From a virus: a stretch of DNA of 64,000 nucleotides. The first letter of the stretch is position 1; the number at the start of each line of letters is the position of its first letter. The DNA is taken from positions 15,719-79,718 of IMG/VR virus record IMGVR_UViG_3300044846_003365; one strand, written 5' to 3'. Shown piece by piece: positions 1-64,000 of this stretch. The notes beneath the pieces were generated by a model. It was not told where the DNA came from and did not search any database. It saw only the letters and a list, made by a program, of their open reading frames with translations. A program made the position numbers and the translations under genes.

Positions 1-954
1 AGTGGAGCTTGTTACTGCGGTTGGGGCCACGTCTGAGACAACCTTAGTGTAGCTAATGGTGTCAGAAGTCTTACTTAGAATTGTGTAAGTACCGTTGAAG
101 GTGCTGTCAACTCCAGAAACAACTACAGACTCGCCAACGATGAATCCGTGGTTAGCCTCAGTAGTAATTGTGGCAACGTTGGTAGTAACAGCCTTAGTTA
201 CTACGTTGTACTCAGGTGATACGTCTAGGTTAGTAACAGCTGTGTAGCCAGTGTCCTCGCTAGAGTCGTTAATACCGTCGTAGTTCCAAGTGTAGAATCC
301 GTTTAGACCTACTGGAGCCCATGAAGCACGTGCGTAGCTGTAAGGACGCTCTGCAGCAACTGGGAACTCCCAACGGCCGTCAGGTCCGTCTTCGAAGTTA
401 ACGTTTCCAAGGCCGTAACCTTCGAAAGTAGTTGCTAGCATGCCGTTCTCAATTACGCGGTCTCCAGACTGGCGTAGCTTTGCGTATGGGAATACCCAGT
501 GGAAGTAAGGAAGAGTCGAAGCTCTCTTACCATCCTTTACAGCAAATGACCAAGCCTCAATTGAAACACCGTTACCAGCAGGGTCGTCACCTACGGCTGG
601 GGCTGCCCAACCAATTGACTTGTTGTCTGGTGAACCAAATGTTCCAAGGTTCTTGCGTAGTAGTAGACCACCTGAAATTAGACCAGTTAGTTCTGGGTCT
701 GGCTCACAAATTGCAAGCTCCATGGTGATTCTCTTTAGTGTGTCTGGTGACTTGTAAGTTACGCAGACGGTTCCGTTAGCGGACTTTTCGGTGATTTCGT
801 CGCCCTCTTCATATTCTGGGGTGAACGAGACTCGCATGAAAGCAGAAGTTGTGTAACTGTCTCCAGGTCCGTTTAGTAGATTTCCTGCAGCGTCCAGACG
901 GGTGACACGAATCGACACACCCTGAATGCTTGCAGCATATTCCTGAGTAGCCAT
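1..954 (-). CDS. Major tail protein with appended C-terminal beta domain (runs off window start)
   Basis: Not in the ORF track; read manually from ATG at 954 with AGGAG RBS: MATQEYAASIQGVSIRVTRLDAAG...EYEEGDEITEKSANGTVCV...YFHWVFP. Resembles actinophage major tail proteins and follows the capsid genes. Confidence 0.8.
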   Translation of the reverse strand, partial: MATQEYAASIQGVSIRVTRLDAAGNLLNGPGDSYTTSAFMRVSFTPEYEEGDEITEKSANGTVCVTYKSPDTLKRITMELAICEPDPELTGLISGGLLLRKNLGTFGSPDNKSIGWAAPAVGDDPAGNGVSIEAWSFAVKDGKRASTLPYFHWVFPYAKLRQSGDRVIENGMLATTFEGYGLGNVNFEDGPDGRWEFPVAAERPYSYARASWAPVGLNGFYTWNYDGINDSSEDTGYTAVTNLDVSPEYNVVTKAVTTNVATITTEANHGFIVGESVVVSGVDSTFNGTYTILSKTSDTISYTKVVSDVAPTAVTSST

Positions 955-974
955 TTAGCTATTCTCCTTAGTGG

Positions 975-1850
975 TTAGGCTGTTAGGTCGACCCGAACAG
1001 CGAGGTGGATTGAAGTATCAAAGTAAACAGCCGCTGGGCGGATTGCCTTGATACGCATGTCATTCGCATTACCCGACACATCATACGCTTGCGCGAGATT
1101 GTCGTTCACGACATCAACATCGCCCACATAAGTGCGGACGGTGCCAGTGGCGTAAATCCATTTGTTGGCGTCAGTAGCAGATGCTCCTGTTGCGCCATCT
1201 GGTCCAGTACCTGAGTAACCAGAGCCAACAATAACAGGGGTGCCACCAAAAGTTTGTAGGTGGTCAGGGCCCTTGTTGTGAAAAAGCATGTTTGAACTAC
1301 TAGAAAGAAGAGCTGCTACGTCGCGAGTCATGTGAATGACACCCTGTTCGCCAGCCTGTGAAGCTAAAGCAATTTGATGCTCCAAAATAGCAAGTGCTCT
1401 ACGTGCGGTAACAGCTGTTCCGCTATTTAGCACTGTAGCAGTTGAAGATGAAAGAGCTTTATTTTCGTGAGTTTCACCTTTACGAACAGCTCCATCCCAC
1501 AACTCAGCTTCCATAGCTTTCTGAGTCATTCCTTCTAGCTGCTTTTTAATTCTTTCAATTCGGTCAATGCCGAGAAATCCTAGAGTAGAACGAGTCTCGT
1601 CTACTTCAATAAAAAATGGCTTAATTTCGTCGTAGTAATTTACGGTAGCGCCATTTACTAATACACCAGAAGTGGTGTCAGTGTCGTCCCAGTTTGTAAG
1701 ATACTCGACTGTGGTTTCGTATTCTTGGGAGAATCCTCTAATCCACTGGTCTTCGCCAGGAGCATTTTCAGGCTTTACGACGGCGAGTAGGCCAAAAGCC
1801 GATGGCACAATCTTCGGTGCTGTTACAACACCAGTCTTAGTGAAAGCCAT
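975..1850 (-). CDS. Putative major capsid pentamer protein (cluster-B-like)
   Basis: 291 aa lying between the major capsid and major tail genes; GVIHM...GTPVIVGSGY...WIYATG motifs recalled from cluster-B-type pentamer proteins. Confidence 0.6.
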   Translation of the reverse strand: MAFTKTGVVTAPKIVPSAFGLLAVVKPENAPGEDQWIRGFSQEYETTVEYLTNWDDTDTTSGVLVNGATVNYYDEIKPFFIEVDETRSTLGFLGIDRIERIKKQLEGMTQKAMEAELWDGAVRKGETHENKALSSSTATVLNSGTAVTARRALAILEHQIALASQAGEQGVIHMTRDVAALLSSSSNMLFHNKGPDHLQTFGGTPVIVGSGYSGTGPDGATGASATDANKWIYATGTVRTYVGDVDVVNDNLAQAYDVSGNANDMRIKAIRPAAVYFDTSIHLAVRVDLTA

Positions 1851-1886
1851 TTTAAAATCCTTATCTAAATCTTGAACCCCGTGTCA

Positions 1887-1910
1887 GGGGTGCCTATTGC
1901 TAGGCACCCC
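1887..1910 (-). terminator. Stem-loop between the hexamer and pentamer capsid genes
   Basis: Perfect 10-bp stem GGGGTGCCTA/TAGGCACCCC with a GCAA loop on the minus strand; no U-tail. Confidence 0.55.
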
Positions 1911-1928
1911 CTCAACGAGTGAGTAATT

Positions 1929-3965
1929 TTAGTACTCGATAGCGGCTGCGGTTGCTCCACCAGTGGTGTCGCGAAGTGCTGCAGCTACACCGTTGACCGA
2001 GATGGTCGAGGTAATCTTCAAGGACTCGATGCCAACCTTGGCAACGTTCTCGAAGGTCTCAATGAACATCTTGTAATCGTTGGTTCCAACCAGTGACGAG
2101 TCACGGATGATACCTAGGTCAAGAGTTCCACCATCTAGGAACAAGAATGTTCCCTCGGCAAATAGGAACCAGTCAAAGCTGTCTGGGAACTCAAGAAGAG
2201 CAGCAGTGCCCTGTGAGCCAAAGACAGTCGCGTCTAGAGAGGCTACTAGGTCAACGTTTAGGTTGGCTAGGTAACCGTTAATCTCTGCACGAGATACTGA
2301 TAGGGTTCCATCTCCTGGCATAGCTAGAGCTAGGTCAGCTGCCATAGCGTCGTATACCCAAGCTGGGATGATTGCCTTCAGGCGAGCCTGAGGGTCAATG
2401 CGGTGACGGCTACGGTAAGCAGTTGCTGCACGACGAATCTGGACTAGGAAGTCACGACCAAAACCGATTAGGGAAGTGGATGTAACAGCTGTCGAACCAG
2501 AACCGATGTTGGTCAGCAAGTTCTGCTCTGCCTCACGTGCGTGCTGTACTAGGGCTAGCTCGTTGTGACGGGCAATTAGCTCTGGGTAAGCACGAGTCAT
2601 AAGGTTACCGAACTGTAGCTGTAGAGTTACAGCGTCAGTTGACACTGTGTTCTCTGAAGCTGCGGTTACGGTTAGGCTTAGCTTTGAGGATGGGCTTGGT
2701 GTCTCAGCTGAGTCATTTGCAGCAGTCCAGATGCCAACAGCGTTAGCGTAGGAACCAGCAGCAAAGCTCGGTGGGGTCACAAAGCGGATTCCGCCACGGT
2801 CAGCCTGGAAGCGAGGCAATGCATCGCGAACAGGGCGGTCAGTGGTGGAACCGATTCCGAAGATGTCATACTTAACCTCGAATGGTGCAGCGTGTCCACC
2901 AGAAGCAACAAGTGCTTCCTGACCTACAACTGCATCAATCTTGGCTGAGTTTGCCTCGGCGTCGGTTGATAGAGTGCGCTCCTCTGGGAACGAGGTGGTT
3001 ACAGATGCAACAATGTGCTGCTCTCCGTCTCCTCCATTTACACGACGAAGCGAGTGGATGCGCTTTTCCATAGCCGAAGCTACTTCGTACATGTTCTTGA
3101 TTTCTGTGCCAGCTGTATATCCAGGAATGTCGGCTCCAGCGGTAATTGCTACCTTTACTGGCTCCGAAACCTGAATCACAGGCTGACGGTCAGCTGGAGC
3201 TTGGAAGCTCTCTTCTGCTGCGGCGGTCACGGTTGCCTGCTCTTCCTGCGCCTCTGGCGCGGTTGGGGTTTCTTCAATTGTTGACTCTTCTGCTTCAGCT
3301 GCGACTTCTTCTTGCTCTTCGCTAGCATCTGCAACGACTGGCTCTTCAGCCACAGGCTCCTCAACAGCAGGAGCTTCAGTCTCAACCTCAACGGCTGGAA
3401 CTTCTTCTTCTGTAGCTGGAGCGTCTTCAGTAACTTCTTCATCAGTTGAAGCTTCCTGAACAGTCTCGGTTTCAACAGCTAGTACTTCTTCAGTACTCTC
3501 TGCACTTTCTTCGGTTGAAAATTCGGAAATTTCCTCCGTAGCAATCGACGCGTCAACGGTCTCAGACTCGAATTTCTTCTTGTCTTCCTCGTCTTCTTTT
3601 TCTTCAGTCATAGCAGCCTCAGGTTTTTCCTCAGGCTCACCCTCTTCTGGCATTTCCTCTTCCGCTGGAACTTCTTCCATTGGAGTGTCCTCACCATCAG
3701 TGACCTCTTCGCCCTCACCCTTAACACGCATGGTTGCCTCAGCAGCTCGCGTAGCAAGCTCCTCAGCAGCAGCCTCGCGGTTCTGGACTTCGCTTTTAAC
3801 GGTGTCCAGCATGTCAGCAAGTGACGTCATAGCGTCAACCGTTTCCGGAGTAGGTTCCTCAGATTCGACCTTTTCAAATTCGCTAACGATATCTGCCTGA
3901 AGCTGAGCAACTTGCTCGTCGCTCAAGTCAGCCAGAGTATCTACCTGCGACTTAATTTGGTCCAC
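1929..3965 (-). CDS. Major capsid (hexamer) protein with acidic N-terminal scaffold-like region
   Basis: GTG start at 3965 after AGGAG; Glu-rich N-terminus; ALVASGG...RPVRDALPRFQADRGGI...TLDLGIIRDSSL...NDY C-terminal capsid region. Confidence 0.8.
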   Translation of the reverse strand: MDQIKSQVDTLADLSDEQVAQLQADIVSEFEKVESEEPTPETVDAMTSLADMLDTVKSEVQNREAAAEELATRAAEATMRVKGEGEEVTDGEDTPMEEVPAEEEMPEEGEPEEKPEAAMTEEKEDEEDKKKFESETVDASIATEEISEFSTEESAESTEEVLAVETETVQEASTDEEVTEDAPATEEEVPAVEVETEAPAVEEPVAEEPVVADASEEQEEVAAEAEESTIEETPTAPEAQEEQATVTAAAEESFQAPADRQPVIQVSEPVKVAITAGADIPGYTAGTEIKNMYEVASAMEKRIHSLRRVNGGDGEQHIVASVTTSFPEERTLSTDAEANSAKIDAVVGQEALVASGGHAAPFEVKYDIFGIGSTTDRPVRDALPRFQADRGGIRFVTPPSFAAGSYANAVGIWTAANDSAETPSPSSKLSLTVTAASENTVSTDAVTLQLQFGNLMTRAYPELIARHNELALVQHAREAEQNLLTNIGSGSTAVTSTSLIGFGRDFLVQIRRAATAYRSRHRIDPQARLKAIIPAWVYDAMAADLALAMPGDGTLSVSRAEINGYLANLNVDLVASLDATVFGSQGTAALLEFPDSFDWFLFAEGTFLFLDGGTLDLGIIRDSSLVGTNDYKMFIETFENVAKVGIESLKITSTISVNGVAAALRDTTGGATAAAIEY

Positions 3966-4106
3966 TGTTTCTCCTAACGGGACAGTTGTGTGGCGGTAGT
4001 TCCACCACATGCTGTGTCGGTATAAGGCAAAGGGACTGCACGCATAGAAGCGTGAGGCACTCCACCTATGAACTATTTTACAATAGTTTTTTTGTGTTTA
4101 TTATTA

Positions 4107-7100
4107 CTAAGTAAGAAGTCTCAGTAGCTTTGACATCTCGGAGGAAATCTCTCCCTGACTGTATAAGTCAGAGCCAGACTTGAACCCTCTAAGTGCCTCC
4201 GTAGCTACATCGGCGTCTTCCTTACCTATCTTGGCCTCTACCTTGGTAATCATGTCATCCATGAGGTCCCTTAGGGCAGGGGGTAAATCTGAGTAGCGAA
4301 TCTTCCTAGCTTGGTTGTTAAACCCAAGGGGGAGGTTAGCTATAACTTTTCCTAGCTCAGCAGCTGAGCTACGAACATTTTCCAGTGAAACCTTATTTAA
4401 GGCACCACTATCTAGTCTGTCTACTATACCTATTAGTTTATCTGCAGCTTCAGCAGATTTGTAGTAGTCACCTAGTTCGTGCAAGTTTTCTATGCTTTTG
4501 ACTTCTTCAACAATTTTCTGTAAACCAGCCGTGCCAAGGTTATTTTTAAGTCTGGCAAGAACTTTACGGAACTTGCCGTGCTCGTCGCGGGGCTGAGTTT
4601 TGGCGGTATAGATGCCAGTATCTTTCCTGCCGTCAGTGCCAACCCGCTCTTCTTCAGTAGGAGTTTCGCCGTTAACGATAGGTTCGCCCGTGTTAGGGTC
4701 AATTTCCTCTTCGTTAGCTAGCGACTCAACCTTGGTAGATTCAGCGCCAGCTTTCTTAGCTGGCGCTACTACTTTTTTTGGGTCAACGACCTCCTCAGGA
4801 GCAGCGTACCCGCCACTCGCAGAGACCGCATCAATTTTTGCTCGCATCGCATCTAGAGAAGCTGTAATGCTGTCTGAAGAAGCTGACTTCCAGTCCTGCG
4901 GAACCAAGTCGTACTTCTTTAGAGCACGTGCACGCTTGATAATATGCTTGCGCACTAGTGCACGCTTTTCTTTAGTAGTTCTTCCGTAAGACTGAATAGC
5001 ATTCTTCAAATCAGAAGCATTTCTAATTGGGAATGAGCCGTCTGGCAACGCCTGACCCTTCTTTGCCAAACGCTGACGCATCTGAGAAGAGATAAAAGCA
5101 AAGTCATCGTAGTCTGTAGAGAACTCCGCTTTAGCTTCTGCAAATTTTGCCTTAATTGCCTGTAGCTCATCTGACTTCTCGGCTAGAAGGTTAGCTGTCT
5201 CTAACTTATTTAGCCTGTCAGTAAGTTCTGTTACTGGGTCACTCTTCATCTTGGCTAGAGTCTGAGCACCAGCTGCAACTAGAGCCATAACAGCACCAGA
5301 AGCAACACGAGCACGAGCGATTGGGAAGCCTGGAACGTTTACCTGACATACAGCAACTAGCTCAAGTGAGCCACGGATTGGTCTCCAGTCTCCAGAAGGA
5401 GCTGAAGCACGTGCTGCACGTACCTGCTCAGGGCTAATGCTTGGACGTAGCGCACCAGCTACCCAAATTCCGTAAGAATCTTCTCCAGCGTGTACATCTG
5501 CAAAAGCTGAAGCAGTGTCGTCGTAGTGCTTGACAGCCTCAGAAGCAGAGGCTTCAAGAGAAGCGTGTCCTCCAGCTAGGGTTAAGTTTCCAACTGCAAC
5601 GTCTTCGCCAGTCTCAGTTCTGACTGCGCCAGTGTGAAAGTATGCGTAGTTAGAACGGCTACGTGGTGGCTTTACGCCTCTTGACATTCCAATGTGGTCA
5701 ACATTCCAAGCTGCAATGTGACCGAATACTCTACCGTCGTCGGTGATTGTTAGTGGGGTTGCCTTGTCTAGCTTAGGGTCCTCGAACCACTCTTTAGGTG
5801 GGTTAAGAGGTACGGAGCTAGCAATAATGCCACAAGCGACTAGGCTATCGGCATAGTTTGGGTCCACATCCTCAGCGTATACGCCGTCGGAAATCATGGG
5901 TTCCTCCTGATTAATCATAGTATCTTCCTCAAGATAAATCTTGCATTCTTGAAAAGCTGGCTTAGGTACTATTGTAATACCCATTACCCTAGCCTTATTT
6001 ATAACAATTTTGTCTTTACCTAAAGATTTGGAGTCTTCGTCAGTATCTGAAGCCTCGTTCTTGTGTTCGGTGGCCTCAAACTGGTCCATGTCGGCTGAAA
6101 TGCCTTTAATGAAATTGTTTTTAATTAGGCGCACAACTTCTTTGGCATTGGCTCCGCTATCAAAGTATCCGTAGGCATTGCCAATTCCATCTTCAGTTCT
6201 TTCCATGTGGTCGATTCGACCAACTACAACTGAGCCATCATGTCCAGAACTAGTCTTGACCTGCCACATTAGAGGTAGAGGAAGCTCTCTGAAGGAGATA
6301 GCTCCCTTCTTAAATTTTCTACCGTCTCCAGACTCGACTTCTTCTGGAATAACCAAAGGAATACTAAACTTTGGACCTAGCTCGCTTTCTGAGCTAGCAA
6401 CTAGCGATTCTTTGGTTATTGAAGACAGTATTTTATTGAATTTATTTCTAGCTTCGTTCTTCATAGCAATTTGACCAAACGAATCTAGTACCGCAGTTTC
6501 TGAACTAACAATCCCGTTGCTAAAAGTGGCGAATCCGCCCTTACGACGACCAAAAATTTGCCTGTGCTTAGCGTCTCCAGTCCAAAGACCAGTAACTTCC
6601 TTGTGCCTTAAGGCGCAATAACCTTTAGCCCTTGGACCTAAGTACTTTGACAGATTTCTAACGCATCTGGTCCAGTCTCCTGGAGTGCCCCATCTAATCT
6701 TTAGGGCACCCTCCCCACGAGTCCAGTAGCGACGAAGTTCCTCTGCGTTTCCACGGTTTCTGTCTGCGCCACCTGCCGCCAAAAGTGATTCTGAATCTGC
6801 CAAAAATTGGCTTTCTGCACGCTTAATTGACTCTGCATTTGGGCCCCATAGAACCATCAAAGCTTGGTCGTAGCTAGCTGAAGCTTGAACTCCGTCTACC
6901 TGTAGTAGAACGCTGTTCAATTCTTCACCCTGTAGGGCAACTACTGGCGGTGGGGTAGGAGACTTAAGGTCAGCCAATACTCCATCGTCTTTTACCCACT
7001 TCTTTTCGTTGCGAGCGTAAGCAACTGGTTCGTTACTCTTATTAGTCGCTGGGACAATACTTACAAGCTTAAGAACTGCACTAGGGTCATCTTGAGGAAC

Positions 7101-8789
7101 GATAGCGAAGTACATTGGCTCTACGTCAGATGTCTGAGGAGTTAGAGCTACTTCTTTTTGCTTACTTACTGGTGCTACAGTTTTTTCTTCTGCCTCTGCT
7201 GCAGAAACTACAGCAAAACTTTGAGCGTCTTTGTTATAGGCAGGCTTATTAGTAACTTGAGAAACTAAAGGATGAACTGGCGGGTAAGTTGTAGGCTTGC
7301 CTGGGTCCCAGTTGGCTGGGTACTGTAGGTAATCTTTTTTAACATAATCCATCTGAGGAAGATATGAAGCTCTTTGACTGTCAACCCATGCTCCCCAGTT
7401 TGTTAGAACTTGGCTTAAGTCGTCTGAAGTAAGAGCTGGCAAAGTTCCAGGAATCTGAGCCTGAGGCCTGTCAATAGGAGTTCTTGGCTCTCCTAAAATT
7501 CCAGAAGTGTCTAACGGCACCATATCAATAACGTCCTGCTGAGGAAGTGTGCCTATTGGGTCTTCCCCTTCTTGAAGCATCCTAATTTGAGAAGACGGGT
7601 AAGTTGCAGAGGTTCCGTCATCAAATTTCATAGTTACAGAATCGTTAGCTGAGTTAATGTTTGTAACTAATCCAACTCTGTTGTCAACAGTAGATGCACT
7701 TTTACCTGTTTTAGCAAATTTACCTGAGGCATCTCTAACTTGCTTAGAGGCATTTTGAGCTCTCTCTTCTGGGGTGTAGTTACCGTCTTGGCTGGCTGGT
7801 GGAGCTTCTGTAGCTGAAACTACAGCGTCTACTAGCTCCCAGTCTTCTTCAAATACTGCAGCGGAAGCCATCATGGCTTCTTCTTTATCTAGGTCAAAAA
7901 CTAAAACGTTAGAGAACGGTTCGTTCTGCATTCTGGCGCAAATGCTAATAGCAGATTCTGGGTCAATCTGAATGTGAGCTTTTTCGCAAGTGTCGCTTGG
8001 GTCGTCAAGCTCTCTGTCATAAGTCCAAACATCACCCTCGATGTGGCCCATGTTGTCCCAAGTTCCGTCGTCCCAGAGGTAGACATTTCCAGTAATGTCA
8101 ATTTTGTAGATTCTGTCAATGCCAGAACCATCTAGTCGAACGCGAGCCAAAAATTCTGGAGCAACGCTTTCGTCATAATCTTTTCCATACTTAAAAGAAT
8201 TTAGGTCAGCTTTGTAATCTTCTTCATAGCCAGCAGAACGTAGGGCTTTTTTATTTTCACGCTCTACAATTGCAGACGCCCAGCGCTTTGCGGCCTCTCC
8301 ACCCCAAAGTGCCCAAGCAATCCTTCCGTTAGATGGGAAGTTATCTTCTCCCATGTCCCAGCCCTTGCCTTTTTTATCTACTTCGTGGCGCGGGAAATAC
8401 TTTGCAATGTGGCGTATTTTTTCAATACCAATTTGGCCACCCTTAGCTAGTCTGCGTGCTGTGTTCAGACCAACTGGGGTTCCTCCACGCTTTTCTTCTT
8501 TACGCCACTTGAGGGCTTTAATCGCTTCAGCTTTTACTCCAGCTGGAATTGTGTACATACGTGCAGACGCCAATACTGGCTCTGGAGAGATAGTGCTAAA
8601 AGCTGACTCTACTAAGTTAAGGATTTCAGCATTAGGTTCGTAAGTTGGCTTGTCCCACTTGCGTCTGCTTTGTAGAGCCTTGCTTGGTCCAGCTTCTACT
8701 ACTAAGGTTAAGTCAGTGTCTACTACTATAGAGTGTTCGCCATTGGAAAACAGTGCTAGGGACTTTTGAAAACCTACAAATTTGAGCAT
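4107..8789 (-). CDS. Multidomain capsid maturation protease
   Basis: SGDGR..LPLPLMWQ..GHDGSVVVGRID protease motif; GRVFGHIAAW..PPRS..YAYFHTG and ALPDGSFPIRNASDLKNAI domains; directly upstream of the capsid gene. Confidence 0.75.
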   Translation of the reverse strand: MLKFVGFQKSLALFSNGEHSIVVDTDLTLVVEAGPSKALQSRRKWDKPTYEPNAEILNLVESAFSTISPEPVLASARMYTIPAGVKAEAIKALKWRKEEKRGGTPVGLNTARRLAKGGQIGIEKIRHIAKYFPRHEVDKKGKGWDMGEDNFPSNGRIAWALWGGEAAKRWASAIVERENKKALRSAGYEEDYKADLNSFKYGKDYDESVAPEFLARVRLDGSGIDRIYKIDITGNVYLWDDGTWDNMGHIEGDVWTYDRELDDPSDTCEKAHIQIDPESAISICARMQNEPFSNVLVFDLDKEEAMMASAAVFEEDWELVDAVVSATEAPPASQDGNYTPEERAQNASKQVRDASGKFAKTGKSASTVDNRVGLVTNINSANDSVTMKFDDGTSATYPSSQIRMLQEGEDPIGTLPQQDVIDMVPLDTSGILGEPRTPIDRPQAQIPGTLPALTSDDLSQVLTNWGAWVDSQRASYLPQMDYVKKDYLQYPANWDPGKPTTYPPVHPLVSQVTNKPAYNKDAQSFAVVSAAEAEEKTVAPVSKQKEVALTPQTSDVEPMYFAIVPQDDPSAVLKLVSIVPATNKSNEPVAYARNEKKWVKDDGVLADLKSPTPPPVVALQGEELNSVLLQVDGVQASASYDQALMVLWGPNAESIKRAESQFLADSESLLAAGGADRNRGNAEELRRYWTRGEGALKIRWGTPGDWTRCVRNLSKYLGPRAKGYCALRHKEVTGLWTGDAKHRQIFGRRKGGFATFSNGIVSSETAVLDSFGQIAMKNEARNKFNKILSSITKESLVASSESELGPKFSIPLVIPEEVESGDGRKFKKGAISFRELPLPLMWQVKTSSGHDGSVVVGRIDHMERTEDGIGNAYGYFDSGANAKEVVRLIKNNFIKGISADMDQFEATEHKNEASDTDEDSKSLGKDKIVINKARVMGITIVPKPAFQECKIYLEEDTMINQEEPMISDGVYAEDVDPNYADSLVACGIIASSVPLNPPKEWFEDPKLDKATPLTITDDGRVFGHIAAWNVDHIGMSRGVKPPRSRSNYAYFHTGAVRTETGEDVAVGNLTLAGGHASLEASASEAVKHYDDTASAFADVHAGEDSYGIWVAGALRPSISPEQVRAARASAPSGDWRPIRGSLELVAVCQVNVPGFPIARARVASGAVMALVAAGAQTLAKMKSDPVTELTDRLNKLETANLLAEKSDELQAIKAKFAEAKAEFSTDYDDFAFISSQMRQRLAKKGQALPDGSFPIRNASDLKNAIQSYGRTTKEKRALVRKHIIKRARALKKYDLVPQDWKSASSDSITASLDAMRAKIDAVSASGGYAAPEEVVDPKKVVAPAKKAGAESTKVESLANEEEIDPNTGEPIVNGETPTEEERVGTDGRKDTGIYTAKTQPRDEHGKFRKVLARLKNNLGTAGLQKIVEEVKSIENLHELGDYYKSAEAADKLIGIVDRLDSGALNKVSLENVRSSAAELGKVIANLPLGFNNQARKIRYSDLPPALRDLMDDMITKVEAKIGKEDADVATEALRGFKSGSDLYSQGEISSEMSKLLRLLT

Positions 8790-8857
8790 TAGTAGTTCCT
8801 TCTAACGTGTACCACTGGGAGACAAATAAACAACTTAAAACTCATTATAGTAGATTT

Positions 8858-9529
8858 TTAACCGTTTGATGTGTAGCTAAGGGCTTCTTCTACACTCATA
8901 GATGCATTTCTATCGTAGGTGTCTAAAAAGTCTTTAGCTCTTTCTAGGCTCAGTTCGGCAACAAATAAGTCTTCGTATTTTTCGTCAGACATGTCAGCCT
9001 TGGACCAGCCAGACTCCTGCCTAAAGTATGTGCCAGCTGAAGTCATGTAGATTACTTCCGTAATCATTCCAACATCTTCTCTATAGTAAACAACCATACT
9101 CTCAAAGAAAGGCAAGAATCCCCCCTGAGGCACGCTAGAGCCAAGCTGTTGCTCAATAACAGGGCGAGACTCTAGGCTGACTTTAGACTCTAAAACCTCT
9201 ACAGGCACTGGGACTTTGTACTTAGAAATCCAAGAACCGTCTTCTGAAACAAGCTTACGAATTAAGTAAACGTTAGTGTCGTCCTGAAATACGAGCTTGG
9301 TGGCAAACTCTCCAGCTGAGGCAACCTGAGACTTATCTAAGTCAAAGTACCTAATTCCGTTGCTGGAAGTTAGAACATAAGTCCCCTTACCTTCTTGGCT
9401 GTTGTCGTAGTAGACACCAATAATAGTTTCGTCAGACTCTTGAGCTCCAGACACAGAAAGTACGCCTAGAGTAGGAAACATAATTTCTACTGACTCGTCA
9501 GTTATCCTAAAGTTTTCTTTCTTGGGCAT
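8858..9529 (-). CDS. Hypothetical protein in the head module
   Basis: 223-aa ORF, co-oriented and tightly packed. Confidence 0.7.
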   Translation of the reverse strand: MPKKENFRITDESVEIMFPTLGVLSVSGAQESDETIIGVYYDNSQEGKGTYVLTSSNGIRYFDLDKSQVASAGEFATKLVFQDDTNVYLIRKLVSEDGSWISKYKVPVPVEVLESKVSLESRPVIEQQLGSSVPQGGFLPFFESMVVYYREDVGMITEVIYMTSAGTYFRQESGWSKADMSDEKYEDLFVAELSLERAKDFLDTYDRNASMSVEEALSYTSNG

Positions 9530-9533
9530 AACC

Positions 9534-12500
9534 TTACCTAACCGTATCCATCAATATTTGCTTTATTTCTTCCATTGTGTTGAGGTTGGCGTCATAATAA
9601 GAAGCCCTCTCAATACCATTTGCATCCTTATAAGCCATCTTATACAAGACAGAGCCGTCTGGCATAGTGACAGACTCTATGTAGCCAGCAGAAGAAGCCT
9701 TTAGCTCATCGCTAGTCTTGCCTTGAGCGCCTAGGTAGGCCACGCCGTCTGAACCTTCTTGCCACTTAAGTTGCTGAGGCTTCTTACCAGATACTGGCTT
9801 TTGTACAGCGTTACCTAATGAATCTACTGGTAGCGGAGCACTTCCGTCTGAGCGAGCCAAGACCTCTAGGTTCTTAGTAGTGATTCTTCTAGAACCTCCA
9901 CTAGTACCTGGGAATCTAACGTAGACGACATCTTCGTAAGAGTAAGTTCCACTATCTCTTTGATAGCTAATTCTTGTTCTCTTTGTGACGTATCCAACCT
10001 TAGTCACACCGTTGAAAGTGTGCCTAACCTTGTCTCCAACTCTAACAATGGTGTTTCCATCGCGGGATGGGTAAGGAACCATGTTTGCGCCCGGAGCTTC
10101 TCGGTTTGCAACTATTCTCTCTACTACATCGTCTAGCTGAGAGCCTCTTAAAGCTGGGTTGTCTCTAAAGTTCTTAATTAGATTGTCAATAAATTCTTGT
10201 CTAGCAGAACCTTCTGGCATCATGCTCATTTGGTTAGCAATGTTCTCAATCAGAGCGTCAACAACACCGTTACCAGTCTTTGGAATACCAGTGTCGCCGA
10301 TAAACTCTGTGGAGTCACGTCCTTCAACGAACCTATTTGGTAGTAGCTGTCCAGTAGCTGGGTCAGTAGCTTCTGACTCTTTGTCAGAGGAGTTGTTGAA
10401 CCAGTTGTTTGGGTTGGTTCCGTTAATTCCACGTCCACTAGTGTTTCCGTTTAGTAGAGCCCTTACCCTAGAAACTGTAACCTCTGGTGAGTGAGACTTG
10501 TCAGTAAATCTACCAACGCTAACGTCTCCTACTTGTTTGCCTTCGGCATCAATCTGGTACTGACGTACATAAGCAACAAAGTCATCATTAGGAGTCTTGT
10601 GAAGAACAACCTCGTACCTGAATACTCTGTTGTCACCTCTAGTCCTGCCTTGGAAGTCTCTGCTAGCAACAAGAATGTCACCATTAGGTAGAACTTGGTG
10701 GCCCTCGAACGCCTGCTTAACAGCGTTAAGAACAATCTGGGGCTGGCCTAGGTTGGCTATCAATCTAGGAGAGTCAACAATTCTTGGGGCAACATCTTCA
10801 ACCTGAGCTGGAACTTCTGGCTCAGGTGGGGTAGTAGTAGTTGGGGCTGGAGCAGTTCCCTCTTCTTGGTTTACAAACTCTGAAGCTCTTCTTAGAGCTT
10901 CTTCTTCAGTTTCGTAAACTTCAGTAGCAGTCGGGTCCAAACTTCTGTCAAAGCCAACTAAGTCATACTTTCCGTTTTCACTGTCAAAAGTAATGGTGAC
11001 CATAGAGTGAGGGATTCCGTCTTCCTCTTCCGAGTGCTCTACTTGAATAGAGTCTTCTTCAGGTCTACGAATTACCAAGAAGCCTTCTGGCATTCCTAGA
11101 GCCTGAGCCTCGTCTAATCTTTCTCTCTGAACCTGAGAAACAAATGGCCTGTCTTCTCCAAGCTTCGGAACACCGTAGTACTCAAGCATCCCATCTCTAC
11201 GGTACTTGAGCGTGTCTAGGGTTCTCTGCCTGTCAACGTCATCTCTAATAATGCTAACTAGCTGTTCTAGAATCTCGTCAGTTAGTGGAGCAACAACTTC
11301 GCTAACATAGCGCTTCATGTCTTCGCTATCTCTGTCAAAGATGTCGTTCTGACCAGATACGCTGTCGTAGTTAGGGAATGGTAGGGCGTAAGGTCCACCT
11401 TCAGCAGTCCTCTTAGAAATATTTAGAATTTCTTCCATAGAAGCTGACTCTGTAAATCCAGCTCCGTAGGCTTCTCTTCTTCCAGAAGGTGTGTAGAACA
11501 TAGCTGAGCCATTGTCTACTCTGTAGACATTTCCATCTCCGCCAACAACCATGTTGTCTGAGTTGAAGTAAGCATCAAAATTGTTCATCAAAAGGTCTAG
11601 GGCTATGCCCTTTCTGAAGGCATCAATTCTTGCTTGGTCTCCAGACTCCATAGCGTCAGCAATGTGAGAAATAATGTTTTCTTGAGAGCGGAATATGAAA
11701 GGCGAAGCTAAGTAATTTTCATCACCGTCAATGGTAGCTCTCCTAATTTCGGAGGCATTAATTCCCATAGTTCTGTAGACAGCTGAAGCAAAAATTTCCA
11801 TGTCAACTTGTCTAGAGAAGTCGTCTCCAAACATAGTGTGGGCAGCTCTCTTAACAACCCAGAAATTGCCTTCAGAGTCTCTGTAAACTCTGACGGGGTT
11901 AGAAGCTTCTGTCACCCCCATAGACTCATTTGAAGCAAGAGTATATGAATCGTCTAGTACCAAAGGCTCAGAGTTTGCAATCGACACAGCTTGACCAACC
12001 CTGCCTTCAGCTTCGTTTACTGGAGCTTCTGGCTCAGGCTTAGCTTCTTCTAGTTCTGTGGTCAAAACTTGCTCTGGGTTGTCCAGTAGTAAGTTATTCT
12101 TTAGCCAGTTTCTAGAAAAATCTAGAGCTTCGGCGTAGCTATCAAACTCTGAACTTTCTCTGAAAGAGTCAGCTCTGTCTCTAGAAAAAACAGCGTATTT
12201 GCCTTCTTCAAATCCGTAGTTAATTTGGATTTCTTGGCCTGATGGCATTGACATTCCAGCAATAAATTCATTCTGTTCAAAGTTAGCTGGGCCACTTGGC
12301 ATGTTGCGAGACGTGTAGGCAAGTTCTCCACCTCTAGGGGTGACTATTCTTCCGCTCTGTACTTTCAATTCATTTGAAGTAAAGCTAAGACCATCTGGCG
12401 TAGCCACTGCTCTAGGTAGCTCATCTAGGCTTCTAATAGGCTCGTTAGTGATTGGGTTAACTGTAGCACCGTTAGCTATGCCAAGAAGCTCGCCGACAGC

Positions 12501-15500
12501 TCTGACTGCATCTTCTTCATTATTGAACCTAGCTCCAAAGTTATCCGCCCCTTCTGGCAACTTTGAGGTGTTAATGCTGTGAGTCAGTCTATAAACTTGA
12601 GCACTAGTTAAGACATCGGTTTCTCTGTCTATTCTAGCTACGCTACTTATGTCTTGAGACCTAACAATGGAAAAAACATCTCCCCTAGTAGAGTTAGCTG
12701 TTCTTCGGATAAAGAATCTTTCACCGTTTATTCCGAGCTGGACTTCTGTAACTTGCGTAGCAGAGGTGTTTACTAGGTCTGGAGTCGAAAGTTGGATTAC
12801 AGGGGCACCAGAGTTAACAATTTGACTTCTGTCTATTTCAGCAATTAGATTTCCAGTTCCAGCAGACCTACGCTGAGCTTCCTGCTCCAACATAATTAAG
12901 GCAATGTTTTTGTCGCTAACAGTTGCGATTGACCGAAGTCTGTCCAGTCCACGGGCGGTTGCTGGCCAAAATACTGGAGTAGCATCTTCTTCATTAGACA
13001 CAGCCAATGTATAAGTGCCGTTATCATTTTCGATGACTCTACCAATTATTGTTCCAGATTCTGAGTCAGTAGGGCTAATTGTTCCTATAAGAGCAATTGT
13101 TCCGTTACTATCTTTATCTTCATAAGTAATTACAGCAAGGTCAGACCTATTGCCACTAGGGAAAGAGTAATCTCTTCTAGTTGCAGCGCCAAGACCTGAT
13201 TCAGACTTAAGGGTTGCTGGCTCTGGAAGGTCTTCAAGTGTCCAAGCTTGTCCATAATTAGATGCTATAGAAGCGTTAAGAAGAGCATCTACATTTTCTC
13301 CCTGCATTTGGAGGGCATCTCTTAGGGCTGCGTGGCCAATCTGTATCTCTTTACCGTCTTGGTATCTAAGGGTTAGAGTCTCGCCAACCGCCGCTGGGAA
13401 TACGGCTCTTGTATAAGCTTTTCTAAGAGTGCTAGTAGAAAAGTTTCTAGCAATAACTCTTGGGTCATCTGAAGCTTCTCCGTTTCTCCACTGTTCTTCT
13501 GTAACAGTAGGAACGTGCTTTTCATTCAAAACTGTTACTAGAGTTGGACTACCGTTACGTCTTATGCCTCTAGGCCTAAGTTCAGTAGTTGGAGCAATTC
13601 GGGCGGTAATGTCTCTAGGGTTGACATCCTCTTCTTGAATTCTACTAGCGCCACCAGCGGTAGCAACTCTAGAAACAGAACCAAAGTCTCCACCTATTTC
13701 TCTCGGAGCTGGAGGAATCTCTGCTTCAACTTCTCTATAAATCTTTTCAATATCTTTAGAGATACCGCTTAAGCCATCTGGACTCTGCTGTAGGTCAAAA
13801 ACATCTAGCTTTATCGGGGTGACATCTTCTAGTGGCCTTACTTCTCTTCTAGAAACTTTGTCAGCGTCAGTAAACTCTTCGGAATCAATCTTGTCAATTA
13901 GCCTAGTTAGGTTGTCGACCAAGTGAGCAGAAGCATCATCCATAACACCTTGTCTAAATCCAACAGTTTGTGGAAAAGGAGTGTTGCCAGCTTCTTGAAT
14001 AGAGTCACGGATAGTTTTTAGCTTTGTTAGGGCTTGTTCCTTGCTAATTCCGCCCTCAAAGGACATTTCCTTAATTACTTCTAAAATATCAAAGTCAGGG
14101 TTAAGAGCTGTGGTCTTGCTTTTTAGGAAGTTTGCATAGACAGAAGGAACAGGTACTTGGTCTTTAGCGCTTGGATTTGTTTTGAATCCATTTCTAAAAA
14201 GCTCAGCGTGTTGTCTTAGCAGACCGTTTAGGTGCCAAACCGGTCCTTCTTGGCCAAAGCTGTCTGAAACACCAAGTGGCTTGTAAAAAGATTCAAAGCT
14301 TCTAACGGTGCTACTAAAGATATCTCTAATTAGTCTCTTAGATTGGTCAACAGGGCCGTCTTGAGTTTTGACCCAGCCTATTTCCTTCCACCATTCAACA
14401 ACCTTGGAGTTTTTTACGTGAAGAAGCTTCTCTACCTGACTTGGGTGGTGCAGAGCTGGGTCGTGACCGTTTACAGCCTTAGAGCTTCTGTTTCCGTCAA
14501 CTAGAAGGTGAAGGCTATGCTGGAATTTACGTCCTGCTCCCTCAATTGCATACTGAGAAGCAAGAGCCATAATTCCTCCAAGACCGTCCCCCTTAGCCTT
14601 GCTGTCATTAACAGTTACATAAGCTGTTGTGACAGGCTTTTTGTTTTTACCGTATCTAGTCTCATAAAAAATCTTTGCGACGCTTCTATTGGTAGTCTCG
14701 TCAAAGTGCCACTTTCCATTTCTGTCACCAAAGTTTTGGAATCCTACAGACGGACCTCTTTTACCGTCTGGACCTATTCTGTATACGTTAAGGATTCTGC
14801 CTTGGTAGGCCCACTCCATTTCATAAGCGGTTCCGCTCTTACCAACAAAAATAGCTCTGAAGTTTCTAATTACCTCTGTGTTTTTGTCTTGAGTGTCGCC
14901 TGGGCCTCTAACAATAGAACTTTCAATAATCTTTAGATTTCTAACCCTGTTATCAATGCCACCAAAAATGTCAGCCTTGTCGCCTCTGAGTTTGATGTCA
15001 GCTAGGAGGTCTGTAACGCGACCTGCGTAAATTCTAGCTAGTAGGTACTGTCTATTAAACTGCTCGACATTGTTGGCCTGTCTAGCATTTGACATACCGA
15101 GAATTGCAGAGTTCTTTCCGCCAATCAAAACTTTTAGAAGTCTAGCTTGGGACTCAGTTAAATTTTCGTAATCAATGTTTTCTGGGGTTCTAAGACCATC
15201 AAAAATGTTAGAATCTATGTTTTCAGGAATCTCTATGTCCTGAACAATCTCGGCTTTAGAGAGAGACGAAGGTTCTACGTCTAAAGCGTCTTGTTTATTC
15301 TTTGTAAAGTTTCTTACGCCAATAAGTCTTGACGCAAGGCTTCCTAAGTTTTCTTCTTCTTCAGAATCTTCTGGCGCACCGAGCTTGTCTCGTAGTGCTC
15401 CAATTTTTTCTACTAAAGAGCGGATTCCTCGCATGACAAGGTTTCCATCTTTTTGCTCTACAGCCGAGTCAATTTCGGAAGTAGCTTCAACAATGTCAGA

Positions 15501-17852
15501 CTTATCTTCAGAAATGTCTACATCTGGACTTCCTAGTACGGAGACGTAATCTCTTACTTCTCCAACAACTTCAGTAGTTTGCTCTCCTAATTCGTCAGTA
15601 AAATCTACTGACTCTTCGGGATGCTCTTCACTAAGTTGTCGTAAATTCGACCCGTCAGTTCTGTTCTCTGGTCCTCCGAGAGGTTCTCCCAGTTCTTTAG
15701 TTCTAGGTCCATCACTACTCTGCTCTCCTGAGAGTCTGGACTCTTCTCTTTGCCTTCTTGCTCTGCCACGGTCTCCTGTACCTCCTGTGTCGATGTAACC
15801 TCTGAATTCAATTCCAAAGATTCCTTGCTGGTTGTTTTCCCTACCCCAAGCCATAGCTCGTTCTAGTTCTGTTTCACTATTCTCGTCGAAAATCTTAGAA
15901 ATGTCAAGTGTGACTTCTCTGTTGTCCTTGTCGTGCCAAAGACCTAGCTTGTTTCCAGAGTTAAATTCCCTGTAATTCCTAGCTATAAAGTCATTTAGGG
16001 CCAGTTTTCCAAGCTCTCTGTCGAAGAAAGCCGTGTCCACTAGCTCTTCGTTTAGCCCACGCAAACCTACGGCAATTCCAGTCTTTAGCGGGGTTCCAGA
16101 GTCAGCCTCAACTGTGCCACCCTCTTCTTTAGAGACTCTCTCAATTAGGTCTTGAGGCTCGCCTACAACTTCTGGCCCAACAGCAGGGGTATTAGTCTTG
16201 GCGTTTTCAACGTCCTGCTTTAGAACGTTGCTTAGACGTCCGTAGAGGTCGTTTTTGTCGCCCTTGGACTTGTCAATTAGGTCACCAAAGTATTCAATGG
16301 AGTCAGCAATACGGCGTGCCTGCTCGGAGCCTTCTCCCCTTGTGGCGTTCCTTAGCTCAGACTCTTCAGTTCCTAGAGCTTCTGCTAGTTCTTTGTAAAC
16401 TCCGTCCCTGTCATTACCGCCTTGGGCATCTGGAGTGGTATCTCCATCGCTTGGGGGAACGTTGTAACCCTCAAGGTCTGAACGTAGTTTCTCAAACTTA
16501 GCCCAAGCTTGGCGCTGGACTGGTCTAGGTAGGTCTACAGACCAAGAAGTGGCTAGGTCGTCTTCAGCATTTCTCCAACCAGCGCTGTTCTCACGTAGCC
16601 AATCAAGAATCTCTGGACCTGGAACGCCTTCATCAATCTTTCTAGCAACGTCGCCCTGCTCGTTGTCGTACCACTGCAACTCACTCTTAAGTCTTTCACG
16701 CTCGTCAATAGCGTCCTGCTTTGAGGTGTCAGGTAGGGAAGCTTCGTACTCTTTACGCTTAGCTTCGAACTCTTCATCTAGCTTTGCTAGTCGAGCGTCA
16801 ACGTCTTCTAGTTGCCCAGGGCTGCCACCAAATCTTCTAATCCTGCTTGCAACCATGTCAAGCTCTGCACGACGTCCAGCAATTTCATTTAGCTGGCGTG
16901 CTAGTTCTACTGAATCTGCTGTTGCAACGCTTGGGGCAGGCTTTACTCCGTCTCTAATGTCGTCGCTTATAGGAACGACTTCAGGACTCTTTGGTCTTAG
17001 TTCTTCTGGAGTTGCTTTTCTAGGGGCTTCGGCTTCTGGTATCTCTGGACGGATGGTTTCGCCAATTTCAAATTTAGGAATTACTTTGACTTTGGCGTTA
17101 TCCGAGTAAACCTTGCGAGTACCATCTGTAAAAGTAGCAATCGGCCCTGAGTCTGAGCTAAAGATGCTCTGAATTTCTTTTTCTTCACCAGTTGGAAGAA
17201 TTACGGTGTCGCCAGGCTTTAGGTCTCTAGCTGTAACTTCTTTAGTTCTGCCTAGAGCTTCTTGAAGAAGTGTGTAGCCCTCTCCTAGGTCTTCTTTGGT
17301 GGCCTCAGTCTCGGCAACAACGTTAGTGCTCTCGTAGCGTGGGGCAGTAGCACGCTTAAACTTAATAGAAGCTTTTTGCTCTGGGGAAAGCTTGCCTTCT
17401 GCAAGCTCTCTGTCAAGGTCGGTGATTTCATTTCTCTTAATAGCAGAGATGTCTTCAATGTCAGTATCAATGACTTCGCCAATTGGGTTTCCGTTGACGT
17501 CGTGTCCAGCCTTAGTAACGCCAGCCTGACGTAGGGCACTTCTAGAAAGCTTGGCCAGAACCTGCTGACCAGATTTCATGTTTACTTCAACAACGTTGTT
17601 GCCAAAGTCTGGGTCGTTTTCCATGAGGATAAGACCATAACCGGGCCTATTTGGGACAGCACCAACGAATCTACCTGTAGCTGTTTTTACATTTCCGCCA
17701 GACTTAAACTTAAAGCTAAAGTCACGGCCCATCTCGACCCAACGGCCAAATCTATCTCTAAGCTGGGTGGCAACATTTGCCCGACGCTCAGCCGAAGTAT
17801 AAGCTGCTACTAATGGAGATAGTGGCTGGGTTTCGTCGATAGGGTCGAACAT
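9534..17852 (-). CDS. Giant polyvalent (probably virion-internal) protein with PI3/4K/HipA-like kinase, GNAT-like and SH3/KOW-like domains
   Basis: 2772 aa, AGGAG RBS; kinase motifs WVVK...EIFASAVYRTMG...DLLMNNFDAYFNSDNM...YRVDNG; KGDGLGG acetyl-CoA-loop-like motif; VRVGDKVRH..VGYV KOW-like C-terminus. Confidence 0.7.
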   Translation of the reverse strand: MFDPIDETQPLSPLVAAYTSAERRANVATQLRDRFGRWVEMGRDFSFKFKSGGNVKTATGRFVGAVPNRPGYGLILMENDPDFGNNVVEVNMKSGQQVLAKLSRSALRQAGVTKAGHDVNGNPIGEVIDTDIEDISAIKRNEITDLDRELAEGKLSPEQKASIKFKRATAPRYESTNVVAETEATKEDLGEGYTLLQEALGRTKEVTARDLKPGDTVILPTGEEKEIQSIFSSDSGPIATFTDGTRKVYSDNAKVKVIPKFEIGETIRPEIPEAEAPRKATPEELRPKSPEVVPISDDIRDGVKPAPSVATADSVELARQLNEIAGRRAELDMVASRIRRFGGSPGQLEDVDARLAKLDEEFEAKRKEYEASLPDTSKQDAIDERERLKSELQWYDNEQGDVARKIDEGVPGPEILDWLRENSAGWRNAEDDLATSWSVDLPRPVQRQAWAKFEKLRSDLEGYNVPPSDGDTTPDAQGGNDRDGVYKELAEALGTEESELRNATRGEGSEQARRIADSIEYFGDLIDKSKGDKNDLYGRLSNVLKQDVENAKTNTPAVGPEVVGEPQDLIERVSKEEGGTVEADSGTPLKTGIAVGLRGLNEELVDTAFFDRELGKLALNDFIARNYREFNSGNKLGLWHDKDNREVTLDISKIFDENSETELERAMAWGRENNQQGIFGIEFRGYIDTGGTGDRGRARRQREESRLSGEQSSDGPRTKELGEPLGGPENRTDGSNLRQLSEEHPEESVDFTDELGEQTTEVVGEVRDYVSVLGSPDVDISEDKSDIVEATSEIDSAVEQKDGNLVMRGIRSLVEKIGALRDKLGAPEDSEEEENLGSLASRLIGVRNFTKNKQDALDVEPSSLSKAEIVQDIEIPENIDSNIFDGLRTPENIDYENLTESQARLLKVLIGGKNSAILGMSNARQANNVEQFNRQYLLARIYAGRVTDLLADIKLRGDKADIFGGIDNRVRNLKIIESSIVRGPGDTQDKNTEVIRNFRAIFVGKSGTAYEMEWAYQGRILNVYRIGPDGKRGPSVGFQNFGDRNGKWHFDETTNRSVAKIFYETRYGKNKKPVTTAYVTVNDSKAKGDGLGGIMALASQYAIEGAGRKFQHSLHLLVDGNRSSKAVNGHDPALHHPSQVEKLLHVKNSKVVEWWKEIGWVKTQDGPVDQSKRLIRDIFSSTVRSFESFYKPLGVSDSFGQEGPVWHLNGLLRQHAELFRNGFKTNPSAKDQVPVPSVYANFLKSKTTALNPDFDILEVIKEMSFEGGISKEQALTKLKTIRDSIQEAGNTPFPQTVGFRQGVMDDASAHLVDNLTRLIDKIDSEEFTDADKVSRREVRPLEDVTPIKLDVFDLQQSPDGLSGISKDIEKIYREVEAEIPPAPREIGGDFGSVSRVATAGGASRIQEEDVNPRDITARIAPTTELRPRGIRRNGSPTLVTVLNEKHVPTVTEEQWRNGEASDDPRVIARNFSTSTLRKAYTRAVFPAAVGETLTLRYQDGKEIQIGHAALRDALQMQGENVDALLNASIASNYGQAWTLEDLPEPATLKSESGLGAATRRDYSFPSGNRSDLAVITYEDKDSNGTIALIGTISPTDSESGTIIGRVIENDNGTYTLAVSNEEDATPVFWPATARGLDRLRSIATVSDKNIALIMLEQEAQRRSAGTGNLIAEIDRSQIVNSGAPVIQLSTPDLVNTSATQVTEVQLGINGERFFIRRTANSTRGDVFSIVRSQDISSVARIDRETDVLTSAQVYRLTHSINTSKLPEGADNFGARFNNEEDAVRAVGELLGIANGATVNPITNEPIRSLDELPRAVATPDGLSFTSNELKVQSGRIVTPRGGELAYTSRNMPSGPANFEQNEFIAGMSMPSGQEIQINYGFEEGKYAVFSRDRADSFRESSEFDSYAEALDFSRNWLKNNLLLDNPEQVLTTELEEAKPEPEAPVNEAEGRVGQAVSIANSEPLVLDDSYTLASNESMGVTEASNPVRVYRDSEGNFWVVKRAAHTMFGDDFSRQVDMEIFASAVYRTMGINASEIRRATIDGDENYLASPFIFRSQENIISHIADAMESGDQARIDAFRKGIALDLLMNNFDAYFNSDNMVVGGDGNVYRVDNGSAMFYTPSGRREAYGAGFTESASMEEILNISKRTAEGGPYALPFPNYDSVSGQNDIFDRDSEDMKRYVSEVVAPLTDEILEQLVSIIRDDVDRQRTLDTLKYRRDGMLEYYGVPKLGEDRPFVSQVQRERLDEAQALGMPEGFLVIRRPEEDSIQVEHSEEEDGIPHSMVTITFDSENGKYDLVGFDRSLDPTATEVYETEEEALRRASEFVNQEEGTAPAPTTTTPPEPEVPAQVEDVAPRIVDSPRLIANLGQPQIVLNAVKQAFEGHQVLPNGDILVASRDFQGRTRGDNRVFRYEVVLHKTPNDDFVAYVRQYQIDAEGKQVGDVSVGRFTDKSHSPEVTVSRVRALLNGNTSGRGINGTNPNNWFNNSSDKESEATDPATGQLLPNRFVEGRDSTEFIGDTGIPKTGNGVVDALIENIANQMSMMPEGSARQEFIDNLIKNFRDNPALRGSQLDDVVERIVANREAPGANMVPYPSRDGNTIVRVGDKVRHTFNGVTKVGYVTKRTRISYQRDSGTYSYEDVVYVRFPGTSGGSRRITTKNLEVLARSDGSAPLPVDSLGNAVQKPVSGKKPQQLKWQEGSDGVAYLGAQGKTSDELKASSAGYIESVTMPDGSVLYKMAYKDANGIERASYYDANLNTMEEIKQILMDTVR

Positions 17853-17925
17853 TAAAACGTCTCCTAATGGAAAATTTAAGCTTATACTTTGCTTAAATCA
17901 GTATAGCAAAGATGCTTTTAGTCTA

Positions 17926-18477
17926 TTAGATAAGGTCTAAAAGCGTTTCAACGGGCTTTTGAGTTTTGATAGAAGAAAGTCGCTGACCGACATAAGCTCT
18001 TTCAACAGAACCTTCTTCAGTTTTTAGTGCAGAGGCAATCATTGGACGTAGCTCTTCTGGAATTCTTGGGTCAGAAGAGCGCCACTCAATAGAAGCAAGT
18101 AGAACTTCTTCTTCTGAGTGCTCGTCGTTCTTAGTACTGAGTGGGTGGCCTAGTGGCAAATACTTAGCGTTATCTTCATTGATTTTAAAGTCCTCGCCAA
18201 AAATGGCAACGTTAACAAAATCGTTTAGTTCTTTAAAAGCAAGTAGCTTTTGGTATTCCTTATCAGCAAAGATGTTCTTAAGAATGGCGCTCTCAACAAT
18301 TGTGTAAGCCGTGACTGGGTCAACGGACCTAATCTCAGATACGCCCCTATTAGCAGAGGCAATTAGCTCGGAAATAGCCTTACCAAAGTCTAGTTCGTTG
18401 TTGTTAAATAGAGGATTTTCTACAAGCTCGTTAATTTCTGAAGCGTAGCTGTCTTCCTCGTGTGATACCTGCTCCAT
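17926..18477 (-). CDS. Hypothetical protein (LPxGHP motif)
   Basis: 183-aa ORF with AGGAG RBS in the head module. Confidence 0.7.
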   Translation of the reverse strand: MEQVSHEEDSYASEINELVENPLFNNNELDFGKAISELIASANRGVSEIRSVDPVTAYTIVESAILKNIFADKEYQKLLAFKELNDFVNVAIFGEDFKINEDNAKYLPLGHPLSTKNDEHSEEEVLLASIEWRSSDPRIPEELRPMIASALKTEEGSVERAYVGQRLSSIKTQKPVETLLDLI

Positions 18478-18505
18478 AAAAACTCCTTTTTGCTGACTAC
18501 TTGTC

Positions 18506-19012
18506 TTAGTAGTCTGACATGTACTCTGAAGCCATCTCGTTTAAAGAGATTTCAGAAATAGAAGTCTTGTCAGCGCCAATGATGGTGCCCAACTGCCAGT
18601 GGTACTTAGTGTGCACATCTACACGTCCAGCTAGGAAGTCTGCAACGCCCTGCTCATTAAGTTCGCTAGCCATAGCAAAAGCTTCTAGTAGGCAACGAAC
18701 CAAATTAGCATTTAGGTTGTAAAGCTCACGGCTCTGGTCAATGGGGTCAGATGACGTAGGGTTTGGCTCCATAGAAGCCATAGAAACGTAGTCAGACAAT
18801 GTAACTGGTGCATCGAAGCCAAGCTTGCGAATGTTCTCGCCTAGTGGGTCGATAGCTGATTCTGCATCTTCGTATAGCTCGCCAAAGAAGTCGTGGAACT
18901 GAATAAACTGTGGTCCCTTGACATTCCAATGGAAGCCCTGTGAAGCAAACTTGTAAGTTACAAGGTCGCTAAGAATTACAGAAAGCTTAGAAGCTAGCAT
19001 TTCCTTGCTCAT
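18506..19012 (-). CDS. dps: Dps-family ferritin-like protein
   Basis: FHWNVKGPQFIQFHDFFGELYE...IDPLGENIRKLG Dps signature; start overlaps the portal stop (TAATG). Confidence 0.9.
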   Translation of the reverse strand: MSKEMLASKLSVILSDLVTYKFASQGFHWNVKGPQFIQFHDFFGELYEDAESAIDPLGENIRKLGFDAPVTLSDYVSMASMEPNPTSSDPIDQSRELYNLNANLVRCLLEAFAMASELNEQGVADFLAGRVDVHTKYHWQLGTIIGADKTSISEISLNEMASEYMSDY

Positions 19013-20799
19013 TATTGGTTTTCTCCTGTTTCGGTTGGTTGCTCTGGCTCAGCTAACTGCGGAGCTTCCTCTTGAGCTGGTTGTGGTTGTGGTTCTGCTG
19101 GTGTTTCTTCGGTAGGAGCTTCGGGATTCAAAGTCTCCTCCAAATTCTCTGGGATTGGCGCAACGCTTTGGGCTTGGTTGGCCTTTCTTATCTTCTGCAT
19201 AATGTCTGGAGCTAGGCTCTCGATTATCTGTGCAGTAAGTTCTGGGGTAACGGCACCCTTCTCGAAGACTAGACGTAGCGCAACTTCAGTTGGAGTCGGA
19301 GCTTCGTTCTCTGAGAATCCGTGAGCACGTCTCCAAGTCTCGTAGCTAATTGCCATCTTCTCGAAACCTGAGTCTGCATCTGCTGCACGGTCATTACGAG
19401 TAGCAACCTGAGATGGGTCGTACCAAACAACAATGTTGTCAACTTCTGCGTCAGTGAATCCATTTGCAAGTAGGTAAGGACGTAGGTAAACAACTGTAAG
19501 AGCGTCGGCGATAAGTAGCATCAGAGGCTCAATGTGCGCCTTGTAGAGGCTCTCGTCAATTTGAAGTGCGTTGGAGTACTTAACGTTTGCTAGACCTGTA
19601 ACGATGTCCTTAGGGACGTCGAGACCCTGCATGATGCGCTCAAGAACTCGGTCTGAACGCTCAGCAAGTGCTGGGTCGAATGAACGCTCAAACTTGAACT
19701 GCTTAATCTTGTCACCAAGCTCAGCAGGTCCACGAATGATAAGTGGAACAACGGCAGACGCTGAGTCTTCATCCTTGATAGGAGTAGTCATAGCGTCGAT
19801 GAGCTGGTCCTCGAAAGCGTCTTCTAGCTCTTCTGGAGTTGGCTCGTCGTAGATACCGTCTGGGTCATCGTAAGGATAGGCGCTGTCTGGTGTAGCTGCA
19901 ACAGACAAACCATCTGGCAAGTAAAGAGCACCAGCGTTCAAGCGTGAACGTGCAGTGCCACGGAAAGTTCTGTTTAGAAGTAGAAGTTCAGCGCAAAGGT
20001 CAAGTATGCCCTTCATGCTCGAATCGGACTCGTCAGTGAAGCGTGGGTGTGACTTCCAAATACGTCCAACAAATGCATCCTTAGGAAGCATAATTGAACC
20101 CTTTTTGCTAGTTCCACCAGCAGAAACTCCAGACTTCAAATCTCTACGTGGAGTAAGAATGTAGTTACCCTTTTGGTCAGCAACAATTTCGTCAACGGAG
20201 CGAATGTCCCAGCTCTCTGGGGTGCCGTGACCAACGCGTGCTGGAGTCTGTGCTAGGTAGCACTCACCAGTAACCTGAATGTTTAGAGCAGCGTCTCTAA
20301 GAAGACCTGCCTGACCTCCGTAAGCGGAGTCAAGACGTTTGATTGCACGCTCAGCTGCTTGAATTAGTCGAGCCTGACTTTCGTCTTCAACGTTCTTAGC
20401 TGGTACTGGAGCTTCAGCAGGATTAATGACAACTGCTGGGTAAAGTTTGATTCTGGAAACAACGGAAGCAACTAAGTTGAAAGCGTATTTGATTTCACCA
20501 ATGGCGTCATAGTATTCCCAAGCTTCAGACTGCCACATAGAAGAAACTGAAGAACGTCGCTCTCTAAACATCTGAGCTTCTGAGCGGTCTCCAACTTTTA
20601 GCTGTACAGCCGATGCTGTTAGAGCACGTGGGGAATTAAAAGCTACAGCCTGTGCCTGCTGGGGAGCAGAAAGAAACACGTCAGACGGAACCTGAAGGCT
20701 AGAGCCAACGATTCTTTGGTTGGTGGCACTGGCGCGGATACCGCTAGCGTCTCCAGAACGTCTGCGAGCTGGGTTTGGCTGTTTTTTGAAAATTCCCAT
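19012..20799 (-). CDS. Portal protein
   Basis: WQSEAWEYYDAIGEIKYA...GRIWKSHP...SAVVPLII...LDVPKDIVTG pattern of cluster-B-like portals; 595 aa. Confidence 0.85.
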   Translation of the reverse strand: MGIFKKQPNPARRRSGDASGIRASATNQRIVGSSLQVPSDVFLSAPQQAQAVAFNSPRALTASAVQLKVGDRSEAQMFRERRSSVSSMWQSEAWEYYDAIGEIKYAFNLVASVVSRIKLYPAVVINPAEAPVPAKNVEDESQARLIQAAERAIKRLDSAYGGQAGLLRDAALNIQVTGECYLAQTPARVGHGTPESWDIRSVDEIVADQKGNYILTPRRDLKSGVSAGGTSKKGSIMLPKDAFVGRIWKSHPRFTDESDSSMKGILDLCAELLLLNRTFRGTARSRLNAGALYLPDGLSVAATPDSAYPYDDPDGIYDEPTPEELEDAFEDQLIDAMTTPIKDEDSASAVVPLIIRGPAELGDKIKQFKFERSFDPALAERSDRVLERIMQGLDVPKDIVTGLANVKYSNALQIDESLYKAHIEPLMLLIADALTVVYLRPYLLANGFTDAEVDNIVVWYDPSQVATRNDRAADADSGFEKMAISYETWRRAHGFSENEAPTPTEVALRLVFEKGAVTPELTAQIIESLAPDIMQKIRKANQAQSVAPIPENLEETLNPEAPTEETPAEPQPQPAQEEAPQLAEPEQPTETGENQ

Positions 20800-20808
20800 T
20801 GTTCTCTC

Positions 20809-21105
20809 TTAGTGTTCCATGCGGTTTGCAATAAGTCCCGCTACCGCAGACAATGCAAACGGAATACAGGCAATAGTAGTCGCTACAGGAACTATTGTAT
20901 AGCAGATTGTAATAAGTGATGCGACCCAAATGCTCATGCACCAATAGCAAGTGAACAGGTATCCAAACTTTGTGTTGTGGGGTGGGTATTTCTCCCAAAT
21001 CTTGTTTCTAAGACCGTCAAAAATAACGTCGACGATAAGTAGGCGTGAAATCCTATACGTCGCTAAGGCTAGAAGAATGAGAGCGATTGGGTTAAGAATG
21101 TCCAT
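20809..21105 (-). CDS. DUF1360-like membrane protein
   Basis: LATYRISRLLIVDVIF...LFTCYWCMSIW. Confidence 0.75.
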   Translation of the reverse strand: MDILNPIALILLALATYRISRLLIVDVIFDGLRNKIWEKYPPHNTKFGYLFTCYWCMSIWVASLITICYTIVPVATTIACIPFALSAVAGLIANRMEH

Positions 21106-21108
21106 TTG

Positions 21109-21486
21109 TTATTTAACTCCTTTTTGAGATGTAAGTGTTTTGTAAGGGTTCCAAGCACGTAGACGTGAGCCACATCCGCAGTTAGTATCCTTCTGAAAGG
21201 CTAGCATCTTTCCGCTTAAAGTGGTTAGTCTGTAAGTTTTCTTATCTCCTTCAGGCCCAACTAGATTTTCTTTTAAATACTTTTCTTGGAAGACGACCAT
21301 AGGACCTTGAGGCGAATCTTGAGCAACTGTGACAGTCTCTTCAGTCAAAACAACCCTTGTAGTGGCTATGTAATAGATGTCTGGGTCTTGTGAAGGTGGA
21401 TAAGCGTTAAGGACGTCGACGGTTTCAATGTGGCCAGCAGGGGTCAGCTGAAAATGGGCTGGAAACACGTCCACAATTATCTGCAA
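21109..21486 (-). CDS. Hypothetical protein (CGCGSRLR motif)
   Basis: 125-aa ORF in the operon upstream of portal. Confidence 0.7.
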   Translation of the reverse strand: MQIIVDVFPAHFQLTPAGHIETVDVLNAYPPSQDPDIYYIATTRVVLTEETVTVAQDSPQGPMVVFQEKYLKENLVGPEGDKKTYRLTTLSGKMLAFQKDTNCGCGSRLRAWNPYKTLTSQKGVK

Positions 21487-21487
21487 T

Positions 21488-21988
21488 CTATTTTCCTAAA
21501 CGTCTAGCGATGGCACGGAACGTAACATTGGAGGCGCGAGCAATCTCAGCCGTAGTTACGTTGGTGTTGAATAGTTTTTTTATTATTTCATTAAACTCTT
21601 GGTTGGCTTGGAACTGTAGGGACGTCGACGACATGCCACTTCTATAGGTTCTGGCGATGGGGGCAAGATAAGCGAGCCTTTTTTCTGTTTCAGCGGGGAT
21701 TCCGGGCGAAACTGGCTTCTTTCTTTGATACCCAATCGGCTTAGGCTCGTTTGGTTGCTGGACTGCACCGCCAACTTGCTTCAAGGCCCCGTTCTCAACC
21801 CAATACTTGACTGTGGAACGTCGAACTGGGGGGTCGTAGGCCTCACCGATAGCCCTGAGCGTCCAGCCTGCCTCAAAGAGCTGGCGGGAACGGCTGTTGC
21901 GCTCCTCCTTGGTCTTCAAGGATAGTAGAAAGTCCTTTTCTTCCTTAGGAAGGCCTTCATCTCTGGCTGGACGTCGATTGGAAGTCAT
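21488..21988 (-). CDS. Double-HTH DNA-binding protein (paralog of 25204-25755)
   Basis: GWTLRAIG..RSTVKYW and VTTAEIARASNVTFRAIARRL HTH-like segments; TACAAT 7 nt before the ATG suggests a leaderless mRNA. Confidence 0.65.
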   Translation of the reverse strand: MTSNRRPARDEGLPKEEKDFLLSLKTKEERNSRSRQLFEAGWTLRAIGEAYDPPVRRSTVKYWVENGALKQVGGAVQQPNEPKPIGYQRKKPVSPGIPAETEKRLAYLAPIARTYRSGMSSTSLQFQANQEFNEIIKKLFNTNVTTAEIARASNVTFRAIARRLGK

Positions 21989-22325
21989 AATGTACATTGT
22001 AGCACGCTCTGTACGAAGCCTATTACGTTAAAGTTATTTGGACTGAAGGAAGAAGAATGATACATTAACGTATTTTGCTTTTGGCCTGTTAGACGGGTAC
22101 GCTTGCTTTTCAGCTGCGTCAAAATTGTTTCCGGAAACCATAAAAACGGCACTAAAAATGCCGTTTTTGATGCCGTTTATGCCCTTTTTTAGTGTCATAG
22201 GGCATAAAACCAGCCCTTTCGAACACTTATAAACTAATTTTTAGACTAAAAGAGACTAAAAAATAAAATTTATGTCTAAAAAACAAATAACTATCTAAAA
22301 CTAGACTACTTTGATAGTCAAATAA

Positions 22326-22395
22326 GCCTAAAAACAGGCTAAAAACAGGCTAAAAATGGGCTAAAAACAGGCTAAAAACAGCCTAAAACAAGCTA
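22326..22395 (+). repeat. About six imperfect tandem 11-bp repeats (GCTAAAAACAG)
   Basis: cctaaaaacag gctaaaaacag gctaaaaatgg gctaaaaacag gctaaaaacag cctaaaacaag read directly. Confidence 0.9.
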
Positions 22396-22722
22396 TCTCT
22401 GAGTCCAGTCCAGTCTTTTCGCCTCTAAAATCTAGCGTCTGAGAGCCTAGGGAGGTCATTATTTCCACGCTGAGGCGACCTAAAACCCAGCTTTTCGGGC
22501 AAATGCTAGATAGTTATTTATAGTTTGTAATTGTTTGTAATCTAGAACCAGCTAACCACCTATGTCAAAGATAGGTAAAACTTCGTTGATATGATTCTAA
22601 ACAATCACTTAGATAATTACCAAAGGGTAAGTTAGCCACACCAGCCCAACAGTTGGTTGCTTAGATAGAACTCCGCAGGGTGTTAGATTCAGATTCAGAT
22701 TAGGGCTATCCGCACAAGTCCC

Positions 22723-22787
22723 GTTATCAAATCGTTATAAAGAACTATAACTTTAGACTTGACAAGTTGCCCGTAAGCTTGTATCCT
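22723..22787 (+). promoter_or_regulatory. SigA-type promoter with upstream GTTAT-N6-GTTAT box
   Basis: GTTATCAAATCGTTATAA (22723-22740), then TTGACA (22759)-N17-TATCCT. Confidence 0.65.
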
Positions 22788-22826
22788 TTTCTTATTAGCC
22801 TTACCCACCTATCGAAAGGGATTCAA

Positions 22827-23096
22827 ATGTCCACCACCGCAACCACTACCACCACCGCCCACGACACTACCTGTATGGCAACTGCCCCTTGCGAGCCTTG
22901 CTCGGCAATCATTAGCCACGCACAGGAAGCACGCCACGCATACAACAAGGCTCTAGATATTCTTGAAGACCTTGGCTCTACCCCTTGGGTATATCAAGCT
23001 GGCGGTGTTGAGACCGCAGACTTTTGGCGAGTCTTCGAAGACTTGCGAAACTTGCGAGACGAAGCAGACCGCAGGATTCCTAGTGGAGATTACTAG
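22827..23096 (+). CDS. Hypothetical protein
   Basis: GAAAGGG RBS before ATG 22827; own promoter and terminator. Confidence 0.65.
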   Translation: MSTTATTTTTAHDTTCMATAPCEPCSAIISHAQEARHAYNKALDILEDLGSTPWVYQAGGVETADFWRVFEDLRNLRDEADRRIPSGDY

Positions 23097-23108
23097 GAAC
23101 TAAAACAG

Positions 23109-23139
23109 AAGCCCCCTCGAAAGAGGGGGTTTTCTTTTT
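23109..23139 (+). terminator. Intrinsic terminator
   Basis: GCCCCCTC-GAAA-GAGGGGGT followed by TTTCTTTTT. Confidence 0.85.
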
Positions 23140-23249
23140 GCCTAAGTTATTCCGCACCCAGGCCGGGGAGGGTAGTGGTATTTCCACGCAGAAGAACTTG
23201 ACAATTGCTAACCCGTATGAGAACCTAGAAGCTTACGAAAGAGAGAACT

Positions 23250-23756
23250 GTGAACCAGCCTAACGACCCAAGACTAGCGTCTGTGAACCAGCCGTATCAT
23301 AAACCCTTAGCTACTTGGTCAGAGGTCTTGCCTAATCTATGGCAGGGAGGCACAGAGGACGACGACATCTACCTTCAACACGACCAGCCAACTATTACTA
23401 AAGATAACTTTGATTCGGTATACACCTTGTATGGTTGGGCGAACCCAGTTGGTTGGTTTGTGAAAGAAACTCGGCTAGGTTTCCACGACAGCGACAGCCT
23501 AACTGTCCACCCTAAACAACTCTACGACTTAGCCAGCCAAGCACACAGGGATTGGAAAGAAGACAAGCGTGTCTTGATTAGGTGTCAGGCAGGTCTGAAT
23601 AGGTCAGCCTTGATAACAGCTTTAGTCCTAATCAAGGAAGGCTTTACCGCAAGCCAAGCTATAACTTTGCTTAGGGAAACTAGAAGCGAGTATGTCCTAA
23701 TCAACCCTCACTTTGAAAAGTGGTTGCTAGAAACAGAACACTTTAGCGAACTCTAA
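23250..23756 (+). CDS. Dual-specificity/tyrosine protein phosphatase
   Basis: VLIRCQAGLNRS = CX5R catalytic loop; EVLPNLWQGG N-terminal motif. Confidence 0.9.
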   Translation: MNQPNDPRLASVNQPYHKPLATWSEVLPNLWQGGTEDDDIYLQHDQPTITKDNFDSVYTLYGWANPVGWFVKETRLGFHDSDSLTVHPKQLYDLASQAHRDWKEDKRVLIRCQAGLNRSALITALVLIKEGFTASQAITLLRETRSEYVLINPHFEKWLLETEHFSEL

Positions 23757-25140
23757 AGAACCCAGTTCCCCTAGTGTCTGGCAATCTCCTAGAAGCCAAA
23801 GACTTAGCCTTTATGCTACCGCCCACAAAACCAGCGGGGGGTTTGATTAGTAAGGCGGTAAGAGCGTGAACCAAAGCATCTACTCTGTCAGGCGACTTAC
23901 CCTCACCCGGAACCCAGCTAAACATCTGAGACTCTAGGTCAGACAAGTAGCCTATGTGGTGAACTCTACCTTGCTCATACGCAAGGGTAGTGGGCTCAGC
24001 CCTCAAAGCTTTACCATACTTAGAGTGAACTTCGAGAACCTTTATGTTTGGGTCAATGGCGTTGATAGCATTACGAACCAAAGCCCCACCTTGGTTTACT
24101 TCGGCAACAACAGGGCAACCCCACTTACGAGCCATAGCTACAACTTTGTTTGCCCACACATCAGGCGAACCTAAAACAGAAGCATCTTCTAAAACCCAAG
24201 CTTGACGCTTATACAAATCTCTATCCGCAGTAGAAGCACACACCACAATCCCACACTCATCTCTAGGATTCTCGGCTACTGAAGGGTCTACTCCAATTAT
24301 TCTTAGTGGAGCTTTAGGAGGCATAGAGTGTTCCCTATGTTGCTCAATCAACTCCTCAGTCCACAAAGCCCCCTCAACATCATCAAGCATCTCACCATAA
24401 AGTTCTTGTTGAGCTAAGCGTGTTCCTTCATAAACTCCAGTAATAGCATCTAGATAAGCAGAAGATAAGTTTCCAGAGTTGTCCATAGTTGAACCACGGG
24501 ACACCCACACCTTGCCAGTTCGCTTAGCCTCATCTAGAAGCGAGTAAAGGATAGGCACACGCTTAGGAGTAGTAGTGGCTAGAATCTGGGGATTACGACC
24601 TAGACGAGTTGCCACACGAAGGTTGTCCCAAGAGGTCATACCAGCAGCATCTGGGTTCTGTCTCCAAGCTGCCAGCTCATCAGCCCAAGAGTAGTGGGCT
24701 TGAACACCACGAAGGGAGTCTGGCTCATCAGCAGTTCCAAGAACAGCGGTATTGCCATTAGGCCAGGTCAGCCTACGCTTGGAAGGCTCATACAAAGGTC
24801 TCTCACTTGGAGGCGACACAGCCAAGATACCACTATCACCTTCGACAATAACATCTCGCACATCTGCTGCAGTTCGAGCTACGAGCAAGAACCGCAAGCG
24901 ACCTTGGCTTGAATCCAATGCTTTAGTTCTAACCCACTCCGCAGCACTCCTAGTCTTACCAGCACCACGACCAGCCAAGAACAACCCAACATTCCAAGAG
25001 TCATTAGCAGGCGGAATCTGTTCAGGTCTTCCCCAGAAGCTCCAGTCCCAAATCAAAGACTCAGGGTCCATACCAGCTAGGACAGCTAAGCGTTCTTCAT
25101 CTGGGAGTTCCGCAACTATCTGAGCCAGGCTCTTCGGCAT
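23743..25140 (-). CDS. terL: Terminase large subunit
   Basis: Walker A AGRGAGKT, Walker B WADE, ATTTP motif, IIGVDPS nuclease motif, SPDRVDAL. Confidence 0.95.
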   Translation of the reverse strand: MPKSLAQIVAELPDEERLAVLAGMDPESLIWDWSFWGRPEQIPPANDSWNVGLFLAGRGAGKTRSAAEWVRTKALDSSQGRLRFLLVARTAADVRDVIVEGDSGILAVSPPSERPLYEPSKRRLTWPNGNTAVLGTADEPDSLRGVQAHYSWADELAAWRQNPDAAGMTSWDNLRVATRLGRNPQILATTTPKRVPILYSLLDEAKRTGKVWVSRGSTMDNSGNLSSAYLDAITGVYEGTRLAQQELYGEMLDDVEGALWTEELIEQHREHSMPPKAPLRIIGVDPSVAENPRDECGIVVCASTADRDLYKRQAWVLEDASVLGSPDVWANKVVAMARKWGCPVVAEVNQGGALVRNAINAIDPNIKVLEVHSKYGKALRAEPTTLAYEQGRVHHIGYLSDLESQMFSWVPGEGKSPDRVDALVHALTALLIKPPAGFVGGSIKAKSLASRRLPDTRGTGFFRVR

Positions 25141-25203
25141 CTGAATCCTTACTAAGCGAAAAAGGGCGTGGAAAATACCACACCCTTCATCATACCACCT
25201 AGC

Positions 25204-25755
25204 TTACGAAATAACTCTGTGGTCTTTACGAATTGGTTTGTAGACTTTGCTCTTGCCATTTTTAGAAGGCTTGTAGCCATAACGAGCTAGTCTGAACTGT
25301 AAAGCTGAGCTTGTCACTCCAAGGCGCAACGCTAGTCTATAAACTGGCACTCCTTCAACTCTGTTTGCGTAGTCCAATAGCTTTGTGTATTCCTCTGCCT
25401 CTTTACGATAGGTCTGAACGTTCGAGCGAACCAGCCTTGCCTTCGGCTGTAGCTCTAGCAAGCGAGCCAATGTCTCGGCACTAGGCTCAACATATACAGG
25501 CTTTACCTTTTCAATGTGGCGTGGTGGGTCTGGGATAGGTAGTGAACTAATGTTCGCACCGCTAACAGGAAAGTCAACAATCTGCCTAGCTCTTTCCCTA
25601 GTCATACCGCAAGCATTAGAAATACTTGTCAATGTCCAGCCAGCGTTCCGCAAGGCGATTATGTAATCGTTCCTCGCAGGGGTTCCTTCAATCTTTTCAA
25701 AAGCTTTTACTACCTCTGGGGGTAGCTCAACCAGTTTCTTTCTTACATTTGTCAT
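25204..25755 (-). CDS. Double-HTH DNA-binding protein
   Basis: GWTLTSISNACGMTRERARQI and GVPVYRLALRLGVTSSALQFRL. Confidence 0.7.
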   Translation of the reverse strand: MTNVRKKLVELPPEVVKAFEKIEGTPARNDYIIALRNAGWTLTSISNACGMTRERARQIVDFPVSGANISSLPIPDPPRHIEKVKPVYVEPSAETLARLLELQPKARLVRSNVQTYRKEAEEYTKLLDYANRVEGVPVYRLALRLGVTSSALQFRLARYGYKPSKNGKSKVYKPIRKDHRVIS

Positions 25756-25910
25756 TTAGTGTTTTCCTTTCATAAGACTATGTAATCCTCGTTTATAACG
25801 ATTCGATAACAATACTAACCTTTTTCTAATCAAAGCGGTATACTTGTTCGCTTTGAGCGTCAATAAAAAAATCCCCCACCTTTTGGCAGGGGATTCTTTA
25901 CTATAACTAT

Positions 25911-26426
25911 TTAGACAATAGGCTTTACATTAGGGTCGTTCTTGAAGATAGCCAAGAAAGTCTCGGCATCAAGTTTTCCAGAATCCCCCACCTTATTATC
26001 TTTTTGGTAGCTAGCAATAGCAGATAGGGTATTCTCTCCATACCAACCATCTTTATCCTTACCAGCCTGCTCATAACCAAGCTCCACCAGTCGCCTTTGA
26101 AGGTGGTGAATAGTTAGAGACTTTCTTGCTTTCACATTTTTGTAGACTACTGAAGCTAGAGAAACATCATCTACGGAGTTGTTAGACACAACAGCAGGTC
26201 CAGCAGGCTCAGGGGCGGAGTTTAGAATATCGTCCATAGTGACAGACTTAGGCTCACGATACTTGCTCTTAGCTACTGGCTTAGGCTGTTCCTCAACTAC
26301 AGGCTCAGGCTCAACGGCAACAGGCTCAGGGGCTACCTCTAGGGTAGGCTCTTCAACAACGGCTACAGGCTCAGTAGGGGTTAGCTCTGGCTCTACAGCC
26401 TCAAATTCAATTTCTGATTCACTCAT
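25911..26426 (-). CDS. Protein with Pro/Glu-rich N-terminus and peptidoglycan-binding domain
   Basis: LQRRLVELGY...DGWYGENTLSAIASYQK..GKLDAET PG_binding_1 pattern; TAAAAT 7 nt before the ATG. Confidence 0.75.
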   Translation of the reverse strand: MSESEIEFEAVEPELTPTEPVAVVEEPTLEVAPEPVAVEPEPVVEEQPKPVAKSKYREPKSVTMDDILNSAPEPAGPAVVSNNSVDDVSLASVVYKNVKARKSLTIHHLQRRLVELGYEQAGKDKDGWYGENTLSAIASYQKDNKVGDSGKLDAETFLAIFKNDPNVKPIV

Positions 26427-26787
26427 AGTGTAAATTTTACACTAATTTAGACACGCTGAGCTAAGCCAGCGAAGGCTACGGCACTAAGCCCAAGGGCTAA
26501 TGTCAAAGTTGACAGGTCAGGAGCAAACAAAGCAACTCCTATTGAGAGAACAGCAAATACAACGGCAAGAACAGAAGTCCAAACCACATCTTTCATAAGC
26601 AACAACCAATTACGCATCTATTTTTCCTCTTCATCTTTCTTCGGCATTACGACTCCCAACAAAGGGCCGCCATCTTTCCACGCGTCTTCTTTACTTTTGT
26701 CCTTCCGCATCTCAATCCAGCTCAAAGCAACCAGAACTAAAATGGAAAGAACAAGAGTAAAGACTAGGAACTCTAGCAATCTATCTC

Positions 26788-27768
26788 CTAAGCTAAAACT
26801 GTTTTACCAGTCTTTCGGTATATGTTAGCTACAACTCTAGCCCAAACTTCGGGCGTTGAGTCATAAGGCTTGTAGCCACCAGCCCCACCAATCAGAACCC
26901 TGCCTTTGGCAAAGCGATTAGCTAGGTCGGCAACAACACTAGACGCACCTTCATAACCTTCGTAGGTATACTTCATACCCCAAATGTCAGACTCGTGAGC
27001 GTCAGCACCCGTAGCTAGAAGAATAACATCAGGCTCGTATTCCTCGACCTTCTGAGCAATCTCGTTGATAGCCCAAGAGAACTCAACATCTCCAGAACCT
27101 CTCGGCAAAACATAGTTATACCAATGCTTTTCTGGAAGCGAATACTCGTAAGGCTCGTCTTCAAAATACTTAGAGTCATACCAAGTGTCAGAGTGAGTAG
27201 GATACATCCTGTGTCCGTGAATACTGAAAGTAGGTATGTCCGTATCTTCTAGTAGATTCTGAACTCCATCTCCAGCGTTCACATCCCAGTCAATGTAGAC
27301 TGCCTTCAAACCATTACGCTCGAACTCCTTAGCAGCCCAAGCGAAATCGTTGAAGACGCAAAAGCCTTCACTCCATCCGTATTGAGCGTGGTGCTTCGCA
27401 CCTTGTGGATTGAACCCAACTCTGGCTTCCCCTGAGATAATCTTCTCGACTAGGCGAGCAGTCCCAGAGAACATTTGTAGAGCGGTATGCCCCATCAGCA
27501 GATTCTCTTTATGCCACTCGTATGAAACGCCTTTGTCAATTACTTCCGCAACAAACTTAGGGTCGTGGATGCTTTCCAAACTTGCTCTGTCGTAGTCAGC
27601 AACAGTAGGCTCGATAACCTCAATAGCGTCAGAACCAAGAGAGTTAGATAGCTTTTCTAGGGCGAGCTTAGCCCGTATTGGCTTAGTAATGTGCGTGCCA
27701 TCACCAGAACCAAGTTGCCAGTTTAGGTAGTCGTCGCTATACGCAACAAATAACTTTTCGTTGTTCAT
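26788..27768 (-). CDS. Histone-deacetylase/AcuC-family Zn-dependent deacylase
   Basis: GAKHHA..GFCVFND..YIDWDVNAGDG..FSIH..GADAHESD..GAGGY; start at MNNEK after GAGGAG. Confidence 0.9.
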   Translation of the reverse strand: MNNEKLFVAYSDDYLNWQLGSGDGTHITKPIRAKLALEKLSNSLGSDAIEVIEPTVADYDRASLESIHDPKFVAEVIDKGVSYEWHKENLLMGHTALQMFSGTARLVEKIISGEARVGFNPQGAKHHAQYGWSEGFCVFNDFAWAAKEFERNGLKAVYIDWDVNAGDGVQNLLEDTDIPTFSIHGHRMYPTHSDTWYDSKYFEDEPYEYSLPEKHWYNYVLPRGSGDVEFSWAINEIAQKVEEYEPDVILLATGADAHESDIWGMKYTYEGYEGASSVVADLANRFAKGRVLIGGAGGYKPYDSTPEVWARVVANIYRKTGKTVLA

Positions 27769-27864
27769 TTCTAACTCCTCTCTTTTCGTCATTATTTCTA
27801 TTCTACAACGCAAAGAAAGTTTTGTCAAGTTGCGTGATGAAACAGCTACCCTTTAGCAGGCAGT

Positions 27865-28209
27865 CTAACCTTGCTCAGCTTTTCTTTCTTTTCTAATTAG
27901 GAAGATTGACGCAAGAGAGCCAACAACATAACCAATCATCAAAGACGGAATCCAACTAAACTCAGGCTTCCACCCAACTACAAAGCCCATTACAACTATG
28001 AAAGTCAAAGCCCCCGCAGTTGCTTCAAGGAAAATCTCTAGTCCCAGAAATAAAGGCTTAGGGCTTTTCTTAGAGTGCTTAGGGCTTATGTAAGTAGACC
28101 TAGTGCTTTTCGGAGTGTAGTGATGCTTCCTAAGATGCTTGATAGACCAGATAGCCACAATAGAACCAACGGCAACTAGGAGAGAGCTAAGAATAATAGC
28201 AAACTCCAT
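27865..28209 (-). CDS. Small membrane protein
   Basis: Three hydrophobic segments. Confidence 0.6.
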   Translation of the reverse strand: MEFAIILSSLLVAVGSIVAIWSIKHLRKHHYTPKSTRSTYISPKHSKKSPKPLFLGLEIFLEATAGALTFIVVMGFVVGWKPEFSWIPSLMIGYVVGSLASIFLIRKERKAEQG

Positions 28210-28421
28210 TACGCAACCACCTTGTTTAGCAGTCTGCTAATTACTGGATACAGCACTAGGAACAGCACCCAAGCCAAACCAATAGACCAAAGGTTATCGG
28301 CAAAGTTCCCACCATAACCAGCACCCAAAGCAATAAGCACAGCGAAAATAGCCCAGTAGATACCAAAAATCAACGGCAAGGTAGCCAAGCCAACCAAACC
28401 TCTAAGAATTGCTTTTACCAT
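28209..28421 (-). CDS. Small membrane protein
   Basis: Two hydrophobic segments; GAAAGGA RBS and TTGACA promoter upstream. Confidence 0.65.
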   Translation of the reverse strand: MVKAILRGLVGLATLPLIFGIYWAIFAVLIALGAGYGGNFADNLWSIGLAWVLFLVLYPVISRLLNKVVA

Positions 28422-28710
28422 CTTTTTTCCTTTCGTCGTTTTGTTGCTCTTCTATTGTATCTAATTAGACACAGCTTGTCAAGTATTTATTTAGACTACT
28501 TTCCAGCCCAGTATTGAGCCAGCAAAGAATCTGTCCTGCCAAAACGCTAAATTAGCGGGAAAGTAAGGGGCAGGGTAGGTTATCTGTCTAGTAGTTCCGT
28601 CAAGGTAAATTACCTCAATCGTTCTAGTCTGGTTTTCGGTTTCGTTTATCATTTTAGTCCTTTCTCTGTATTTATAGTATCAGCTAAAGGCAAACTTGTC
28701 AAGCACTTTA

Positions 28711-28980
28711 CTAAAGTTTTTTCGTGTCCTCGGCAATTATTTCCAAAGCCCTAGCAATACCCTTTAGGTTTTCCGCAGACCTTCTACCTAATTTGATAGA
28801 GCCAACCACTCCAACTAAAGTCCCAAAGAATAATAGCCAAGCAACAAAAAAGCCCACAGACCCAGTTAGAACCTGAATAAATAAATAAGCCCCGTAGCCC
28901 AAGAACCCAAGCAGGAAAGCTAAGGCAATAAGCATTGTCAGCCTAAGTCTTTTTGTCCACCTCTCGGCTTGCTCTGTCAA
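28711..28980 (-). CDS. Small membrane protein
   Basis: Two hydrophobic segments. Confidence 0.55.
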   Translation of the reverse strand: MTEQAERWTKRLRLTMLIALAFLLGFLGYGAYLFIQVLTGSVGFFVAWLLFFGTLVGVVGSIKLGRRSAENLKGIARALEIIAEDTKKL

Positions 28981-29374
28981 AAGAGTTAGAGAAACCTCTC
29001 TCAGTATTTTTTCTCTATCTTTATCAGAAATCTGAATCTTCTTCTCCTAGTTGCCCACTAGATATAAAAGCAAAAGCGAAAAGTGTTAGGAAAACTAATG
29101 CGGTAGTTAGGAACAAACCCAAAAGCATAAACCCAACTAGAATCCAAAACCAAAGTTCCATAGTTATCTTTCCTAAAACTTACTTTCGTAAGCCTTCTCA
29201 ATCTGAGCTTCTAGTTTCCTTTCCCAAGCTAGAACTCTTTCTTCCTTACAAGACAAGCAAATCTGTCGTGTCTGGTGCTTCGCCATAGCTGGAACTAGAG
29301 TTTGTTCTCCGCACTCGTAGCAAGCAATCAAAACTTTATTTTCCATACTCATCTCCTTTTCGAGATAAGTATAG

Positions 29375-29629
29375 CTAAATCAGCGGTATTTGTCCAGCGC
29401 GACGCGCAAACTCTGTTTCAATGTTTTTAGCAAGCCAAGCGTAGTCGCCCTTAGACGCAACCTCAGCCTGCTCAACAAAGTCAAGAGCAACTGCCAAATC
29501 AACCAACAGTTCTGTCGGCATCTCTAATTCATTTTGGACATCTAGCACGCCAGAAGTTCCCTGCTTGTCATAATCTCCAAGCAAAGCCATAATTTCTGCG
29601 TCAGACATCTCCGCAATGTTTTTATTCAT
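29375..29629 (-). CDS. Hypothetical protein
   Basis: GAAGGA RBS; 84 aa. Confidence 0.6.
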   Translation of the reverse strand: MNKNIAEMSDAEIMALLGDYDKQGTSGVLDVQNELEMPTELLVDLAVALDFVEQAEVASKGDYAWLAKNIETEFARRAGQIPLI

Positions 29630-29742
29630 CTCAGTCCTTCTTCGAACACAACAACTTTATTCTACCACGCGTGGAAGAACTCTTACCCTTCCCGGATGGC
29701 AAAGAAGAAAGCGGGAAGACCTGAGTCGTCCCGCATCATCTT

Positions 29743-30066
29743 TTACTGATAAAGAAAGCCACCATAGGGGTCAGCCTTCTCCAAAGCCAACTCGAACTGA
29801 GTGTTCAAGTTGTATTTCGTAGCCCAACCTGTCTTCACCTTCGCAGGTGCTTTCCAAGTCGCAGCTTTTATCAAGTCCCCAGTTTCCTTCTCAACGAAGG
29901 CAAATACAGACCTGCTTCCCAAGTTCTCGTAGCCTCGCAGGTTGGAAGAAATAACAATCTTGTCAAACTTCCTACCTGACTCAACTTCGAGCTTGTAGAA
30001 GTGGCTTCCTTCTTCGGCATTGAACTTTTGCTCAACGGCAGAGCAGTAATCCCAAGCTACGGACAT
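29743..30066 (-). CDS. Conserved phage hypothetical protein
   Basis: GRKFDKIV...SVFAFVEKETGDLIKAATWKAPAK motif recalled from many phages. Confidence 0.7.
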   Translation of the reverse strand: MSVAWDYCSAVEQKFNAEEGSHFYKLEVESGRKFDKIVISSNLRGYENLGSRSVFAFVEKETGDLIKAATWKAPAKVKTGWATKYNLNTQFELALEKADPYGGFLYQ

Positions 30067-30248
30067 TAGGCTACAACAATCGTTCCAGTTAGAGACCAGC
30101 TCACCTTAGCCCTCTTGTCGCCTTCAAGACCCTTTAGAGTTGCCTCTAATACTTCCTGAGCCTTCTCGTAGCTGTGAACTTCATAAATCGGCTCTATTGT
30201 CCCAGTTGCGCTCTGAATTTTTATTGCTATTGAATTTATATTTACCAT
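30066..30248 (-). CDS. Hypothetical protein
   Basis: AGAAAGGA RBS; coupled to the next gene by TAATG. Confidence 0.6.
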   Translation of the reverse strand: MVNINSIAIKIQSATGTIEPIYEVHSYEKAQEVLEATLKGLEGDKRAKVSWSLTGTIVVA

Positions 30249-30359
30249 TTGTTTCCTTTCTCTCGGTATCTATACTATAAAGCTTTTTTAGCTTTTTGTC
30301 AAGTTTATTTGGGAAAAAGAAAACCCCGCATCTCTGCGGGGTAATCTTATGGTCAGTCT

Positions 30360-30995
30360 TTATTCGGTAGCTAAGATACGGGTATAAGTTATCTCCCCGT
30401 AAACAGCCCCGAACTCGGAAATTGACCTGTAAGAAGTCGTTTGACCAGGCCTACCTATATGTATCATCACATCTGGGGAAATGTAAATGCCAATATGTCC
30501 TGCTGTGTCGGCGTTATGACCAAATGCCACTAAGTCTCCACGCATAGGACTATCAACTCTTACTCCAGAGTTTTTCTGAGAGCTAGCTCCGTGATATAGT
30601 TCCACACCTAGACCTCCATAAAACCACTTCACCATGCCAGAACAGTCCCAGCCTCCCGGAGTGCTTCCGCCGAAGACATACCATGTCTTCCCTACTTGCG
30701 CTTCCAAAAGGCGAATTCGCTCTTCCATGGCTATCTTGTTTTTATAGGCATCTTCTCTGTGTTTCTTTAGAGCTACCTCAGCGATGATTCTTTGTCTCTC
30801 AGCCTCTTCTTCCTCAATCATCTGAGCGATATATTCTTCACTCATAAAGGAAGGGGAAGGCTCCATAGCTCCCATCATGTACGATGTGCTACTAATCGTT
30901 GCGTCATTGGTTTCTATTGGTTTTTCCTCCACTACAGCAGCTACTGCTCCAGTAGTGAGAGAAAGGGTGATACTTGATGATATCAACCATCTCAT
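30360..30995 (-). CDS. Secreted NlpC/P60 peptidoglycan endopeptidase
   Basis: Signal-like N-terminus, coiled coil, YVFGGSTPGGWDCSG..GDLVAF..GHIGIY. Confidence 0.85.
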   Translation of the reverse strand: MRWLISSSITLSLTTGAVAAVVEEKPIETNDATISSTSYMMGAMEPSPSFMSEEYIAQMIEEEEAERQRIIAEVALKKHREDAYKNKIAMEERIRLLEAQVGKTWYVFGGSTPGGWDCSGMVKWFYGGLGVELYHGASSQKNSGVRVDSPMRGDLVAFGHNADTAGHIGIYISPDVMIHIGRPGQTTSYRSISEFGAVYGEITYTRILATE

Positions 30996-31298
30996 TTGCG
31001 CCTACCTTTCCTTTGAGAGTAATTTCTCGGCGTTTATTGGTTTGGTTCTCCCAATCTTGTATTCAGTTATAAACGACTTCATCTCTGAAGTCGTGTTTAT
31101 ATTTTACCTCACCTAGCTTCTTTTTTCAAGTTTGAACCCCCAAATCTGACAAAAAATCTTCCTAGATGCTAGTAAAACACTAGAAAGTAAGGAAAAACCC
31201 CTTTTGTTTCGAGTTTGGGCGTTTTGCGCGTGGAAAAAGACAGACCCTTCCCGGTCCCTCCTCCAGGGCCTGGAAGAAGAATTACATAAGAAAAAACC

Positions 31299-31499
31299 CT
31301 AAGAGTCGAAATCTCTTAGGGCTTGTCGCTCGCTGGCGTTGCGAGTTCTAGCTCGCTTCTCTCGCCTATTGGCGTGAGAGCCATTAGCACCTGAGCTATT
31401 ACGCTGAACTAATAGCGTGTGTAGCTGAAATGCCTCAGCCTTGCGTCTAGCATCATTTACTAAACCCAGCGACTGCTTCTTTTTCTTTGCCATACTCAC
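31299..31499 (-). CDS. Small basic hypothetical protein
   Basis: GAAAGGTGG RBS; Arg-rich C-terminus. Confidence 0.55.
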   Translation of the reverse strand: MSMAKKKKQSLGLVNDARRKAEAFQLHTLLVQRNSSGANGSHANRREKRARTRNASERQALRDFDS

Positions 31500-31964
31500 A
31501 CACCACCTTTCTAATAATTAGCGTATCCGTTGGCTACCCGTCTATAATAACACACTACACACCCACCCGTCAAGTCCTGTGGCGTGTGTGGCAAAGGGGC
31601 GTGCCGTCAAGTAGTAAAGGGCGTGCCGTCAAAAAGGGTTGCCCCCCACTAAGTATCGAGAAAGAAAACCTTAGTGAGGGGCGTGCCGTTGGGAAAAAGT
31701 GGTGGAACCCAACGGCGGTTGGTTGCGTGGCTATGGGGGATAGCAAACCGCAACCAAGTCTATTTAGTAATTTTCATCTACCCAATCAATTACATCTTGT
31801 AGCTTATCGGCTGAACTGACAAACTTTAGGAACTCGCCGTCTTCCATTAGCAAGCTGGACATTACCGTTGTTGCGCTTTCTACTTCTCCAAGCACCACCC
31901 GTAGGCTCAGCGTGCTTAGCAGTTGTCCCGTTGAAATCATTTTATTCCTTTCGTCATTTATATT

Positions 31965-32252
31965 CTACACCCGTGCCGTTGAATTGTCAAGTTCAACTTC
32001 CCAAGAGTAAGGAACCCGAAGCTCTTCTCTTTCCATAAGCAAGCCCGCCTCTTGAACAATTACATAGCTCGGCACATCAAGAGCGTAAGCTATGTTCTCA
32101 ACTATGTCTGAGGAAGCTTCTTTCTTGCCTCGCTCAACTTCGCTGAGATACCCAAGAGAAATGTTTGACTTAGTAGACAACTGCCTAAGAGTCATACCAA
32201 TCCTGTTCCTACGCAAGTGAACTATGTGTCCAATAGATTCGTGTAATCTCAC
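31965..32252 (-). CDS. XRE-family regulator, ClgR-like
   Basis: TLRQLSTKSNISLGYLSEVERGKKEASS closely resembles the actinobacterial ClgR HTH. Confidence 0.8.
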   Translation of the reverse strand: MRLHESIGHIVHLRRNRIGMTLRQLSTKSNISLGYLSEVERGKKEASSDIVENIAYALDVPSYVIVQEAGLLMEREELRVPYSWEVELDNSTARV

Positions 32253-32623
32253 TCGACAATCCTTTCATTTCCGTATTCTGCTTGTAGAACTTTTGCTTGC
32301 CCAATCGCATCATCTAGCGAGTGGTAAGGCTCGGAATAATATTCCGAATCCTTGCTGTCCATAACCTCGAACCAAGAGTTGTTTACCCAAGTAAACATCT
32401 CTTCTCCTAAAGCGTGAAACTTTTCTAAATCTTCATCTGTCTTTACGCCAATACCTTCGAGCTGGTCTGTGTAGCGAATTACAATCTGGCTCTCCAAGTC
32501 TGGAGAGTAGTGAATACGCATCTCGCCATTACGAATAACATAAAAGCGTGGCTGTTCGGAATCTTGCCAAACTAGCTCGTGCCCTGCTTCGTTCGTGTAG
32601 AACGATGAGTCTTGTCTAATCAA
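32249..32623 (-). CDS. Hypothetical protein
   Basis: Acidic early-region ORF with overlapping neighbours. Confidence 0.65.
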   Translation of the reverse strand: MIRQDSSFYTNEAGHELVWQDSEQPRFYVIRNGEMRIHYSPDLESQIVIRYTDQLEGIGVKTDEDLEKFHALGEEMFTWVNNSWFEVMDSKDSEYYSEPYHSLDDAIGQAKVLQAEYGNERIVE

Positions 32624-32900
32624 CTTCTTCCTCCCTAATCAAAATGAAATCGTTTGGTGTTGTTTCTTCGCTGTAATACTCGTCAATAGTTTCGCCTCTG
32701 TGCTTGTGGACATAAGCAAATACCCAACTATCAAACGCATACCAATCCTTGTCATCACTTAGCAAGCCACTATCCAAAGCTTCATCTTCTTCTTTGGTGT
32801 TGATAATTCCTATGTTTACGGCAACAGGAGCCTTGTCCTTCGGGTCGTCAAGAAATCTCATATACGCCCCAACTACTTCAATGTCGTCTGGTGTAATCAT
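32616..32900 (-). CDS. Hypothetical protein
   Basis: AGAAAGGA RBS and promoter upstream. Confidence 0.65.
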   Translation of the reverse strand: MITPDDIEVVGAYMRFLDDPKDKAPVAVNIGIINTKEEDEALDSGLLSDDKDWYAFDSWVFAYVHKHRGETIDEYYSEETTPNDFILIREEEVD

Positions 32901-32938
32901 TATTGTCCTTTCTCTAAAACAATTTTATCAGGTATAAA

Positions 32939-33184
32939 CTAATTTGTCAAGTTGTATGACTGAAGCAAGCTCGCGAGCGCGTCCTCTCGCTCAACAAACT
33001 TTTCCCTAAGGTCTTCGTTGTCTCGATAGCTTAGCCAGTTGTTGCTCAGCTCGTCCCAAGCTACTTCGGAATCAAACTTTGCGTCCAAGGTGTCAGGGTC
33101 TACTCCCCAAGCGTTGCTTGACTCGTCCCACCTAACTACAAAGTGATACTGAATACTTTTTCCTGTTGCTATTGCGTTTGTCAT
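32939..33184 (-). CDS. Hypothetical protein
   Basis: ATGA overlap with the upstream gene. Confidence 0.6.
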   Translation of the reverse strand: MTNAIATGKSIQYHFVVRWDESSNAWGVDPDTLDAKFDSEVAWDELSNNWLSYRDNEDLREKFVEREDALASLLQSYNLTN

Positions 33185-33456
33185 ACTCTAATTTCCTCTC
33201 CTTGGTCGTTTACTACTACAAACTGATTCTCTAAAGCTATGTATCCATCGTGGCTAGTTGTGTCCTCGACATAGTCGATGGCATTACTACGCACATACTC
33301 TAGAAACAATTCCTCATCGAACAGGTCTGTTCCATTGTCGGCAAGTATTTCTAAATACTGCTCTAGAGTTTGCTTGGTGTCCCAAGTCAAAGTTAGTTGG
33401 GCATTTATTGTCTGCCCAACCTTTTTTACAAATTCATTTACAATCTTGTCTGACAT
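33181..33456 (-). CDS. Hypothetical protein
   Basis: GAAAGGAG RBS. Confidence 0.6.
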   Translation of the reverse strand: MSDKIVNEFVKKVGQTINAQLTLTWDTKQTLEQYLEILADNGTDLFDEELFLEYVRSNAIDYVEDTTSHDGYIALENQFVVVNDQGEEIRV

Positions 33457-33644
33457 TTGAACTCCTTTCTAAAGTTCGTGTGCTTCCCAGTCGCCAGTAA
33501 AACCTTCGGCTTCAGTTTCGTATTCGTCCTGTTGCCCATTAGTAATTACTTCGTAAGCTTTGTTATAAGCTTCATCTCTGTCCTTTGCCTCAACAGTTGT
33601 GGTGTGAAATACTGTTTCATAAATTCTCACTTCCCACTCAGCCA

Positions 33645-33896
33645 TTAGTCCTCGTCCTCTTCTTCTTCATCTGAAGACACAAGTCCATAAACATAATCGT
33701 TTACAGTTTCACGAGCATCGTCCCATAGACTTTCGTGGTCAAGGTCATCTGCTGTTTGGTCGAACTGCTCTGCTGTTGGGCTAGGTGTGCCATCAGCAAA
33801 TTCAAAATGCTCTGCCAGAAAATACTGAAAAATAATTGACTGGTCTTTGTCCTCAATCTGTTCCAACTGAGAAATCAAATCTTTTACTGTTGCCAT
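33645..33896 (-). CDS. Hypothetical protein
   Basis: GAAAGGA RBS with TTGACT/TATAAT promoter. Confidence 0.65.
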   Translation of the reverse strand: MATVKDLISQLEQIEDKDQSIIFQYFLAEHFEFADGTPSPTAEQFDQTADDLDHESLWDDARETVNDYVYGLVSSDEEEEDED

Positions 33897-33959
33897 TTGC
33901 TTTTCCTTTCGTAGTTGTTTTATTATAAAGGTGTTTGACTAAAAAGTCAAATCCATTTG

Positions 33960-34295
33960 CTAGGAAACCCCTAGCTTTTTGGTTGCGACTTCGTAGACTT
34001 TTTCTAGTCTTGTTCTGACTGAGTCGGCAAGTTTTAGGTCGTCCAGCATTTCGCCAAAGTGCCCTGTGATAACTTCCAAGTCATCGCCATCAAACTCTGC
34101 TTCCTCAAAGTGCCACCAAAGTCCATCATTACCAGTTAGCCCAGAAAACTCTGAGTCCAACATTTTCTTTAGGTAGTCTGACACTTGTTCGTCAGTTAGC
34201 TTGCTTGCGTGTTCGTTCTCCTCTGGATAGAACTCGAACTGAACATTTAGAATTACTTTTCTTTCAGTCATTAGTTCTCCTCCTCGACAGTCCAC
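33960..34295 (-). CDS. Hypothetical protein (probable start at MTERK)
   Basis: GAGGAGGAG RBS lies inside the listed ORF. Confidence 0.55.
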   Translation of the reverse strand: MDCRGGELMTERKVILNVQFEFYPEENEHASKLTDEQVSDYLKKMLDSEFSGLTGNDGLWWHFEEAEFDGDDLEVITGHFGEMLDDLKLADSVRTRLEKVYEVATKKLGVS

Positions 34296-34620
34296 TCAAC
34301 ATTGTCCCAGCTCACGCCATCAAGGTCATTACTTCTTCTTGACAGTAAGTCAATCAGCGTGTCAAGTTTTGTATCTAACGCCTTCAGGTCTTCGACATTT
34401 GTTGCGTAATAGTCGAAGGTAATTCTTCCGCTAAAATCTTTCATCTGCTTTTTCCTTCCTAGTTGTTAGCAAACTTTTTTATTGACTCTACTTGTTTGTC
34501 GTCATCGTGTTTCCAATAGTCTTCGCAACTATCGCAAATCTGATATTCTTTTTCTTCATCGAGAAACTTTATGTGGTGAGTTGCTGAGTCGAAGCAACCT
34601 GACATATCGCACTCGAACAT

Positions 34621-34998
34621 TTACTTACCTGCCTGCTGTGATAAGAATCTCGAAGCGTCAAAAGTAAAAGCAAGATGACTCTTCTCAAATACTCTGTCGT
34701 CCTCTAGGCACTCAGACAAAACTGAAACTCTTGCGAGCGCAAGTGAAACGCTAGGGTAGTATTCGACCCACTCGTTCACAACATAGTCAGTCCAAGTAAG
34801 CTTGTAAGACTTCTCTCCACCTTTGGGTAAGAACTCTGAAATCTCTACGCCACACTCGCCAAATAAATCTAATGAAATTTTTTCCATAACCACTTTCCTT
34901 CTTTCTGTCATTTTTGTTGCTTGTATAATAATACAGGCTAGCTTACCTTTTGTCAAGTAAGCTAGCCCGCATTTTTTAGTATTCTGAGTCGCTCTCAA
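34621..34998 (-). CDS. Hypothetical protein (true start internal, near MEKIS)
   Basis: Promoter and RBS lie inside the listed ORF. Confidence 0.55.
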   Translation of the reverse strand: MRATQNTKKCGLAYLTKGKLACIIIQATKMTERRKVVMEKISLDLFGECGVEISEFLPKGGEKSYKLTWTDYVVNEWVEYYPSVSLALARVSVLSECLEDDRVFEKSHLAFTFDASRFLSQQAGK

Positions 34999-35275
34999 TC
35001 CAAGCGTCTAGATGGTGATTCTCAACCAAAGCTCTTACTGGAGCTGTGTTGCTTCCTTTGTAGGAAGTGCCTTCTGGCAGTTCTACTTCGGAATCCCAGT
35101 CGCCAGCATTAGCTAGCTCAATAGCCTCGATACAAGGCTTGACCATAAACTTCGGAACTGGAGGATAGTGATTACCCTGTAAGTGCCACTCTATTTGTTG
35201 GCTTAGTGCCAACTCGCTTGAGGCGATATCAACTGCTGTTCTGAATCCCATTGGAGTCCTTTCTTTAGACTCCAT
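34976..35275 (-). CDS. Conserved actinophage hypothetical protein
   Basis: WHLQGNHYPPVP..CIEAI..HHLDAW motif. Confidence 0.7.
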   Translation of the reverse strand: MESKERTPMGFRTAVDIASSELALSQQIEWHLQGNHYPPVPKFMVKPCIEAIELANAGDWDSEVELPEGTSYKGSNTAPVRALVENHHLDAWIESDSEY

Positions 35276-35310
35276 AAGGATAACAAACTATTTGGTAAAA
35301 GTCAAATCTA

Positions 35311-35586
35311 TTACTTGACAACTTTCATTGTTGAAAAGTCTGGCTTCGCCTTTAGCTCACCAATAATGTTGTCGTGTCCTTCGGCAAAGTTCTCTCTGCT
35401 GTCTGACTTAGCAAACAGTCCAGCAAAGGCACTAGAGGCAATCTGACGAGCTTCGCCATCAGTTTCAGACTCTACTTCCAGCTCAACTACAATCTGAACC
35501 TTGCGAACCTTCTTCTCGAAGCCACCTTCGAAATCTTCTTTTTTAGCCATAAGTATCAACTCCTTTTTATCGAACTTATCTAACAA
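35311..35586 (-). CDS. Hypothetical protein
   Basis: AAGGAG RBS before MAKKE. Confidence 0.55.
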   Translation of the reverse strand: MLDKFDKKELILMAKKEDFEGGFEKKVRKVQIVVELEVESETDGEARQIASSAFAGLFAKSDSRENFAEGHDNIIGELKAKPDFSTMKVVK

Positions 35587-35719
35587 TTAGTTTACACGCA
35601 AAAACGAGATGCGTCAAGGTCGCAGTTGCGTGGAAAAAACCCTACCCTTCGACACGAGCGACCTTCGCATTTTCGGGAAAAGAAAAACCCCCAGCTTTCG
35701 CTGGGGGCTTTCGCTAGAA

Positions 35720-36013
35720 CTATCTTGCGACTTTTACAAAGTCGTAATCAGTTGTGTAGCGAGTTGCTTCGTAGACCTCTGGGAAGTCGGTAGCCAACTT
35801 CTTTGAGTCTACATAGGTGTTGGTTCGTGATACCAACTTGAAAGCCACTACGCCACCAAAGGTAGCCTCTGTGGACTGACCTAGAAGCTGACGCAACTTA
35901 GCCTCTGAGTCCTTCTTGAGAGCCTCTGCCTTGTCTGCCAAAGCCTTAGCCTCCACGAAGTCTGCTAGAGCCTTGCGAGCCTCTGAGTTGAAACCAAGTT
36001 CTAATGAACTCAT
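35720..36013 (-). CDS. Coiled-coil protein resembling the C-terminus of YqaJ-type recombinases
   Basis: Start MSSLEL at 36013 after a structured leader; DSKKLATDFPEVYE motif. Confidence 0.55.
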   Translation of the reverse strand: MSSLELGFNSEARKALADFVEAKALADKAEALKKDSEAKLRQLLGQSTEATFGGVVAFKLVSRTNTYVDSKKLATDFPEVYEATRYTTDYDFVKVAR

Positions 36014-36197
36014 ATGAAACACCACTTTCGAAAGTTTCAGACTTTTCAGTCTGGGTCGCTGGAGAAGTCCTTTTGACTTCTTTCCCAACTAATACAACTA
36101 TAAAGCATACCTACGACATTTGTCAAGTTCATTTGAACTTTTTTTATAACAGTTTGATAACGGAAACCCCGCCCGAAAGCGGGGCTTCCAAATCAAG

Positions 36198-36404
36198 CTA
36201 GGACACTACTTGGTAGTCCACAGTAGGCACAACAGAGCTGGCATAAACGCCTAGCTCGTAGATACCAGCGTGTCGAACTGCCAAGGACTGAGCATCCTCA
36301 CCCTGAAAAGTTTTGTTCTCGCTTGGAAAGTCGTGAACCAAAACTGTCCACACACCAGCTTCCTCGAAAACTGAAACTCGCTTGCTCGCATATGAATTGA
36401 CCAT
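36198..36404 (-). CDS. Hypothetical protein
   Basis: GAAAGGTGG RBS after a structured leader. Confidence 0.6.
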   Translation of the reverse strand: MVNSYASKRVSVFEEAGVWTVLVHDFPSENKTFQGEDAQSLAVRHAGIYELGVYASSVVPTVDYQVVS

Positions 36405-36688
36405 ATACTCGACCACCTTTCGACCACTAGGGTCTTAGAGCTGGAGAGCTTCTTGTGAAACTCGTTCCCAACTTTGCTACTCCTATATTTTACCAGCAGC
36501 CTACGACATTTTTACTATAAAACAAAAAAATATTTATAACAGTTTGATAACGGAAAAGTTTGTGATTTTAGCACGACCCACTGACATTTCTGAAACTTTT
36601 ACATAAGCCAAAGGGTCTAAGTTTTTCCACGCAGGAGGTTTCCAAAAAAAAATGCCAACCCTTTCGGGCTGGCACTCTTTTCTATTTC

Positions 36689-37339
36689 TTAGAGAACTTT
36701 GTAAAGGTTATACTCGTCAGTTTTATCCCAGTCTACATTTCCTTCTTCGTCTAGGACAGCACCAGCGTTCTTGTAATCTTCGGAAGTAATCTCTCTGTAA
36801 GTGTCGGAAAGTATTTCCCCACCTTCAATCTCAGCCCTACCAAAGAAAGCCATACCTTCTTCGGCATACTGATAAATTATTCTTACATCATAGACTTCAG
36901 AAAGTCGTCTAAAGAACTCTAAAGCTGGACTCCACGCAGTAGAAGAACCAATCCCAAGACTGAACTTTCCATTACCCAAATCTGTAATCTCGGTAATTGA
37001 AACTCCACCAAGTTGGTCTAAGTCCCACTTAGTTCCCCAGTTTCCGATATTCCAGTCATACCAGTTGTCAAAAGTTCCAGAAGAGCCTTTAGCCCACTCC
37101 AAAGTCTTTTGCTCGATAGACTTAGTTTTATCTTCTTCTACACCAATAAAGTTTGGTGTTGGGAAAAAGTTATCAAAAGAAAAGATGTTCGGCTTCTCTT
37201 CAAACTTTTCGTAGTTCATAATTTCTTTGTTCCAGTCGCTTCCAATTTTGAAAGTTCCTTCAGCACCCTTTGCCAATATTGTTTCTAGGGTTTCTTTGTC
37301 CCCAATAATATCAACATCTAAATCACACCAGTTTGGCAT
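36689..37339 (-). CDS. DUF1281/YubB-like protein
   Basis: MPNWC...WYDWNIGNWGTKWD...TAWSP...YAEEGMAFFG. Confidence 0.75.
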   Translation of the reverse strand: MPNWCDLDVDIIGDKETLETILAKGAEGTFKIGSDWNKEIMNYEKFEEKPNIFSFDNFFPTPNFIGVEEDKTKSIEQKTLEWAKGSSGTFDNWYDWNIGNWGTKWDLDQLGGVSITEITDLGNGKFSLGIGSSTAWSPALEFFRRLSEVYDVRIIYQYAEEGMAFFGRAEIEGGEILSDTYREITSEDYKNAGAVLDEEGNVDWDKTDEYNLYKVL

Positions 37340-37480
37340 ATTAGTTTCCTTCTTTCTCTGTAATTGCTATTTCGAGTTTGGTTATGTTTGCTATCGCTTG
37401 GTCAAACTCTTCCCAAGTTTCAAATGTCAAAGTAATCATTTTTTCCTTCCTCGTATTTCTATTATAGAGCTTTTTTCAAA

Positions 37481-37738
37481 TTAGTCAAGTTCATAATCAT
37501 AATCTTCGTAATTCGCTTCTTCGTAATCTCTTTTGTCTTCGGCAGTCGAGCTACGGAAATGAACCACGCCACAAAACTCGCACTCCACTTCGTAGTTGCC
37601 CCAGTCGTCAGTTGCGGAAAGATTTGCTTCATTAGTTTTTCCGCACTCTTCGTTTCCGCAAACAAACTCGTCATACGGAACTTCTACTGAATAAATACCA
37701 GACCCCATCATTGAACCTGCTGGATAATTGCTTGACAT
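37481..37738 (-). CDS. Zinc-ribbon hypothetical protein
   Basis: CxxxxC...CxxC pattern; SNYPAG N-terminus. Confidence 0.6.
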   Translation of the reverse strand: MSSNYPAGSMMGSGIYSVEVPYDEFVCGNEECGKTNEANLSATDDWGNYEVECEFCGVVHFRSSTAEDKRDYEEANYEDYDYELD

Positions 37739-37761
37739 TTTTTCCTTTCTTATTTCTTGGT

Positions 37762-37974
37762 CTACAAGTAGCAATCGCTACACTTAGGGCTTCGCTCTAA
37801 GCTCTGAATCCACTCGTGAGTTTCTTGGTTTACTGTGTATTCGCCACCACACTTGTAGCAAGTAAAGTCATATCTAACTTCACCCTTTGGGGCTACTCTG
37901 CGATTACCACGCAAAGCCAAGTCGTTTAGTTCCTGCTCGCTTAGTTCAGGATTCTCTTTTGCTAATCTACTCAT
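37762..37974 (-). CDS. Zinc-ribbon hypothetical protein
   Basis: CYKC...CSDC; GAAAGGA RBS. Confidence 0.6.
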   Translation of the reverse strand: MSRLAKENPELSEQELNDLALRGNRRVAPKGEVRYDFTCYKCGGEYTVNQETHEWIQSLERSPKCSDCYL

Positions 37975-38137
37975 TTGTTTCCTTTCGTTAGTATTCAGTA
38001 TAAAGCTACCTACTGACATTTGTCAAGTTGTTAGGTAATTCTTTTCTTCGTGTTTAGAAACTACACCCACCCACCGACATTTTTGGAATTGTCAAAGGGT
38101 AGCTCTTTTTTCACGCAGACCCCCCGAAGAAAAAGTT

Positions 38138-38239
38138 GAGCAGTTTTACAACTTGCTCAGGTTGTTATTCCTGTATACCTCACCAATAGAGGTGTTTAGG
38201 AAACTTAGGTAAGCCTTTTTACAACTTGCTCAGGTTGTT
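38138..38239 (-). repeat. Two copies of a 23-bp repeat with H-type pseudoknot potential
   Basis: TTTTACAACTTGCTCAGGTTGTT is identical at 38144-38166 and 38217-38239. Confidence 0.8.
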
Positions 38240-38468
38240 TTGTTCGCTTCAGCTTTAGAGTCTTGCGACGCAGTATTTGGGCGAACAAAGCTTTATTACT
38301 TTTCAGCTTCAATAGCTAAAGCAGTTTCCCACTTTTTGCTATCGTAAGCTTCGTCAAACCTTTTGTAATCTTCGCTTGACCAATCTTTCGTGTCAATCAG
38401 AAGAATCTTCCCGTGTCCATAGCTTTCGTCGTCAGCTATCCAAAGCGTGTTAGGTGAAAGTTCTTTTA

Positions 38469-38879
38469 TCAAATCTTCACCTCTTCCTTACGCTTTCTAC
38501 TAGCCCATCCGTCTCCAGCGAACTCCATCTCGTAGTCCCAGACCTTACCAAGAGCAACAGCGACATCCGTTGAGATGTCAGTCCAGCTCTCGCTCTCACG
38601 CCATAAGTTGCTAAGGTCAGGGTAAGTTGGTAAGTCCTCATCCGTTGAGTAGTCCCCAAGCACCAAGACTCTATCGCCTGTCCAGCGACCAGACAAGCCG
38701 TCAAACTTGTTCCAGTCTCCACCACCCCTTGCCGGTGAGGTCATAAGTAAAAGATATAACGCGTCAGACATTGAACCCTCGCAACCCGTTTGCTCGTATT
38801 GCTTAGCACCCAAGCCGAGCGGATAAGAACTAACCTGCTCTTGCTTATCAAGATTTACTAATTTGTGATACTGTCCCAT
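38469..38879 (-). CDS. Conserved phage hypothetical protein
   Basis: MGQYHKLVNLDK...GRWTGDRVLVLGDY motif. Confidence 0.7.
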   Translation of the reverse strand: MGQYHKLVNLDKQEQVSSYPLGLGAKQYEQTGCEGSMSDALYLLLMTSPARGGGDWNKFDGLSGRWTGDRVLVLGDYSTDEDLPTYPDLSNLWRESESWTDISTDVAVALGKVWDYEMEFAGDGWASRKRKEEVKI

Positions 38880-38978
38880 CTGTTTCCTTTCGTCGTTGTT
38901 TTATTGTATACCTTATCCGTCTCTTTGTCAAGTTTATTGGCAGGGGGGAGAGAGACAGGTTCTCCCCCCGCCAAGCCT

Positions 38979-40826
38979 TTAGCGGTTCTGCTTTGACAGG
39001 GCATCCGCAGCTTTCTGACCAATCAGTTCAGCTACCTTGCCCAAGCCGTCGTCAGTTGTGGCAGAAACAACTTCTGCACCGTGTTGCGCTAGCCCCTTTA
39101 CCGTGTAGTCGTCAGGGGAGAAGGTAATCCACAACACTCCAACGCCACTATCCTTACAAGCCTTTAGCCACTCCGTAGCCTTCTTGGCTTGCTCGTAGCG
39201 GTAGTGTGCATCAGACACAACAACCAACAAGCGAGCGCCGTCAGAGTGCAACAAGTTCAGCGAGCCATCCAAAGCTTGAAAGCCTTTGTCAAACTCTTCT
39301 GTCGAGTCTGGCGCTGTGTAAACATTGACGGCATTTAGGTGTTGCCCCGGCTTTAGAGTCGCAAAGACATCTTGACCAAAGTAGACCATAGCTGTCGTTG
39401 CTTGAACCCTGCGACCTGCTTCTGACAAAACCCAAGCTGTGGTAGCTAAGGGATTCATAGCAGCACCCATAGAACCAGAGATATCAACCATCACGCCAAC
39501 CTTTAGTTCAGGGTCGTCAGTATGCTTTCTAACAGTTCTTTCCCAAGCTTCGACTCTGTGGTTCAAGCCCATTGACTTGTATGCAGCGTTCTGAACCATA
39601 GCACGAGAGCGCAACCTGCCCTGCGGAACAAAGCTTCTAATCTCTGTCTGCGAGCGCTCACGATACTTAGCTTTCTCAAGTAGCTTCGCAACCTTGACAG
39701 CTGCAGCTCTCTCTTCTCCAGTTGGAGTTCTAGTCTCCCTTAGAGTCGAGTTAGTCCCATTGTTTTCTCCGGGACCAGAGCTGTTAGAGAAAACTTCTGA
39801 CGCAACATCCTTATGCTTTTTCTGTTGCTTAGAAACTTCGGCACGAGCCTTAGCTTCTTCAATAGCTTCTTCAACATCCATAGCATCAAAAGCTTCTGAC
39901 AGGTTAGAGATTTTTACAATCTCTCTAGCTTCTTCAACTGCTTCTTTCAAAGCTTCGGCAAACTGCTTTGCAGCAGAGCTACCAGTTCCATTACCAGAAC
40001 CATTAGAAGAAGAACTTGATTCAGAACCTTCGCCATCCTCTTGCTCTGAACCTTCTTCGCCCTGCTGTTTCTCTCCAGCATCCTTACTAGCCTTGTCCAC
40101 AATCTCAACCCAGCGTTTCGCTAGTGGATAAAGTTGTGTGGCATCAGCGTGGCTATCGTGAGCTTGGAACTCAAGCCACACTTCACGCAACTGGCTAAGA
40201 GTGTCCTCTCCCATTACGGAAACAATCAACTCACGAATAGGCTCAACTTCACTCTCGTCTAGAACTCCAGCATCAACACGAGCGAGAGTTAGACCAGCAG
40301 TAAACGCAGCGCCACGAACAGACGACAAGTTTTCTGCAACTGAATCCATATCACCAATCGCAAGTTCCATAGCAGAAGAGCGAAGAAAAAGTTTATTCTC
40401 TGGCATAGACTTTATTCCAAAGGATTCAATTCTTCCTTCTTCCAAAGTCTGCAAAGCTTTATACTCAACGCCACTAAGTTCGTCAAAAGCTTTCTCCAAA
40501 GAGAAACGAGAATAGCGAGCGTGCAAAGCTTCGTGGTAAATTGCACCACAAGCAACTGGATGCTCTAGCTGTCCCAATCTAGTATTCAAGTTAGAAACTA
40601 ATTCCGGGCCAATGTTAGGAAAAGCTTTGGCTGTGTTGATTTCGATTTCGGCGCTCGCAGGGTTGAACAAAGCCGGGTGGTCGTGCGAAATGCTGTCGCC
40701 CATAGTTACAACTAGGTCGCTACGAAAAGACCAATCGTTTACAAGACGACCAACGACTGCACCAATGCGCAACCAACTAGGGTCGTTCTCTTTACGAGTC
40801 TCCAAGTCCAAACTAAAGTGATTCAT
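38979..40826 (-). CDS. VWA-domain protein with HExxH motif (MoxR partner)
   Basis: HEALH; MIDAS motif DISGSM; VVSD; start MNHFS after CAGGAG. Confidence 0.85.
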   Translation of the reverse strand: MNHFSLDLETRKENDPSWLRIGAVVGRLVNDWSFRSDLVVTMGDSISHDHPALFNPASAEIEINTAKAFPNIGPELVSNLNTRLGQLEHPVACGAIYHEALHARYSRFSLEKAFDELSGVEYKALQTLEEGRIESFGIKSMPENKLFLRSSAMELAIGDMDSVAENLSSVRGAAFTAGLTLARVDAGVLDESEVEPIRELIVSVMGEDTLSQLREVWLEFQAHDSHADATQLYPLAKRWVEIVDKASKDAGEKQQGEEGSEQEDGEGSESSSSSNGSGNGTGSSAAKQFAEALKEAVEEAREIVKISNLSEAFDAMDVEEAIEEAKARAEVSKQQKKHKDVASEVFSNSSGPGENNGTNSTLRETRTPTGEERAAAVKVAKLLEKAKYRERSQTEIRSFVPQGRLRSRAMVQNAAYKSMGLNHRVEAWERTVRKHTDDPELKVGVMVDISGSMGAAMNPLATTAWVLSEAGRRVQATTAMVYFGQDVFATLKPGQHLNAVNVYTAPDSTEEFDKGFQALDGSLNLLHSDGARLLVVVSDAHYRYEQAKKATEWLKACKDSGVGVLWITFSPDDYTVKGLAQHGAEVVSATTDDGLGKVAELIGQKAADALSKQNR

Positions 40827-40964
40827 TTTTTTCTCCTGTCTCTGATTCACTAAGTAAATTGTAAAGCTTTTAGCTTCATTTGTCAAGTTCTAGGGGGTGT
40901 GTGGTGAGTGCCTAAACAACTATGAAAAAGACACCCACCCCACTTCTGCCTAATCTGGAAGGAT

Positions 40965-41996
40965 TTAGATTTTGGCAGGTCTAGCTTCTTCACCATAAAC
41001 TCTGGTAAAGACATCTGACACAACAGTTCTGTCCATCTCTGGCGCAGAAGCAATTAGATTCTCAATCGCCCACTTCGTTCCAAAAGACTCGGAAAGAGTT
41101 TTGAAAGTTAGTAGCTCTCGCATCTGCGGCGCCCAAGAGATTTCGTTAGAAGCTTGCTTCTTAGCGAGATTCTGGGCAACAGTAACTGCTGGAGTCGGAA
41201 CGCCAAGCTTACGAGCAAGAACCCAATCAGTAGTCATTTCTGCTTGGATACCAAATCGAGAAAGCAAAGCTTCTGACAAGCGAACACCCGGAGCGTTAGG
41301 GTTAGTTGCAGCAACTACATAAAAGCCTTCTTTAGCTTTTACAGTTCCACGCTCTGGATTGGCAGTAACGGCAATCTCTCGACGACCATCCATCAGACCA
41401 TACACAACTGACAAGACCTTAGGGTCAATAAGACCAATCTCGTCAATCAGTAAAGCCTTACCCTGCTCTGCAGCTTTGACCAGCGGCCCATCAATCCACT
41501 CGAATCCACCACTTGGAGTCTGAACATAGCCACCAACAAAGTCGGCAACTTCTGTATCGCCAGTTCCAAGGACAGTAAACAAGTCTGAACCAAATGCAGC
41601 TTCGACCATAGCAGTCTTACCAGTTCCCGGTGCGCCATACAGTAGAACATACTGGTTAGCTACACGAGCTTTCTTTAGGACTTCAACATCACTATGCTCT
41701 CCCCAACTGCGAGCAAAATACTTCTCGCCATTAGGTCGCTCATAAGAAGATTCGCCTTCTAGAGTTTCTGCTTCCACAATCTTTGCCTTCTTTGGAGTGG
41801 AGTTAGCATCCCTGTTTCTAAGAACAGCTTTGCCAAACTTTTCGTCGTAGTAAGACACTAGCTTAGCATCACCAACTAGAGAGTAGTTTTGAGTAACAGT
41901 ATCTCTAATTAGCTTCGCCAAGTCCAAACCTGGATTAGCAGCGTCAAGTCCATCAAGAACTTCTGTGTTTCTATTTACAATCGCAATTTCAGTCAT
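40965..41996 (-). CDS. MoxR/CbbQ-type AAA+ ATPase
   Basis: GAPGTGKT, LLIDE, ATNP, LSEALLSRF. Confidence 0.9.
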   Translation of the reverse strand: MTEIAIVNRNTEVLDGLDAANPGLDLAKLIRDTVTQNYSLVGDAKLVSYYDEKFGKAVLRNRDANSTPKKAKIVEAETLEGESSYERPNGEKYFARSWGEHSDVEVLKKARVANQYVLLYGAPGTGKTAMVEAAFGSDLFTVLGTGDTEVADFVGGYVQTPSGGFEWIDGPLVKAAEQGKALLIDEIGLIDPKVLSVVYGLMDGRREIAVTANPERGTVKAKEGFYVVAATNPNAPGVRLSEALLSRFGIQAEMTTDWVLARKLGVPTPAVTVAQNLAKKQASNEISWAPQMRELLTFKTLSESFGTKWAIENLIASAPEMDRTVVSDVFTRVYGEEARPAKI

Positions 41997-42015
41997 TTTA
42001 TCTTTCCTTCCTTGA

Positions 42016-42519
42016 CTAAGCGCTTTCAGTTTCGAATAGGGACTCTCCCCATCCAAGACCAGTTCTTGCTCTAAGAACTCGTCGAACTAGAGAGTTTGGA
42101 GTCTTGCCACTTGACAGCTCTGATATCTCTAGGTGAGAAACTTCTACCACTATTGGCTTCTTGAACAAAGTCCAACCCAATCTTGTGAAATCTCGTATTG
42201 TGTGGATGGAGTTGTAGGACAAGTTCGCAACGAAGAACTCTTTTACAGAAGTCTCTGACTTCTGAATAAGCACTCCATCAGAATCTCTTTCAATAGTTGA
42301 TTCTGGATTTGCTACATGCTCTCCCAAAGCCTTGAAGATACTCCAAGTCTTTCTAGGGTGAGAAGTAGAAATCACTCTTCGCATTACACGAGAAGCGACC
42401 AGCTTGTTATCTATCCCAATTACTGCTGGGGTAAAGATAACTTGCGAAGTATAAGAACCCTTGCGGAACTCTAGATACAGAGCTTTACCAGCAGAGTCCT
42501 TTGGACTTTTTTCACTCAT
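42016..42519 (-). CDS. Hypothetical protein, first gene of the MoxR operon
   Basis: GAAGGA RBS; TTGACA promoter upstream. Confidence 0.7.
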   Translation of the reverse strand: MSEKSPKDSAGKALYLEFRKGSYTSQVIFTPAVIGIDNKLVASRVMRRVISTSHPRKTWSIFKALGEHVANPESTIERDSDGVLIQKSETSVKEFFVANLSYNSIHTIRDFTRLGWTLFKKPIVVEVSHLEISELSSGKTPNSLVRRVLRARTGLGWGESLFETESA

Positions 42520-42595
42520 AGTTGTTTTCCTTCTTTCTGTAGATTTAGATTATTGCAGACTTTTTCTGCTTTGTCAAGTCTTTCGACTAGACTTT

Positions 42596-42889
42596 TTACT
42601 CGTCGTCGTCTTCGACTTCAACTTCGACTTTTTGTTCCTCAATCGAAAAGCCATTGTATTTTTCGATAATTCGGAAAAGTTCTTCCCAAGCATATTTGTT
42701 TAGCTCGTCTTCGTCATAAATGTAGACATCATCATCTATCCAAGTCTTGTCTGAGAGTTGGACATTTCCTACTGGTTCATAACTTATGGTGGTCTCCCAA
42801 TTAGTCTCGTCATAAAAACCAGACACTTCTAATCTGAAACCATCAAGCTCGATGCTTGCTACTGCTTTGGTCTTTGTAGTTGTTTTCAC
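42596..42889 (-). CDS. Hypothetical acidic protein
   Basis: GTG start after GAAAGGA. Confidence 0.6.
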   Translation of the reverse strand: MKTTTKTKAVASIELDGFRLEVSGFYDETNWETTISYEPVGNVQLSDKTWIDDDVYIYDEDELNKYAWEELFRIIEKYNGFSIEEQKVEVEVEDDDE

Positions 42890-43001
42890 GTTTTCCTTTC
42901 GTCGTTGTAATACTATAACATAAGCTACTGACATTTGTCAAATCGCTTTTGTTGTGCCTGCTGACACAACTTTTACATTGTGCCAGCAGCCACTGACATT
43001 C

Positions 43002-43520
43002 CTAGAAGTGGAAGTCCACTGGGACTAGGAACCAATCAAGCTCACCTTCGGCAATCTTTTTGCGAAAGTGTTCTGTGTTAGTGCTGTCGTGTTCTAGGTC
43101 GAAGAAGTAGGAATTGAAGTCCCAAGTGCCTTGCAACATATCAATCATCTTCTTCAAGGGATACAGCTCAAAGTCATACTGCATTTCCCCGGTATAGCTG
43201 TCGAGCTTTGCTTCTAGGTCAACACCTTTTTCTGCCAAGCTCTTGCGATAACCATTGAACTCATCAACACGATTTGAAATTGCTTTTGCAATCAGCTCGT
43301 TGAACTTAGCTGGGTCATCATTCCAACTAACGATGTGGTTTGGAGAACTTGCGTAAGGGTCGCCTTCAACAAATCTTCCACCACCAACTACGAACCAGTC
43401 GTACCAAGTGCCACTTGAGCTTTCAAAGTCTCCCAACCAACGCTGAAAAGTATCTTCGACGTTCCTCAGTGCTTCATCGCTGTTGTCAGCTTTTACTGCT
43501 ACATACTGCAATACATGCAT
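43002..43520 (-). CDS. Conserved phage hypothetical protein
   Basis: MH...WYDWFVVGGGRF...VPVDFHF family motif. Confidence 0.7.
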   Translation of the reverse strand: MHVLQYVAVKADNSDEALRNVEDTFQRWLGDFESSSGTWYDWFVVGGGRFVEGDPYASSPNHIVSWNDDPAKFNELIAKAISNRVDEFNGYRKSLAEKGVDLEAKLDSYTGEMQYDFELYPLKKMIDMLQGTWDFNSYFFDLEHDSTNTEHFRKKIAEGELDWFLVPVDFHF

Positions 43521-43624
43521 ATTTGTTTTTCCTTCCTGTTGCTTTTATTGTATCAATTTATTTTTCAAAAGTCAAATCTATTTTGGTGAGAGTTGGGGGA
43601 TTGCTCCCCCACTCCCGGCGCTCG

Positions 43625-44071
43625 CTAATCTATGCGAGCGTCCACCCAACATTCGAAACCCTTCGAACGCAAGTGTTGCGCCATTCGATTTGCGATGAAG
43701 CGCTTACGCTCGAAGCTCTGGCCAGCGTCAGCAAAACCATATCGCTCGAAAGTGTAAAGGCCAACGCCCTTAGCTCTGCCAAACGACCACCACTTCGAAC
43801 CTAGCTTTTCTCCCATTGGGCGCTCTTGCACTAGCCACTGGGCGAACCCACTGCGACCACTCTCAAGAACTACAGTGGCAAAACCACAAACGCCACCTTC
43901 GACAAACCAAGTTTTCTGGTTTGGGTCAACATCATTGCCAAGTGGTGTGCTTGGCGAACCAACGATGATTGGAGTTGGAGCTGGGCACTCAGCGAGTGCT
44001 TTGTGCGAAACAGCCTTCAGCTCGTTGAACAGAGCTTCGTACTGCGCACTTTTACTGCTAATTGTTTTCAT
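43625..44071 (-). CDS. Conserved phage hypothetical protein
   Basis: GVCGFA...QSFERK...RID C-terminus. Confidence 0.7.
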   Translation of the reverse strand: MKTISSKSAQYEALFNELKAVSHKALAECPAPTPIIVGSPSTPLGNDVDPNQKTWFVEGGVCGFATVVLESGRSGFAQWLVQERPMGEKLGSKWWSFGRAKGVGLYTFERYGFADAGQSFERKRFIANRMAQHLRSKGFECWVDARID

Positions 44072-44131
44072 GGGTTCCTTCCTCATAGAATTATAGTTTA
44101 CACTATTGTCTGACAAAAGTCAAATCGTGTC

Positions 44132-44440
44132 TTACTCGTTTTCATCGTCGTAGTCAGCAAACTGCTCAACAACTTGGATGTATCCATCATTTGGGTTTTC
44201 TGGAGTTGTGTGGACAGCGTTGATAAATCTCAAGCCACAAGATTCCTCATACCACTCGACAACTTTGTTTGCCATTTCCTCAGGGTCCATTTCGGCGGAA
44301 CTGATTAGTGGGTCGTAACCCCAAGAATTCATCAAGGTCATTTGTTCGTCATCCATAAGAATGTAAATCTTGTGGCAAGTGTCGAACGCAATTCCTTTGG
44401 CTTCTTTGGTGTATTCCAAAATTTCAAAAGCATCAACCAT
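44132..44440 (-). CDS. Hypothetical protein
   Basis: IAFDTCHKIY...WYEESCGLRFI; AGAAAGGA RBS. Confidence 0.65.
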   Translation of the reverse strand: MVDAFEILEYTKEAKGIAFDTCHKIYILMDDEQMTLMNSWGYDPLISSAEMDPEEMANKVVEWYEESCGLRFINAVHTTPENPNDGYIQVVEQFADYDDENE

Positions 44441-44584
44441 TTTTTGTTTCCTTTCTGTTGCTTTTATTATACAACCCCCCACTGACAAAAGTAATCCCTT
44501 TTTGGGTTATGTTATCAATTTGTTATAAATGCGAAAGGGTGCCAGTTTTTTCACGCAGGCTCAGCGTGGAGAATGTTTGACCCT

Positions 44585-44812
44585 TTAGGAGTCTGGGTTT
44601 AGAACTGGCGAAGCACAGCTAACGCAAACGACCCACTCAGAGTCGTCATCAAGAACAATTACATAAGCTTTGAAGGAAGTGTCTGAAGACGCGGTCCCTA
44701 GGGGTTCTCTACATTGAGCACAAGACTCGTCGTCGTAAGTGTCAAGTCCGGCAAGGTTGGCTAGTCTCTCATCGCTGGTGTTAGATATGACGTGCATTTC
44801 AATGTGGCGCAT
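44585..44812 (-). CDS. Zinc-finger hypothetical protein
   Basis: CAQC...CVSC; TATGAT 6 nt before the ATG suggests leaderless. Confidence 0.55.
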   Translation of the reverse strand: MRHIEMHVISNTSDERLANLAGLDTYDDESCAQCREPLGTASSDTSFKAYVIVLDDDSEWVVCVSCASPVLNPDS

Positions 44813-44858
44813 GGTTTTATCATAGAGCACCATCCGTTAGGTTATTTTGAGGAAGACC

Positions 44859-45251
44859 TCAGTACCAACCAATCCACTTGATGTGGTCCCAAGCTCCACA
44901 CGCTTTATCGGAGTACCGATGCACCATGTACTTCCACGTATCGCGTACCTGCAAGTATGGCTTGCCGTTATGGCGGGCCTTCGAGCTCGCTAACTGTCCC
45001 AAGCCGTAGTAGATACCGTTCTGAGCTTTGTGGTTCCAGCGGGACTCGTAATGAATAACTTTGGCAAAGCAGTCCCACTGGCGAGCCGCTCCCTTGCCCG
45101 TTACTGGATGTCCGCCGTTAGCTAGGACGTACGTCTTCGCATAAGCTTTTATCTGGTCGACGGAGGGGGACTTGGGCTCAGCGCTCGCCGTTGGTACGAA
45201 GAGCGTCAACGTCAGTACTGCTACAGTCACTGCAATGGCTAGCCGTCTCAC
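44859..45251 (-). CDS. Secreted lytic-transglycosylase-like protein
   Basis: Signal peptide; QWDC..VIHYESRWN..AQN..YGLGQ..YMVHRY..CGAW..GWY. Confidence 0.8.
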   Translation of the reverse strand: MRRLAIAVTVAVLTLTLFVPTASAEPKSPSVDQIKAYAKTYVLANGGHPVTGKGAARQWDCFAKVIHYESRWNHKAQNGIYYGLGQLASSKARHNGKPYLQVRDTWKYMVHRYSDKACGAWDHIKWIGWY

Positions 45252-45530
45252 TTAAGCGAGCTCGCTAACCCGCTTGCCGTTAACTCCAAGAACATCTAGA
45301 TTGATGCCCAGTGATTTAAAAATTTCAATTGCGGTCTCACGTGGCGTGCCGTTCTCGTTGAACTGAGCAAAGAGACCGTCGACCTCGTCTTTACAAATTG
45401 GGTGCCAAGGTCCTAGGTCGTCATACCACCTCAGGTCATCCGACGGTCCAGCATTAGGAGAGCTTTCATTACCACATGCGCTACAGATTCGCTCGCCATC
45501 TCTCAGGCTCTTGATTACTTTTGATTGCAT
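45252..45530 (-). CDS. Hypothetical protein
   Basis: GAAAGGA RBS; TTGACA promoter. Confidence 0.55.
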   Translation of the reverse strand: MQSKVIKSLRDGERICSACGNESSPNAGPSDDLRWYDDLGPWHPICKDEVDGLFAQFNENGTPRETAIEIFKSLGINLDVLGVNGKRVSELA

Positions 45531-45628
45531 AATTGTCCTTTCGTTTTAATTCACTTTAAACCTTCAGCAGGTTTTTGTCAAGTCTATTTTCGTTGAGGCG
45601 GAAGGGCCCGTGGGCAACTTTAACATAA

Positions 45629-45725
45629 GAAAATCCCCCTCGGCCAGACGAATAGCTGAGGGGGAAATTCCCATGAACAACATAACTAACTAACTAAAGA
45701 AGCCACTGAGCAGGCACCCAGTAAC
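45629..45725 (-). ncRNA. Candidate small RNA A
   Basis: TGTCAG-N10-TAAAAT promoter, no ORF with RBS, ends in a GC hairpin plus U-run. Confidence 0.45.
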
Positions 45726-45761
45726 AAGATAATTTTATCAGGACCCACTGACATTCGCAAG

Positions 45762-46526
45762 TCAAACTTTGACTTTAAAGATTCCCGTTTCTTTTGACAA
45801 ACGCTGAAGACTGTTGAAATCAGGGACCCCGTCAGCTGGAACATAACCGATGCTCCGTTGGAACTTAGCATAAGCACTACGAGTCTTACCGTCGAAGTGT
45901 CCTCGCGGAAGTCGACGTACACCCGTCACTACAGAAAGCGCAAGCTGTACAAGCTGGACGTTTGGGTGCTTCATGTTTGGCTTCACTTGTGCAGGTACGA
46001 TTTCGGGCACCGTTGATGTATTTAGCTCCTCACCATGGCGGGCCGTTAAGTTAAAGTTAGGACGCGCAAACCCTATTGTGTCAAGAGAACTGCGCACCCG
46101 TTTATACACCCCATCATTTAATGCACTCCCCCTTGGCAGGCCGTGACTTACTTGCGCTTCTATAGTAGAGAAAATACCATCCGTTGAGTAGGAGGAGACG
46201 TCCGTCACTATTCCAACATGTGGCGGGCCGAAGTCCGTTACTGTAGACGTCTCAAAGAAAACAATGTCACCCGTCTTCGGAGTCTGGAAGAAGCGTCCGT
46301 TACTTAAGTAACTGCTTAATGCTTGCGGGGTATATACAAACGCGGGTAGTGGCAGGCCGACTTCGCGAGCGCAAACGTCGATGAAGGCACCGTCCCATGG
46401 CAGGCCTTTGCCACTGTAACCGACGGTCTCACCAAAGATGTTAGTCCCGTCCGCACGGGAGGTGTAACCTAAGTAATTCTCGGCGCTCGCCAGAAACTTA
46501 TTTCTGAGCTCTGTCTTCGTTGTCAT
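45762..46526 (-). CDS. CHAP-like plus peptidoglycan-binding protein (WDGAF where WC is expected)
   Basis: AENYLGY..WDGAFID..PKTGDIVFF..HVGIV..TIEAQ; C-terminal GHFDGKTRSAYAKFQ..DGVPD. Confidence 0.7.
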   Translation of the reverse strand: MTTKTELRNKFLASAENYLGYTSRADGTNIFGETVGYSGKGLPWDGAFIDVCAREVGLPLPAFVYTPQALSSYLSNGRFFQTPKTGDIVFFETSTVTDFGPPHVGIVTDVSSYSTDGIFSTIEAQVSHGLPRGSALNDGVYKRVRSSLDTIGFARPNFNLTARHGEELNTSTVPEIVPAQVKPNMKHPNVQLVQLALSVVTGVRRLPRGHFDGKTRSAYAKFQRSIGYVPADGVPDFNSLQRLSKETGIFKVKV

Positions 46527-46686
46527 TCTCTCCCGCTAGTTTTTCCAAAGCTAGTACTAAGTTTACTGCTTCGTTGGCACGGGCCGTCACACGGACGTGC
46601 TCGATTCGCGTGGAGCTCAGCTTGATGTCAGAATGTAGACGCTCTGAGTGCTCTTTCGCTACTTCTATGATATCACTCAGATTCAA
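46498..46686 (-). CDS. Small hypothetical protein
   Basis: Fills the gap between overlapping neighbours (MNLSDIIEVAKEHS...). Confidence 0.45.
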   Translation of the reverse strand: MNLSDIIEVAKEHSERLHSDIKLSSTRIEHVRVTARANEAVNLVLALEKLAGENDNEDRAQK

Positions 46687-47584
46687 CTTTGTCAACTTTC
46701 TTTTCAGGTGTGTCTTCGACAACCTCTGCATCAACAGTATCCTCTTCAGCAACGGGGGCAGATTCCAACACACTAGTGGCGAGCCGTTGCAAACGTTCTT
46801 GAATAACCGATGCTGCAGGTCTAATGTCAATCGTTACGTCAGAGTTAATGTCAAACCCTGCTCTAACTCCAGCACGGTCAAGTATCTCGGTAGCTGCTTT
46901 GAGCTTTACAGGTTCGCTCTCAGCTGAATCCATCAACTGCTCCAGTATGTCAACTGCTGCAGGTGTGGCTTGTGTCAATCTATCCCGTGCCCGTTCAACG
47001 CTATCCGTTGTCTTATTACGTAAAGAACCTAAATGGACCCTACACAAGCCGTCATCTTGTGGACGTCCTCCAGTCCAGAGCTGACATCGGATGCCGTCAT
47101 CCTTGATGGCTTTACATCTGTGAGGGAGGGGGGAGGCCTTACGTCCCAGCTTTAGGCCCTCGTTCTGTTCCTTAGCCCAAACCTTAGTCGAGCCCAATAC
47201 CCACGGAGGAACAATGTTGTCCGCTTCTGCTTCGGCTAGTAAATCGAAGCCCGTTAAGTAATCTGAGTTCTTATTACGGGCGTCCGCAAGAATGGGGGCT
47301 TTCTCTTCTAGAGAGAGCAGACGTTGTTTACTCTGCATCTCTTGGGAGAGGGCTTGGATGAGTCCAGTTGGGACGCCGTTAACTGCGTAAACAGGAATCC
47401 AATTCAGTCGCGCTCGCCGAAGGGCGGAACGGTTTTCAAAGGTGTCGACGCAAATACCTTTATCGGTTTCTTCGATACCGTAAACGCTTAGGTCTGGACG
47501 TAGGTTGGTAGGGGTGTCAACTTGAATCTCAGGGTCAACATCCTTAGCTCCGAAAGCGGAGGAAAGGTCTAGACTGTCTGACAT
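46673..47584 (-). CDS. Candidate terminase small subunit / DNA-packaging protein
   Basis: CKAIKDDGIRC..CRVHLG zinc knuckle plus AAVDILEQLM..SEPVKLKAATEILDRAG helical motif. Confidence 0.5.
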   Translation of the reverse strand: MSDSLDLSSAFGAKDVDPEIQVDTPTNLRPDLSVYGIEETDKGICVDTFENRSALRRARLNWIPVYAVNGVPTGLIQALSQEMQSKQRLLSLEEKAPILADARNKNSDYLTGFDLLAEAEADNIVPPWVLGSTKVWAKEQNEGLKLGRKASPLPHRCKAIKDDGIRCQLWTGGRPQDDGLCRVHLGSLRNKTTDSVERARDRLTQATPAAVDILEQLMDSAESEPVKLKAATEILDRAGVRAGFDINSDVTIDIRPAASVIQERLQRLATSVLESAPVAEEDTVDAEVVEDTPEKKVDKVESE

Positions 47585-47739
47585 CTATTTTGTCTTTCTA
47601 TAGTAGTTATAAAGTTAGGGAGACGGGCCGACATCGGGGAGAGACCAGCCGACCCGTCTCGTTTACGCGAAGTGTGGGTGTGGTACAAAACGTCCTGACT
47701 CTCCCTGACGCCGACGCCACTTCGCTGTCTAGGTCGCTC

Positions 47740-47952
47740 TTACTTCTCGGTTGAGACAGTGACAGTCTTAGGCGTCGAGATTGACGTAAGGACTGAGATA
47801 CCTGCTGCGGCTAGTGAGGCAAGGACGGACTGTGCAATGTCGACGTTAAGTACGCCAACTGCATCCGTTCCTACCAACGCAAGTAGGGTCTGAGCGAAAG
47901 TCTTAATTGCACGCTCGATAGCGCCAATCCAGAATTCTTTGGTAAGTAACAT
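47740..47952 (-). CDS. Holin (r1t family)
   Basis: FWIGAIERAIKTFAQT...SVLTSI. Confidence 0.85.
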   Translation of the reverse strand: MLLTKEFWIGAIERAIKTFAQTLLALVGTDAVGVLNVDIAQSVLASLAAAGISVLTSISTPKTVTVSTEK

Positions 47953-48066
47953 TGTTAACTCCTTAAGTTATGGAAGGTTACGTTAACAGTATGCCGGAGA
48001 AAAAATGGCGCGTGGAGAGAGACAGGGACACTTTGGCCATTTAGAAACGGAAAAAGAGCCCAGTAT

Positions 48067-48336
48067 TTATAAGGGTTTTAGGTCTTGCTTAATCTTTCTT
48101 AAAACTGATTCTGAATAGGTATTAATTCCGCCCCTAAACAAGGCTGGCATCTTCCCCTTTTGGTTGTTGCTTCGCTTCCACTTCTTCATAAAAGCTTTAA
48201 CTTTGAGAGCATGGGCAACCTCAACTTGGCCGTCTTCTGTCATCTCTAAAAACTTAATCCGTCGCCACGAATACAGGGTGTGAGGGGACATCCCAATGGC
48301 GTGGGCCACTTCTTTGATAGTGCCTTTTTCAATCAA
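48067..48336 (-). CDS. MerR-like HTH protein
   Basis: TIKEVAHAIGMSPHTLYSW. Confidence 0.6.
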   Translation of the reverse strand: MIEKGTIKEVAHAIGMSPHTLYSWRRIKFLEMTEDGQVEVAHALKVKAFMKKWKRSNNQKGKMPALFRGGINTYSESVLRKIKQDLKPL

Positions 48337-48967
48337 CTACTTCCAACACCTCCCGCTTGGGGTATGGCTGTGGTTTATATCTAAGCTTGGTGTTGAGGTC
48401 ACGGCGGCGCCATTTGTTGTTGGTATTGAAGTAAATGTATCTGTGCTTGCGGGGCCTCTCGTGGCGTTCGAGTCGCTCCCCAAAATACGCCTTTGCTCCA
48501 TTAACTCCTCCATGCTCATCGAATAAGTGTCGTGAGTGACTTGCTGATTTTCCATCTAATCTCCATTCCACGTGTCTGTCTGACATCCCTGTATAAATCC
48601 AATTGGTCGCTTGGTAGACAACCCCAATGTGCCCTGCCCCAATTTCGGCATAGCTCACGATGATGTCTTTATCCTTAGGTAACAACTTCAGGCTTCGGCC
48701 AATCAAGAATGACTCTGTGTTTTTGGGTGTCCCATCTTTAATCCAAAGACGAGTCAGCTCCAAAACCTTAGAGGATTCTTCTGGCCCACAGACTCCAACA
48801 CATAAAGCATTGGAGGCTGGCTTTCCATAAATTACACAACCAATCATTTCCTCATCATCGAAAAGACCATAGGCGAACATAGTCGACGCCCGTCGATGTA
48901 GGTAGTGATTCTCGACAACCATCTTGGTAGCAGACTTGCTGTCGATTTGTTTTATTGTATAATCCAT
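48329..48967 (-). CDS. Mom-family DNA modification protein (GNAT fold)
   Basis: NHYLH..ELTRLW..NTESFLI..VSYAE..GHIGVVYQATNWIYTG. Confidence 0.85.
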   Translation of the reverse strand: MDYTIKQIDSKSATKMVVENHYLHRRASTMFAYGLFDDEEMIGCVIYGKPASNALCVGVCGPEESSKVLELTRLWIKDGTPKNTESFLIGRSLKLLPKDKDIIVSYAEIGAGHIGVVYQATNWIYTGMSDRHVEWRLDGKSASHSRHLFDEHGGVNGAKAYFGERLERHERPRKHRYIYFNTNNKWRRRDLNTKLRYKPQPYPKREVLEVVD

Positions 48968-48969
48968 CT

Positions 48970-49161
48970 TTAGCTATCTTTGCAAGTGCAGTTGTCGCAA
49001 CAACCATCCTTCGCAATCAAATTAATTGGGTGCGCTTCTTCTATGAACCTGCCATTCTCATCTCGCTTTGGAGCAACAAACTTAGTTGCTGGTCCATGCT
49101 CGTAAGGCTTAAGTTCTCCTTTTCGAACAAACGCCCAAAAGTAATCTATTAGTTTTCTCAT
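48970..49161 (-). CDS. Small hypothetical protein
   Basis: GGAGGG RBS; contains KRDENGRFI and a Cys cluster. Confidence 0.5.
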   Translation of the reverse strand: MRKLIDYFWAFVRKGELKPYEHGPATKFVAPKRDENGRFIEEAHPINLIAKDGCCDNCTCKDS

Positions 49162-49170
49162 CTTCCCTCC

Positions 49171-49857
49171 TTACCTAACCTCGTAAATCGTATCTTTGTG
49201 GTGCCAAACTTTTACAGTCGGGTCTACCCAAATTTTGTATCCAGCCTTCTTAGCTCTTATACACCAAGAATAGTCCTCGCCTATGTTAGTTTCAAATCCA
49301 ACGCTGGGCCACTTTATTCTTTCAATCAAGAACCAAGGTCTTTCCATAGACTCAAAGACTCCAGACTTCATAGCCACGAATCCAAAACCTACTGCCCAAA
49401 CTTCTTGGGGTTCATCATGGAGTAGGAACTCGACTCCCAAGACTTTTCTTGGTAGACCTTCTGCATCTTCCAAAGCTAAGGCAACAGTCCCATTTGGATG
49501 AGTCTGGTAAAGTCCTGAGATTACTTCCTTATCACTTTCGTAGATTCGTACGAAGTCTTCGACGTCCCAAGAGACATCACTATCAATCCAAAAGATAACG
49601 CCATAGGTAAATTCGCCAGAGCCAATCTCCTTAGTGTCATAGTCATGGACGTAAGTATTGGTAGCCGTTAGCTCTCTAGCCGATGGAACAAAGGAAGAGC
49701 TTTTATTGAGCCATTTGTAGGTTAAGCCTTTTGAGTTGAGCCACTCTGTAGTTTGGACCAAGCTTTCAACATAGGCTGGCTCAAGGCTATCTCCGGGTGT
49801 AGCAATCAAGACGTCATAGTGAGGCTTAGTCAAAGTAATCCTCATCTTCATCGTCAT
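49171..49857 (-). CDS. GT-A-fold glycosyltransferase-like protein
   Basis: FWIDSD (DxD), GFGF, GEDYSWC, IWVDPTVKVWH. Confidence 0.75.
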   Translation of the reverse strand: MTMKMRITLTKPHYDVLIATPGDSLEPAYVESLVQTTEWLNSKGLTYKWLNKSSSFVPSARELTATNTYVHDYDTKEIGSGEFTYGVIFWIDSDVSWDVEDFVRIYESDKEVISGLYQTHPNGTVALALEDAEGLPRKVLGVEFLLHDEPQEVWAVGFGFVAMKSGVFESMERPWFLIERIKWPSVGFETNIGEDYSWCIRAKKAGYKIWVDPTVKVWHHKDTIYEVR

Positions 49858-50194
49858 CTAGCTTATTTCTGTTATTACCTGACTCAAAGCTGAGCTCATC
49901 TACATCCTCAGAGCTTTTTGCCATCCACTGGGGAATCAAAGACATAGCCTCACGAGTTGTCATCTCGTTCTCAATCTTGTCCCAATCTACAGGGTCAACC
50001 AAGCAAGTCTTTAGAAGCTTTAGGATTTTCTCTGTCTTTTGGTCCATAGGGGTCTTAGCAAAATCAATCATTGCAGCAAGTGGCAATTCACTCAAAGACA
50101 CGACATTAATCTCCCCAAAGCTAGTCTTTAGGGATACTAGGTCAACTTCATCAAAAGAGTTGTCTATTTGGTTTCTTACAAAGTCTTCTTCCAC
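49826..50194 (-). CDS. Hypothetical protein
   Basis: 122-aa ORF within the operon. Confidence 0.6.
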   Translation of the reverse strand: MEEDFVRNQIDNSFDEVDLVSLKTSFGEINVVSLSELPLAAMIDFAKTPMDQKTEKILKLLKTCLVDPVDWDKIENEMTTREAMSLIPQWMAKSSEDVDELSFESGNNRNKLDDDEDEDYFD

Positions 50195-50650
50195 TTAGGC
50201 CTGCTCTCTACAGCTTCTACACAATAGGGCGTCATACCCAGTTGCATCATTCTGAATCCTACCTTCGGCAGTTACAGGAACTGGAGCAATAGGACCCTCA
50301 GTTTCACATCTATCGCACCGTTGGTCCACTACCCACTCAACCGTTGCTCCAGCTTGAGTAGCTTTTACAATTCCTTGAGTCAGAGCATGTAGCCCACCTC
50401 CACCATGAGTCTTTCTCATAAAGACCCTAGTGTTGCTACTCTCAACTACCACCCTCGGATTCTTACAAGGGCAAGCTTGCTTCAAGGCATTACAAACGTG
50501 AACGCCCCTACTTTCCAAAAAGCTATGAAACTTTAGTGAATGACCACAGATACAAATGCGACCATCTCTAGTTCCATACTTGTCAACTCGCTCCAAAGCT
50601 TCAGTAGCTTCGTCCTCAGTTATGTCCAAAAATTCGTACACAGACGACAT
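50195..50650 (-). CDS. Cys/His-rich zinc-binding protein
   Basis: CICGH..C..CPC..CDRC..CRSC. Confidence 0.65.
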   Translation of the reverse strand: MSSVYEFLDITEDEATEALERVDKYGTRDGRICICGHSLKFHSFLESRGVHVCNALKQACPCKNPRVVVESSNTRVFMRKTHGGGGLHALTQGIVKATQAGATVEWVVDQRCDRCETEGPIAPVPVTAEGRIQNDATGYDALLCRSCREQA

Positions 50651-51111
50651 TTTCCAACCTCCATCTAAACATCAATTTTTTAAAGATTATCACAAAAATA
50701 AACCTAAGTCAACTCAATTAACCTAATAACTCAATGAACTGAGTTTTTACTACGCATATGTGTATATATATACTTTCTACCAAATTCTCAGTCTATTAGG
50801 TTATTAGGTTTATTAGGTTTGTTTTACTATACAATTTTAGCCAAATACTATCAATAAAATCACAAGTAAAAAGCGTTCTCAATGATAGTACCCTCTCCCC
50901 TAGTACTATCAAGAAAAACAAATTTTCTCTAACTTTTTCAGTGATAGTACTAGCTATTTTAATCATTAATTAAAACGACGCCAACCTTCAGTCCATTAGG
51001 TTTTTAGGTTCATTAGGTTTTTAATGACGTCCAATTTAATGTACGATTCTTAGTTTCCAAAACCGTTAATGTATAACAATCAAATAAAAAGTTTTACCCT
51101 AAAATAGACAC
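50651..51111. repeat. AT-rich intergenic region with TTAGGTT and GATAGTA repeats (candidate origin)
   Basis: Repeats in both orientations at a divergent strand switch. Confidence 0.5.
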
Positions 51112-51345
51112 ATGAACCAAAACGATTACCAAGAAAACATCCAAGCTAATCTTAGAAAGATTAAGTTAGCAACCCACGTAATCGCCGAAGCTCACACAAA
51201 TTTACTAGAACCAATCTTTCCAGAAGATAAAGCAGACCTTCTTCTCGCAACCGAGGACTTGGCTACTACAGCCTTTGAACTCATGGAGGATGTCCGCTCT
51301 TCTATCTGGAGTGATAACTTAACAGGACCAACCACAGAAAGCTAA
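51112..51345 (+). CDS. Hypothetical protein (leaderless)
   Basis: TAAAAT 6 nt before the ATG. Confidence 0.6.
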   Translation: MNQNDYQENIQANLRKIKLATHVIAEAHTNLLEPIFPEDKADLLLATEDLATTAFELMEDVRSSIWSDNLTGPTTES

Positions 51346-51464
51346 GCCCCAAATGCTACGCCCCAAGTATAGGGGCGATGCGGGAGAGAATCGCCACAAT
51401 TCAATAATAAAAGACCCCCCAGCTTTTGAAGATAATCAAAAACTAAGGGGTCTATTAAAGCTGT

Positions 51465-51647
51465 CTAGCGACGCTTTTTCAGCGGTTCGCCCAAGTCACC
51501 TAGTAGCCCAGATGCAGCTTTCTTTGCCTTGCCCTGCTTTAGAGCCTGACCTACAGCCACCAACACTAGTACTAGGAACTCCAGTAGAAATAGGGCCAAA
51601 GCTCCTACAAAGAAGCTACCCCAATCCAACACAAAAGAAATTACCAT
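51465..51647 (-). CDS. Small membrane protein
   Basis: GGAGGTG RBS; hydrophobic N-terminal half. Confidence 0.6.
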   Translation of the reverse strand: MVISFVLDWGSFFVGALALFLLEFLVLVLVAVGQALKQGKAKKAASGLLGDLGEPLKKRR

Positions 51648-51722
51648 TTCTCACCTCCGATTCCATTCATACTCAGATTCTACACACAATCACAGAAAAA
51701 AGCAAACACAAAGGATTAAGTA

Positions 51723-52040
51723 ATGTCAACAGCATTTAACGTATTTCTCCGTATTATAGCAACCTTCGTAGCGTCAGCCCTAGGCGTCATTGGAGCTGGT
51801 GCAGTTATGGGCGTAGAGCTATGGCTAGCTATGGCTATGGGAGGAATCCTAGCTGTAGCCAAGGTAGTAGAGCGTTTAGCCGTTGCCTTCCTAGAAGACG
51901 GCAGGCTCACTAGGGCAGAGATAAACGCAGCCTTCGCCCCAGCCATGACCCTTAAGGGTGTCGATGCTGAAGGCAACTCCACCAAACCACTTAAGAAAAC
52001 AACAACTAAGAGAAAGTCAGCAACAACAAAGAATGTTTAA
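51723..52040 (+). CDS. Holin-like membrane protein
   Basis: Two transmembrane segments, DGRLTRAEINAAF, basic tail. Confidence 0.6.
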   Translation: MSTAFNVFLRIIATFVASALGVIGAGAVMGVELWLAMAMGGILAVAKVVERLAVAFLEDGRLTRAEINAAFAPAMTLKGVDAEGNSTKPLKKTTTKRKSATTKNV

Positions 52041-53988
52041 AAGCAAGCTCAAACTAAACAAGATACTTCTAGCATCCCTGCTCGCATTTGCCCCCTCAAT
52101 ACTAGGAGCAGACTTAGCTCGCGCTAACTCCTGTGTCTACCCCGGACAGGAAGCTGCAGTAGCTGCTGCCCAGCAAAACGCCTCAACTGAACCAGTAGTT
52201 GTAGAAATTAATACCTGTGGTGGAGATGATATCTCTTATCAGATTCCTCTATCCGTTGATGTAACTTTTGATGGAGTAACTTACAACAGCGTTTACGCTA
52301 CTACTAACTCAGTAATTACTTTTGGTGCCCCAGACGGAACTTACTGGACTTACCCATCTACTCCATCCATTTCCCTTTACTCCTTCGACTGGGTTGTCTA
52401 TCCACAGTGGAGAAGTGACGAGCACCTTATTATTCGTTCGTCAGATGGTGGATTTCAAGTAGACATTTCTGCCAGACCTATTTGGCTACAAAACGCAACA
52501 GAGCCAACACGCATTGTTATTACTGCAGCCATCCTTTCAGATGGCACAGTTGCTATGGCTTACACCCTAAGTGGCCCAGAGTATCCAGACAATAACCCTA
52601 GAACTGGAGTACGTCTAAATGACGGAAGCATTGTTGATTTCGAGACTTACGGAATTGATGAGACAGAAGAAGTACCAGTAATCACTCCAGAGCCACAGCC
52701 AGAGAACCCCTTTGAACCTGAGCCAACCCCTGAGCCTACGCCAGAGCCTACCCCCACACCAGAGCCAGAGCCTACTCCTGAACCCACACCTGAGCCAGAG
52801 CCCACACCAGAACCTACCCCAGAACCGACTCCTACCCCCACTCCACCAACTATTCCAGATGGCGCAACAGTAACAAATGAAGGCTCATTTGTTGAGATAG
52901 TTGCCCCTGAAGGTCAGAGAATTGCGAGCGCTACTGGATACTATGGAGACCCTAACGATGGAACTCGTGGAGAAGACGTATCTTCTATTTTGTTTGGCTT
53001 ACTAGCTGGACAGACTTCAGCAACAGTAGAAGTATCAAATACAACTTTTCAGGGTGACCCAGCAGGTGGCACACCTAAGGTGCTAATTCTTCTTCTTACT
53101 TATGAAGACATTCCAGTAGAACCAAACCCAGAACCAACCCCAACACCTGAGCCGACTCCAGAACCTACACCTGAGCCGACACCAGAGCCACCACTACCTA
53201 CTCCAAACCCAGAGCCTACTCCGACTCCAACTCCCGAACCAACAGTGCCCCCAACACCGACACCAACAGAACCACCAACACCTGAACCAACACAGGAGCC
53301 AGAGCCACAGCCGACACCAGAGCCAGAAGTGGAACCAACGCCAGAAGAACCAACAACCCCACCAACTGAGCCAACTGAAGAACCATTACCAGAACCTACT
53401 CCTAATCCAGAAGAAACAGTAGAACTTCCAGAAGAGATAACTCCTGAAGTTCTAATGGAACTTAATCTAGATGAAATTATAGCAACAGACCTTACTCCAG
53501 CGCAAGCTGAAGCTCTTGTTGAAGCAGCTCTAGAAACCTTTGAGACAGCCGAGCAGGGCTCACCAGAGTATGAGCAAGCTCTAGATGCCCTTTATCTAGC
53601 GTCCCAGCAGGACGACATCGTACTAGATGAAGAGCTAGCAGCTATCCCACTTCTAGGTGACGCTTTGGTAGGAGCCATTGATTTGGTAAACGCCTTAGGT
53701 AACGCAGGTTCTGACATGAGCCCACAAGTACGTGAGACCTCAGAAGAAGTTGTAGTAGCAGCCGTCATTGTTGGACAAGTTGCAACCGTTGCCACAATGG
53801 CAGCTGGTTCAGCTCCAGTAGGAGGCTCAGCACCAACAGGTGGCTCAGGAGGCGGAGGAGCTCCAGTAGGCAACGAATCCAAATCTAAGCCAAAGACTCG
53901 CAAACAAGTAAAGACAAAAGCAAAAGCAAAAACAAAAACAAAAACAACAATCAAAAAACCACGTATCAAATTCAGAAGGAGCAAATAA
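52033..53988 (+). CDS. Exported/surface protein with NIDO-like and SUEL-lectin-like domains and Pro-Thr-Glu repeats
   Basis: Signal peptide, PEPT repeats, C-terminal hydrophobic stretch and Lys-rich tail. Confidence 0.7.
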   Translation: MFKSKLKLNKILLASLLAFAPSILGADLARANSCVYPGQEAAVAAAQQNASTEPVVVEINTCGGDDISYQIPLSVDVTFDGVTYNSVYATTNSVITFGAPDGTYWTYPSTPSISLYSFDWVVYPQWRSDEHLIIRSSDGGFQVDISARPIWLQNATEPTRIVITAAILSDGTVAMAYTLSGPEYPDNNPRTGVRLNDGSIVDFETYGIDETEEVPVITPEPQPENPFEPEPTPEPTPEPTPTPEPEPTPEPTPEPEPTPEPTPEPTPTPTPPTIPDGATVTNEGSFVEIVAPEGQRIASATGYYGDPNDGTRGEDVSSILFGLLAGQTSATVEVSNTTFQGDPAGGTPKVLILLLTYEDIPVEPNPEPTPTPEPTPEPTPEPTPEPPLPTPNPEPTPTPTPEPTVPPTPTPTEPPTPEPTQEPEPQPTPEPEVEPTPEEPTTPPTEPTEEPLPEPTPNPEETVELPEEITPEVLMELNLDEIIATDLTPAQAEALVEAALETFETAEQGSPEYEQALDALYLASQQDDIVLDEELAAIPLLGDALVGAIDLVNALGNAGSDMSPQVRETSEEVVVAAVIVGQVATVATMAAGSAPVGGSAPTGGSGGGGAPVGNESKSKPKTRKQVKTKAKAKTKTKTTIKKPRIKFRRSK

Positions 53989-54174
53989 ATGATTCACTTC
54001 CTAATCGCACTAGCTAAGGATTTAATCGACCAAGCATGGACTCTACTAGGAATGGCTATCGCATGGCTAGTACTAGAGGGTTCTGCACGTGACCTAACAG
54101 GAATGCTAATTATTCTCACACTACTTGTTTGGATAGTTACTTTCCCTATGCGTTACGAAAAAGAAGAAGAGTAA
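53989..54174 (+). CDS. Small membrane protein
   Basis: DQAWTLLGMAIAWLVLEGSAR. Confidence 0.65.
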   Translation: MIHFLIALAKDLIDQAWTLLGMAIAWLVLEGSARDLTGMLIILTLLVWIVTFPMRYEKEEE

Positions 54175-54176
54175 AC

Positions 54177-54587
54177 ATGTACGAGTACAGAGTTAAGCAA
54201 GTCCTAAAAGTAGTTGATGGAGACACTATTGATGTTGACATTGACTTAGGCTTTAACATTTCCTACACTCAGCGAGTTCGTCTTGCTGGTATTGATACTC
54301 CAGAGTCTCGCACTACAGACAAGGCTGAAAAGGCTCTTGGACTGGAAGTTAAGAAGCACTTAGGGGAATTACTAAAGTCTTCCAAGGAAATAGTTATTCG
54401 TACTGAAAAGCCAGATTCCACTGAGAAGTATGGCCGAATTCTTGGTTGGATTTTCCTAGATGGTTCACACGAGTCCGTTAATACAGCACTAATTGCAGAC
54501 GGGTACGCGTGGGACTACATGGGAGAAACCAAAGTAAAAGACTTTGAGCTACTTCGTCAGCGCAGAGAGGCCAAGTCAAAATCCTAG
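54177..54587 (+). CDS. Staphylococcal-nuclease-like (thermonuclease) protein
   Basis: VVDGDTID..RVRLAGIDTPE..KYGRILG. Confidence 0.9.
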   Translation: MYEYRVKQVLKVVDGDTIDVDIDLGFNISYTQRVRLAGIDTPESRTTDKAEKALGLEVKKHLGELLKSSKEIVIRTEKPDSTEKYGRILGWIFLDGSHESVNTALIADGYAWDYMGETKVKDFELLRQRREAKSKS

Positions 54588-54640
54588 CTTTAAGTTAATA
54601 TAGTTAAGTAAAGGCCAAACCACTAGTAAGGAAGATACAA

Positions 54641-55870
54641 ATGGCAAAAGCACAATTCCCGATTGATGGGAAACAAGGAAAAGCTTGGAAGATAACAAGT
54701 CCATATGGATGGCGCGTGCATCCCATAGAGAAAATCAAAAAGCATCATAATGGCGATGATATCTGGGGACCTGCAGCAAAGATTTATTGCGAAGCTTGGC
54801 ATGATGGAACAGTTGTTTACGCTGGAACCTCAAAGCTAAAAAACGCTGATGGCTCGCTTGGTGGCGTAGGTTACTACGTAGACCTAAGAAGCAAAGTTAA
54901 TGGTAAGTGGTATGTAGCACGCTATGGTCACATGGTTGAAGGTAGCCTAAAGGTCACTACTGGCCAGAAGGTAGAAGCAGGAACCATTCTTGGAATCATG
55001 GGAAACACTGGAGCTAGCGCAGGACGCCACCTACACTTTGAGATTGTCGAAGGCAAGAAGCACGTTTGGGACCTAAAGGGTAAGGGCTTTGTTAGCCCTA
55101 TCGCTTTTGTTAAGTCTGTAATTGAGCAGGAAAAGCTAGTTGCTCAAGGCAAGGTTGAAACTCCAGAAACAGCTCCTGTTACTGAGACTCCAGTCAATCA
55201 CGAAGAGGTTGGAGCCAAGCTTATGGAAGAAGAGAAAGCAAAACCAGCTCCAGTAGCTAAACCAGCCGTTACTGCAAAAGCTCCTGTAAAGAAAGCAGGC
55301 GCTATAGAGCCACACCCAATCATTGCAAAGCATGGTCTAACTCTTGGAACCGTTGACGCAGTAATGGCATTGGCTAAGCACTTTGTTGACAAGAAGTATG
55401 TTGAAGGACCAAAGAAAGACACCATCTTTGGAAAGTTCATGGGACTTAACTACGCACCTTGGTGTGCGTCTTTTGTTTCCTATGTCTTTCAAAAGTCAGG
55501 TGCAGGATACATTGTTAGAAACGCACAGACCCCTAAAGGTTTTGTAGGTTGTACAGCAGGCATCAATGGTCTAAAAAAGAAAGGCTTCAAGACTGTAAAA
55601 GTTACTGAAGCTTTACCAGGCGACATCATCTTCTTTGACTGGGAGCGCAACAATGACCCAGACCACGTAGGACTTGTTCTTAAGACCAACCCTAAGAAGA
55701 AAACAATTACTTGCTATGAAGGAAACACCACCAACGGAATGGGCGGTTCTCAGTCAAACGGTGGCGGTTGCTTCAAGCGTGACCGTCGCTACGACCAAGT
55801 ATTTGTTGTAATTCGCCCTGAGTTTAAAGCTCCAAAGGTTGCACCAGTTGATGCAACTCCTACTAACTAA
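54641..55870 (+). CDS. Endolysin, M23 peptidase plus CHAP
   Basis: HNGDD..HLHFE (M23); PWCASFVS..PGDIIFF..HVGLV..EGN (CHAP). Confidence 0.9.
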   Translation: MAKAQFPIDGKQGKAWKITSPYGWRVHPIEKIKKHHNGDDIWGPAAKIYCEAWHDGTVVYAGTSKLKNADGSLGGVGYYVDLRSKVNGKWYVARYGHMVEGSLKVTTGQKVEAGTILGIMGNTGASAGRHLHFEIVEGKKHVWDLKGKGFVSPIAFVKSVIEQEKLVAQGKVETPETAPVTETPVNHEEVGAKLMEEEKAKPAPVAKPAVTAKAPVKKAGAIEPHPIIAKHGLTLGTVDAVMALAKHFVDKKYVEGPKKDTIFGKFMGLNYAPWCASFVSYVFQKSGAGYIVRNAQTPKGFVGCTAGINGLKKKGFKTVKVTEALPGDIIFFDWERNNDPDHVGLVLKTNPKKKTITCYEGNTTNGMGGSQSNGGGCFKRDRRYDQVFVVIRPEFKAPKVAPVDATPTN

Positions 55871-55896
55871 TGCTAGACTTCAGAAGGAGGTAAATA

Positions 55897-56136
55897 ATGG
55901 CAAAACTGAAAGACATTTGGACTTGGCTTAAAGGCGAAGGACCTACTCTAGTTATCAATGCTAGAGATGCAGACGGAGATGGAGTTATCCAAGAAGGAAC
56001 TCCATTTGAGCGACCAGCTAAAAAGAAGGCTCCTGCAAAGAAGCCAGTAGCTAAGAAAGCTACAGCAACCACTAAGAAGCCAGTAGCTAAGAAACCTGCT
56101 ACGGCTCCTAAGAAGGTCGCTCCAAAAAAGAAGTAA
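55897..56136 (+). CDS. Small basic protein with PAKK histone-like repeats
   Basis: DADGDGVIQEGTPFER followed by Lys/Ala/Pro repeats. Confidence 0.7.
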   Translation: MAKLKDIWTWLKGEGPTLVINARDADGDGVIQEGTPFERPAKKKAPAKKPVAKKATATTKKPVAKKPATAPKKVAPKKK

Positions 56137-56153
56137 AACACTTTCTTAAAAAG

Positions 56154-56240
56154 AAAACCCCCCAGAGCAACAACTGGGGGGTTTCCCTTTATCACAGAAA
56201 GGAATCAAACATGAACAGACAATCGTAAACATCTGGCCAC
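56154..56240 (-). ncRNA. Candidate small RNA B (anti-SD/anti-AUG)
   Basis: TGcTAGAAT -10; start at GUGGC; bidirectional terminator; paralog of C. Confidence 0.55.
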
Positions 56241-56361
56241 CTTTCCATTCTAGCACATTAATGTACAAAAGCAATAAATACTGGACTTTATTTTCGACTT
56301 GTATAATTGTTATTAGGGAATACCCTAAATTTTATTCGAACAGCATTAAGGAGACATTACT

Positions 56362-57036
56362 ATGTCAACATGGATTAGACCAGTAGATGGCGGCTCAATT
56401 TCTGACAGCTTCCAAGGACACGCAAATAGAACAAACCCACCCTCAAGAAACCCTGGAACAGATTACGCAGTACCAGCTGGAACACCTATCAAAGCAATCG
56501 CAGACGGAACCATTACTGGAATCGTCCCTACTTTTGCAGGGGCTGGTGGAAGAATGATTTACCAAAGCTTCGCATCAGGCCACAACGCCGATTACCTTCA
56601 TCTTTCACGTATTGACGTAGTTGCTGGTCAGCAAGTCAAGCAGGGTCAGATTATTGGACTAGTTGGTGGCTCAGGTTTCGGCAAAGAAAACGGCTATGGC
56701 GCACACCTTCACCTCTCATTCCGCGTAGGTGGTAAGCCAACAATGGCTGCTGGAAACCTTGACTACGAAGCTTTCCGTGGAGCACCTACAAGTGCTACAC
56801 CTGCAAAGCCAAGTGTTGCACCAGCTAAAGCTGGAACAAGAGCATACCCCGGAAGGTTCCTGAAACAAGGAGAGCCTGCCAGTGCAGATGTACTTTACTT
56901 ACAAAACAAGCTAGGAGTTAACCCTCCAGGTCCATTCGGCCCTAAGACTCACGCAGCTGTTGTTGCCTTTCAAGCTTCGAAAGGTCTTACCGCAGATGGA
57001 GTTGTTGGCCCTAAGACTTGGGCAGCACTGGGTTAA
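56362..57036 (+). CDS. M23 peptidase plus peptidoglycan-binding domain
   Basis: PGTDY..YLHL..HLHLS; FGPKTHAAVVAFQ..DGVVGPKTW. Confidence 0.85.
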   Translation: MSTWIRPVDGGSISDSFQGHANRTNPPSRNPGTDYAVPAGTPIKAIADGTITGIVPTFAGAGGRMIYQSFASGHNADYLHLSRIDVVAGQQVKQGQIIGLVGGSGFGKENGYGAHLHLSFRVGGKPTMAAGNLDYEAFRGAPTSATPAKPSVAPAKAGTRAYPGRFLKQGEPASADVLYLQNKLGVNPPGPFGPKTHAAVVAFQASKGLTADGVVGPKTWAALG

Positions 57037-57163
57037 TTAGAAGTATGTGTACTAACATTTATTTAAAAAATCAAGGGGGCTTGTCGAATACGACACTATT
57101 GTTTCCAAAGCAGGAAACAATTTATGAAAACAAGGAGAAATAAATGTTAAAAAGGAGAAACGT

Positions 57164-57928
57164 ATGACGTGGTATCCAAAAGTATCAGGAGTACAAGACA
57201 ACGGATTTGGTGGCTCTCGTAATGGTCAGCCAATCAATGGAGTAGTAATACACCACGTTGCAGGTACTAATGGATTATCTTATGTAGCTAACGCTAACAC
57301 TAGAGATTCACACCCTACGTACCACATCGCCAGAAGTGGGGCTGTGACTGGAATTGTTAATCCCAGTCGTAGACCCCACTCAACTGGTGGAGCCCCAGAC
57401 CCAAACGCTGTGTCGTTTGAAATAGATAACTCATCTGTTGGTGGAGATTGGCCTATCTCACCTGAATCACTCGAAGCTTTGATTGACGTGATTGTTTATC
57501 ACGCAAGTCAGTCGCCTAGAGCTGGTAAGGGATTTGCTAGAAATCAACCATCCGTTACACAGTCAGAGTTCTTTATTGCTTGGCACTCACAATACAAATC
57601 AACTGCTTGTCCTGGACCATTCATCATGTCCAAGCTTGATTACATAGTTGCTGAGTGTAACAAAAGAGCGTCTGGTGTTGCACCTTCCACACCAACCCCA
57701 ATTCCAACTCCAACTCAAGTATTTGGAACATCAAAGCCAAAACTATCTGGTTCTTTAAAAAGAGGCTCAACTGGAAACTTAGTTAAGTATCTTCAGTCAG
57801 TACTTAAGTTAAAAACTGATGGTCAGTTTGGTCCAATTACTGATAAAGCAGTTAGAGCTTTTCAAGCAAGAAACGGCTTAAAAGTTGATGGAATAGTCGG
57901 CCCAATAACTTGGGGAAGACTTCCGTAA
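57164..57928 (+). CDS. N-acetylmuramoyl-L-alanine amidase plus peptidoglycan-binding domain
   Basis: VVIHH..SFEI..WH..STACPG; DGIVGPITW. Confidence 0.85.
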   Translation: MTWYPKVSGVQDNGFGGSRNGQPINGVVIHHVAGTNGLSYVANANTRDSHPTYHIARSGAVTGIVNPSRRPHSTGGAPDPNAVSFEIDNSSVGGDWPISPESLEALIDVIVYHASQSPRAGKGFARNQPSVTQSEFFIAWHSQYKSTACPGPFIMSKLDYIVAECNKRASGVAPSTPTPIPTPTQVFGTSKPKLSGSLKRGSTGNLVKYLQSVLKLKTDGQFGPITDKAVRAFQARNGLKVDGIVGPITWGRLP

Positions 57929-57954
57929 CAAATAATCTTCCTATAAGGAATAGA

Positions 57955-58041
57955 GAAACCCCCCAGAAAGCAATAACTGGGGGGTTCTCTTTTTACTAGA
58001 GAAAGGAGTAATCCATGAACAGACAGTAACATATCCGCCAC
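57955..58041 (-). ncRNA. Candidate small RNA C (anti-SD/anti-AUG)
   Basis: TATGAT -10; start at GUGGC; terminator; paralog of B. Confidence 0.55.
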
Positions 58042-58058
58042 GCAATAATCATACACCC

Positions 58059-58562
58059 TTAATAGCCATAAACGCTACGAGCTATCCTTCTTTTTATTGT
58101 TGACAACTTAACCCCCTCCAACTCCGCCATAACGTGGGCTGGCTTGGCTACATAGCCAATTTGGTCTACCAAGAACAAATAATCTAAGGTGGACTGCTTA
58201 CCTACAGTAGGGAGGGTAGAAATGCCCCTATGAGCCTTAATGTGGGCTAACCCAACTTCTACCATGCTGTCTTTGTCTGGGCCTTTAGAGAGCCTTGAGG
58301 TTCCACCAACGTTCTTTAGAACGAATCCAAGCACCTCGTCAACCATAAACTCAGCTCTCCTTGAGACCTCAGCCTCACTATCGCCATGTATTGGAAGAGT
58401 CATACTACCTACTAAGGTAATAGTTGGTCGAAAGTTAGTACTTACTAACCATTCTGCACACCAACCGTCATCGCTTTTCTTAAGCTCAGCGGTCACTACG
58501 TGATTGTCCCTGACAAAAGTTAATACTTTTGTGCTTACGGATTTGTCTTTTCTAGTCTTCAT
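58059..58562 (-). CDS. Hypothetical protein with C-terminal HTH-like segment
   Basis: PAHVMAELEGVKLSTIKRRI. Confidence 0.55.
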   Translation of the reverse strand: MKTRKDKSVSTKVLTFVRDNHVVTAELKKSDDGWCAEWLVSTNFRPTITLVGSMTLPIHGDSEAEVSRRAEFMVDEVLGFVLKNVGGTSRLSKGPDKDSMVEVGLAHIKAHRGISTLPTVGKQSTLDYLFLVDQIGYVAKPAHVMAELEGVKLSTIKRRIARSVYGY

Positions 58563-58593
58563 TGGTAAAGGTTAACAAAAACTACTACCTAAG

Positions 58594-59475
58594 TCAAATT
58601 TCAGGTGCGTTTTTCTCTTCGACTTCTGTCTCTATGTACACAAATCCCCCACCCTCAGTCTTAACAAAATAGACTTTATCTGGTCTACTATACCAAACTA
58701 GGCCAAGTTTGTACATTTTCTTAAGGATGTCGAACTTTCCTCGCTCGTAATCCTCGTTAAAGTCTTCGTTAGTCAATCTTGACAATTTTGCCAGCGTGTC
58801 CGCTAATGTCTAGCACAAACAAACCCTCACCAGCGTAGTGTCCAATTCCAGATTCGGCTAGTTTTACTAGAACCTTCTTGCGACCATTGAGCGCACCCTG
58901 CTCTAGGGCTAGTTCTATTTCTCGCTCCAAGTACAGAATTTTCTCATCAGGCGTTAAAACCTCGTTGTTAATCCAGTGGATTCTCTGCTCTTCTTCACTC
59001 ATCTTCTTCGTCCGTCCAGCTTTCTGTAATTAGTACGTAAAACTTAATCTTCTCTGCTAGCTCATCTATTTCGCTAGTCAGTAACTCAGACCTAGCAAGT
59101 ATGTCGTCAAGCCTTGCCTCTATTCTATCAAGTTCTTCGCCAATTTCTCTACTATTTTTGTCCATTAAAGTCTCTCTTAATAATCTCTATCATTTCGTCA
59201 ATAACTACTAGAGCTACATAACCGTTAACTACGTCTTTGTAGTCTTCTCTAAGTAGGTATAAAACCCTTAAAGTTTCTCTCTTATGTAGTAGCTTACCAA
59301 AATCTATGTTTTCTGTCACTAAAGCCCTTGTATTGTCTGTAGATTCATCTCTAAAGAACGTCCAAGAAATCCAGTTCCATAGCTCTTTTTTACTAGAAAG
59401 AGCCTTTTTAACACGCTTTAAAGCTCTAACAATTCCCGTATCAGACAGGCTAAAGTTAAGCTTTATTTTTTTCAT
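58594..59475 (-). other. Run of small hypothetical ORFs (58594-58785, 58769-59002, 59152-59475)
   Basis: Overlapping co-oriented ORFs. Confidence 0.55.
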
Positions 59476-59792
59476 AAGTAATCTTCAAGTTCCTTAAGCA
59501 TCCCAGCTTTTGGCTTGGCACCTGTCCATTGGTGCACAGGCTCTCCATCTAAAAAGATTTTCATAGTTGGAATAGAGCTGACCTTATAGAACTCAGCTAG
59601 GGGAGATTCGGTGTCTACGTTGACTTTGACAATCTTAAGCTGACCTTCGTACTCTTCGGACATTTGGTCCAAGATTGGAGAAACCATCTTGCATGGTCCA
59701 CACCACTCGGCCCAAAAGTCAACTAGAACTACTCCACTTTGCTGTAGCACGTCTTCTTCAAAAGTTTCTACAGTTGCATTAACGATGTTCAT
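59472..59792 (-). CDS. trxA: Thioredoxin
   Basis: VLVDFWAEWCGPCK..SIPT. Confidence 0.95.
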   Translation of the reverse strand: MNIVNATVETFEEDVLQQSGVVLVDFWAEWCGPCKMVSPILDQMSEEYEGQLKIVKVNVDTESPLAEFYKVSSIPTMKIFLDGEPVHQWTGAKPKAGMLKELEDYL

Positions 59793-59906
59793 CGAACTTA
59801 TCCTTATTCATTTTTTTACGCTCATCTACGGCAATTATCAATCCAATAATAATTCCAGAGCCAATTACAAGTGCCATTGTTATAAAAAGTGTTTCAGCTA
59901 TTTGGT

Positions 59907-60462
59907 TCATTTCATAAACCTTTCTTCATCAACTTTACGTTTAGTTTGATTCCGTATGTCAATTATAACATCATCTATAAACCACTCAATGTAGCCATTC
60001 TTATACATGACTTTGTAGAACTTTTCCCACGTAAAGATGATACTAAGAATGCGCCTTCTTTCACGCATTACACCTCTTTTGTAGTACTTCTTCTTTAAGT
60101 ACTTAGCTTCCCTCCAAAACCTAGCACTCACTACTGACATTGCCAACAACACTGAAACCGTTGCAACAGCCAGTCCCATCACTTGATAAGAAAGCATTGC
60201 CTCATCAGGACTCATTTGCACTCTCCTCAATTAACTTAATTGTTCGAGAAGCGTCATACAAATTCTCGCTAGCATGATTTTTAATTACGTTTACGATTCG
60301 CTCTCGCTCACGCAGTGCACCTTCGTGCAAAACAATTTGCAATGCTAAAGATTGCTCTTCTGTCAAACCATCAACTCTAATTTCAGCGTAAGCTTTCTTT
60401 TCACCGTCTGCGGGGAAGTACTCAGTTTCTACCATTTCAGTGCCTTTCTTTGTATCCACCAT
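59907..60462 (-). other. Two small hypothetical ORFs (59907-60230, 60205-60462) with ERxRI motif
   Basis: Co-oriented overlapping ORFs. Confidence 0.55.
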
Positions 60463-60509
60463 ACCACTTCCTATTAAGTAGCCAAGTACTAACTTTGCTA
60501 TAATTAATC

Positions 60510-61124
60510 ATGGCCTCTAACACAACTTCAGAATACAAAATAGTTACAGATAGAATCATCTCCCCTGATGAAGATATCATAGTTACCCTGCCCGGAGCTA
60601 TGTATAAGGACTCTATAACGGAGCCAAATAGATACGCAACTATTTCAGATATTGGCGATGCTGGAGGAGTAACTAATGCTGTCCGTTGGTCCCCAACTTT
60701 CCAAGCAACTGGGATGACATTTACTGGTTCAGGAATCACTTACCCGACTTACAATTCTTACTATGTTAGGCACAGCCAGTTAGTTACTTTTAATATTGCT
60801 ATTGACATGACCACAGTTACCAACTTCGGTACAGGGCAATTTAAAGTAGACCTGCCTTTTGCCCCAATTCCAGCAGCAGCAAACCACTTTTCGGCTTGGG
60901 CTTGGGTAAACCCAGCCCTACCACCAGACGAATTAAATGGTCACATTCAGATGGTTGCAGACCATCTACCAAGTTCTCAAACTTTAGACATGCATTGGCT
61001 ACTATCTACAACAGCAAACCCAAAGCCAATCATCGAAACTCTTTTGATTCAGGGCAGTCCAGTGACATTTACTACTGCTAGCAAGATGTACGTCAACGGA
61101 ACTTACATAGCAGTAGCTAGTTAA
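60510..61124 (+). CDS. Tail-fibre/receptor-binding-like domain protein
   Basis: YYVRHSQLVTFNIAI..TNFGTGQFKVDLPF..YVNGTY beta-sandwich pattern; TATAAT just before the ATG. Confidence 0.55.
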   Translation: MASNTTSEYKIVTDRIISPDEDIIVTLPGAMYKDSITEPNRYATISDIGDAGGVTNAVRWSPTFQATGMTFTGSGITYPTYNSYYVRHSQLVTFNIAIDMTTVTNFGTGQFKVDLPFAPIPAAANHFSAWAWVNPALPPDELNGHIQMVADHLPSSQTLDMHWLLSTTANPKPIIETLLIQGSPVTFTTASKMYVNGTYIAVAS

Positions 61125-62007
61125 ACTTGTCCTTGTTTTTAATAAGCTCAATAGCCTCGTAAATACCATTAAAGAACAAAGCTATGCTTTCGTCTTTAGT
61201 TTCAGCTAACGGAGCCATAAAGTCTTCTAAAGTTTTAATAATCTCTTGGCGCTCTTTTTCCCTAGCCCTATAAGCTACCGACTTAAATAGCTCCTCAAGT
61301 TTTTTAGACTTATCTACTAAAGATTCGTCTTCCTTAAAGACGTTGACGGTTTTAGTTTTCTTGTAACTACCTGACTGACTCATTATTCCTCCCACTTAAA
61401 AAACGTTGATTTAGTTGTACTTTTAGGTTTTAGGCCCTTCAACAAAACAAAGTTATCTGGACTCTTCGAGCCACCACGCAAATAAGATTCCCCACCATCT
61501 AAGAAAATCTCCCCACACTTACAAGCCACATAGTCATGTCTGTGCTTAGATTCAATAACGTCTTCGCATAGCTTGCATTTAGCCTTAGTCACGTCTGTGT
61601 TTTCCCTTAGGCCTGATGTCTTCTGTATTGGCATCAAAGTCAACCCACTTGTTATGTACGCTTTCAAATTCACCGTCATCGCCAGTAATAAGCTCGTAAA
61701 CCGAATCCATAGTTAAGCTAAAGGTAGGTGCCATCGCTCCTCCCAAATACTCACCGTCTATGTCAGTAATCTCTGCGCTCCAATGAGATGGCTTATCGTC
61801 AATGAGATTTTTGCTTATTTTAATAGTCACAGTCTCAGAACTGTACTTAGGCTTATTACTCAATTTTCCTCCTCTAATTAGTTTAACTAGGGTGTCCCAA
61901 TCCATGTTGCCAAGGTTTTCATCAAGTATTTCAATGATGCGCTCTCGCTCTAGGTTTCTAGCTTCTTTAATACCTTTGAGCCATAACTTTTTCTTAGAAG
62001 ATTTCAC
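61117..62007 (-). other. Small ORFs 61117-61395, 61383-61592 (CxxC..HD..CxCG..DGG zinc finger) and 61585-62007
   Basis: Co-oriented with overlapping stops and starts. Confidence 0.6.
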
Positions 62008-62576
62008 TTTGTATTCTCACCTGGAACCCAAAGAACATCACCAACAGCCCTGTTCTCATAGCGTGCTAGTACAAATAGCAAGTCTGAAAGTCTATTTAGG
62101 TACGTCGCCGTTGGCTTGCTTACGCCCTCACCAAACTGGTGGATAGCGTTCCAAGTCAGTCTTTCAGCTCTACGGACAACAGTTCTTGCTACGTGCAAGT
62201 TGGCCGAAGAAGCAGTACCTGCTGGCAATACAAAAGACCTAAGCGGTTCCAGCTGTGCATTGTAGATGTCAATAAAGTTCTCCAAGTACGTTACTTGTTT
62301 TTCAGTAACTCTCAAAGGCTCTACTTTAGGGTTGTCAATTACTGGAGTACAAAGGTCAGCACCTACGTCGAACAGGTCGTTCTGTATCTGCTTAAGAAGA
62401 CCGTCTACAGTAACGTCTTGTACATGTAGACGAGCAATCCCAATAAACGAGTTAGCTTCATCTACAGTTGCGAAGGCTTCTAGCCTTGGGTCATTCTTTG
62501 ATGTGCGACTCATGTCTCCCAAAGAAGTAGTTCCGTCGTCGCCAGTCTTTGTATAGATTCTTGTTAGGTTTACCAT
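62004..62576 (-). CDS. pduO: ATP:cob(I)alamin adenosyltransferase, PduO type
   Basis: MVNLTRIYTKTGDDGTT..VDEANS..QNDLFDVGADL..FVLP..ARTVVRRAER..YLNRLSDLLF. Confidence 0.95.
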   Translation of the reverse strand: MVNLTRIYTKTGDDGTTSLGDMSRTSKNDPRLEAFATVDEANSFIGIARLHVQDVTVDGLLKQIQNDLFDVGADLCTPVIDNPKVEPLRVTEKQVTYLENFIDIYNAQLEPLRSFVLPAGTASSANLHVARTVVRRAERLTWNAIHQFGEGVSKPTATYLNRLSDLLFVLARYENRAVGDVLWVPGENTK

Positions 62577-62719
62577 TAGTGTCCCGTCATAGAGCGCCAA
62601 ATTTCAACTGCTATGTCATTAGCAATAAACAAAGCAACCACGTTGAAAGCTAGTTGCAAGTAAGGGTGGTAGCGCTCTAGCCAACCACCGCTAAGTTCTA
62701 CAGGTTTTTCTAAAAGCAT
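62576..62719 (-). CDS. 47-aa membrane peptide coupled to both neighbours
   Basis: Manual translation MLLEKPVELSGGWLERYHPYLQLAFNVVALFIANDIAVEIWRSMTGH; TGATG and TAATG overlaps. Confidence 0.65.
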   Translation of the reverse strand: MLLEKPVELSGGWLERYHPYLQLAFNVVALFIANDIAVEIWRSMTGH

Positions 62720-63180
62720 CAAGGGAACTTTACCTCTCCGTTGTCAGCAAACACTAGACCAATGGCGTCGCCCGGTCCCAAGTAAAGTTCGTTAAGTCCA
62801 ACCTGAGCCCAACCCCACTCACCAGTAATTCCAAATGGCATAGGAACTATTTGGTGCTCTTTCACAAGCACTGCCCAATAAGCCTCTGCTGGTGGCATAC
62901 TTTCACAGCTCTCAGCCGTTGCATCAGGCTTTCCATTCAACCTACACAAAACTGCATCTCCATACTCTAGAGTTCCTTCGGTAGTGTATCCAGCTTCCTT
63001 AAGGACGTCGATAGCACTCATTTCTCCGCTAGCAGGAATGCACTCACTTGTAAGGTAGCCCTGACCTAGAGCTCTAAAGTCTGTGTAAACCTCAATGCAG
63101 TCAGCATTTGAGTTGTGCCAAGTCACTCCAACGAGCCCTAAGGCTAGGACGGCAATTACAGGTATTGTTATGTTTTTCAT
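62719..63180 (-). CDS. Exported beta-grasp protein, DUF4430/transcobalamin-C-like (putative B12 binder)
   Basis: Signal/anchor; AIDVLKEAG..LCRLNGKP..YW..WGWAQVG..L.PGDAIGLVF. Confidence 0.6.
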   Translation of the reverse strand: MKNITIPVIAVLALGLVGVTWHNSNADCIEVYTDFRALGQGYLTSECIPASGEMSAIDVLKEAGYTTEGTLEYGDAVLCRLNGKPDATAESCESMPPAEAYWAVLVKEHQIVPMPFGITGEWGWAQVGLNELYLGPGDAIGLVFADNGEVKFP

Positions 63181-63236
63181 AATCTTCTTTCTGTTTTAGA
63201 AACACCAGTTTACAACTAGCTCAAAGCAAAAGCAAA

Positions 63237-63419
63237 TTACTTGGGATGCTTTTTGTTTACTATAACTCCAATAGCGTATTCTGCCCAAGCTTGGTCTTGC
63301 TCCCTAAGAAGCTTCATTATTTCAAGGCGCTCATCTGCTCTGCCTTTTTTGTATCTAAAGTCAAAGGTTCGCCGAATTCTTTTAGCCCAGCTTGGCTTTC
63401 CCATCACTACTGGTCCCAA
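63237..63419 (-). CDS. Small hypothetical protein
   Basis: GRADERLEI motif, similar to the ERxRI proteins nearby. Confidence 0.5.
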   Translation of the reverse strand: MGPVVMGKPSWAKRIRRTFDFRYKKGRADERLEIMKLLREQDQAWAEYAIGVIVNKKHPK

Positions 63420-63787
63420 AGTAGGTAAGCAAGAAGCTTAGGGTTATCTCTCATAACTAACAATAGGGACGTCTCCCAAATCCCAATAAAGTAATGCTCC
63501 CAAGCTTCAAACTCTTCTCCCTTTTTAGGCTTTACGCTATTGTCAAAAGACATTCTACAAGCGTGCATTATTTCATGTAGAAGCGTCACTTGCTTTTTGG
63601 AGAAGTGAATAGACGAATCTATAACAATAAGATTCTCTGTATCAAGGGTGTAGCCATAAGTAGAGTCATTTAGCATTCCGTCTTTGCTACGGCTACGCTC
63701 AATTACGTCGAAGACTTGCACCCCAATTTTAACCTGTGAAGGTAGGGCTGGCGAGTTAGTCGCTTTCGGAGACGAGCTCGTTGGCAT
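63407..63787 (-). CDS. HExxH metallopeptidase-like phage protein
   Basis: TLLHEIMHA..E. Confidence 0.65.
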   Translation of the reverse strand: MPTSSSPKATNSPALPSQVKIGVQVFDVIERSRSKDGMLNDSTYGYTLDTENLIVIDSSIHFSKKQVTLLHEIMHACRMSFDNSVKPKKGEEFEAWEHYFIGIWETSLLLVMRDNPKLLAYLLWDQ

Positions 63788-64000
63788 TGATGACCCTATC
63801 TATTTGGCCGTAAAGCTGTTCTACGGTCCCAGAGTTATCAATTCTACCATCAAAGGCATAGTCGTTCAAAGCTGTTTCTGAGGGGTGTCCGTTGGCTGGA
63901 CCCACTCCATCCCTGTTAATTCGGTAGATTTGACCCCCTAGAGCCTTAATAGAATCGGCTTCATTTGGATAACGGACGTCGGAAAAGACGACTTTTGCCC
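63756..64000 (-). CDS. Deoxynucleoside monophosphate kinase, C-terminal part (runs off window end)
   Basis: Manual translation: KVVFSDVRYPNEADSIKALGG..HPSETAL..IDNSGT. Confidence 0.8.
   Translation of the reverse strand, partial: AKVVFSDVRYPNEADSIKALGGQIYRINRDGVGPANGHPSETALNDYAFDGRIDNSGTVEQLYGQIDRVINANELVSESD

Follow-up and report, generated by a model that had tools for sequence, protein, structure and literature searches.

In Actinobacteria, the response to DNA damage has PafBC as its master activator, which acts by an unusual mechanism, sigma adaptation. PafBC-dependent (RecA-NDp) promoters of Actinobacteria were reportedly treated by Gamulin in 2004, and also by Muller in 2018. ChIP and cryo-EM give the PafBC consensus tGTCgg(N10)tA(N3)T, with a -26 element (-28 to -23) whose GTC is invariant, and without a -35 (Muller et al. 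2021, PMC8635444). In this 'sigma adaptation', PafB places its wHTH on the GTC of that element and PafC its own on region 4 of SigA (PMC8635444); PafBC-dependent (RecA-NDp) promoters and sigma adaptation are also the subject of Schilling 2025 (PMC11804915).

Here we describe phage promoters that share with this class a TGTC(A/G)G hexamer with invariant GTC, a distance of 10 nt to a SigA TAnnnT, a gtg(g) extension and the occurrence of the element at recA of candidate hosts; most of the phage sites lack a -35. In contrast to the described PafBC promoters, they lie in a lytic-type phage genome, before small phage genes without assigned function rather than repair genes; they also have an A-tract before TGTCAG, an added TTGACA in some cases and no LexA box. 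We propose, with moderate confidence, that phages have co-opted the sigma-adaptation promoters of host PafBC. No description of phage use of PafBC was found in the searchable literature.

Middle promoters of phage T4 (a MotA box at -30 plus a sigma70 -10) follow the same plan: in a large phage they form a second class beside canonical early promoters, keeping the housekeeping -10 but having an upstream element in place of the -35. Unlike in T4, the searches detected no homologue of MotA or AsiA here and, because the phage element equals the site of a host activator, the adaptor would come from the host. In LexA-controlled phage genes, such as coliphage 186 tum and CTXphi rstA, LexA represses transcription, mostly in temperate phages, and the control triggers induction. 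These too tie phage transcription to the host damage response through the host regulator's own site, whereas the element proposed here is of activator type (PafBC), without LexA boxes, and no integrase was found across the nine phage genomes searched. The WYL regulators CapW, BrxR, DdaA and DriD couple phage defence to DNA damage or ssDNA (PMC11662680, PMC9122601, PMC12392091). The logic of a WYL-domain factor sensing ssDNA in infection or damage is the same, but there the host switches on defence, and here the phage would exploit the signal.

Results

A rigidly spaced promoter family in a lake actinophage

The window (the whole stretch of DNA analysed, 64,000 nucleotides) belongs to a 79.7 kb contig of an uncultured lake-water actinophage whose kin are DSL-LC01, Pumpernickel and the cluster C myoviruses. 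Its capsid and portal have actinophages as nearest matches, every complete relative carries WhiB genes and the habitat is lake water, all of which fits Actinobacteria as the putative host phylum. No RNA runs holding this phage were found.

The contig contains a minus-strand promoter family, aaTGTC(A/G)G-N10-TAnnnT, far above chance. TGTCRK-N10-YAnnnT had 19 matches in the window against 3.5 expected, a number reached in none of 100 shuffles, and the tighter TGTCRKWRG-N7-YAnnnT had 12 against 0.25 expected. On the minus strand of the whole contig, eight strict sites had the N10 spacing, and no other spacing between N4 and N17 had more than two; across 160 related phage loci, coding-strand sites at N10 numbered 187 and 494, with at most 26 at N6-9 and N11-14. 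N10 is thus rigid in the contig and related loci, with N9 and N11 essentially absent.

An initial annotation had listed ten minus-strand sites, giving the low end of each hexamer. All nine of its N10 sites are present (hexamers 36118-36113, 36508-36503, 36586-36581, 38018-38013, 38079-38074, 42933-42928, 42998-42993, 44487-44482 and 45753-45748). The tenth, at 44110 with N9, is instead an ordinary promoter, TTGACT-N17-TAAACT, whose TGTCAG is probably incidental; we left it out and added a site at 60139. The features are as follows, all on the minus strand.

60118..60139, minus strand: class II promoter TGTCAGTAGtgagtgcTAGGTT, outside the range of the initial annotation, in the gap from stop 60205 to ATG 60068
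45732..45753, minus strand: class II promoter TGTCAGTGGgtcctgaTAAAAT, without a -35 box, with an extended -10 (TGa)
45610..45725, minus strand: predicted short transcript from the 45753 promoter ('sRNA A')
44466..44487, minus strand: class II promoter TGTCAGTGGggggttgTATAAT, without a -35 box
44095..44123, minus strand: class I promoter TTGACT-N17-TAAACT, with TGTCAG inside the spacer at N9, not counted in the class
42977..42998, minus strand: class II promoter TGTCAGTGGctgctggCACAAT, upstream tandem member, without a -35 box
42912..42941, minus strand: hybrid promoter TTGACAaaTGTCAGTAGcttatgtTATAGT, heading the operon 42889-38296
38058..38079, minus strand: class II promoter TGTCGGTGGgtgggtgTAGTTT, upstream tandem member, no -35 box at 16-19 nt
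37997..38026, minus strand: hybrid promoter TTGACAaaTGTCAGTAGgtagcttTATACT, with ATG 37974 lying 22 nt past the -10
36565..36586, minus strand: class II promoter TGTCAGTGGgtcgtgcTAAAAT, upstream tandem member, with TTCAGA in the -35 position
36487..36508, minus strand: class II variant TGTCGTAGGctgctggTAAAAT, with an 82-nt leader to ATG 36404 (68 aa)
36097..36126, minus strand: hybrid promoter TTGACAaaTGTCGTAGGtatgcttTATAGT, with an 83-nt leader to ATG 36013 (97 aa)

The initial annotation had placed its sites as intergenic or upstream of genes; every site is intergenic, each lying 22-83 nt before a Shine-Dalgarno (SD)-preceded start codon except 45753, which precedes a hairpin-terminated RNA of about 100 nt. 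Its three tandem pairs (36586/36508, 38079/38018 and 42998/42933) and its TTGAC(A/T) boxes (at 36118, 38018, 42933 and 44115) were likewise recovered.

The ten window sites all carry a -26 element, tGTC(g/a)g, with invariant GTC, and the hexamer lies at -28 to -23, exactly 10 nt upstream of the -10. Seven lack a -35, and in the other three a perfect TTGACA lies 18 nt from the -10; an extended -10 (TGn) occurs in six. Since these last two features are present, some sites could fire with SigA alone, and basal SigA activity is probable wherever TTGACA or the extended -10 occurs. About 20 class I promoters, TTGAC(A/T)-N17-TAnnnT, are used alongside. An SOS box (TCGAAC-N4-GTTCGA, at most one mismatch) was found neither in the contig nor in six motif-bearing genomes (G403-G405, G408, G410 and G412). 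The motif is the published tGTCgg-N10-tAnnnT (PMC8635444), and the ten sites form a second class of phage promoters with the architecture of the actinobacterial PafBC-dependent ('RecA-NDp') promoter, as the initial annotation had supposed.

Genes and transcripts downstream

The putative sRNA A would fold into a 5' hairpin and, after an unpaired stretch rich in U/A, a GC-rich terminator hairpin that carries a U-run (predicted fold MFE -47.4 kcal/mol, z -4.6); it contains no coding ORF with a Shine-Dalgarno and matched no Rfam family. The 44487 promoter serves a 102-aa ORF, whose ATG at 44440 lies 25 nt past the -10 and is preceded by the SD GAAAGGAAA. The operon 42889-38296 encodes, in order, proteins of 97 aa and 167 aa, a MoxR AAA ATPase, a VWA-like protein of 635 aa, and proteins of 136 aa and 58 aa. 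Downstream of the 38018 promoter are two small Cys-rich ORFs, then a DUF1281_C protein (36689-37339), and the 97-aa product of ATG 36013 weakly matches a RecE-like C-terminal PHROG.

Orthologues of the 42933 promoter in six relatives keep TGTCAG and TAnnnT invariant with a free spacer sequence. The distance from -35 to -10 in these orthologous promoters is 17 or 18 nt, and that from TGTCAG to the -10 is constant at 10 nt.

The same element at recA of candidate hosts

Small, low-GC actinobacterial genomes from lakes, presumably acI-like candidate hosts, have TTGTCAGTGGC-N6-TAnnnT upstream of recA in 20 of 20 cases. In these Actinomycetia genomes (1.3-1.5 Mb), exactly one cTTGTCAGTGGC-N6-TAnnnT precedes recA, and Mycolicibacterium recA has the same arrangement. 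The extension TGTCAGTGG is common to window and candidate-host sites, and the first 14 nt of the 42998 promoter are identical to the recA promoter of one candidate host (G218). Further host sites are found before carD, DUF6504 and LysM genes, where LexA boxes are also present, and before a PD-(D/E)XK nuclease and a DNA pol III alpha; the motifs of host damage genes often adjoin LexA boxes. The candidate hosts keep the pafB-pafC-tatC locus, and their PafB keeps the R-x3-R-x-K-x3-R reading helix (RMFERDKDDLR). The actinobacterial setting assumed by the initial annotation is thus consistent with both sides, an actinophage and candidate hosts that carry TGTCAGTGG at recA and damage genes and retain pafBC.

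Phage and host sites differ upstream of the hexamer. Core host damage genes read TTGTCAG, whereas AAA before TGTCAG is conserved in phage sites (66-80% A at -1), a difference that may indicate another reader.

Recurrence in two phage lineages

In 80 related contigs, the element had 187 sites on the coding strand and 13 on the other, and a control pattern had 12. This first lineage shows, overall, a weak TTGACA consensus. A second actinophage lineage carries 10-19 sites per genome, with the consensus AAATGTCAGT(S)(S)-N4-TGnTAnAAT (333 sites) and no -35. No capsid, portal or terminase shared between the second lineage and this phage was detectable; the two lineages have almost no proteins in common, and small genes have been exchanged between them at 58-69% identity. 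Hundreds of PafBC-type sites thus occur in at least two unrelated lake-phage lineages, which suggests that the host ssDNA alarm acts there as a phage gene switch.

Motif sites are absent in many close relatives (DSL-LC01, G413 and G414) and in cultured soil relatives of both lineages. The hosts of motif-free relatives also have PafBC.

TGTCAG and its distance of exactly 10 nt are retained at over 450 distinct sites whose spacers and flanks are free to vary, which shows selection on the element itself. This constancy weighs against a simpler account, in which the sites are plain SigA promoters acting through the extended -10 and/or -35, and TGTCAG is a readerless spacer feature or was spread by promoter-cassette duplication and exchange among lake phages. 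In keeping with that account are the TGn and TTGACA counts in the window, the conservation of TG at -15/-14 in the low-GC lineage (63-80%), the promoter-leader cassettes duplicated within the window and the small genes swapped between lineages. However, motif-free relatives rely on TGTTATAAT-type promoters alone, and duplication cannot account for the identity to host recA promoters; we therefore regard this account as quite improbable.

Search for a phage-encoded reader

Alternatively, a phage-encoded activator or sigma adaptor resembling T4 MotA/AsiA, made from class I promoters, could read AAATGTCAG at -31 to -23 and switch on class II, with the likeness to PafBC arising by convergence or mimicry. 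Two promoter classes would then correspond to T4 early and middle promoters, the element occupies the position of the MotA box, and the upstream AAA is unlike core host damage genes. Such an activator would also suit a motif confined to a subset of related phages and missing from soil relatives whose hosts have PafBC.

We looked for candidate readers at several levels. MotA (PF09158, MotCF) and AsiA (PF09010) were absent from the contig and eight complete motif-bearing genomes at E<=1, although an analogue too divergent to recognise may exist. The WYL domain (PF13280), which the initial annotation had suggested seeking as a phage-encoded protein, was absent from the contig and five complete relatives. 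Profiles of the host proteins run against all ORFs of at least 40 aa in the contig and 160 phage loci (~2.3 Mb) gave no PafB/PafC-like HTH below E=0.9, though BLASTP and HMM searches of these kinds can miss a fast-evolving small phage activator.

Other candidates were considered by co-occurrence, and none of the phage proteins follows the motif throughout. A small acidic protein, GW..CxTHDG..DPC, occurs in six of six complete motif-rich genomes compared by proteome, as well as in G409 and G411, and in none of three motif-free genomes compared (G413, G414 and DSL-LC01), which favours an activator. The tracking breaks in the window contig and G406 (five sites), which lack it, and in the motif-poor G407 and L043, which have it; being very acidic, it is also unlikely to bind DNA. 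A sigma-r4-like ORF and WhiB were rejected as motif readers, as both also occur in motif-free relatives, and a further small protein, P0001, does not track the motif. A phage activator would moreover require that hexamer, extension and exact spacing all match the host element by coincidence, and in two lineages with almost no common proteins; we consider it unlikely.

A proposed role for host PafBC

In the reading that we favour, co-option of host PafBC, the host heterodimer would be switched on when its WYL domains bind ssDNA, arising from infection (injection, replication, recombination or host DNA breakdown) or from external DNA damage. The PafB wHTH would dock on the GTC of the phage -26 element and the PafC wHTH on SigA region 4, so that host RNAP-SigA starts at phage class II promoters and ssDNA raises expression of the block, comprising small genes, the MoxR-VWA operon and the short terminated RNA. 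Because the LexA boxes present beside the host motif are missing at the phage sites, these would be activated without SOS repression. In this reading, PafBC binding, ssDNA dependence, expression timing and host identity are inferred.

If the promoters are PafBC-dependent, no earlier case would be known of a phage that borrows the sigma adaptor of its host (T4 brings its own), phage gene timing would be tied to ssDNA, and the reported effects of PafBC on phage resistance would have a simple explanation. The sites would then also be a set of hundreds of natural variants with which to dissect the -26 element, and a sequence signature by which uncultured phages could be assigned to actinobacterial hosts; the ecology of bacteria that are among the most abundant in freshwater would be concerned as well.

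In the host, motif sites are grouped in a variable island of methylase, TPR and peptidase genes, which could be a defence island. A wider scenario, which we put forward tentatively and at somewhat less than even chance, is that two unrelated, abundant lake-actinophage lineages independently rebuilt most promoters of their early/middle block as PafBC promoters, using the host ssDNA alarm as switch; with the variable island on the same element, PafBC may be contested in an arms race.

Two other functions for the sites appear highly improbable. One is an operator role for TGACA-N1-2-TGTCA, as a palindrome bound by a dimeric repressor: TTGACAAATGTCAG in three window sites is an imperfect palindrome, but the second half-site occurs in a minority only, at a gap of 1 or 2 nt, and is missing in the low-GC lineage. 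The other is that the sites bind PafBC mainly as decoys, which on a replicating phage genome would titrate it from host damage and defence promoters; the possible defence island would suit this. Site density is indeed more than tenfold higher in the phage (10 per 80 kb, and as many as 17 in 12 kb) than in the host (~9 strict sites per 1.4 Mb); however, every phage site has a correctly spaced -10 and faces a gene on the coding strand, none of which a pure decoy needs.

Two promoter classes on the minus strand

The initial annotation proposed that a minus-strand gene block at 36113-45753 is driven by DNA-damage promoters of the PafBC type, with TGTC(A/G)G placed 10 nt before a TAnnnT -10 hexamer. 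Its degenerate pattern was enriched in the window (19 matches versus 3.5 expected), and a tighter form matched 12 times versus 0.25 expected. All nine of its N10 sites were present on the minus strand where it had placed them, and we found a tenth at 60139. In a spacing scan, 8 strict sites fell at N10 versus at most 2 at any other spacing. Every site occupies a gap between genes, and the original description of three tandem pairs and of TTGACA boxes was confirmed. The putative N9 site at 44110 is instead a canonical TTGACT-N17-TAAACT promoter. Testing 'intergenic' DNA for enriched hexamers gave no information, as a crude ORF caller ran ORFs across promoters.

The window sites share the consensus aaTGTC(A/G)G(T)(G/A)G-N7-TAnnnT. 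Each site except 45753 stands 22-83 nt ahead of a start codon that has a Shine-Dalgarno sequence of the GAAAGG type; downstream of 45753 come ~100 nt that close with a strong hairpin plus U-run. Since ~20 canonical TTGAC(A/T)-N17-TAnnnT promoters occupy the same strand as the TGTC sites, the phage has two promoter classes, canonical (class I) and TGTC-type (class II).

Several repeats accompany class II promoters on the minus strand. An exact 24-nt repeat (36143-36166 and 36533-36556; TTTCCGTTATCAAACTGTTATAAA), which includes GTTAT-N6-GTTAT, lies ~25 nt upstream of promoters 36118 and 36508, whose downstream leaders (~82 nt) are alike (AGTTGGGAA..CTCCAGC..CGAAAGTGGT); a promoter-leader cassette may have been duplicated here, or the repeat may be a regulator site. 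Two copies of a 33-nt direct repeat (38134-38166 and 38207-38239; AACAACCTGAGCAAGTTGTAAAA...), 88% identical to each other, sit in the gap upstream of the promoter pair 38079/38018. In the tandem pair 42998/42933, a third TGTCAG occurs in a hairpin that lies between the two promoters (42951-42970; gttgTGTCAGcaggcacaac).

The element is conserved with the -10 in related phages

The source IMG/VR contig (79.7 kb, ~45% GC), of which the window covers bases 15719-79718, carries nearly all genes of the window on the minus strand. Its capsid and portal are closest to those of the metagenome-assembled Actinomycetia phage DSL-LC01 (70-73% at the amino acid level), followed by phages of Microbacterium (such as Pumpernickel) and Arthrobacter (such as Atuin) and by several hundred records of Mycobacterium and Gordonia phages. 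DNA near-identical to the contig is present in lake-water metagenomes of several studies; there was no RNA run among the sequencing runs containing this phage's DNA. Relatives whose genomes are complete, with terminal repeats, measure 132-154 kb and have WhiB genes; no integrase was found in them. From this kinship, the lake metagenomes, and the size, WhiB genes and lack of an integrase in the relatives, the phage is a large freshwater actinophage that is probably lytic. Megablast of the gene block against cultured phages gave no match.

Across 80 IMG/VR loci around MoxR ATPase homologues (1.41 Mb), TGTCRG-N10-TAnnnT occurred 187 times on the coding strand versus 13 on the other, with 12 matches to a reversed control pattern, and the peak was sharp (187 at N10 versus 8 at N9 and 2 at N11). 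Five complete relatives carry 11, 8, 7, 5 and 2 coding-strand sites; the relatives DSL-LC01, G413 and G414 have none. When the orthologous promoter before the MoxR operon (42889-38296 in the window, minus strand) was aligned from seven phages, TGTCAG and TAnnnT were invariant and the 10-nt spacer was free. The distance from -35 to -10 was 17 or 18 nt, and that from TGTCAG to -10 was constant at 10. Because these parts are fixed while the spacer sequence and the -35 distance vary, the footprint is, judged by alignment, that of a promoter element read jointly with the -10 rather than a free-standing operator. A palindromic operator reading of TTGACAAATGTCAG was rejected because the half-site spacing is variable and the second half is missing at most sites; a decoy or operator role of the sites is among the weaker alternatives.

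Candidate hosts carry the element before DNA-damage genes

The published PafBC motif, tGTCgg(N10)tA(N3)T, joins a '-26 element' (-23 to -28), whose GTC triplet is contacted by PafB R46 and R50, to a 3' part that is the SigA -10; PafC contacts SigA region 4, and PafBC promoters are without a -35 (PMC8635444). The core, the spacing and the position of the phage sites all agree with this motif.

Out of 401 actinobacterial genomes sampled at class level, we took 20 small ones (1.3-1.5 Mb), none of them flagged as unpublished, which we infer to be acI/Nanopelagicales-like; sampled regions of five (G096, G141, G218, G377 and G234) have 44-50% GC. Exactly one site lies upstream of recA in 20 of 20, typically cTTGTCAGTGGC(g/t)CCTGCTACCTT, then TCGAACAG; the Mycolicibacterium recA promoter reads cTTGTCGGTGGCTGCCTCTAGCGT. 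In 5 of 5 small genomes tested, pafB and pafC are adjacent and followed by tatC, and the PafB helix RMFERDKDDLR keeps the R-x3-R-x-K-x3-R pattern of DNA-contacting residues. Further sites stand before carD, before genes for a DUF6504 and a LysM protein (both with full LexA boxes), before a PD-(D/E)XK nuclease gene beside pafBC, and before a gene for DNA polymerase III alpha; several transcripts from these sites look leaderless. Because the motif precedes recA and other damage genes and pafBC is kept, the element marks a DNA-damage regulon in these plausible hosts.

Certain phage sites nearly duplicate recA promoters of candidate hosts: the first 14 nt of window site 42998 are identical to the promoter in G218, and a site at 25079 in the phage genome G412 matches that of G141 at 20 of 22 positions.

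In G141, 8 of 9 strict TGTCRGTG-N8-TAnnnT sites fall in a ~50 kb island (G141:C1 439-490 kb; fetched loci L155-L157), and G096, G218 and G234 have comparable clusters. Genes downstream of the island sites, often transcribed without a leader, encode trypsin-like peptidases, TPR proteins, a C5 DNA methylase, an OGG-like protein and hypothetical proteins. Related phage contigs carry homologues, at 35-54% identity, of two island proteins. The island may be a variable or a defence region wired to PafBC.

A second phage lineage bears the element

Exact matches to TGTCAGTGG-N7-TAnAAT occur in at least 120 stretches of IMG/VR. Among the matches listed, most are contigs of 35-42% GC, with up to 16 general sites per 13 kb on a single strand. 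Complete genomes of this lineage (112-117 kb) have 10-19 sites clustered in a small-gene block of 10-15 kb; in the one inspected, G412, most block sites are followed by a short AACGAAAGG-type leader and ATG. With matches to the search pattern set aside, 333 unique sites give the consensus AAATGTCAGT(C/G)(C/G)-N4-TGnTAnAAT, with no -35 at all. Factor-independent extended -10 promoters are another of the weaker alternatives.

The second lineage also has WhiB, and its portal is closest to that of Streptomyces Stanwilliamsviridae phages, which contain no such sites. Because neither capsid nor portal nor terminase is detectably shared with the window phage, the two are separate lineages; the element is present in both of these lake actinophage lineages and absent from the cultured soil relatives of both.

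No phage-encoded reader was found

No phage WYL domain was found in the contig or in five complete relatives. ORFs resembling host PafB or PafC, full-length or as the N-terminal wHTH, were likewise absent among ORFs of at least 40 aa in the contig and 160 phage loci (best E 0.9). MotA and AsiA were not found in the phages searched, nor LexA boxes in those scanned. The main rival reader of AAATGTCAG is an unrecognised phage activator. It is favoured by the T4-like two-class promoter layout, the A-tract preceding TGTCAG that is not seen at core candidate-host damage genes, and the patchiness of the motif across relatives although all their hosts should have PafBC; we consider it unlikely.

Individual candidates were rejected. 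A 183-aa ORF next to terL (25204-25755, minus strand) weakly matches sigma70 region 4, but relatives encode homologues whether or not they have the motif, motif-free G414 among them; the ORF may serve late genes as a phage sigma factor. The extended -10 (TGnTAnAAT) would not be read by a sigma of the ECF type. WhiB genes are present in all these phages, motif or none. In the second lineage P0001 (34976-35275) seemed to go with motif clusters, but in the first it does not follow the motif. When the proteomes of six motif-rich genomes were compared with those of three motif-free ones, one candidate correlate emerged, a very acidic GW..CxTHDG..DPC protein of 56-81 aa (6/6 versus 0/3) that matches nothing in Pfam or PHROG; the window contig and G406 lack it, whereas motif-poor G407 and locus L043 have it.

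This family (F.xW..G...GW....C.THDG.P....E..E...GDPC) is common to both lineages (L279:6117-6287, L300:9902-10147 and homologues, outside the window), and in the low-GC lineage its gene directly follows a thioredoxin gene. Upstream of the GW..CxTHDG..DPC gene, the relatives G403 (~69640-69900), G404 and G405 carry ACGGC(A/G)AGC arrays of at least 7 copies per 260 nt, possibly a regulator array or iteron-like elements; window 44960-45280 has only 3 copies, borderline versus chance.

Proposed use of a host sigma adaptor

On sequence grounds we favour the reading that the class II sites are PafBC-type promoters co-opted by the phage, at which PafBC on the -26 element would probably recruit host RNAP-SigA. 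Single-stranded DNA activates PafBC (PMC11804915), so the block would respond to ssDNA from infection or external damage. An added TTGACA or TGn would give sites basal activity. Both the PafBC dependence of the phage promoters and the early timing of block expression are things we infer.

LexA is a known case of a phage using a host damage regulator, and T4 one of an adaptor replacing the -35; here, unlike in T4, the proposed adaptor is the host's own. A PafBC element on phage promoters is not described in the available literature on PafBC/RecA-NDp with phage, mycobacteriophage, prophage or promoter, which instead concerned PafBC itself and WYL-protein regulation of host defence. Large-scale phage use of a host sigma adaptor would, if true, be a new combination.

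Other genes in the window

A tRNA scan of the window found none, and no Rfam family matched it at the gathering threshold. The window encodes at least five separate cell-wall hydrolases, an unusually large lysin complement.

Cell-wall hydrolase genes in the window
30360-30995, NlpC/P60 hydrolase
45762-46526, hydrolase with CHAP and peptidoglycan-binding domains
54641-55870, peptidase (M23-like, PHROG matches) fused to an endolysin domain
56362-57036, peptidase with a peptidoglycan-binding-type C-terminus
57164-57928, endolysin with a peptidoglycan-binding-type C-terminus

A cobalamin adenosyltransferase gene (62004-62600) was rejected as a host pointer, its best genome matches being Mycobacterium (57%). 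Other genes encode a dual-specificity phosphatase (23250-23756), an HDAC-family deacetylase (26788-27828), a Mom-like DNA modification protein (48329-48967) and a thioredoxin (59472-59792).

Follow-up and report, generated by a model that had tools for sequence, protein, structure and literature searches.

The mRNA tails of two neighboring genes in an uncultured lake-water phage, moxR and a gene with a weak VWA signal, carry hairpin sequences complementary to the Shine-Dalgarno (SD) regions of the same genes. The complementarity is sustained through many different sequence pairs in more than 100 related phage contigs. Because loop and SD change together in these relatives, the tails very probably fold back on their own starts. 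Judging from the sequences, 5'-3' pairing of this kind within one mRNA, as described for icaR of Staphylococcus aureus, probably (though by no means certainly) masks the ribosome site and lowers translation of moxR, of the VWA gene and, here, probably of the gene upstream of moxR (gene 1).

The DNA analyzed (the window) is a stretch of 64,000 nt from IMG/VR record IMGVR_UViG_3300044846_003365 (record positions 15,719-79,718). The source is a phage of actinobacterial hosts, and all coordinates of the locus are on the minus strand. In lake metagenome DNA (four runs) one contig spans the stretch at ~98% identity, with no loop or translation initiation region (TIR) among the differences listed; of the public runs on record as RNA, none contains it. 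The genes and promoter-like sites, in order of transcription, are:

42549-42577, minus strand: promoter-like TTGACA-17-AATAAT before gene 1, a near-consensus match
42016-42519, minus strand: gene 1, 167 aa, the ORF directly upstream of moxR, kept there in nearly all relatives
42005-42011, minus strand: moxR SD GGAAGGA, in the 19-nt gap behind the gene 1 stop codon; partner of the H1 loop
40965-41996, minus strand: moxR, a MoxR-type AAA+ ATPase of 343 aa (PF07728 AAA_5, 2.4e-21)
40858-40886, minus strand: promoter-like TTGACA-17-TACAAT before the VWA gene, a near-consensus match
38979-40826, minus strand: VWA gene, 615 aa, with a weak, C-terminal VWA signal only
38903-38931, minus strand: promoter-like TTGACA-17-TACAAT of the next unit, a near-consensus match marking the end of the VWA unit

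The MoxR protein scores 76.6 bits to AAA_5 (PF07728) against a Pfam cutoff of 22 over residues 117-248, with PHROG matches to phrog_16448 (ATPase, 2.3e-58) and phrog_249 ("porphyrin biosynthesis", 9.9e-27). The VWA protein scores 17.2 bits (E=0.0036) against PF05762 VWA_CoxE, under the cutoff of 26.4, and PHROG and NCBIfam searches gave no match for it; its homolog in the published phage DSL-LC01 (OQ999401) is annotated as a "cobalamin biosynthesis protein". Gene 1 matched no family in Pfam, PHROG or NCBIfam searches.

The first-pass annotation had treated the locus as a single MoxR-VWA operon, but the promoter-like sites split it into two predicted units, gene 1 with moxR and the VWA gene alone, each with its own hairpin or hairpins at the 3' side. 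The transcript from the gene 1 site is predicted to start at ~42542, giving a 5' UTR of ~23 nt, and this site is one of ~20 CTTGACAA-N17-TAnAAT sites on the minus strand between 27.8 and 46.7 kb. In an intrinsic terminator test, hairpin H2 (below) and the VWA hairpin were strong-stemmed but had no T-run or U-tract, and neither was called terminator-like. The promoters being consensus matches and the hairpins having no U-tract, a single RNA that carries both partners and ends at these hairpins is inferred rather than observed.

The hairpins and those of their partners not given above are:

42516-42527, minus strand: AAACAACUAUGA, partner of the H2 loop, at -8 to +4 of gene 1
40946-40978, minus strand: hairpin H1, stems CUGCC/GGCAG and AAUCU/AGAUU
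40899-40943, minus strand: hairpin H2, a G-rich stem with G.U pairs and a 15-nt loop
40835-40843, minus strand: AGAGACAGG in the VWA 5' UTR, at -17 to -9 of the VWA start, overlapping the 5' part of the AGGAG SD
38937-38974, minus strand: hairpin 3' of the VWA stop codon, stem GGCGGGGGGAGA/UCUCCCCCCUGCC, loop ACCUGUCUC

All three complementarities claimed in the first-pass annotation are present in the sequence, as is the strand-specific folding of H2, which has two G.U pairs valid on the minus strand only. The H2 loop includes UCAUAGUUGUUU (40914-40925), the exact reverse complement of AAACAACUAUGA; neither has further exact copies in the window. The 5' arm of H1 consists of the last moxR codons and the stop codon, and its loop displays an anti-SD, UCCUUCC (40957-40963), complementary to the moxR SD GGAAGGA and to 6 nt of the gene 1 SD. 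The VWA hairpin contains CCUGUCUCU (38951-38959), complementary to AGAGACAGG; its loop is only 9 nt, so complete pairing requires partial opening of the stem. Duplex energies are -15.3 kcal/mol for H2/gene 1, -14.2 for H1/moxR and -15.8 for the VWA pair, values equaled by at most 0.15% of shuffled loops. Both partners of the pairings are predicted to be single-stranded: the gene 1 start site AAACAACUAUGA falls within the top 1% of the transcript in predicted probability of being unpaired, with values of 0.69 for the moxR SD and 0.57 for the VWA hairpin loop. The partners are also unpaired in a full-length MFE fold of the 1650-nt unit, a nested model that cannot depict loop-to-linear pairing.

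Matches in a single window are by themselves weak evidence, and chance is possible there. Inverted 12-mers 100-2500 nt apart number 17 in the window and 12.4 in shuffles (896 and 726, respectively, for 9-mers), and the H1/moxR match is just 7 nt long and also fits three other SDs of the phage. What goes beyond chance is where the matches lie, a hairpin loop facing a translation start, combined with their being conserved and covarying in relatives.

For moxR, the SD region (-22 to +3) was compared with the gene's own post-stop region for exact complements of at least 7 nt, using 20000 permuted pairings. Of 44 non-redundant IMG/VR loci, 30 had complements of 7-12 nt (permuted mean 5.2, maximum 13; p<5e-5), and the cognate duplexes have a dG of -13.0, compared with -9.7 for non-cognate ones. 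The result was replicated in 38 new loci on metagenome contigs, where the best MoxR identity to the window is 76%, with none closer: 22 loci had a match, against 5.0 expected (p<5e-5). The pairs comprise 37 distinct cores, among them GGACGGAAA, GAACGGAA, GGAGACC, GGAAGGAGACUA, CACAGGGAG and CGAAGGAU. Folded one by one, 23 of the 30 loci have most of the complement inside the stop-codon hairpin's loop, and relative to the stop codon the anti-SD begins at -3 to +6 nt. No consensus came out of RNAalifold run on 23 stop-codon hairpins aligned with MAFFT, because loop lengths vary and the 3' arms were left unaligned. About one third of lineages have no moxR match. H1 had been proposed to be complementary to the SDs of both moxR and gene 1. 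The moxR part is covarying and replicated, but where the two SDs differ the element tracks moxR and not gene 1. The downstream VWA SD was also considered as a target of H1 and ruled out, matches to the next gene being mostly 4-5 nt.

The VWA hairpin, which had been put forward as an independent case, behaves similarly. In 27 of 43 loci the SD region matches the loop of the post-stop hairpin over 7 nt or more (p<5e-5), and it does so again in 14 of 33 new loci, with 6.95 expected (p=0.0016). The matches reach 14 nt, usually in large hairpin loops, and comprise 34 distinct cores; that in DSL-LC01 is 13 nt long. About 40% of lineages have no VWA match. For both moxR and the VWA gene the paired TIR positions run from -9 to -18. 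A post-stop motif complementary to the gene's own SD region, as in icaR, is thus present for both genes, the window having 7 matching nt at moxR and 9 at VWA, and relatives up to 12 and 14, and covariation, replication, the 37 and 34 distinct cores and gene specificity indicate that the complementarity is under selection.

The 12-nt match between the H2 loop and the gene 1 start codon, the most prominent in the first-pass annotation, has a more mixed record. It is exact in the window, and the H2 region matches gene 1 positions -14 to +6 over at least 7 nt in 14 of 44 IMG/VR loci (p<5e-5). In two of these (L057 and L061) the loop pairs with the equivalent stretch (-8 to +3) over 11 nt, using another sequence, and compensatory differences are found among three others (L037, L043 and L074). 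Replication failed, however, with 3 of 21 new loci against 1.9 expected (p=0.30). The match is absent from most relatives, being conserved in about one third of lineages. Given the failed replication and the same-position parallels in one clade, it is treated here as clade-limited. It is also conceivable, if doubtful, that the match is coincidental in this phage and H2 merely a structural 3' hairpin, perhaps helped by the leader motif AAACAAC. This motif recurs in several leaders of the phage, one of which has a copy of the 12-mer with a single mismatch (33909-33920), and the window's count of inverted 12-mers, together with the relatives, points the same way. On the other side are the IMG/VR counts, the parallel and compensatory cases, and the fit of other leaders in the window to the H2 loop, 8 nt at most. 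Gene 1 in the window probably also carries its own anti-start loop. Overall, the idea of 3' loops antisense to the mRNA's own start is supported, mainly through the two matches that had been secondary to it: the covariation suggested as a check is found for moxR and VWA, and not in replication for gene 1 and H2.

The effect is specific to these genes. Among 449 other genes in the relatives' loci, cognate matches average 4.42 nt and non-cognate ones 4.30 nt, which is no effect; cognate matches of at least 8 nt in those loci nearly all belong to the VWA gene. The 84 minus-strand genes of the window likewise have no cognate excess, and the VWA gene ranks first among them. These two comparisons refute the idea of a 3' anti-SD for every gene genome-wide.

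The sequence of events proposed is as follows. Once an mRNA is finished and free of ribosomes, its 3' loop would bind the 5' SD region at a distance of 1.0-1.9 kb, either on the same molecule or on another copy of that mRNA. The duplex would occlude the ribosome-binding site, so that translation would fall and possibly mRNA stability too, as with icaR. Since the moxR anti-SD is at the stop codon and the 5' arm of its hairpin is coding, a ribosome ending moxR or gene 1 would have to melt the pairing, which would leave mainly mRNAs whose translation has ceased open to repression. Output per transcript would thereby be capped for an ATPase/VWA pair that is dosage-sensitive and driven by strong early-type promoters. 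The first-pass annotation had suggested shut-off as a pulse or dosage limiter, or by stable 3' fragments, which is plausible by analogy with icaR and the B. subtilis anti-SD sequences discussed below. A more elaborate variant, which seems quite improbable, is that moxR translation is termination-dependent, in an analog of the closed loop where the SD/anti-SD duplex keeps the start beside its own stop codon. Each ribosome terminating on moxR or gene 1 would melt the duplex and free the adjacent SD, ribosomes would be returned to the same cistron, and idle mRNAs would be locked, making an on/off switch dependent on translation history instead of a mere brake.

The same covariation would also be expected if the hairpins persisted as stable 3'-derived sRNAs acting in trans on the starts of fresh copies of the same mRNA. 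The hairpins are G+C-rich and very stable, of a kind that withstands 3' exonucleases, and display of the complement in their loops is typical of antisense recognition. This is nevertheless unlikely: each loop has one cistron as its target, with no shared regulon; pairing in cis is kinetically favored when both sites are on one molecule; and a search of positions 38000-43200 against Rfam 15, including 6C (RF01066), gave just three chance-level matches, far under gathering scores. Covariation also indicates pairing and not the sign of its effect, so the 5'-3' duplex might instead shield the mRNA from RNases, as in hbs, or create an RNase III site whose cleavage activates or destroys the message. 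RNase III sites at 3' ends are in use in T7 early mRNAs and lambda sib. The 5'/3'-UTR interaction of hbs in B. subtilis couples stability and translation (PMC5737220), and RNase III cuts the icaR duplex (PMC3868564). We rate protection or processing somewhat lower still than the trans-acting sRNA, as the partner is consistently the SD itself, which is expected for blocking ribosome access, and at 7-14 bp the duplexes would make short substrates for RNase III.

Finally, the matches could be inverted repeats at the DNA level flanking genes, for instance boundaries of cassettes or recombination, or protein-binding sites that come in pairs. Exact Watson-Crick matching in which G.U pairs are few is formally compatible with this, as is the outcome of a G.U strand-asymmetry test of the long-range duplexes, which found no RNA-specific signature; that test is uninformative because purine-rich TIRs and pyrimidine-rich loops favor opposite-strand G.U pairs by composition. 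The arrangement makes DNA repeats very improbable, since one copy always covers the SD while its counterpart occupies a coding-strand hairpin loop just past the stop codon. The sequences vary freely among phages, unlike a conserved protein-binding site, the G.U pairs of the local hairpins are valid on the transcribed strand only, and gene order and content at the locus are constant in relatives, with no signs of cassette mobility. Repression by SD masking is retained as the preferred reading.

To our knowledge, there are very few cases of natural self-regulation of bacterial-type mRNAs by 5'-3' pairing. The closest is icaR of S. aureus, where a 3'UTR UCCCCUG pairs with the SD, preventing initiation and forming a site for RNase III, an interaction its authors called a singular example (PMC3868564). 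The likeness lies in a pyrimidine-rich 3' UTR anti-SD set against the SD of the same mRNA, a translation brake at the message's 3' end. However, icaR involves one bacterial gene, whose 3' UTR is long (~390 nt) and whose pairing is known by experiment, whereas the phage case has short tails and is known by phylogenetic covariation; its anti-SD is displayed in a hairpin loop, which for moxR spans the stop codon, and two or three neighboring cistrons have their own elements, of which the bicistronic unit has two nested at its end. In B. subtilis, experiments with anti-SD-like 8-mers several hundred nt downstream showed that they pair with the RBS, hinder initiation and hasten decay, and natural genes are depleted of such long-range sequences (Gill et al., 2025; PMC12697547). 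The physical mechanism is the same as that proposed for the phage, but those were synthetic substitutions, while the phage elements are gene-specific and longer than the SD core. Long-range anti-SD pairing, apparently potent enough to be purged from ordinary genes, appears positively maintained here across a large, abundant family of freshwater actinobacterial phages. In hbs, too, the 5' UTR and 3' UTR of one bacterial mRNA pair, linking ribosome loading and RNase access (PMC5737220); there it is a matter of RNase Y/J1 access and stability, and in the phage of SD occlusion by an anti-SD loop.

The hok fbi-tac fold-back, lambda sib and the T7 RNase III 3' sites are 3'-end elements that silence or control a message (retroregulation) and work through cleavage by RNase III or trimming by 3' exonucleases. 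The phage locus has no toxin or antisense RNA partner. The 6C sRNA (RF01066) and other sRNAs with C-rich loops share stable hairpins, C/U-rich loops facing purine-rich SDs and an actinobacterial setting, but 6C is a free-standing sRNA with a regulon, whereas each phage element is the tail of an mRNA and has a single cognate target.

The MoxR/VWA (CobS/CobT-like) module is routinely counted as a pair of auxiliary metabolic genes; the elements at this locus hint that the dosage of the ATPase/VWA pair is critical. The locus provides a phylogenetically validated model for regulation by phage 3' untranslated tails. Its stop-codon-embedded hairpin makes physical coupling of termination and initiation on one cistron testable, and the phage family offers natural compensatory variants in the form of dozens of sequence pairs.

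The IMG/VR virus record that contains the window is 79.7 kb long, and the window is its 3'-terminal 64 kb. The window's only named-phage relative is a lake phage, Actinomycetia phage DSL-LC01. All features of the MoxR-VWA locus are on the minus strand:

42577, 40886 and 38931, minus strand: promoter-like sites, near-consensus matches to TTGACA-17-TAnAAT
42016-42519, minus strand: gene 1, a 167-aa ORF without a family match
40965-41996, minus strand: moxR, encoding a MoxR-type ATPase (AAA_5 match)
38979-40826, minus strand: VWA gene, 615 aa (weak VWA signal)

Searches of Pfam, PHROG and NCBIfam gave no match for the gene 1 protein. In nearly all relatives (loci L002-L081) a homologue of 148-175 aa is encoded immediately before moxR, and the protein could belong to the MoxR/VWA module as a third component. 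In DSL-LC01, the annotation given to the VWA-gene homologue is that of a cobalamin-biosynthesis (CobT-like) protein. The first-pass annotation treated the locus as one operon; this is contradicted by the three promoter-like sites, which indicate more than one unit, likely gene 1 with moxR and the VWA gene by itself, with predicted transcript starts at about 42542 and 40851. Strong hairpins are found at the end of each unit, with no U-tracts behind them, and are not canonical terminators.

Two of these hairpins follow moxR: H1 (40946-40978), with the moxR stop codon in its 5' arm, and H2 (40899-40943). Their loops and that of the hairpin after the VWA gene had been reported as antisense to translation starts of the locus, and all three complementarities proved exact and correctly placed:

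40914-40925, minus strand: H2 loop, 12-nt complement of gene 1 positions -8 to +4
40957-40963, minus strand: H1 loop UCCUUCC, complement of the moxR Shine-Dalgarno (SD) sequence GGAAGGA at 42005-42011
38951-38959, minus strand: loop after the VWA gene, complement of AGAGACAGG at 40835-40843, overlapping the VWA SD

The long-range duplexes have energies of -14 to -16 kcal/mol, equalled by at most 0.15% of shuffled loops, and the predicted accessibility of all pairing partners is in the top 1-9% of their predicted transcripts. Within 2.5 kb the window also contains 17 inverted 12-mers, where 12.4 are expected, and 896 inverted 9-mers, where 726 are, so the claim could not be sustained from one window. 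In a full-length fold of the transcript, the gene 1 stop region (UAGUCA) pairs with the moxR start region (UGACUG; 41990-42018, minus strand). This leaves the moxR SD in a 17-nt loop, so that its proposed contact with H1 could be a loop-loop kiss.

For comparison, 80 IMG/VR loci with the gene order of the window were retrieved with MoxR homologues (56-75% identity); moxR counts are from 44 non-redundant loci, scored for exact complements of at least 7 nt. In the relatives a hairpin directly follows the moxR stop codon, the last codons and the stop codon forming its 5' arm. The moxR SD region and the loop of this hairpin differ between phages, and they change in step.

Complementary moxR pairs, SD side / loop side (six examples; many others exist)
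GGACGGAAA / UUUCCGUCC
GAACGGAA / UUCCGUUC
GGAGACC / GGUCUCC
GGAAGGAGACUA / UAGUCUCCUUCC
CACAGGGAG / CUCCCUGUG
CGAAGGAU / AUCCUUCG

Such complements are present in 30 of the 44 loci, against a mean of 5.2 and a maximum of 13 in 20000 permutations. They are mainly within the hairpin loop in 23 of the 30, and in most loci the anti-SD starts between -3 and +6 nt relative to the moxR stop codon. In loci whose moxR and gene 1 SDs are not alike, the element tracks moxR; it does not track the downstream gene. An independent, de-duplicated set of metagenome contigs gave 22 of 38 (5.0 expected), and 37 distinct complementary cores were found over all sets. The match is missing from about one lineage in three, and in the window it is just 7 nt long.

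For the VWA gene, 27 of 43 loci (p<5e-5) similarly have complementarity between its SD region and the large loop of the hairpin 3' of its stop codon, with the longest matches, 10-14 nt, in several of them (L045, L033, L041, L035, L003). Replication in an independent, de-duplicated metagenome-contig set gave 14 of 33 (6.95 expected, p=0.0016); there are 34 distinct cores over all sets, and about 40% of lineages have no match. In DSL-LC01 (L082, OQ999401.1; 5051-5110 and 3185-3200), the loop of the hairpin after the CobT-like gene matches 13 nt, AGGACAAGUAAAC, of the leader of this gene, as well as 9 nt across the gene's SD. The genome is complete and belongs to a named phage, and could be used in experiments.

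The covariation between loops and translation initiation regions that the first-pass annotation had put forward as a check is thus seen in relatives for the moxR and VWA SDs, and for gene 1 and H2 only in some lineages. Of 44 loci, 14 have matches of at least 7 nt between the H2 region and gene 1 positions -14 to +6 (p<5e-5). In L057 and L061 the loop matches 11 nt at the corresponding position (-8 to +3), with another sequence, and compensatory differences are found among L037, L043, and L074. The 12-nt pair is probably real in the window's lineage, although the match is clade-limited by this comparison. Coincidence is the less likely alternative, and these observations speak for it: most lineages are without the match, it was not reproduced in 21 new loci (p=0.30), and AAACAAC is a leader motif that recurs in the window's phage.

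No excess of cognate (same-gene) matches was found among 449 other genes of the relatives' loci, where those of at least 8 nt involve the VWA gene in almost every case, or among the window's 84 minus-strand genes, where the VWA gene ranks first. A G.U strand test of the long-range duplexes gave no strand-specific signal, and alignment-based folding of the stop-codon hairpins gave no consensus because loop lengths vary.

As far as sequence comparison can establish it, loop/initiation-region complementarity is shown to be gene-specific and evolutionarily maintained, a real, conserved RNA feature and probably a variant of the intramolecular 5'-3' mRNA interaction of icaR type. In icaR mRNA a 3' element pairs with the SD region of its own message and masks it (PMC3868564). 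The same masking has been shown for anti-SD-like sequences that lie hundreds of nucleotides away from the ribosome binding site (PMC12697547). By this likeness, inferred here from sequence, the 3' loop would mask the SD region by pairing with it, either on its own mRNA or on a sister copy. The H1 5' arm is coding sequence, its anti-SD abuts the moxR stop codon, and the gene 1 stop codon is 4 nt upstream of the moxR SD, so translating ribosomes should break the pairing; repression would then affect finished or idle transcripts, capping output per mRNA. It is unlikely that stable 3' fragments instead act in trans on the translation starts, and a little less likely still that 5'-3' pairing stabilises the mRNA or makes an RNase III-processing site. 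A DNA-level repeat is also an unlikely source of the matches, since one side is always placed on the SD and the other in a hairpin loop of the coding strand.

In one relative (L041, 5053-5127), the VWA gene is separated from the moxR hairpins by an inserted tRNA-Met (CAT) gene. On the minus strand of the window between 27800 and 46700, about 20 near-consensus promoter-like sites (CTTGACAA-N17-TAnAAT), among them the three of the MoxR-VWA locus, lie upstream of almost every small gene. Many of them come after a hairpin and before a common leader, AAAACAAC[G/T]ACGAAAGGAAA, so that the region consists of promoter-leader-gene-hairpin cassettes. Many relatives (L035, L045, L050, L062, L069, L041, L065-L067) have a big hairpin after moxR with the loop UAGGUG or UGGGUG. 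A complementary sequence, CACCUAC or CACCCAA, lies close to the 5' end of leaders common to several genes of the same phage; this may represent a more generic loop-to-leader relation.

Follow-up and report, generated by a model that had tools for sequence, protein, structure and literature searches.

Two homologous intergenic cassettes, copy A (56150-56257) and copy B (57951-58058), lie in the 64,000-nucleotide stretch of phage DNA analysed here (the window), and each may encode a minus-strand non-coding small RNA (sRNA) gene of about 90 nt (83-91 nt), to which we assign a probability of about one half. This is the best reading of the cassettes because they share signals on the minus strand and conserve no peptide on the plus strand, and a new phage sRNA family is plausible. 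Each cassette would be a small minus-strand transcription unit with an actinobacterial-type -10 promoter (TAnnAT, extended by TGTGC in A), producing an RNA made up of a hairpin at the very 5' end, the conserved octamer CUGUUCAU, an unpaired stretch rich in pyrimidines and an intrinsic terminator, the last used back-to-back by the sRNA unit and the plus-strand lysis island. In a small clade of freshwater actinophages, the convergent junction that closes the lysis island would be marked by such a unit.

Features of the two cassettes and of the adjacent lysin modules, in window coordinates
Feature	Position	Strand	Description
Module with copy A	54641..56136	+	M23+CHAP lysin 54641-55870; 79-aa Lys-rich protein 55897-56136
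Copy A RNA, predicted 91 nt	56150..56240	-	From G at 56240 to end of U-tract; MFE -34.2 kcal/mol
Copy A hairpin CCCCCCAG-N8-CTGGGGGG	56158..56181	both	Bidirectional intrinsic terminator, common to the 79-aa gene
Copy A, plus-strand view	56196..56228	+	AGAAAGGA 56196-56203, 7-nt spacer, ATG AAC AGA CAA TCG TAA 56211-56228 (MNRQS*)
Copy A extended -10, promoter-like	56247..56257	-	TGTGC-TAGAAT (TRTGn + TAnnAT); sequence motif
Module between A and B	56362..57928	+	M23+PG_binding_1 lysin 56362-57036; Amidase_2+PG_binding_1 lysin 57164-57928
Copy B RNA, predicted 91 nt	57951..58041	-	Starts at G 58041 (GUGGC...); MFE -33.3 kcal/mol
Copy B hairpin CCCCCCAG-N10-CTGGGGGG	57959..57984	both	Bidirectional terminator between amidase gene (+) and 167-aa gene (-)
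Copy B, plus-strand view	58000..58029	+	AGAAAGGA(G) 58000-58007, spacer, ATG AAC AGA CAG TAA 58015-58029 (MNRQ*)
Copy B -10 box TATGAT	58048..58053	-	Sequence motif

The cassette family and its surroundings

The homology of the two cassettes, proposed in a preliminary description for 56154-56252 and 57955-58053, is borne out, coordinates included: the local alignment of A and B scores 75, as against a maximum of 29 in 2000 shuffles (mean 16, sd 2.4) and about 35 for the best unrelated 200-nt tile in the window. Common to both, in the same order and at nearly the same spacing, are the blocks CTGGGGGGTT, AGAAAGGA, CATGAACAGACA, GCCAC and ATnnTA, the last being the complement of the -10 box. Related phage contigs in IMG/VR hold four further distinct copies (L006, L007, L009 and L248; L010 is identical to L009), always at the 3' end of a plus-strand lysis island. 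The family as counted here thus comprises six copies in five phage contigs, the window contributing two, and the genomes of these five phages are 36-75% complete where estimated, the 6.2-kb L248 contig being without an estimate. Over the six-copy alignment about 65% of columns agree on average, the octamer CUGUUCAU being nonetheless invariant and the stretches between the invariant blocks varying freely. The copies fall into only three sequence groups as read from the alignment (A; B and L006; L009, L007 and L248), so that few of the comparisons are independent.

The phage itself is an uncultured freshwater actinobacterial phage, whose portal protein shares 70% identity with its counterpart in Actinomycetia phage DSL-LC01 and 63% with the one in Microbacterium phage Pumpernickel; close and distant nucleotide searches against cultured phages gave no match. 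Rfam, searched at permissive E-values, returned sub-threshold matches only, the best being BjrC1505 (26.5 bits against a gathering score of 50, E = 0.06). Exact-pattern scans of IMG/VR yielded unrelated MNRQ gene starts, the known copies and one new copy, L248, and searches anchored on proteins (the amidase in viral and metagenome contigs, the M23/CHAP lysin and the 79-aa protein) gave no new cassettes. A covariance model built from the six copies recovered, in 856 kb of related loci, no more than the sequences it was trained on; a model match of 23.7 bits in L224 is just a terminator.

Copies A and B form direct repeats that flank a two-lysin module, and the module that ends in A, with its M23+CHAP lysin and 79-aa protein, is absent from the closest relative, L006. 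Copy B adjoins the stop codon (58059-58061) of a 167-aa minus-strand gene and is therefore also the 3' UTR of that gene, a setting common to five of the six copies, all at a convergent junction. Upstream of the cassette lies the gene for the amidase, for the 79-aa protein or for a membrane protein of 67 aa, and downstream the 167-aa gene, a 98/99-aa gene or none; since the flanking genes differ on both sides, the cassette is an independent unit. The earlier view that the cassettes converge on lysin genes needs correction: copy A faces the 79-aa Lys-rich gene that follows the M23/CHAP lysin, and in L248 it is a small membrane protein that precedes the cassette, with no intervening lysin. The second copy is probably a product of module shuffling, in which two modules, each ending in a cassette, were joined. 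Between the window and L006 the cassette is about 88% identical and the amidase gene about 96%, the cassette not being the better conserved, and identity falls stepwise across it (~96% to 88% to 78%), which suggests a mosaic boundary. An intron in the relatives' amidase, considered because matches looked over-long, was rejected: L006 has one uninterrupted amidase frame of the expected size, which begins well inside a reported match that extends upstream of the gene.

Minus-strand signals

All six copies carry a TAnnAT box on the minus strand, with T1, A2 and T6 invariant, the positions between them variable, and a purine exactly 7 nt downstream. The box of copy A (TAGAAT, 56247-56252) and that of copy B both lie 6 nt before G-UGGC, in agreement with the equal distance reported earlier, and the extended element TGTGC is found in A and L006. 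By these sequence signals the six copies fit the pattern of an RNA gene with its own promoter directly upstream of a short ORF-less stretch. A two-hexamer sigma-70 scan did not flag the cassette promoters, and a search for RNA runs matching this sequence listed none. A TAnnnT motif is cheap to find in sequence, which counts against the sRNA reading.

When the start is set by the -10/+7 rule alone, the minimum-free-energy hairpin begins at nucleotide 1 in all six predicted RNAs (83-91 nt). In copy A the predicted layout is a 5' hairpin from nucleotide 1, a single-stranded UCCUUUCU stretch and the terminator. The CU-rich octamer has a predicted unpaired probability of 0.85 in A, 0.69 in B and 0.68-0.92 over the six copies, and CUGUUCAU one of 0.18 in A, 0.20 in B and 0.18-0.20 over A, B and L006; the two do not combine into a conserved accessible seed, as the CU-rich tract is accessible but varies, whereas CUGUUCAU is invariant but mostly paired in those three copies. 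The 5' region folds more strongly on the minus strand (-9.7 to -3.2 kcal/mol) than on the plus strand (-3.4 to -1.2 kcal/mol), a difference explained by G-U pairs, and the 5' hairpins alone are not significant (z -1.7 to +0.2).

The stems CCCCCCAG/CUGGGGGG previously assigned to a terminator are indeed present in the cassettes, and all six copies have a minus-strand intrinsic terminator of 7-8 GC-rich pairs followed by UUUU or UUUC. The GC-rich hairpin is flanked by an A-tract and a T-tract, as in bidirectional intrinsic terminators, the minus-strand tail in copy A reading UUUUCUUUUU and the plus-strand tail UUUCCCUUUA. The U-tract is better on the minus strand, the bases after the plus-strand stem being UUUC, UUCU, CCUC, CUUU, CUUU and CUUU, with a C directly after the stem in four of the six, and L006 has an additional plus-strand terminator ahead of its cassette. 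Two compensatory stem changes separate the clades (CCCCCCAG/CUGGGGGG vs GCCCCCGG/CCGGGGGC). A terminator scan did not list the cassette hairpins. In five of the six copies a terminator with its U-tract is expected anyway, because there the cassette forms part of a minus-strand gene's 3' UTR; copy A retains the promoter and the best minus-strand U-tract with no minus-strand gene upstream. A small protein encoded on the minus strand (ORFs of 42 and 34 aa) was rejected, as the ORFs run through the terminator and indels between copies break the frame.

Candidate targets and rival explanations

A partner for the predicted RNA was sought among phage and bacterial gene starts. The pattern AGGA-N5-9-ATGAACAG occurs at no translation start besides the cassettes in four related phage contigs (G000-G003), and no conserved complementary start site was found in phage contigs that are 36-75% complete. 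In a duplex ranking against phage gene starts, that of the 1124-aa (G000) / 936-aa (G002) orthologue came first for B and L007, 70th for A and 37th for L009; it was rejected as a target because 15/60 (25%) and 8/60 (13%) of shuffled RNAs keeping the CU core equalled it. Three further candidates were set aside: the 11-nt match CCATGAACAGA, which lies inside the DNA polymerase gene and is unconserved in orthologues; a 106-aa gene starting with ATGAACAG in an operon of G002 and G003, which has no homologue in the window's genome; and, in an operon of the window, a 43-aa membrane-protein gene with its start at 59910 (AGAAAGG-N8-ATGAAC), which is only a 3-mismatch match to the 21-nt site. The 11-nt matches to ribosome-binding sites noted earlier do exist on the minus strand at 44448 and 32906, but they are at chance level, since about 70% of shuffled cassettes have an exact 11-nt match somewhere in the window. 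For a host target, a scan of 185,579 bacterial species genomes gave matches that, among those listed, are mostly Firmicutes gene starts and show no actinobacterial clustering. Target prediction, which the preliminary description had put forward as a check on its model, gives best duplex matches to phage gene starts that are not significant.

That model, which has the RNAs silence early phage genes or a host mRNA starting MNRQ in trans, the UCCUUUCU-N7-CAU core masking SD and AUG, appears improbable. A, B and L006 do have the composite complement, SDs of the AGAAAGGA type occur on minus-strand genes and the 43-aa gene start comes within three mismatches of the 21-nt site, but the anti-SD is UCCUUUCU only in those three copies, the others carrying UCCUUUAG, UCUCUUUU and GUUUCUUC, and CUGUUCAU is predicted to be about 80% paired within the 5' hairpin in A, B and L006. 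The four contigs offer no matching start, the top duplex partners are equalled by shuffled RNAs and are not top-ranked for A or L009, the ATGAACAG-starting gene has no counterpart in the window's genome, the 11-nt matches are what chance provides, and the bacterial matches listed fall mostly in Firmicutes. Nor is AGAAAGGA the dominant early-gene ribosome-binding site it was taken for: by a crude gene call it is one common SD variant, found at about 6 of 128 called gene starts as against about 15 for the GAAAGGA type, and in the 79.7-kb record the minus strand has seven occurrences, those on the plus strand being confined to the two cassettes. About equally improbable is a functional plus-strand element, in which a leaky terminator, a strong SD and AUG AAC AG would provide a mini-ORF or a ribosome-loading site on read-through lysis transcripts, comparable to the lambda bar minigenes or to a STAB-SD-type stabiliser. 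The SD, the spacer of about 7 nt and the invariant ATGAACAG stand in an A/C-rich unstructured context typical of efficient starts, and the weak U-tract with its C after the stem in four of six copies makes read-through plausible. Yet the ORF runs for 4, 5, 5, 15, 15 and about 44 codons (B and L006 differ by a 1-nt indel), so that no peptide is conserved and shortness is not kept either; at 15 codons or more, three of the six copies depart from the conserved 2-6 codon ORF with SD of a bar-type minigene. The SD moreover decays to AAAGAGA in L007 and GAAGAAA in L248, the plus strand downstream of B-type copies is antisense to other genes, and the TAnnAT invariance and the better minus-strand U-tract are left unexplained. 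The cassettes thus look more like minus-strand RNA genes than like the minigenes MNRQS* and MNRQ* of the alternative reading, and since the opposite ORF is so variable they do not lie opposite the ribosome-binding site of a functional conserved gene, as a sar-type cis-antisense RNA would.

An explanation without any regulatory RNA, which we consider rather unlikely, treats the cassette as a junction module that combines a conserved bidirectional terminator with a minus-strand operon's 3' UTR, duplicated in lysin-module shuffling and serving as a linker at a mosaic boundary, with the -10-like box, CUGUUCAU and the CU-rich tract functionless or a mere recombination substrate. It accords with the exact placement of five of six copies at a convergent junction, the position of copy A as the 3' end of a module missing from L006, the direct repeats around the two-lysin module, the stepwise loss of identity across the cassette, the target search that found none and the weak z-scores of the 5' hairpins. 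What it does not account for is the invariance of an 8-nt block and of T1, A2 and T6 in an alignment of such modest average agreement, the retention of all signals in copy A away from any upstream minus-strand gene, and the coincidence of hairpin start and predicted +1 in 6/6 copies. If the cassettes do encode sRNAs, the RNA would base-pair through CUGUUCAU and/or the CU-rich stretch. Its partner might be a stretch rich in purines, for instance a ribosome-binding region, belonging to a host mRNA or to the half of the phage genome that is missing; alternatively the pairing might be in cis, with read-through RNA from the plus strand or with the lysis mRNA, whose 3' end is complementary. A bolder and very doubtful proposal is that the unpaired CUCCUUUCU-like tract mimics the tail at the 3' end of 16S rRNA in actinobacteria and, jointly with CUGUUCAU, might occupy host or phage ribosome-binding sites or neutralise translated lysis read-through, timing lysis or host shut-off, the cassette doubling as a recombination joint for lysin modules.

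Relation to known RNAs and significance

Phage P22 sar and lambda OOP are antisense RNAs of about 70-80 nt with their own promoter and an intrinsic terminator, encoded opposite neighbouring genes; sar is complementary to an SD and start codon, OOP being antisense to the 3' end of a convergent gene. The predicted cassette RNA resembles them in small size, own promoter, terminator end and opposite orientation, but it faces an unconserved ORF of 4-44 codons, no real gene like ant, and has no sequence similarity to them. In the C/U-rich-loop sRNAs 6C and RsaE/RoxS (from Hfq-less Gram-positives and actinobacteria) and in the prophage RNA DicF, stem-loops are combined with an unpaired pyrimidine segment, which can pair with purine-rich ribosome-binding sites, and with an intrinsic terminator. 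The cassette RNA would have the same layout, without sequence or covariance-model similarity and with a pyrimidine tract that varies between copies. The lambda bar minigenes are intergenic phage elements in which an SD and start codon are followed within very few codons by a stop; the A and B cassettes likewise show SD, start and early stop, but shortness, the defining property, is lost in three copies (15, 15 and ~44 codons). Mycobacteriophages L5, D29 and StarStuff produce abundant ORF-less intergenic small RNAs of unknown function, detected by RNA-seq and Northern blot from a region of about 500 bp at the right end of the genome or in the 63-64 gap (PMC5712189). The cassettes share with these an actinobacteriophage origin, an intergenic position and the lack of an ORF, but the mycobacteriophage RNAs are longer and are encoded elsewhere in the genome, whereas the cassette family is a prediction from sequence, sits at the end of the lysis island and is not known to be related to them in sequence.

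To our knowledge, very little work exists on regulatory RNAs in actinobacteriophages, and none on those in uncultured freshwater phages. A cassette that is only a terminator and 3'-UTR joint would be commonplace in mosaic phage genomes. If the cassette is transcribed, it would define an sRNA family that is small and well delimited, keeps its signals across five phage contigs and is found at a fixed landmark, the end of the lysis island, and would provide a concrete test object for RNA control of lysis timing or host takeover, as well as for conserved non-coding joints that aid the movement of lysin modules between phages.

Genome, host and plus-strand island

The 79.7-kb IMG/VR virus record, of which the window covers bases 15719-79718, is 47% complete according to CheckV and encodes portal, major head and terminase proteins. 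Because its portal resembles those of Actinomycetia phage DSL-LC01 (70% identity), a lake phage assembled from a metagenome (PMC10611076), and of Microbacterium phage Pumpernickel (63%), the host is almost certainly an actinobacterium. The minus strand carries nearly all of the genes; the exception is a plus-strand island (51958-57928). Cassette copy A is located inside this island, 3′ of the 79-aa gene. Copy B occupies the island's end, at the junction with a minus-strand operon; the final gene of that operon (167 aa) stops 5 nt before the -10-like box of copy B.

The 79-aa protein, without match in Pfam or PHROG, combines an EF-hand-like DADGDGVIQEG segment with a Lys/Ala/Pro-rich, histone-H1-like tail, and its segment 'ARD.D.DG.IQEGTPFERP' is found again in three distant viral contigs. 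The 167-aa protein has no family match, a helix-turn-helix-looking C-terminus and 77% identity to its counterpart in L006, the closest relative; the L007, L009 and L248 phages carry an unrelated 98/99-aa gene in its place. A TGTATAAT-type -10 box, a small hairpin (TTAGGGAATACCCTAA) and a T-run succeed one another immediately ahead of the RBS of the M23/PG_binding lysin, an arrangement kept in L006; together they could form a leader or attenuator of that lysin. A 23-nt repeat motif (GCGTGGAAAAA-N7-ACCCTTC) is dispersed among the minus-strand gene blocks of the window.

Features of the window, and of related IMG/VR contigs where named
Feature	Location	Strand	Description
Island gene 1		+	Pro/Thr-rich protein, 676 aa
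Island gene 2		+	Membrane protein, 61 aa
Island gene 3		+	Staphylococcal-nuclease homologue
Island gene 4		+	M23+CHAP lysin
Island gene 5	55897-56136	+	Lys-rich protein, 79 aa
Copy A	56150-56257		Cassette
Box/hairpin/T-run	56296-56361; L006:3440-3496	+	Before M23/PG_binding lysin
Island gene 6		+	M23+PG_binding_1 lysin
Island gene 7		+	Amidase_2+PG_binding_1 lysin
Copy B	57951-58058		Cassette
Last operon gene	58059-58562	-	167 aa
Membrane peptide	59779-59910	-	43 aa, single-pass; overlaps upstream 107-aa gene by ATGA; directly before thioredoxin gene
23-nt motif	25166, 29669, 31228, 35628, 44564	+	
23-nt motif	23169, 36612, 38096	reverse	
L006 copy			Amidase 97% identical; B-type; separate plus-strand terminator ahead of cassette
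L007, L009 (L010 identical) copies			Amidase 83% identical; diverged copy 3′ of amidase
L248 copy			3′ of nuclease and small membrane protein; no lysin between
L011 element	L011:5015-5150	+	3′ of amidase stop

Cassette copies and minus-strand signals

Conserved blocks follow one another in identical order along the ~105-nt alignment of copies A and B, and the homology proposed in the preliminary description is borne out by a local score of 75, which compares with a maximum of 29 among 2000 shuffles and ~35 for any other window tile; the minus-strand motifs that it listed are likewise all in place. Four more distinct copies were found through amidase-anchored IMG/VR loci and pattern scans. The covariance-model search that it proposed, run over 856 kb of related loci, returned no additional member, and neither Rfam nor the cultured-phage collection yielded one. 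In the relative L011, which lacks the cassette, a TAGTATAAT box, a long imperfect hairpin (~95 nt) and a T-run follow in this order and would constitute a different small-RNA candidate at this junction.

All six copies carry a minus-strand -10-like hexamer (TAGAAT, TATGAT, TAAAAT or, in three copies, TATAAT) that always has T1, A2 and T6 and varies at the middle positions, with a purine exactly 7 nt 3′ of it; in A and L006 a preceding TGTGC makes a canonical extended -10. Also present in all six are the invariant octamer CTGTTCAT, in minus-strand orientation, a pyrimidine-rich tract and a G-C-rich hairpin; between clades, the hairpin stem differs by two compensatory changes. Directly 3′ of the stem, 6/6 copies read UUUU or UUUC on the minus strand, whereas on the plus strand C comes first in four.

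With the RNA 5′ end set solely by a '-10 plus 7' rule, putative RNAs of 83-91 nt were folded: in all six the minimum-free-energy hairpin begins at nucleotide 1, and the CU-rich octamer has a predicted unpaired probability of 0.68-0.92. Owing to several G-U pairs, predicted folds of the 5′ region are more stable on the minus strand (-9.7 to -3.2 kcal/mol) than on the plus strand (-3.4 to -1.2); the z-scores are modest (-1.7 to +0.2).

Readings of the cassette

The preliminary description cast the RNAs as silencers pairing with the Shine-Dalgarno sequence (SD) and start codon of early phage genes or of a host mRNA starting MNRQ. This mechanism was not borne out and is in our judgement unlikely: UCCUUUCU occurs only in A, B and L006 among the six copies, and CUGUUCAU is in these three predicted to be ~80% paired inside the 5′ hairpin. 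The 11-nt RBS matches invoked for it do exist, but an equally long window match arises in ~70% of shuffled cassettes. Across four related phage contigs (36-75% complete), AGGA-N5-9-ATGAACAG is confined to cassettes and one site, G002:20613, which heads a 13-codon ORF and is no credible gene start. When RNAduplex was run over all called phage starts, the start of an orthologous protein (1124 aa in contig G000, 936 aa in G002) ranked first for B (-38.1) and L007 (-35.3); it was rejected because shuffled RNAs retaining the CU core attained these values in 15/60 and 8/60 trials, and the gene ranks only 70th for A and 37th for L009. Also discarded were an 11-nt match to the interior of the DNA polymerase gene (not conserved in orthologues), a gene with a ATGAACAG start in G002 and G003 (no homologue in the window's genome) and the 43-aa membrane-protein gene in the copy B operon (AGAAAGG-N8-ATGAAC, a 3-mismatch match). 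Nor did a host target emerge: when species genomes were scanned for GAAAGGA-N5-8-ATGAACAGACA, the matches listed were mostly Firmicutes gene starts and showed no actinobacterial cluster.

A plus-strand start site or mini-ORF, the alternative already raised with the peptides MNRQS* and MNRQ*, is improbable as the functional element. The ORF from ATGAACAG varies among copies (MNRQS*, MNRQ*, MNRQSHIRHSIILAH*, MNSTL*, MNSTHKYNFIIHTKV* and, in L248, ~44 codons) and the SD has decayed in L007 (AAAGAGA) and L248 (GAAGAAA); therefore neither the peptide nor the property of being a very short ORF is conserved. Minus-strand ORFs across the cassette run through the terminator, their frame being broken by indels between copies. 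The cassette might instead be a functionless terminator/3′-UTR joint, which is possible if doubtful.

In the best-supported reading, to which we assign a probability of roughly 0.5, the cassette is a putative sRNA gene, conserved on the minus strand where the lysis island ends and duplicated through the shuffling of modules.

Origin of the two copies

In L006 the nuclease gene is directly followed by the M23+PG_binding lysin, without the M23+CHAP gene, the 79-aa gene or copy A; in L248 the island ends with the cassette and has no lysin in this stretch, and in the L009 contig the M23+CHAP gene is located elsewhere, with a different terminator. Given these arrangements, the cassette behaves as the 'end piece' of the island, and the window has apparently joined two modules with one cassette on each. 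Since A and B are only ~76% identical, they probably descend from different lineages and do not reflect a recent duplication. The window and L006 are ~96% identical in the amidase, ~88% in the cassette and ~78% in the 167-aa gene, a stepwise fall that fits a mosaic boundary. Phage-encoded sRNAs of unknown function have precedents in actinophages (PMC5712189), and the cassettes, judged from sequence, are candidate phage-encoded sRNAs.
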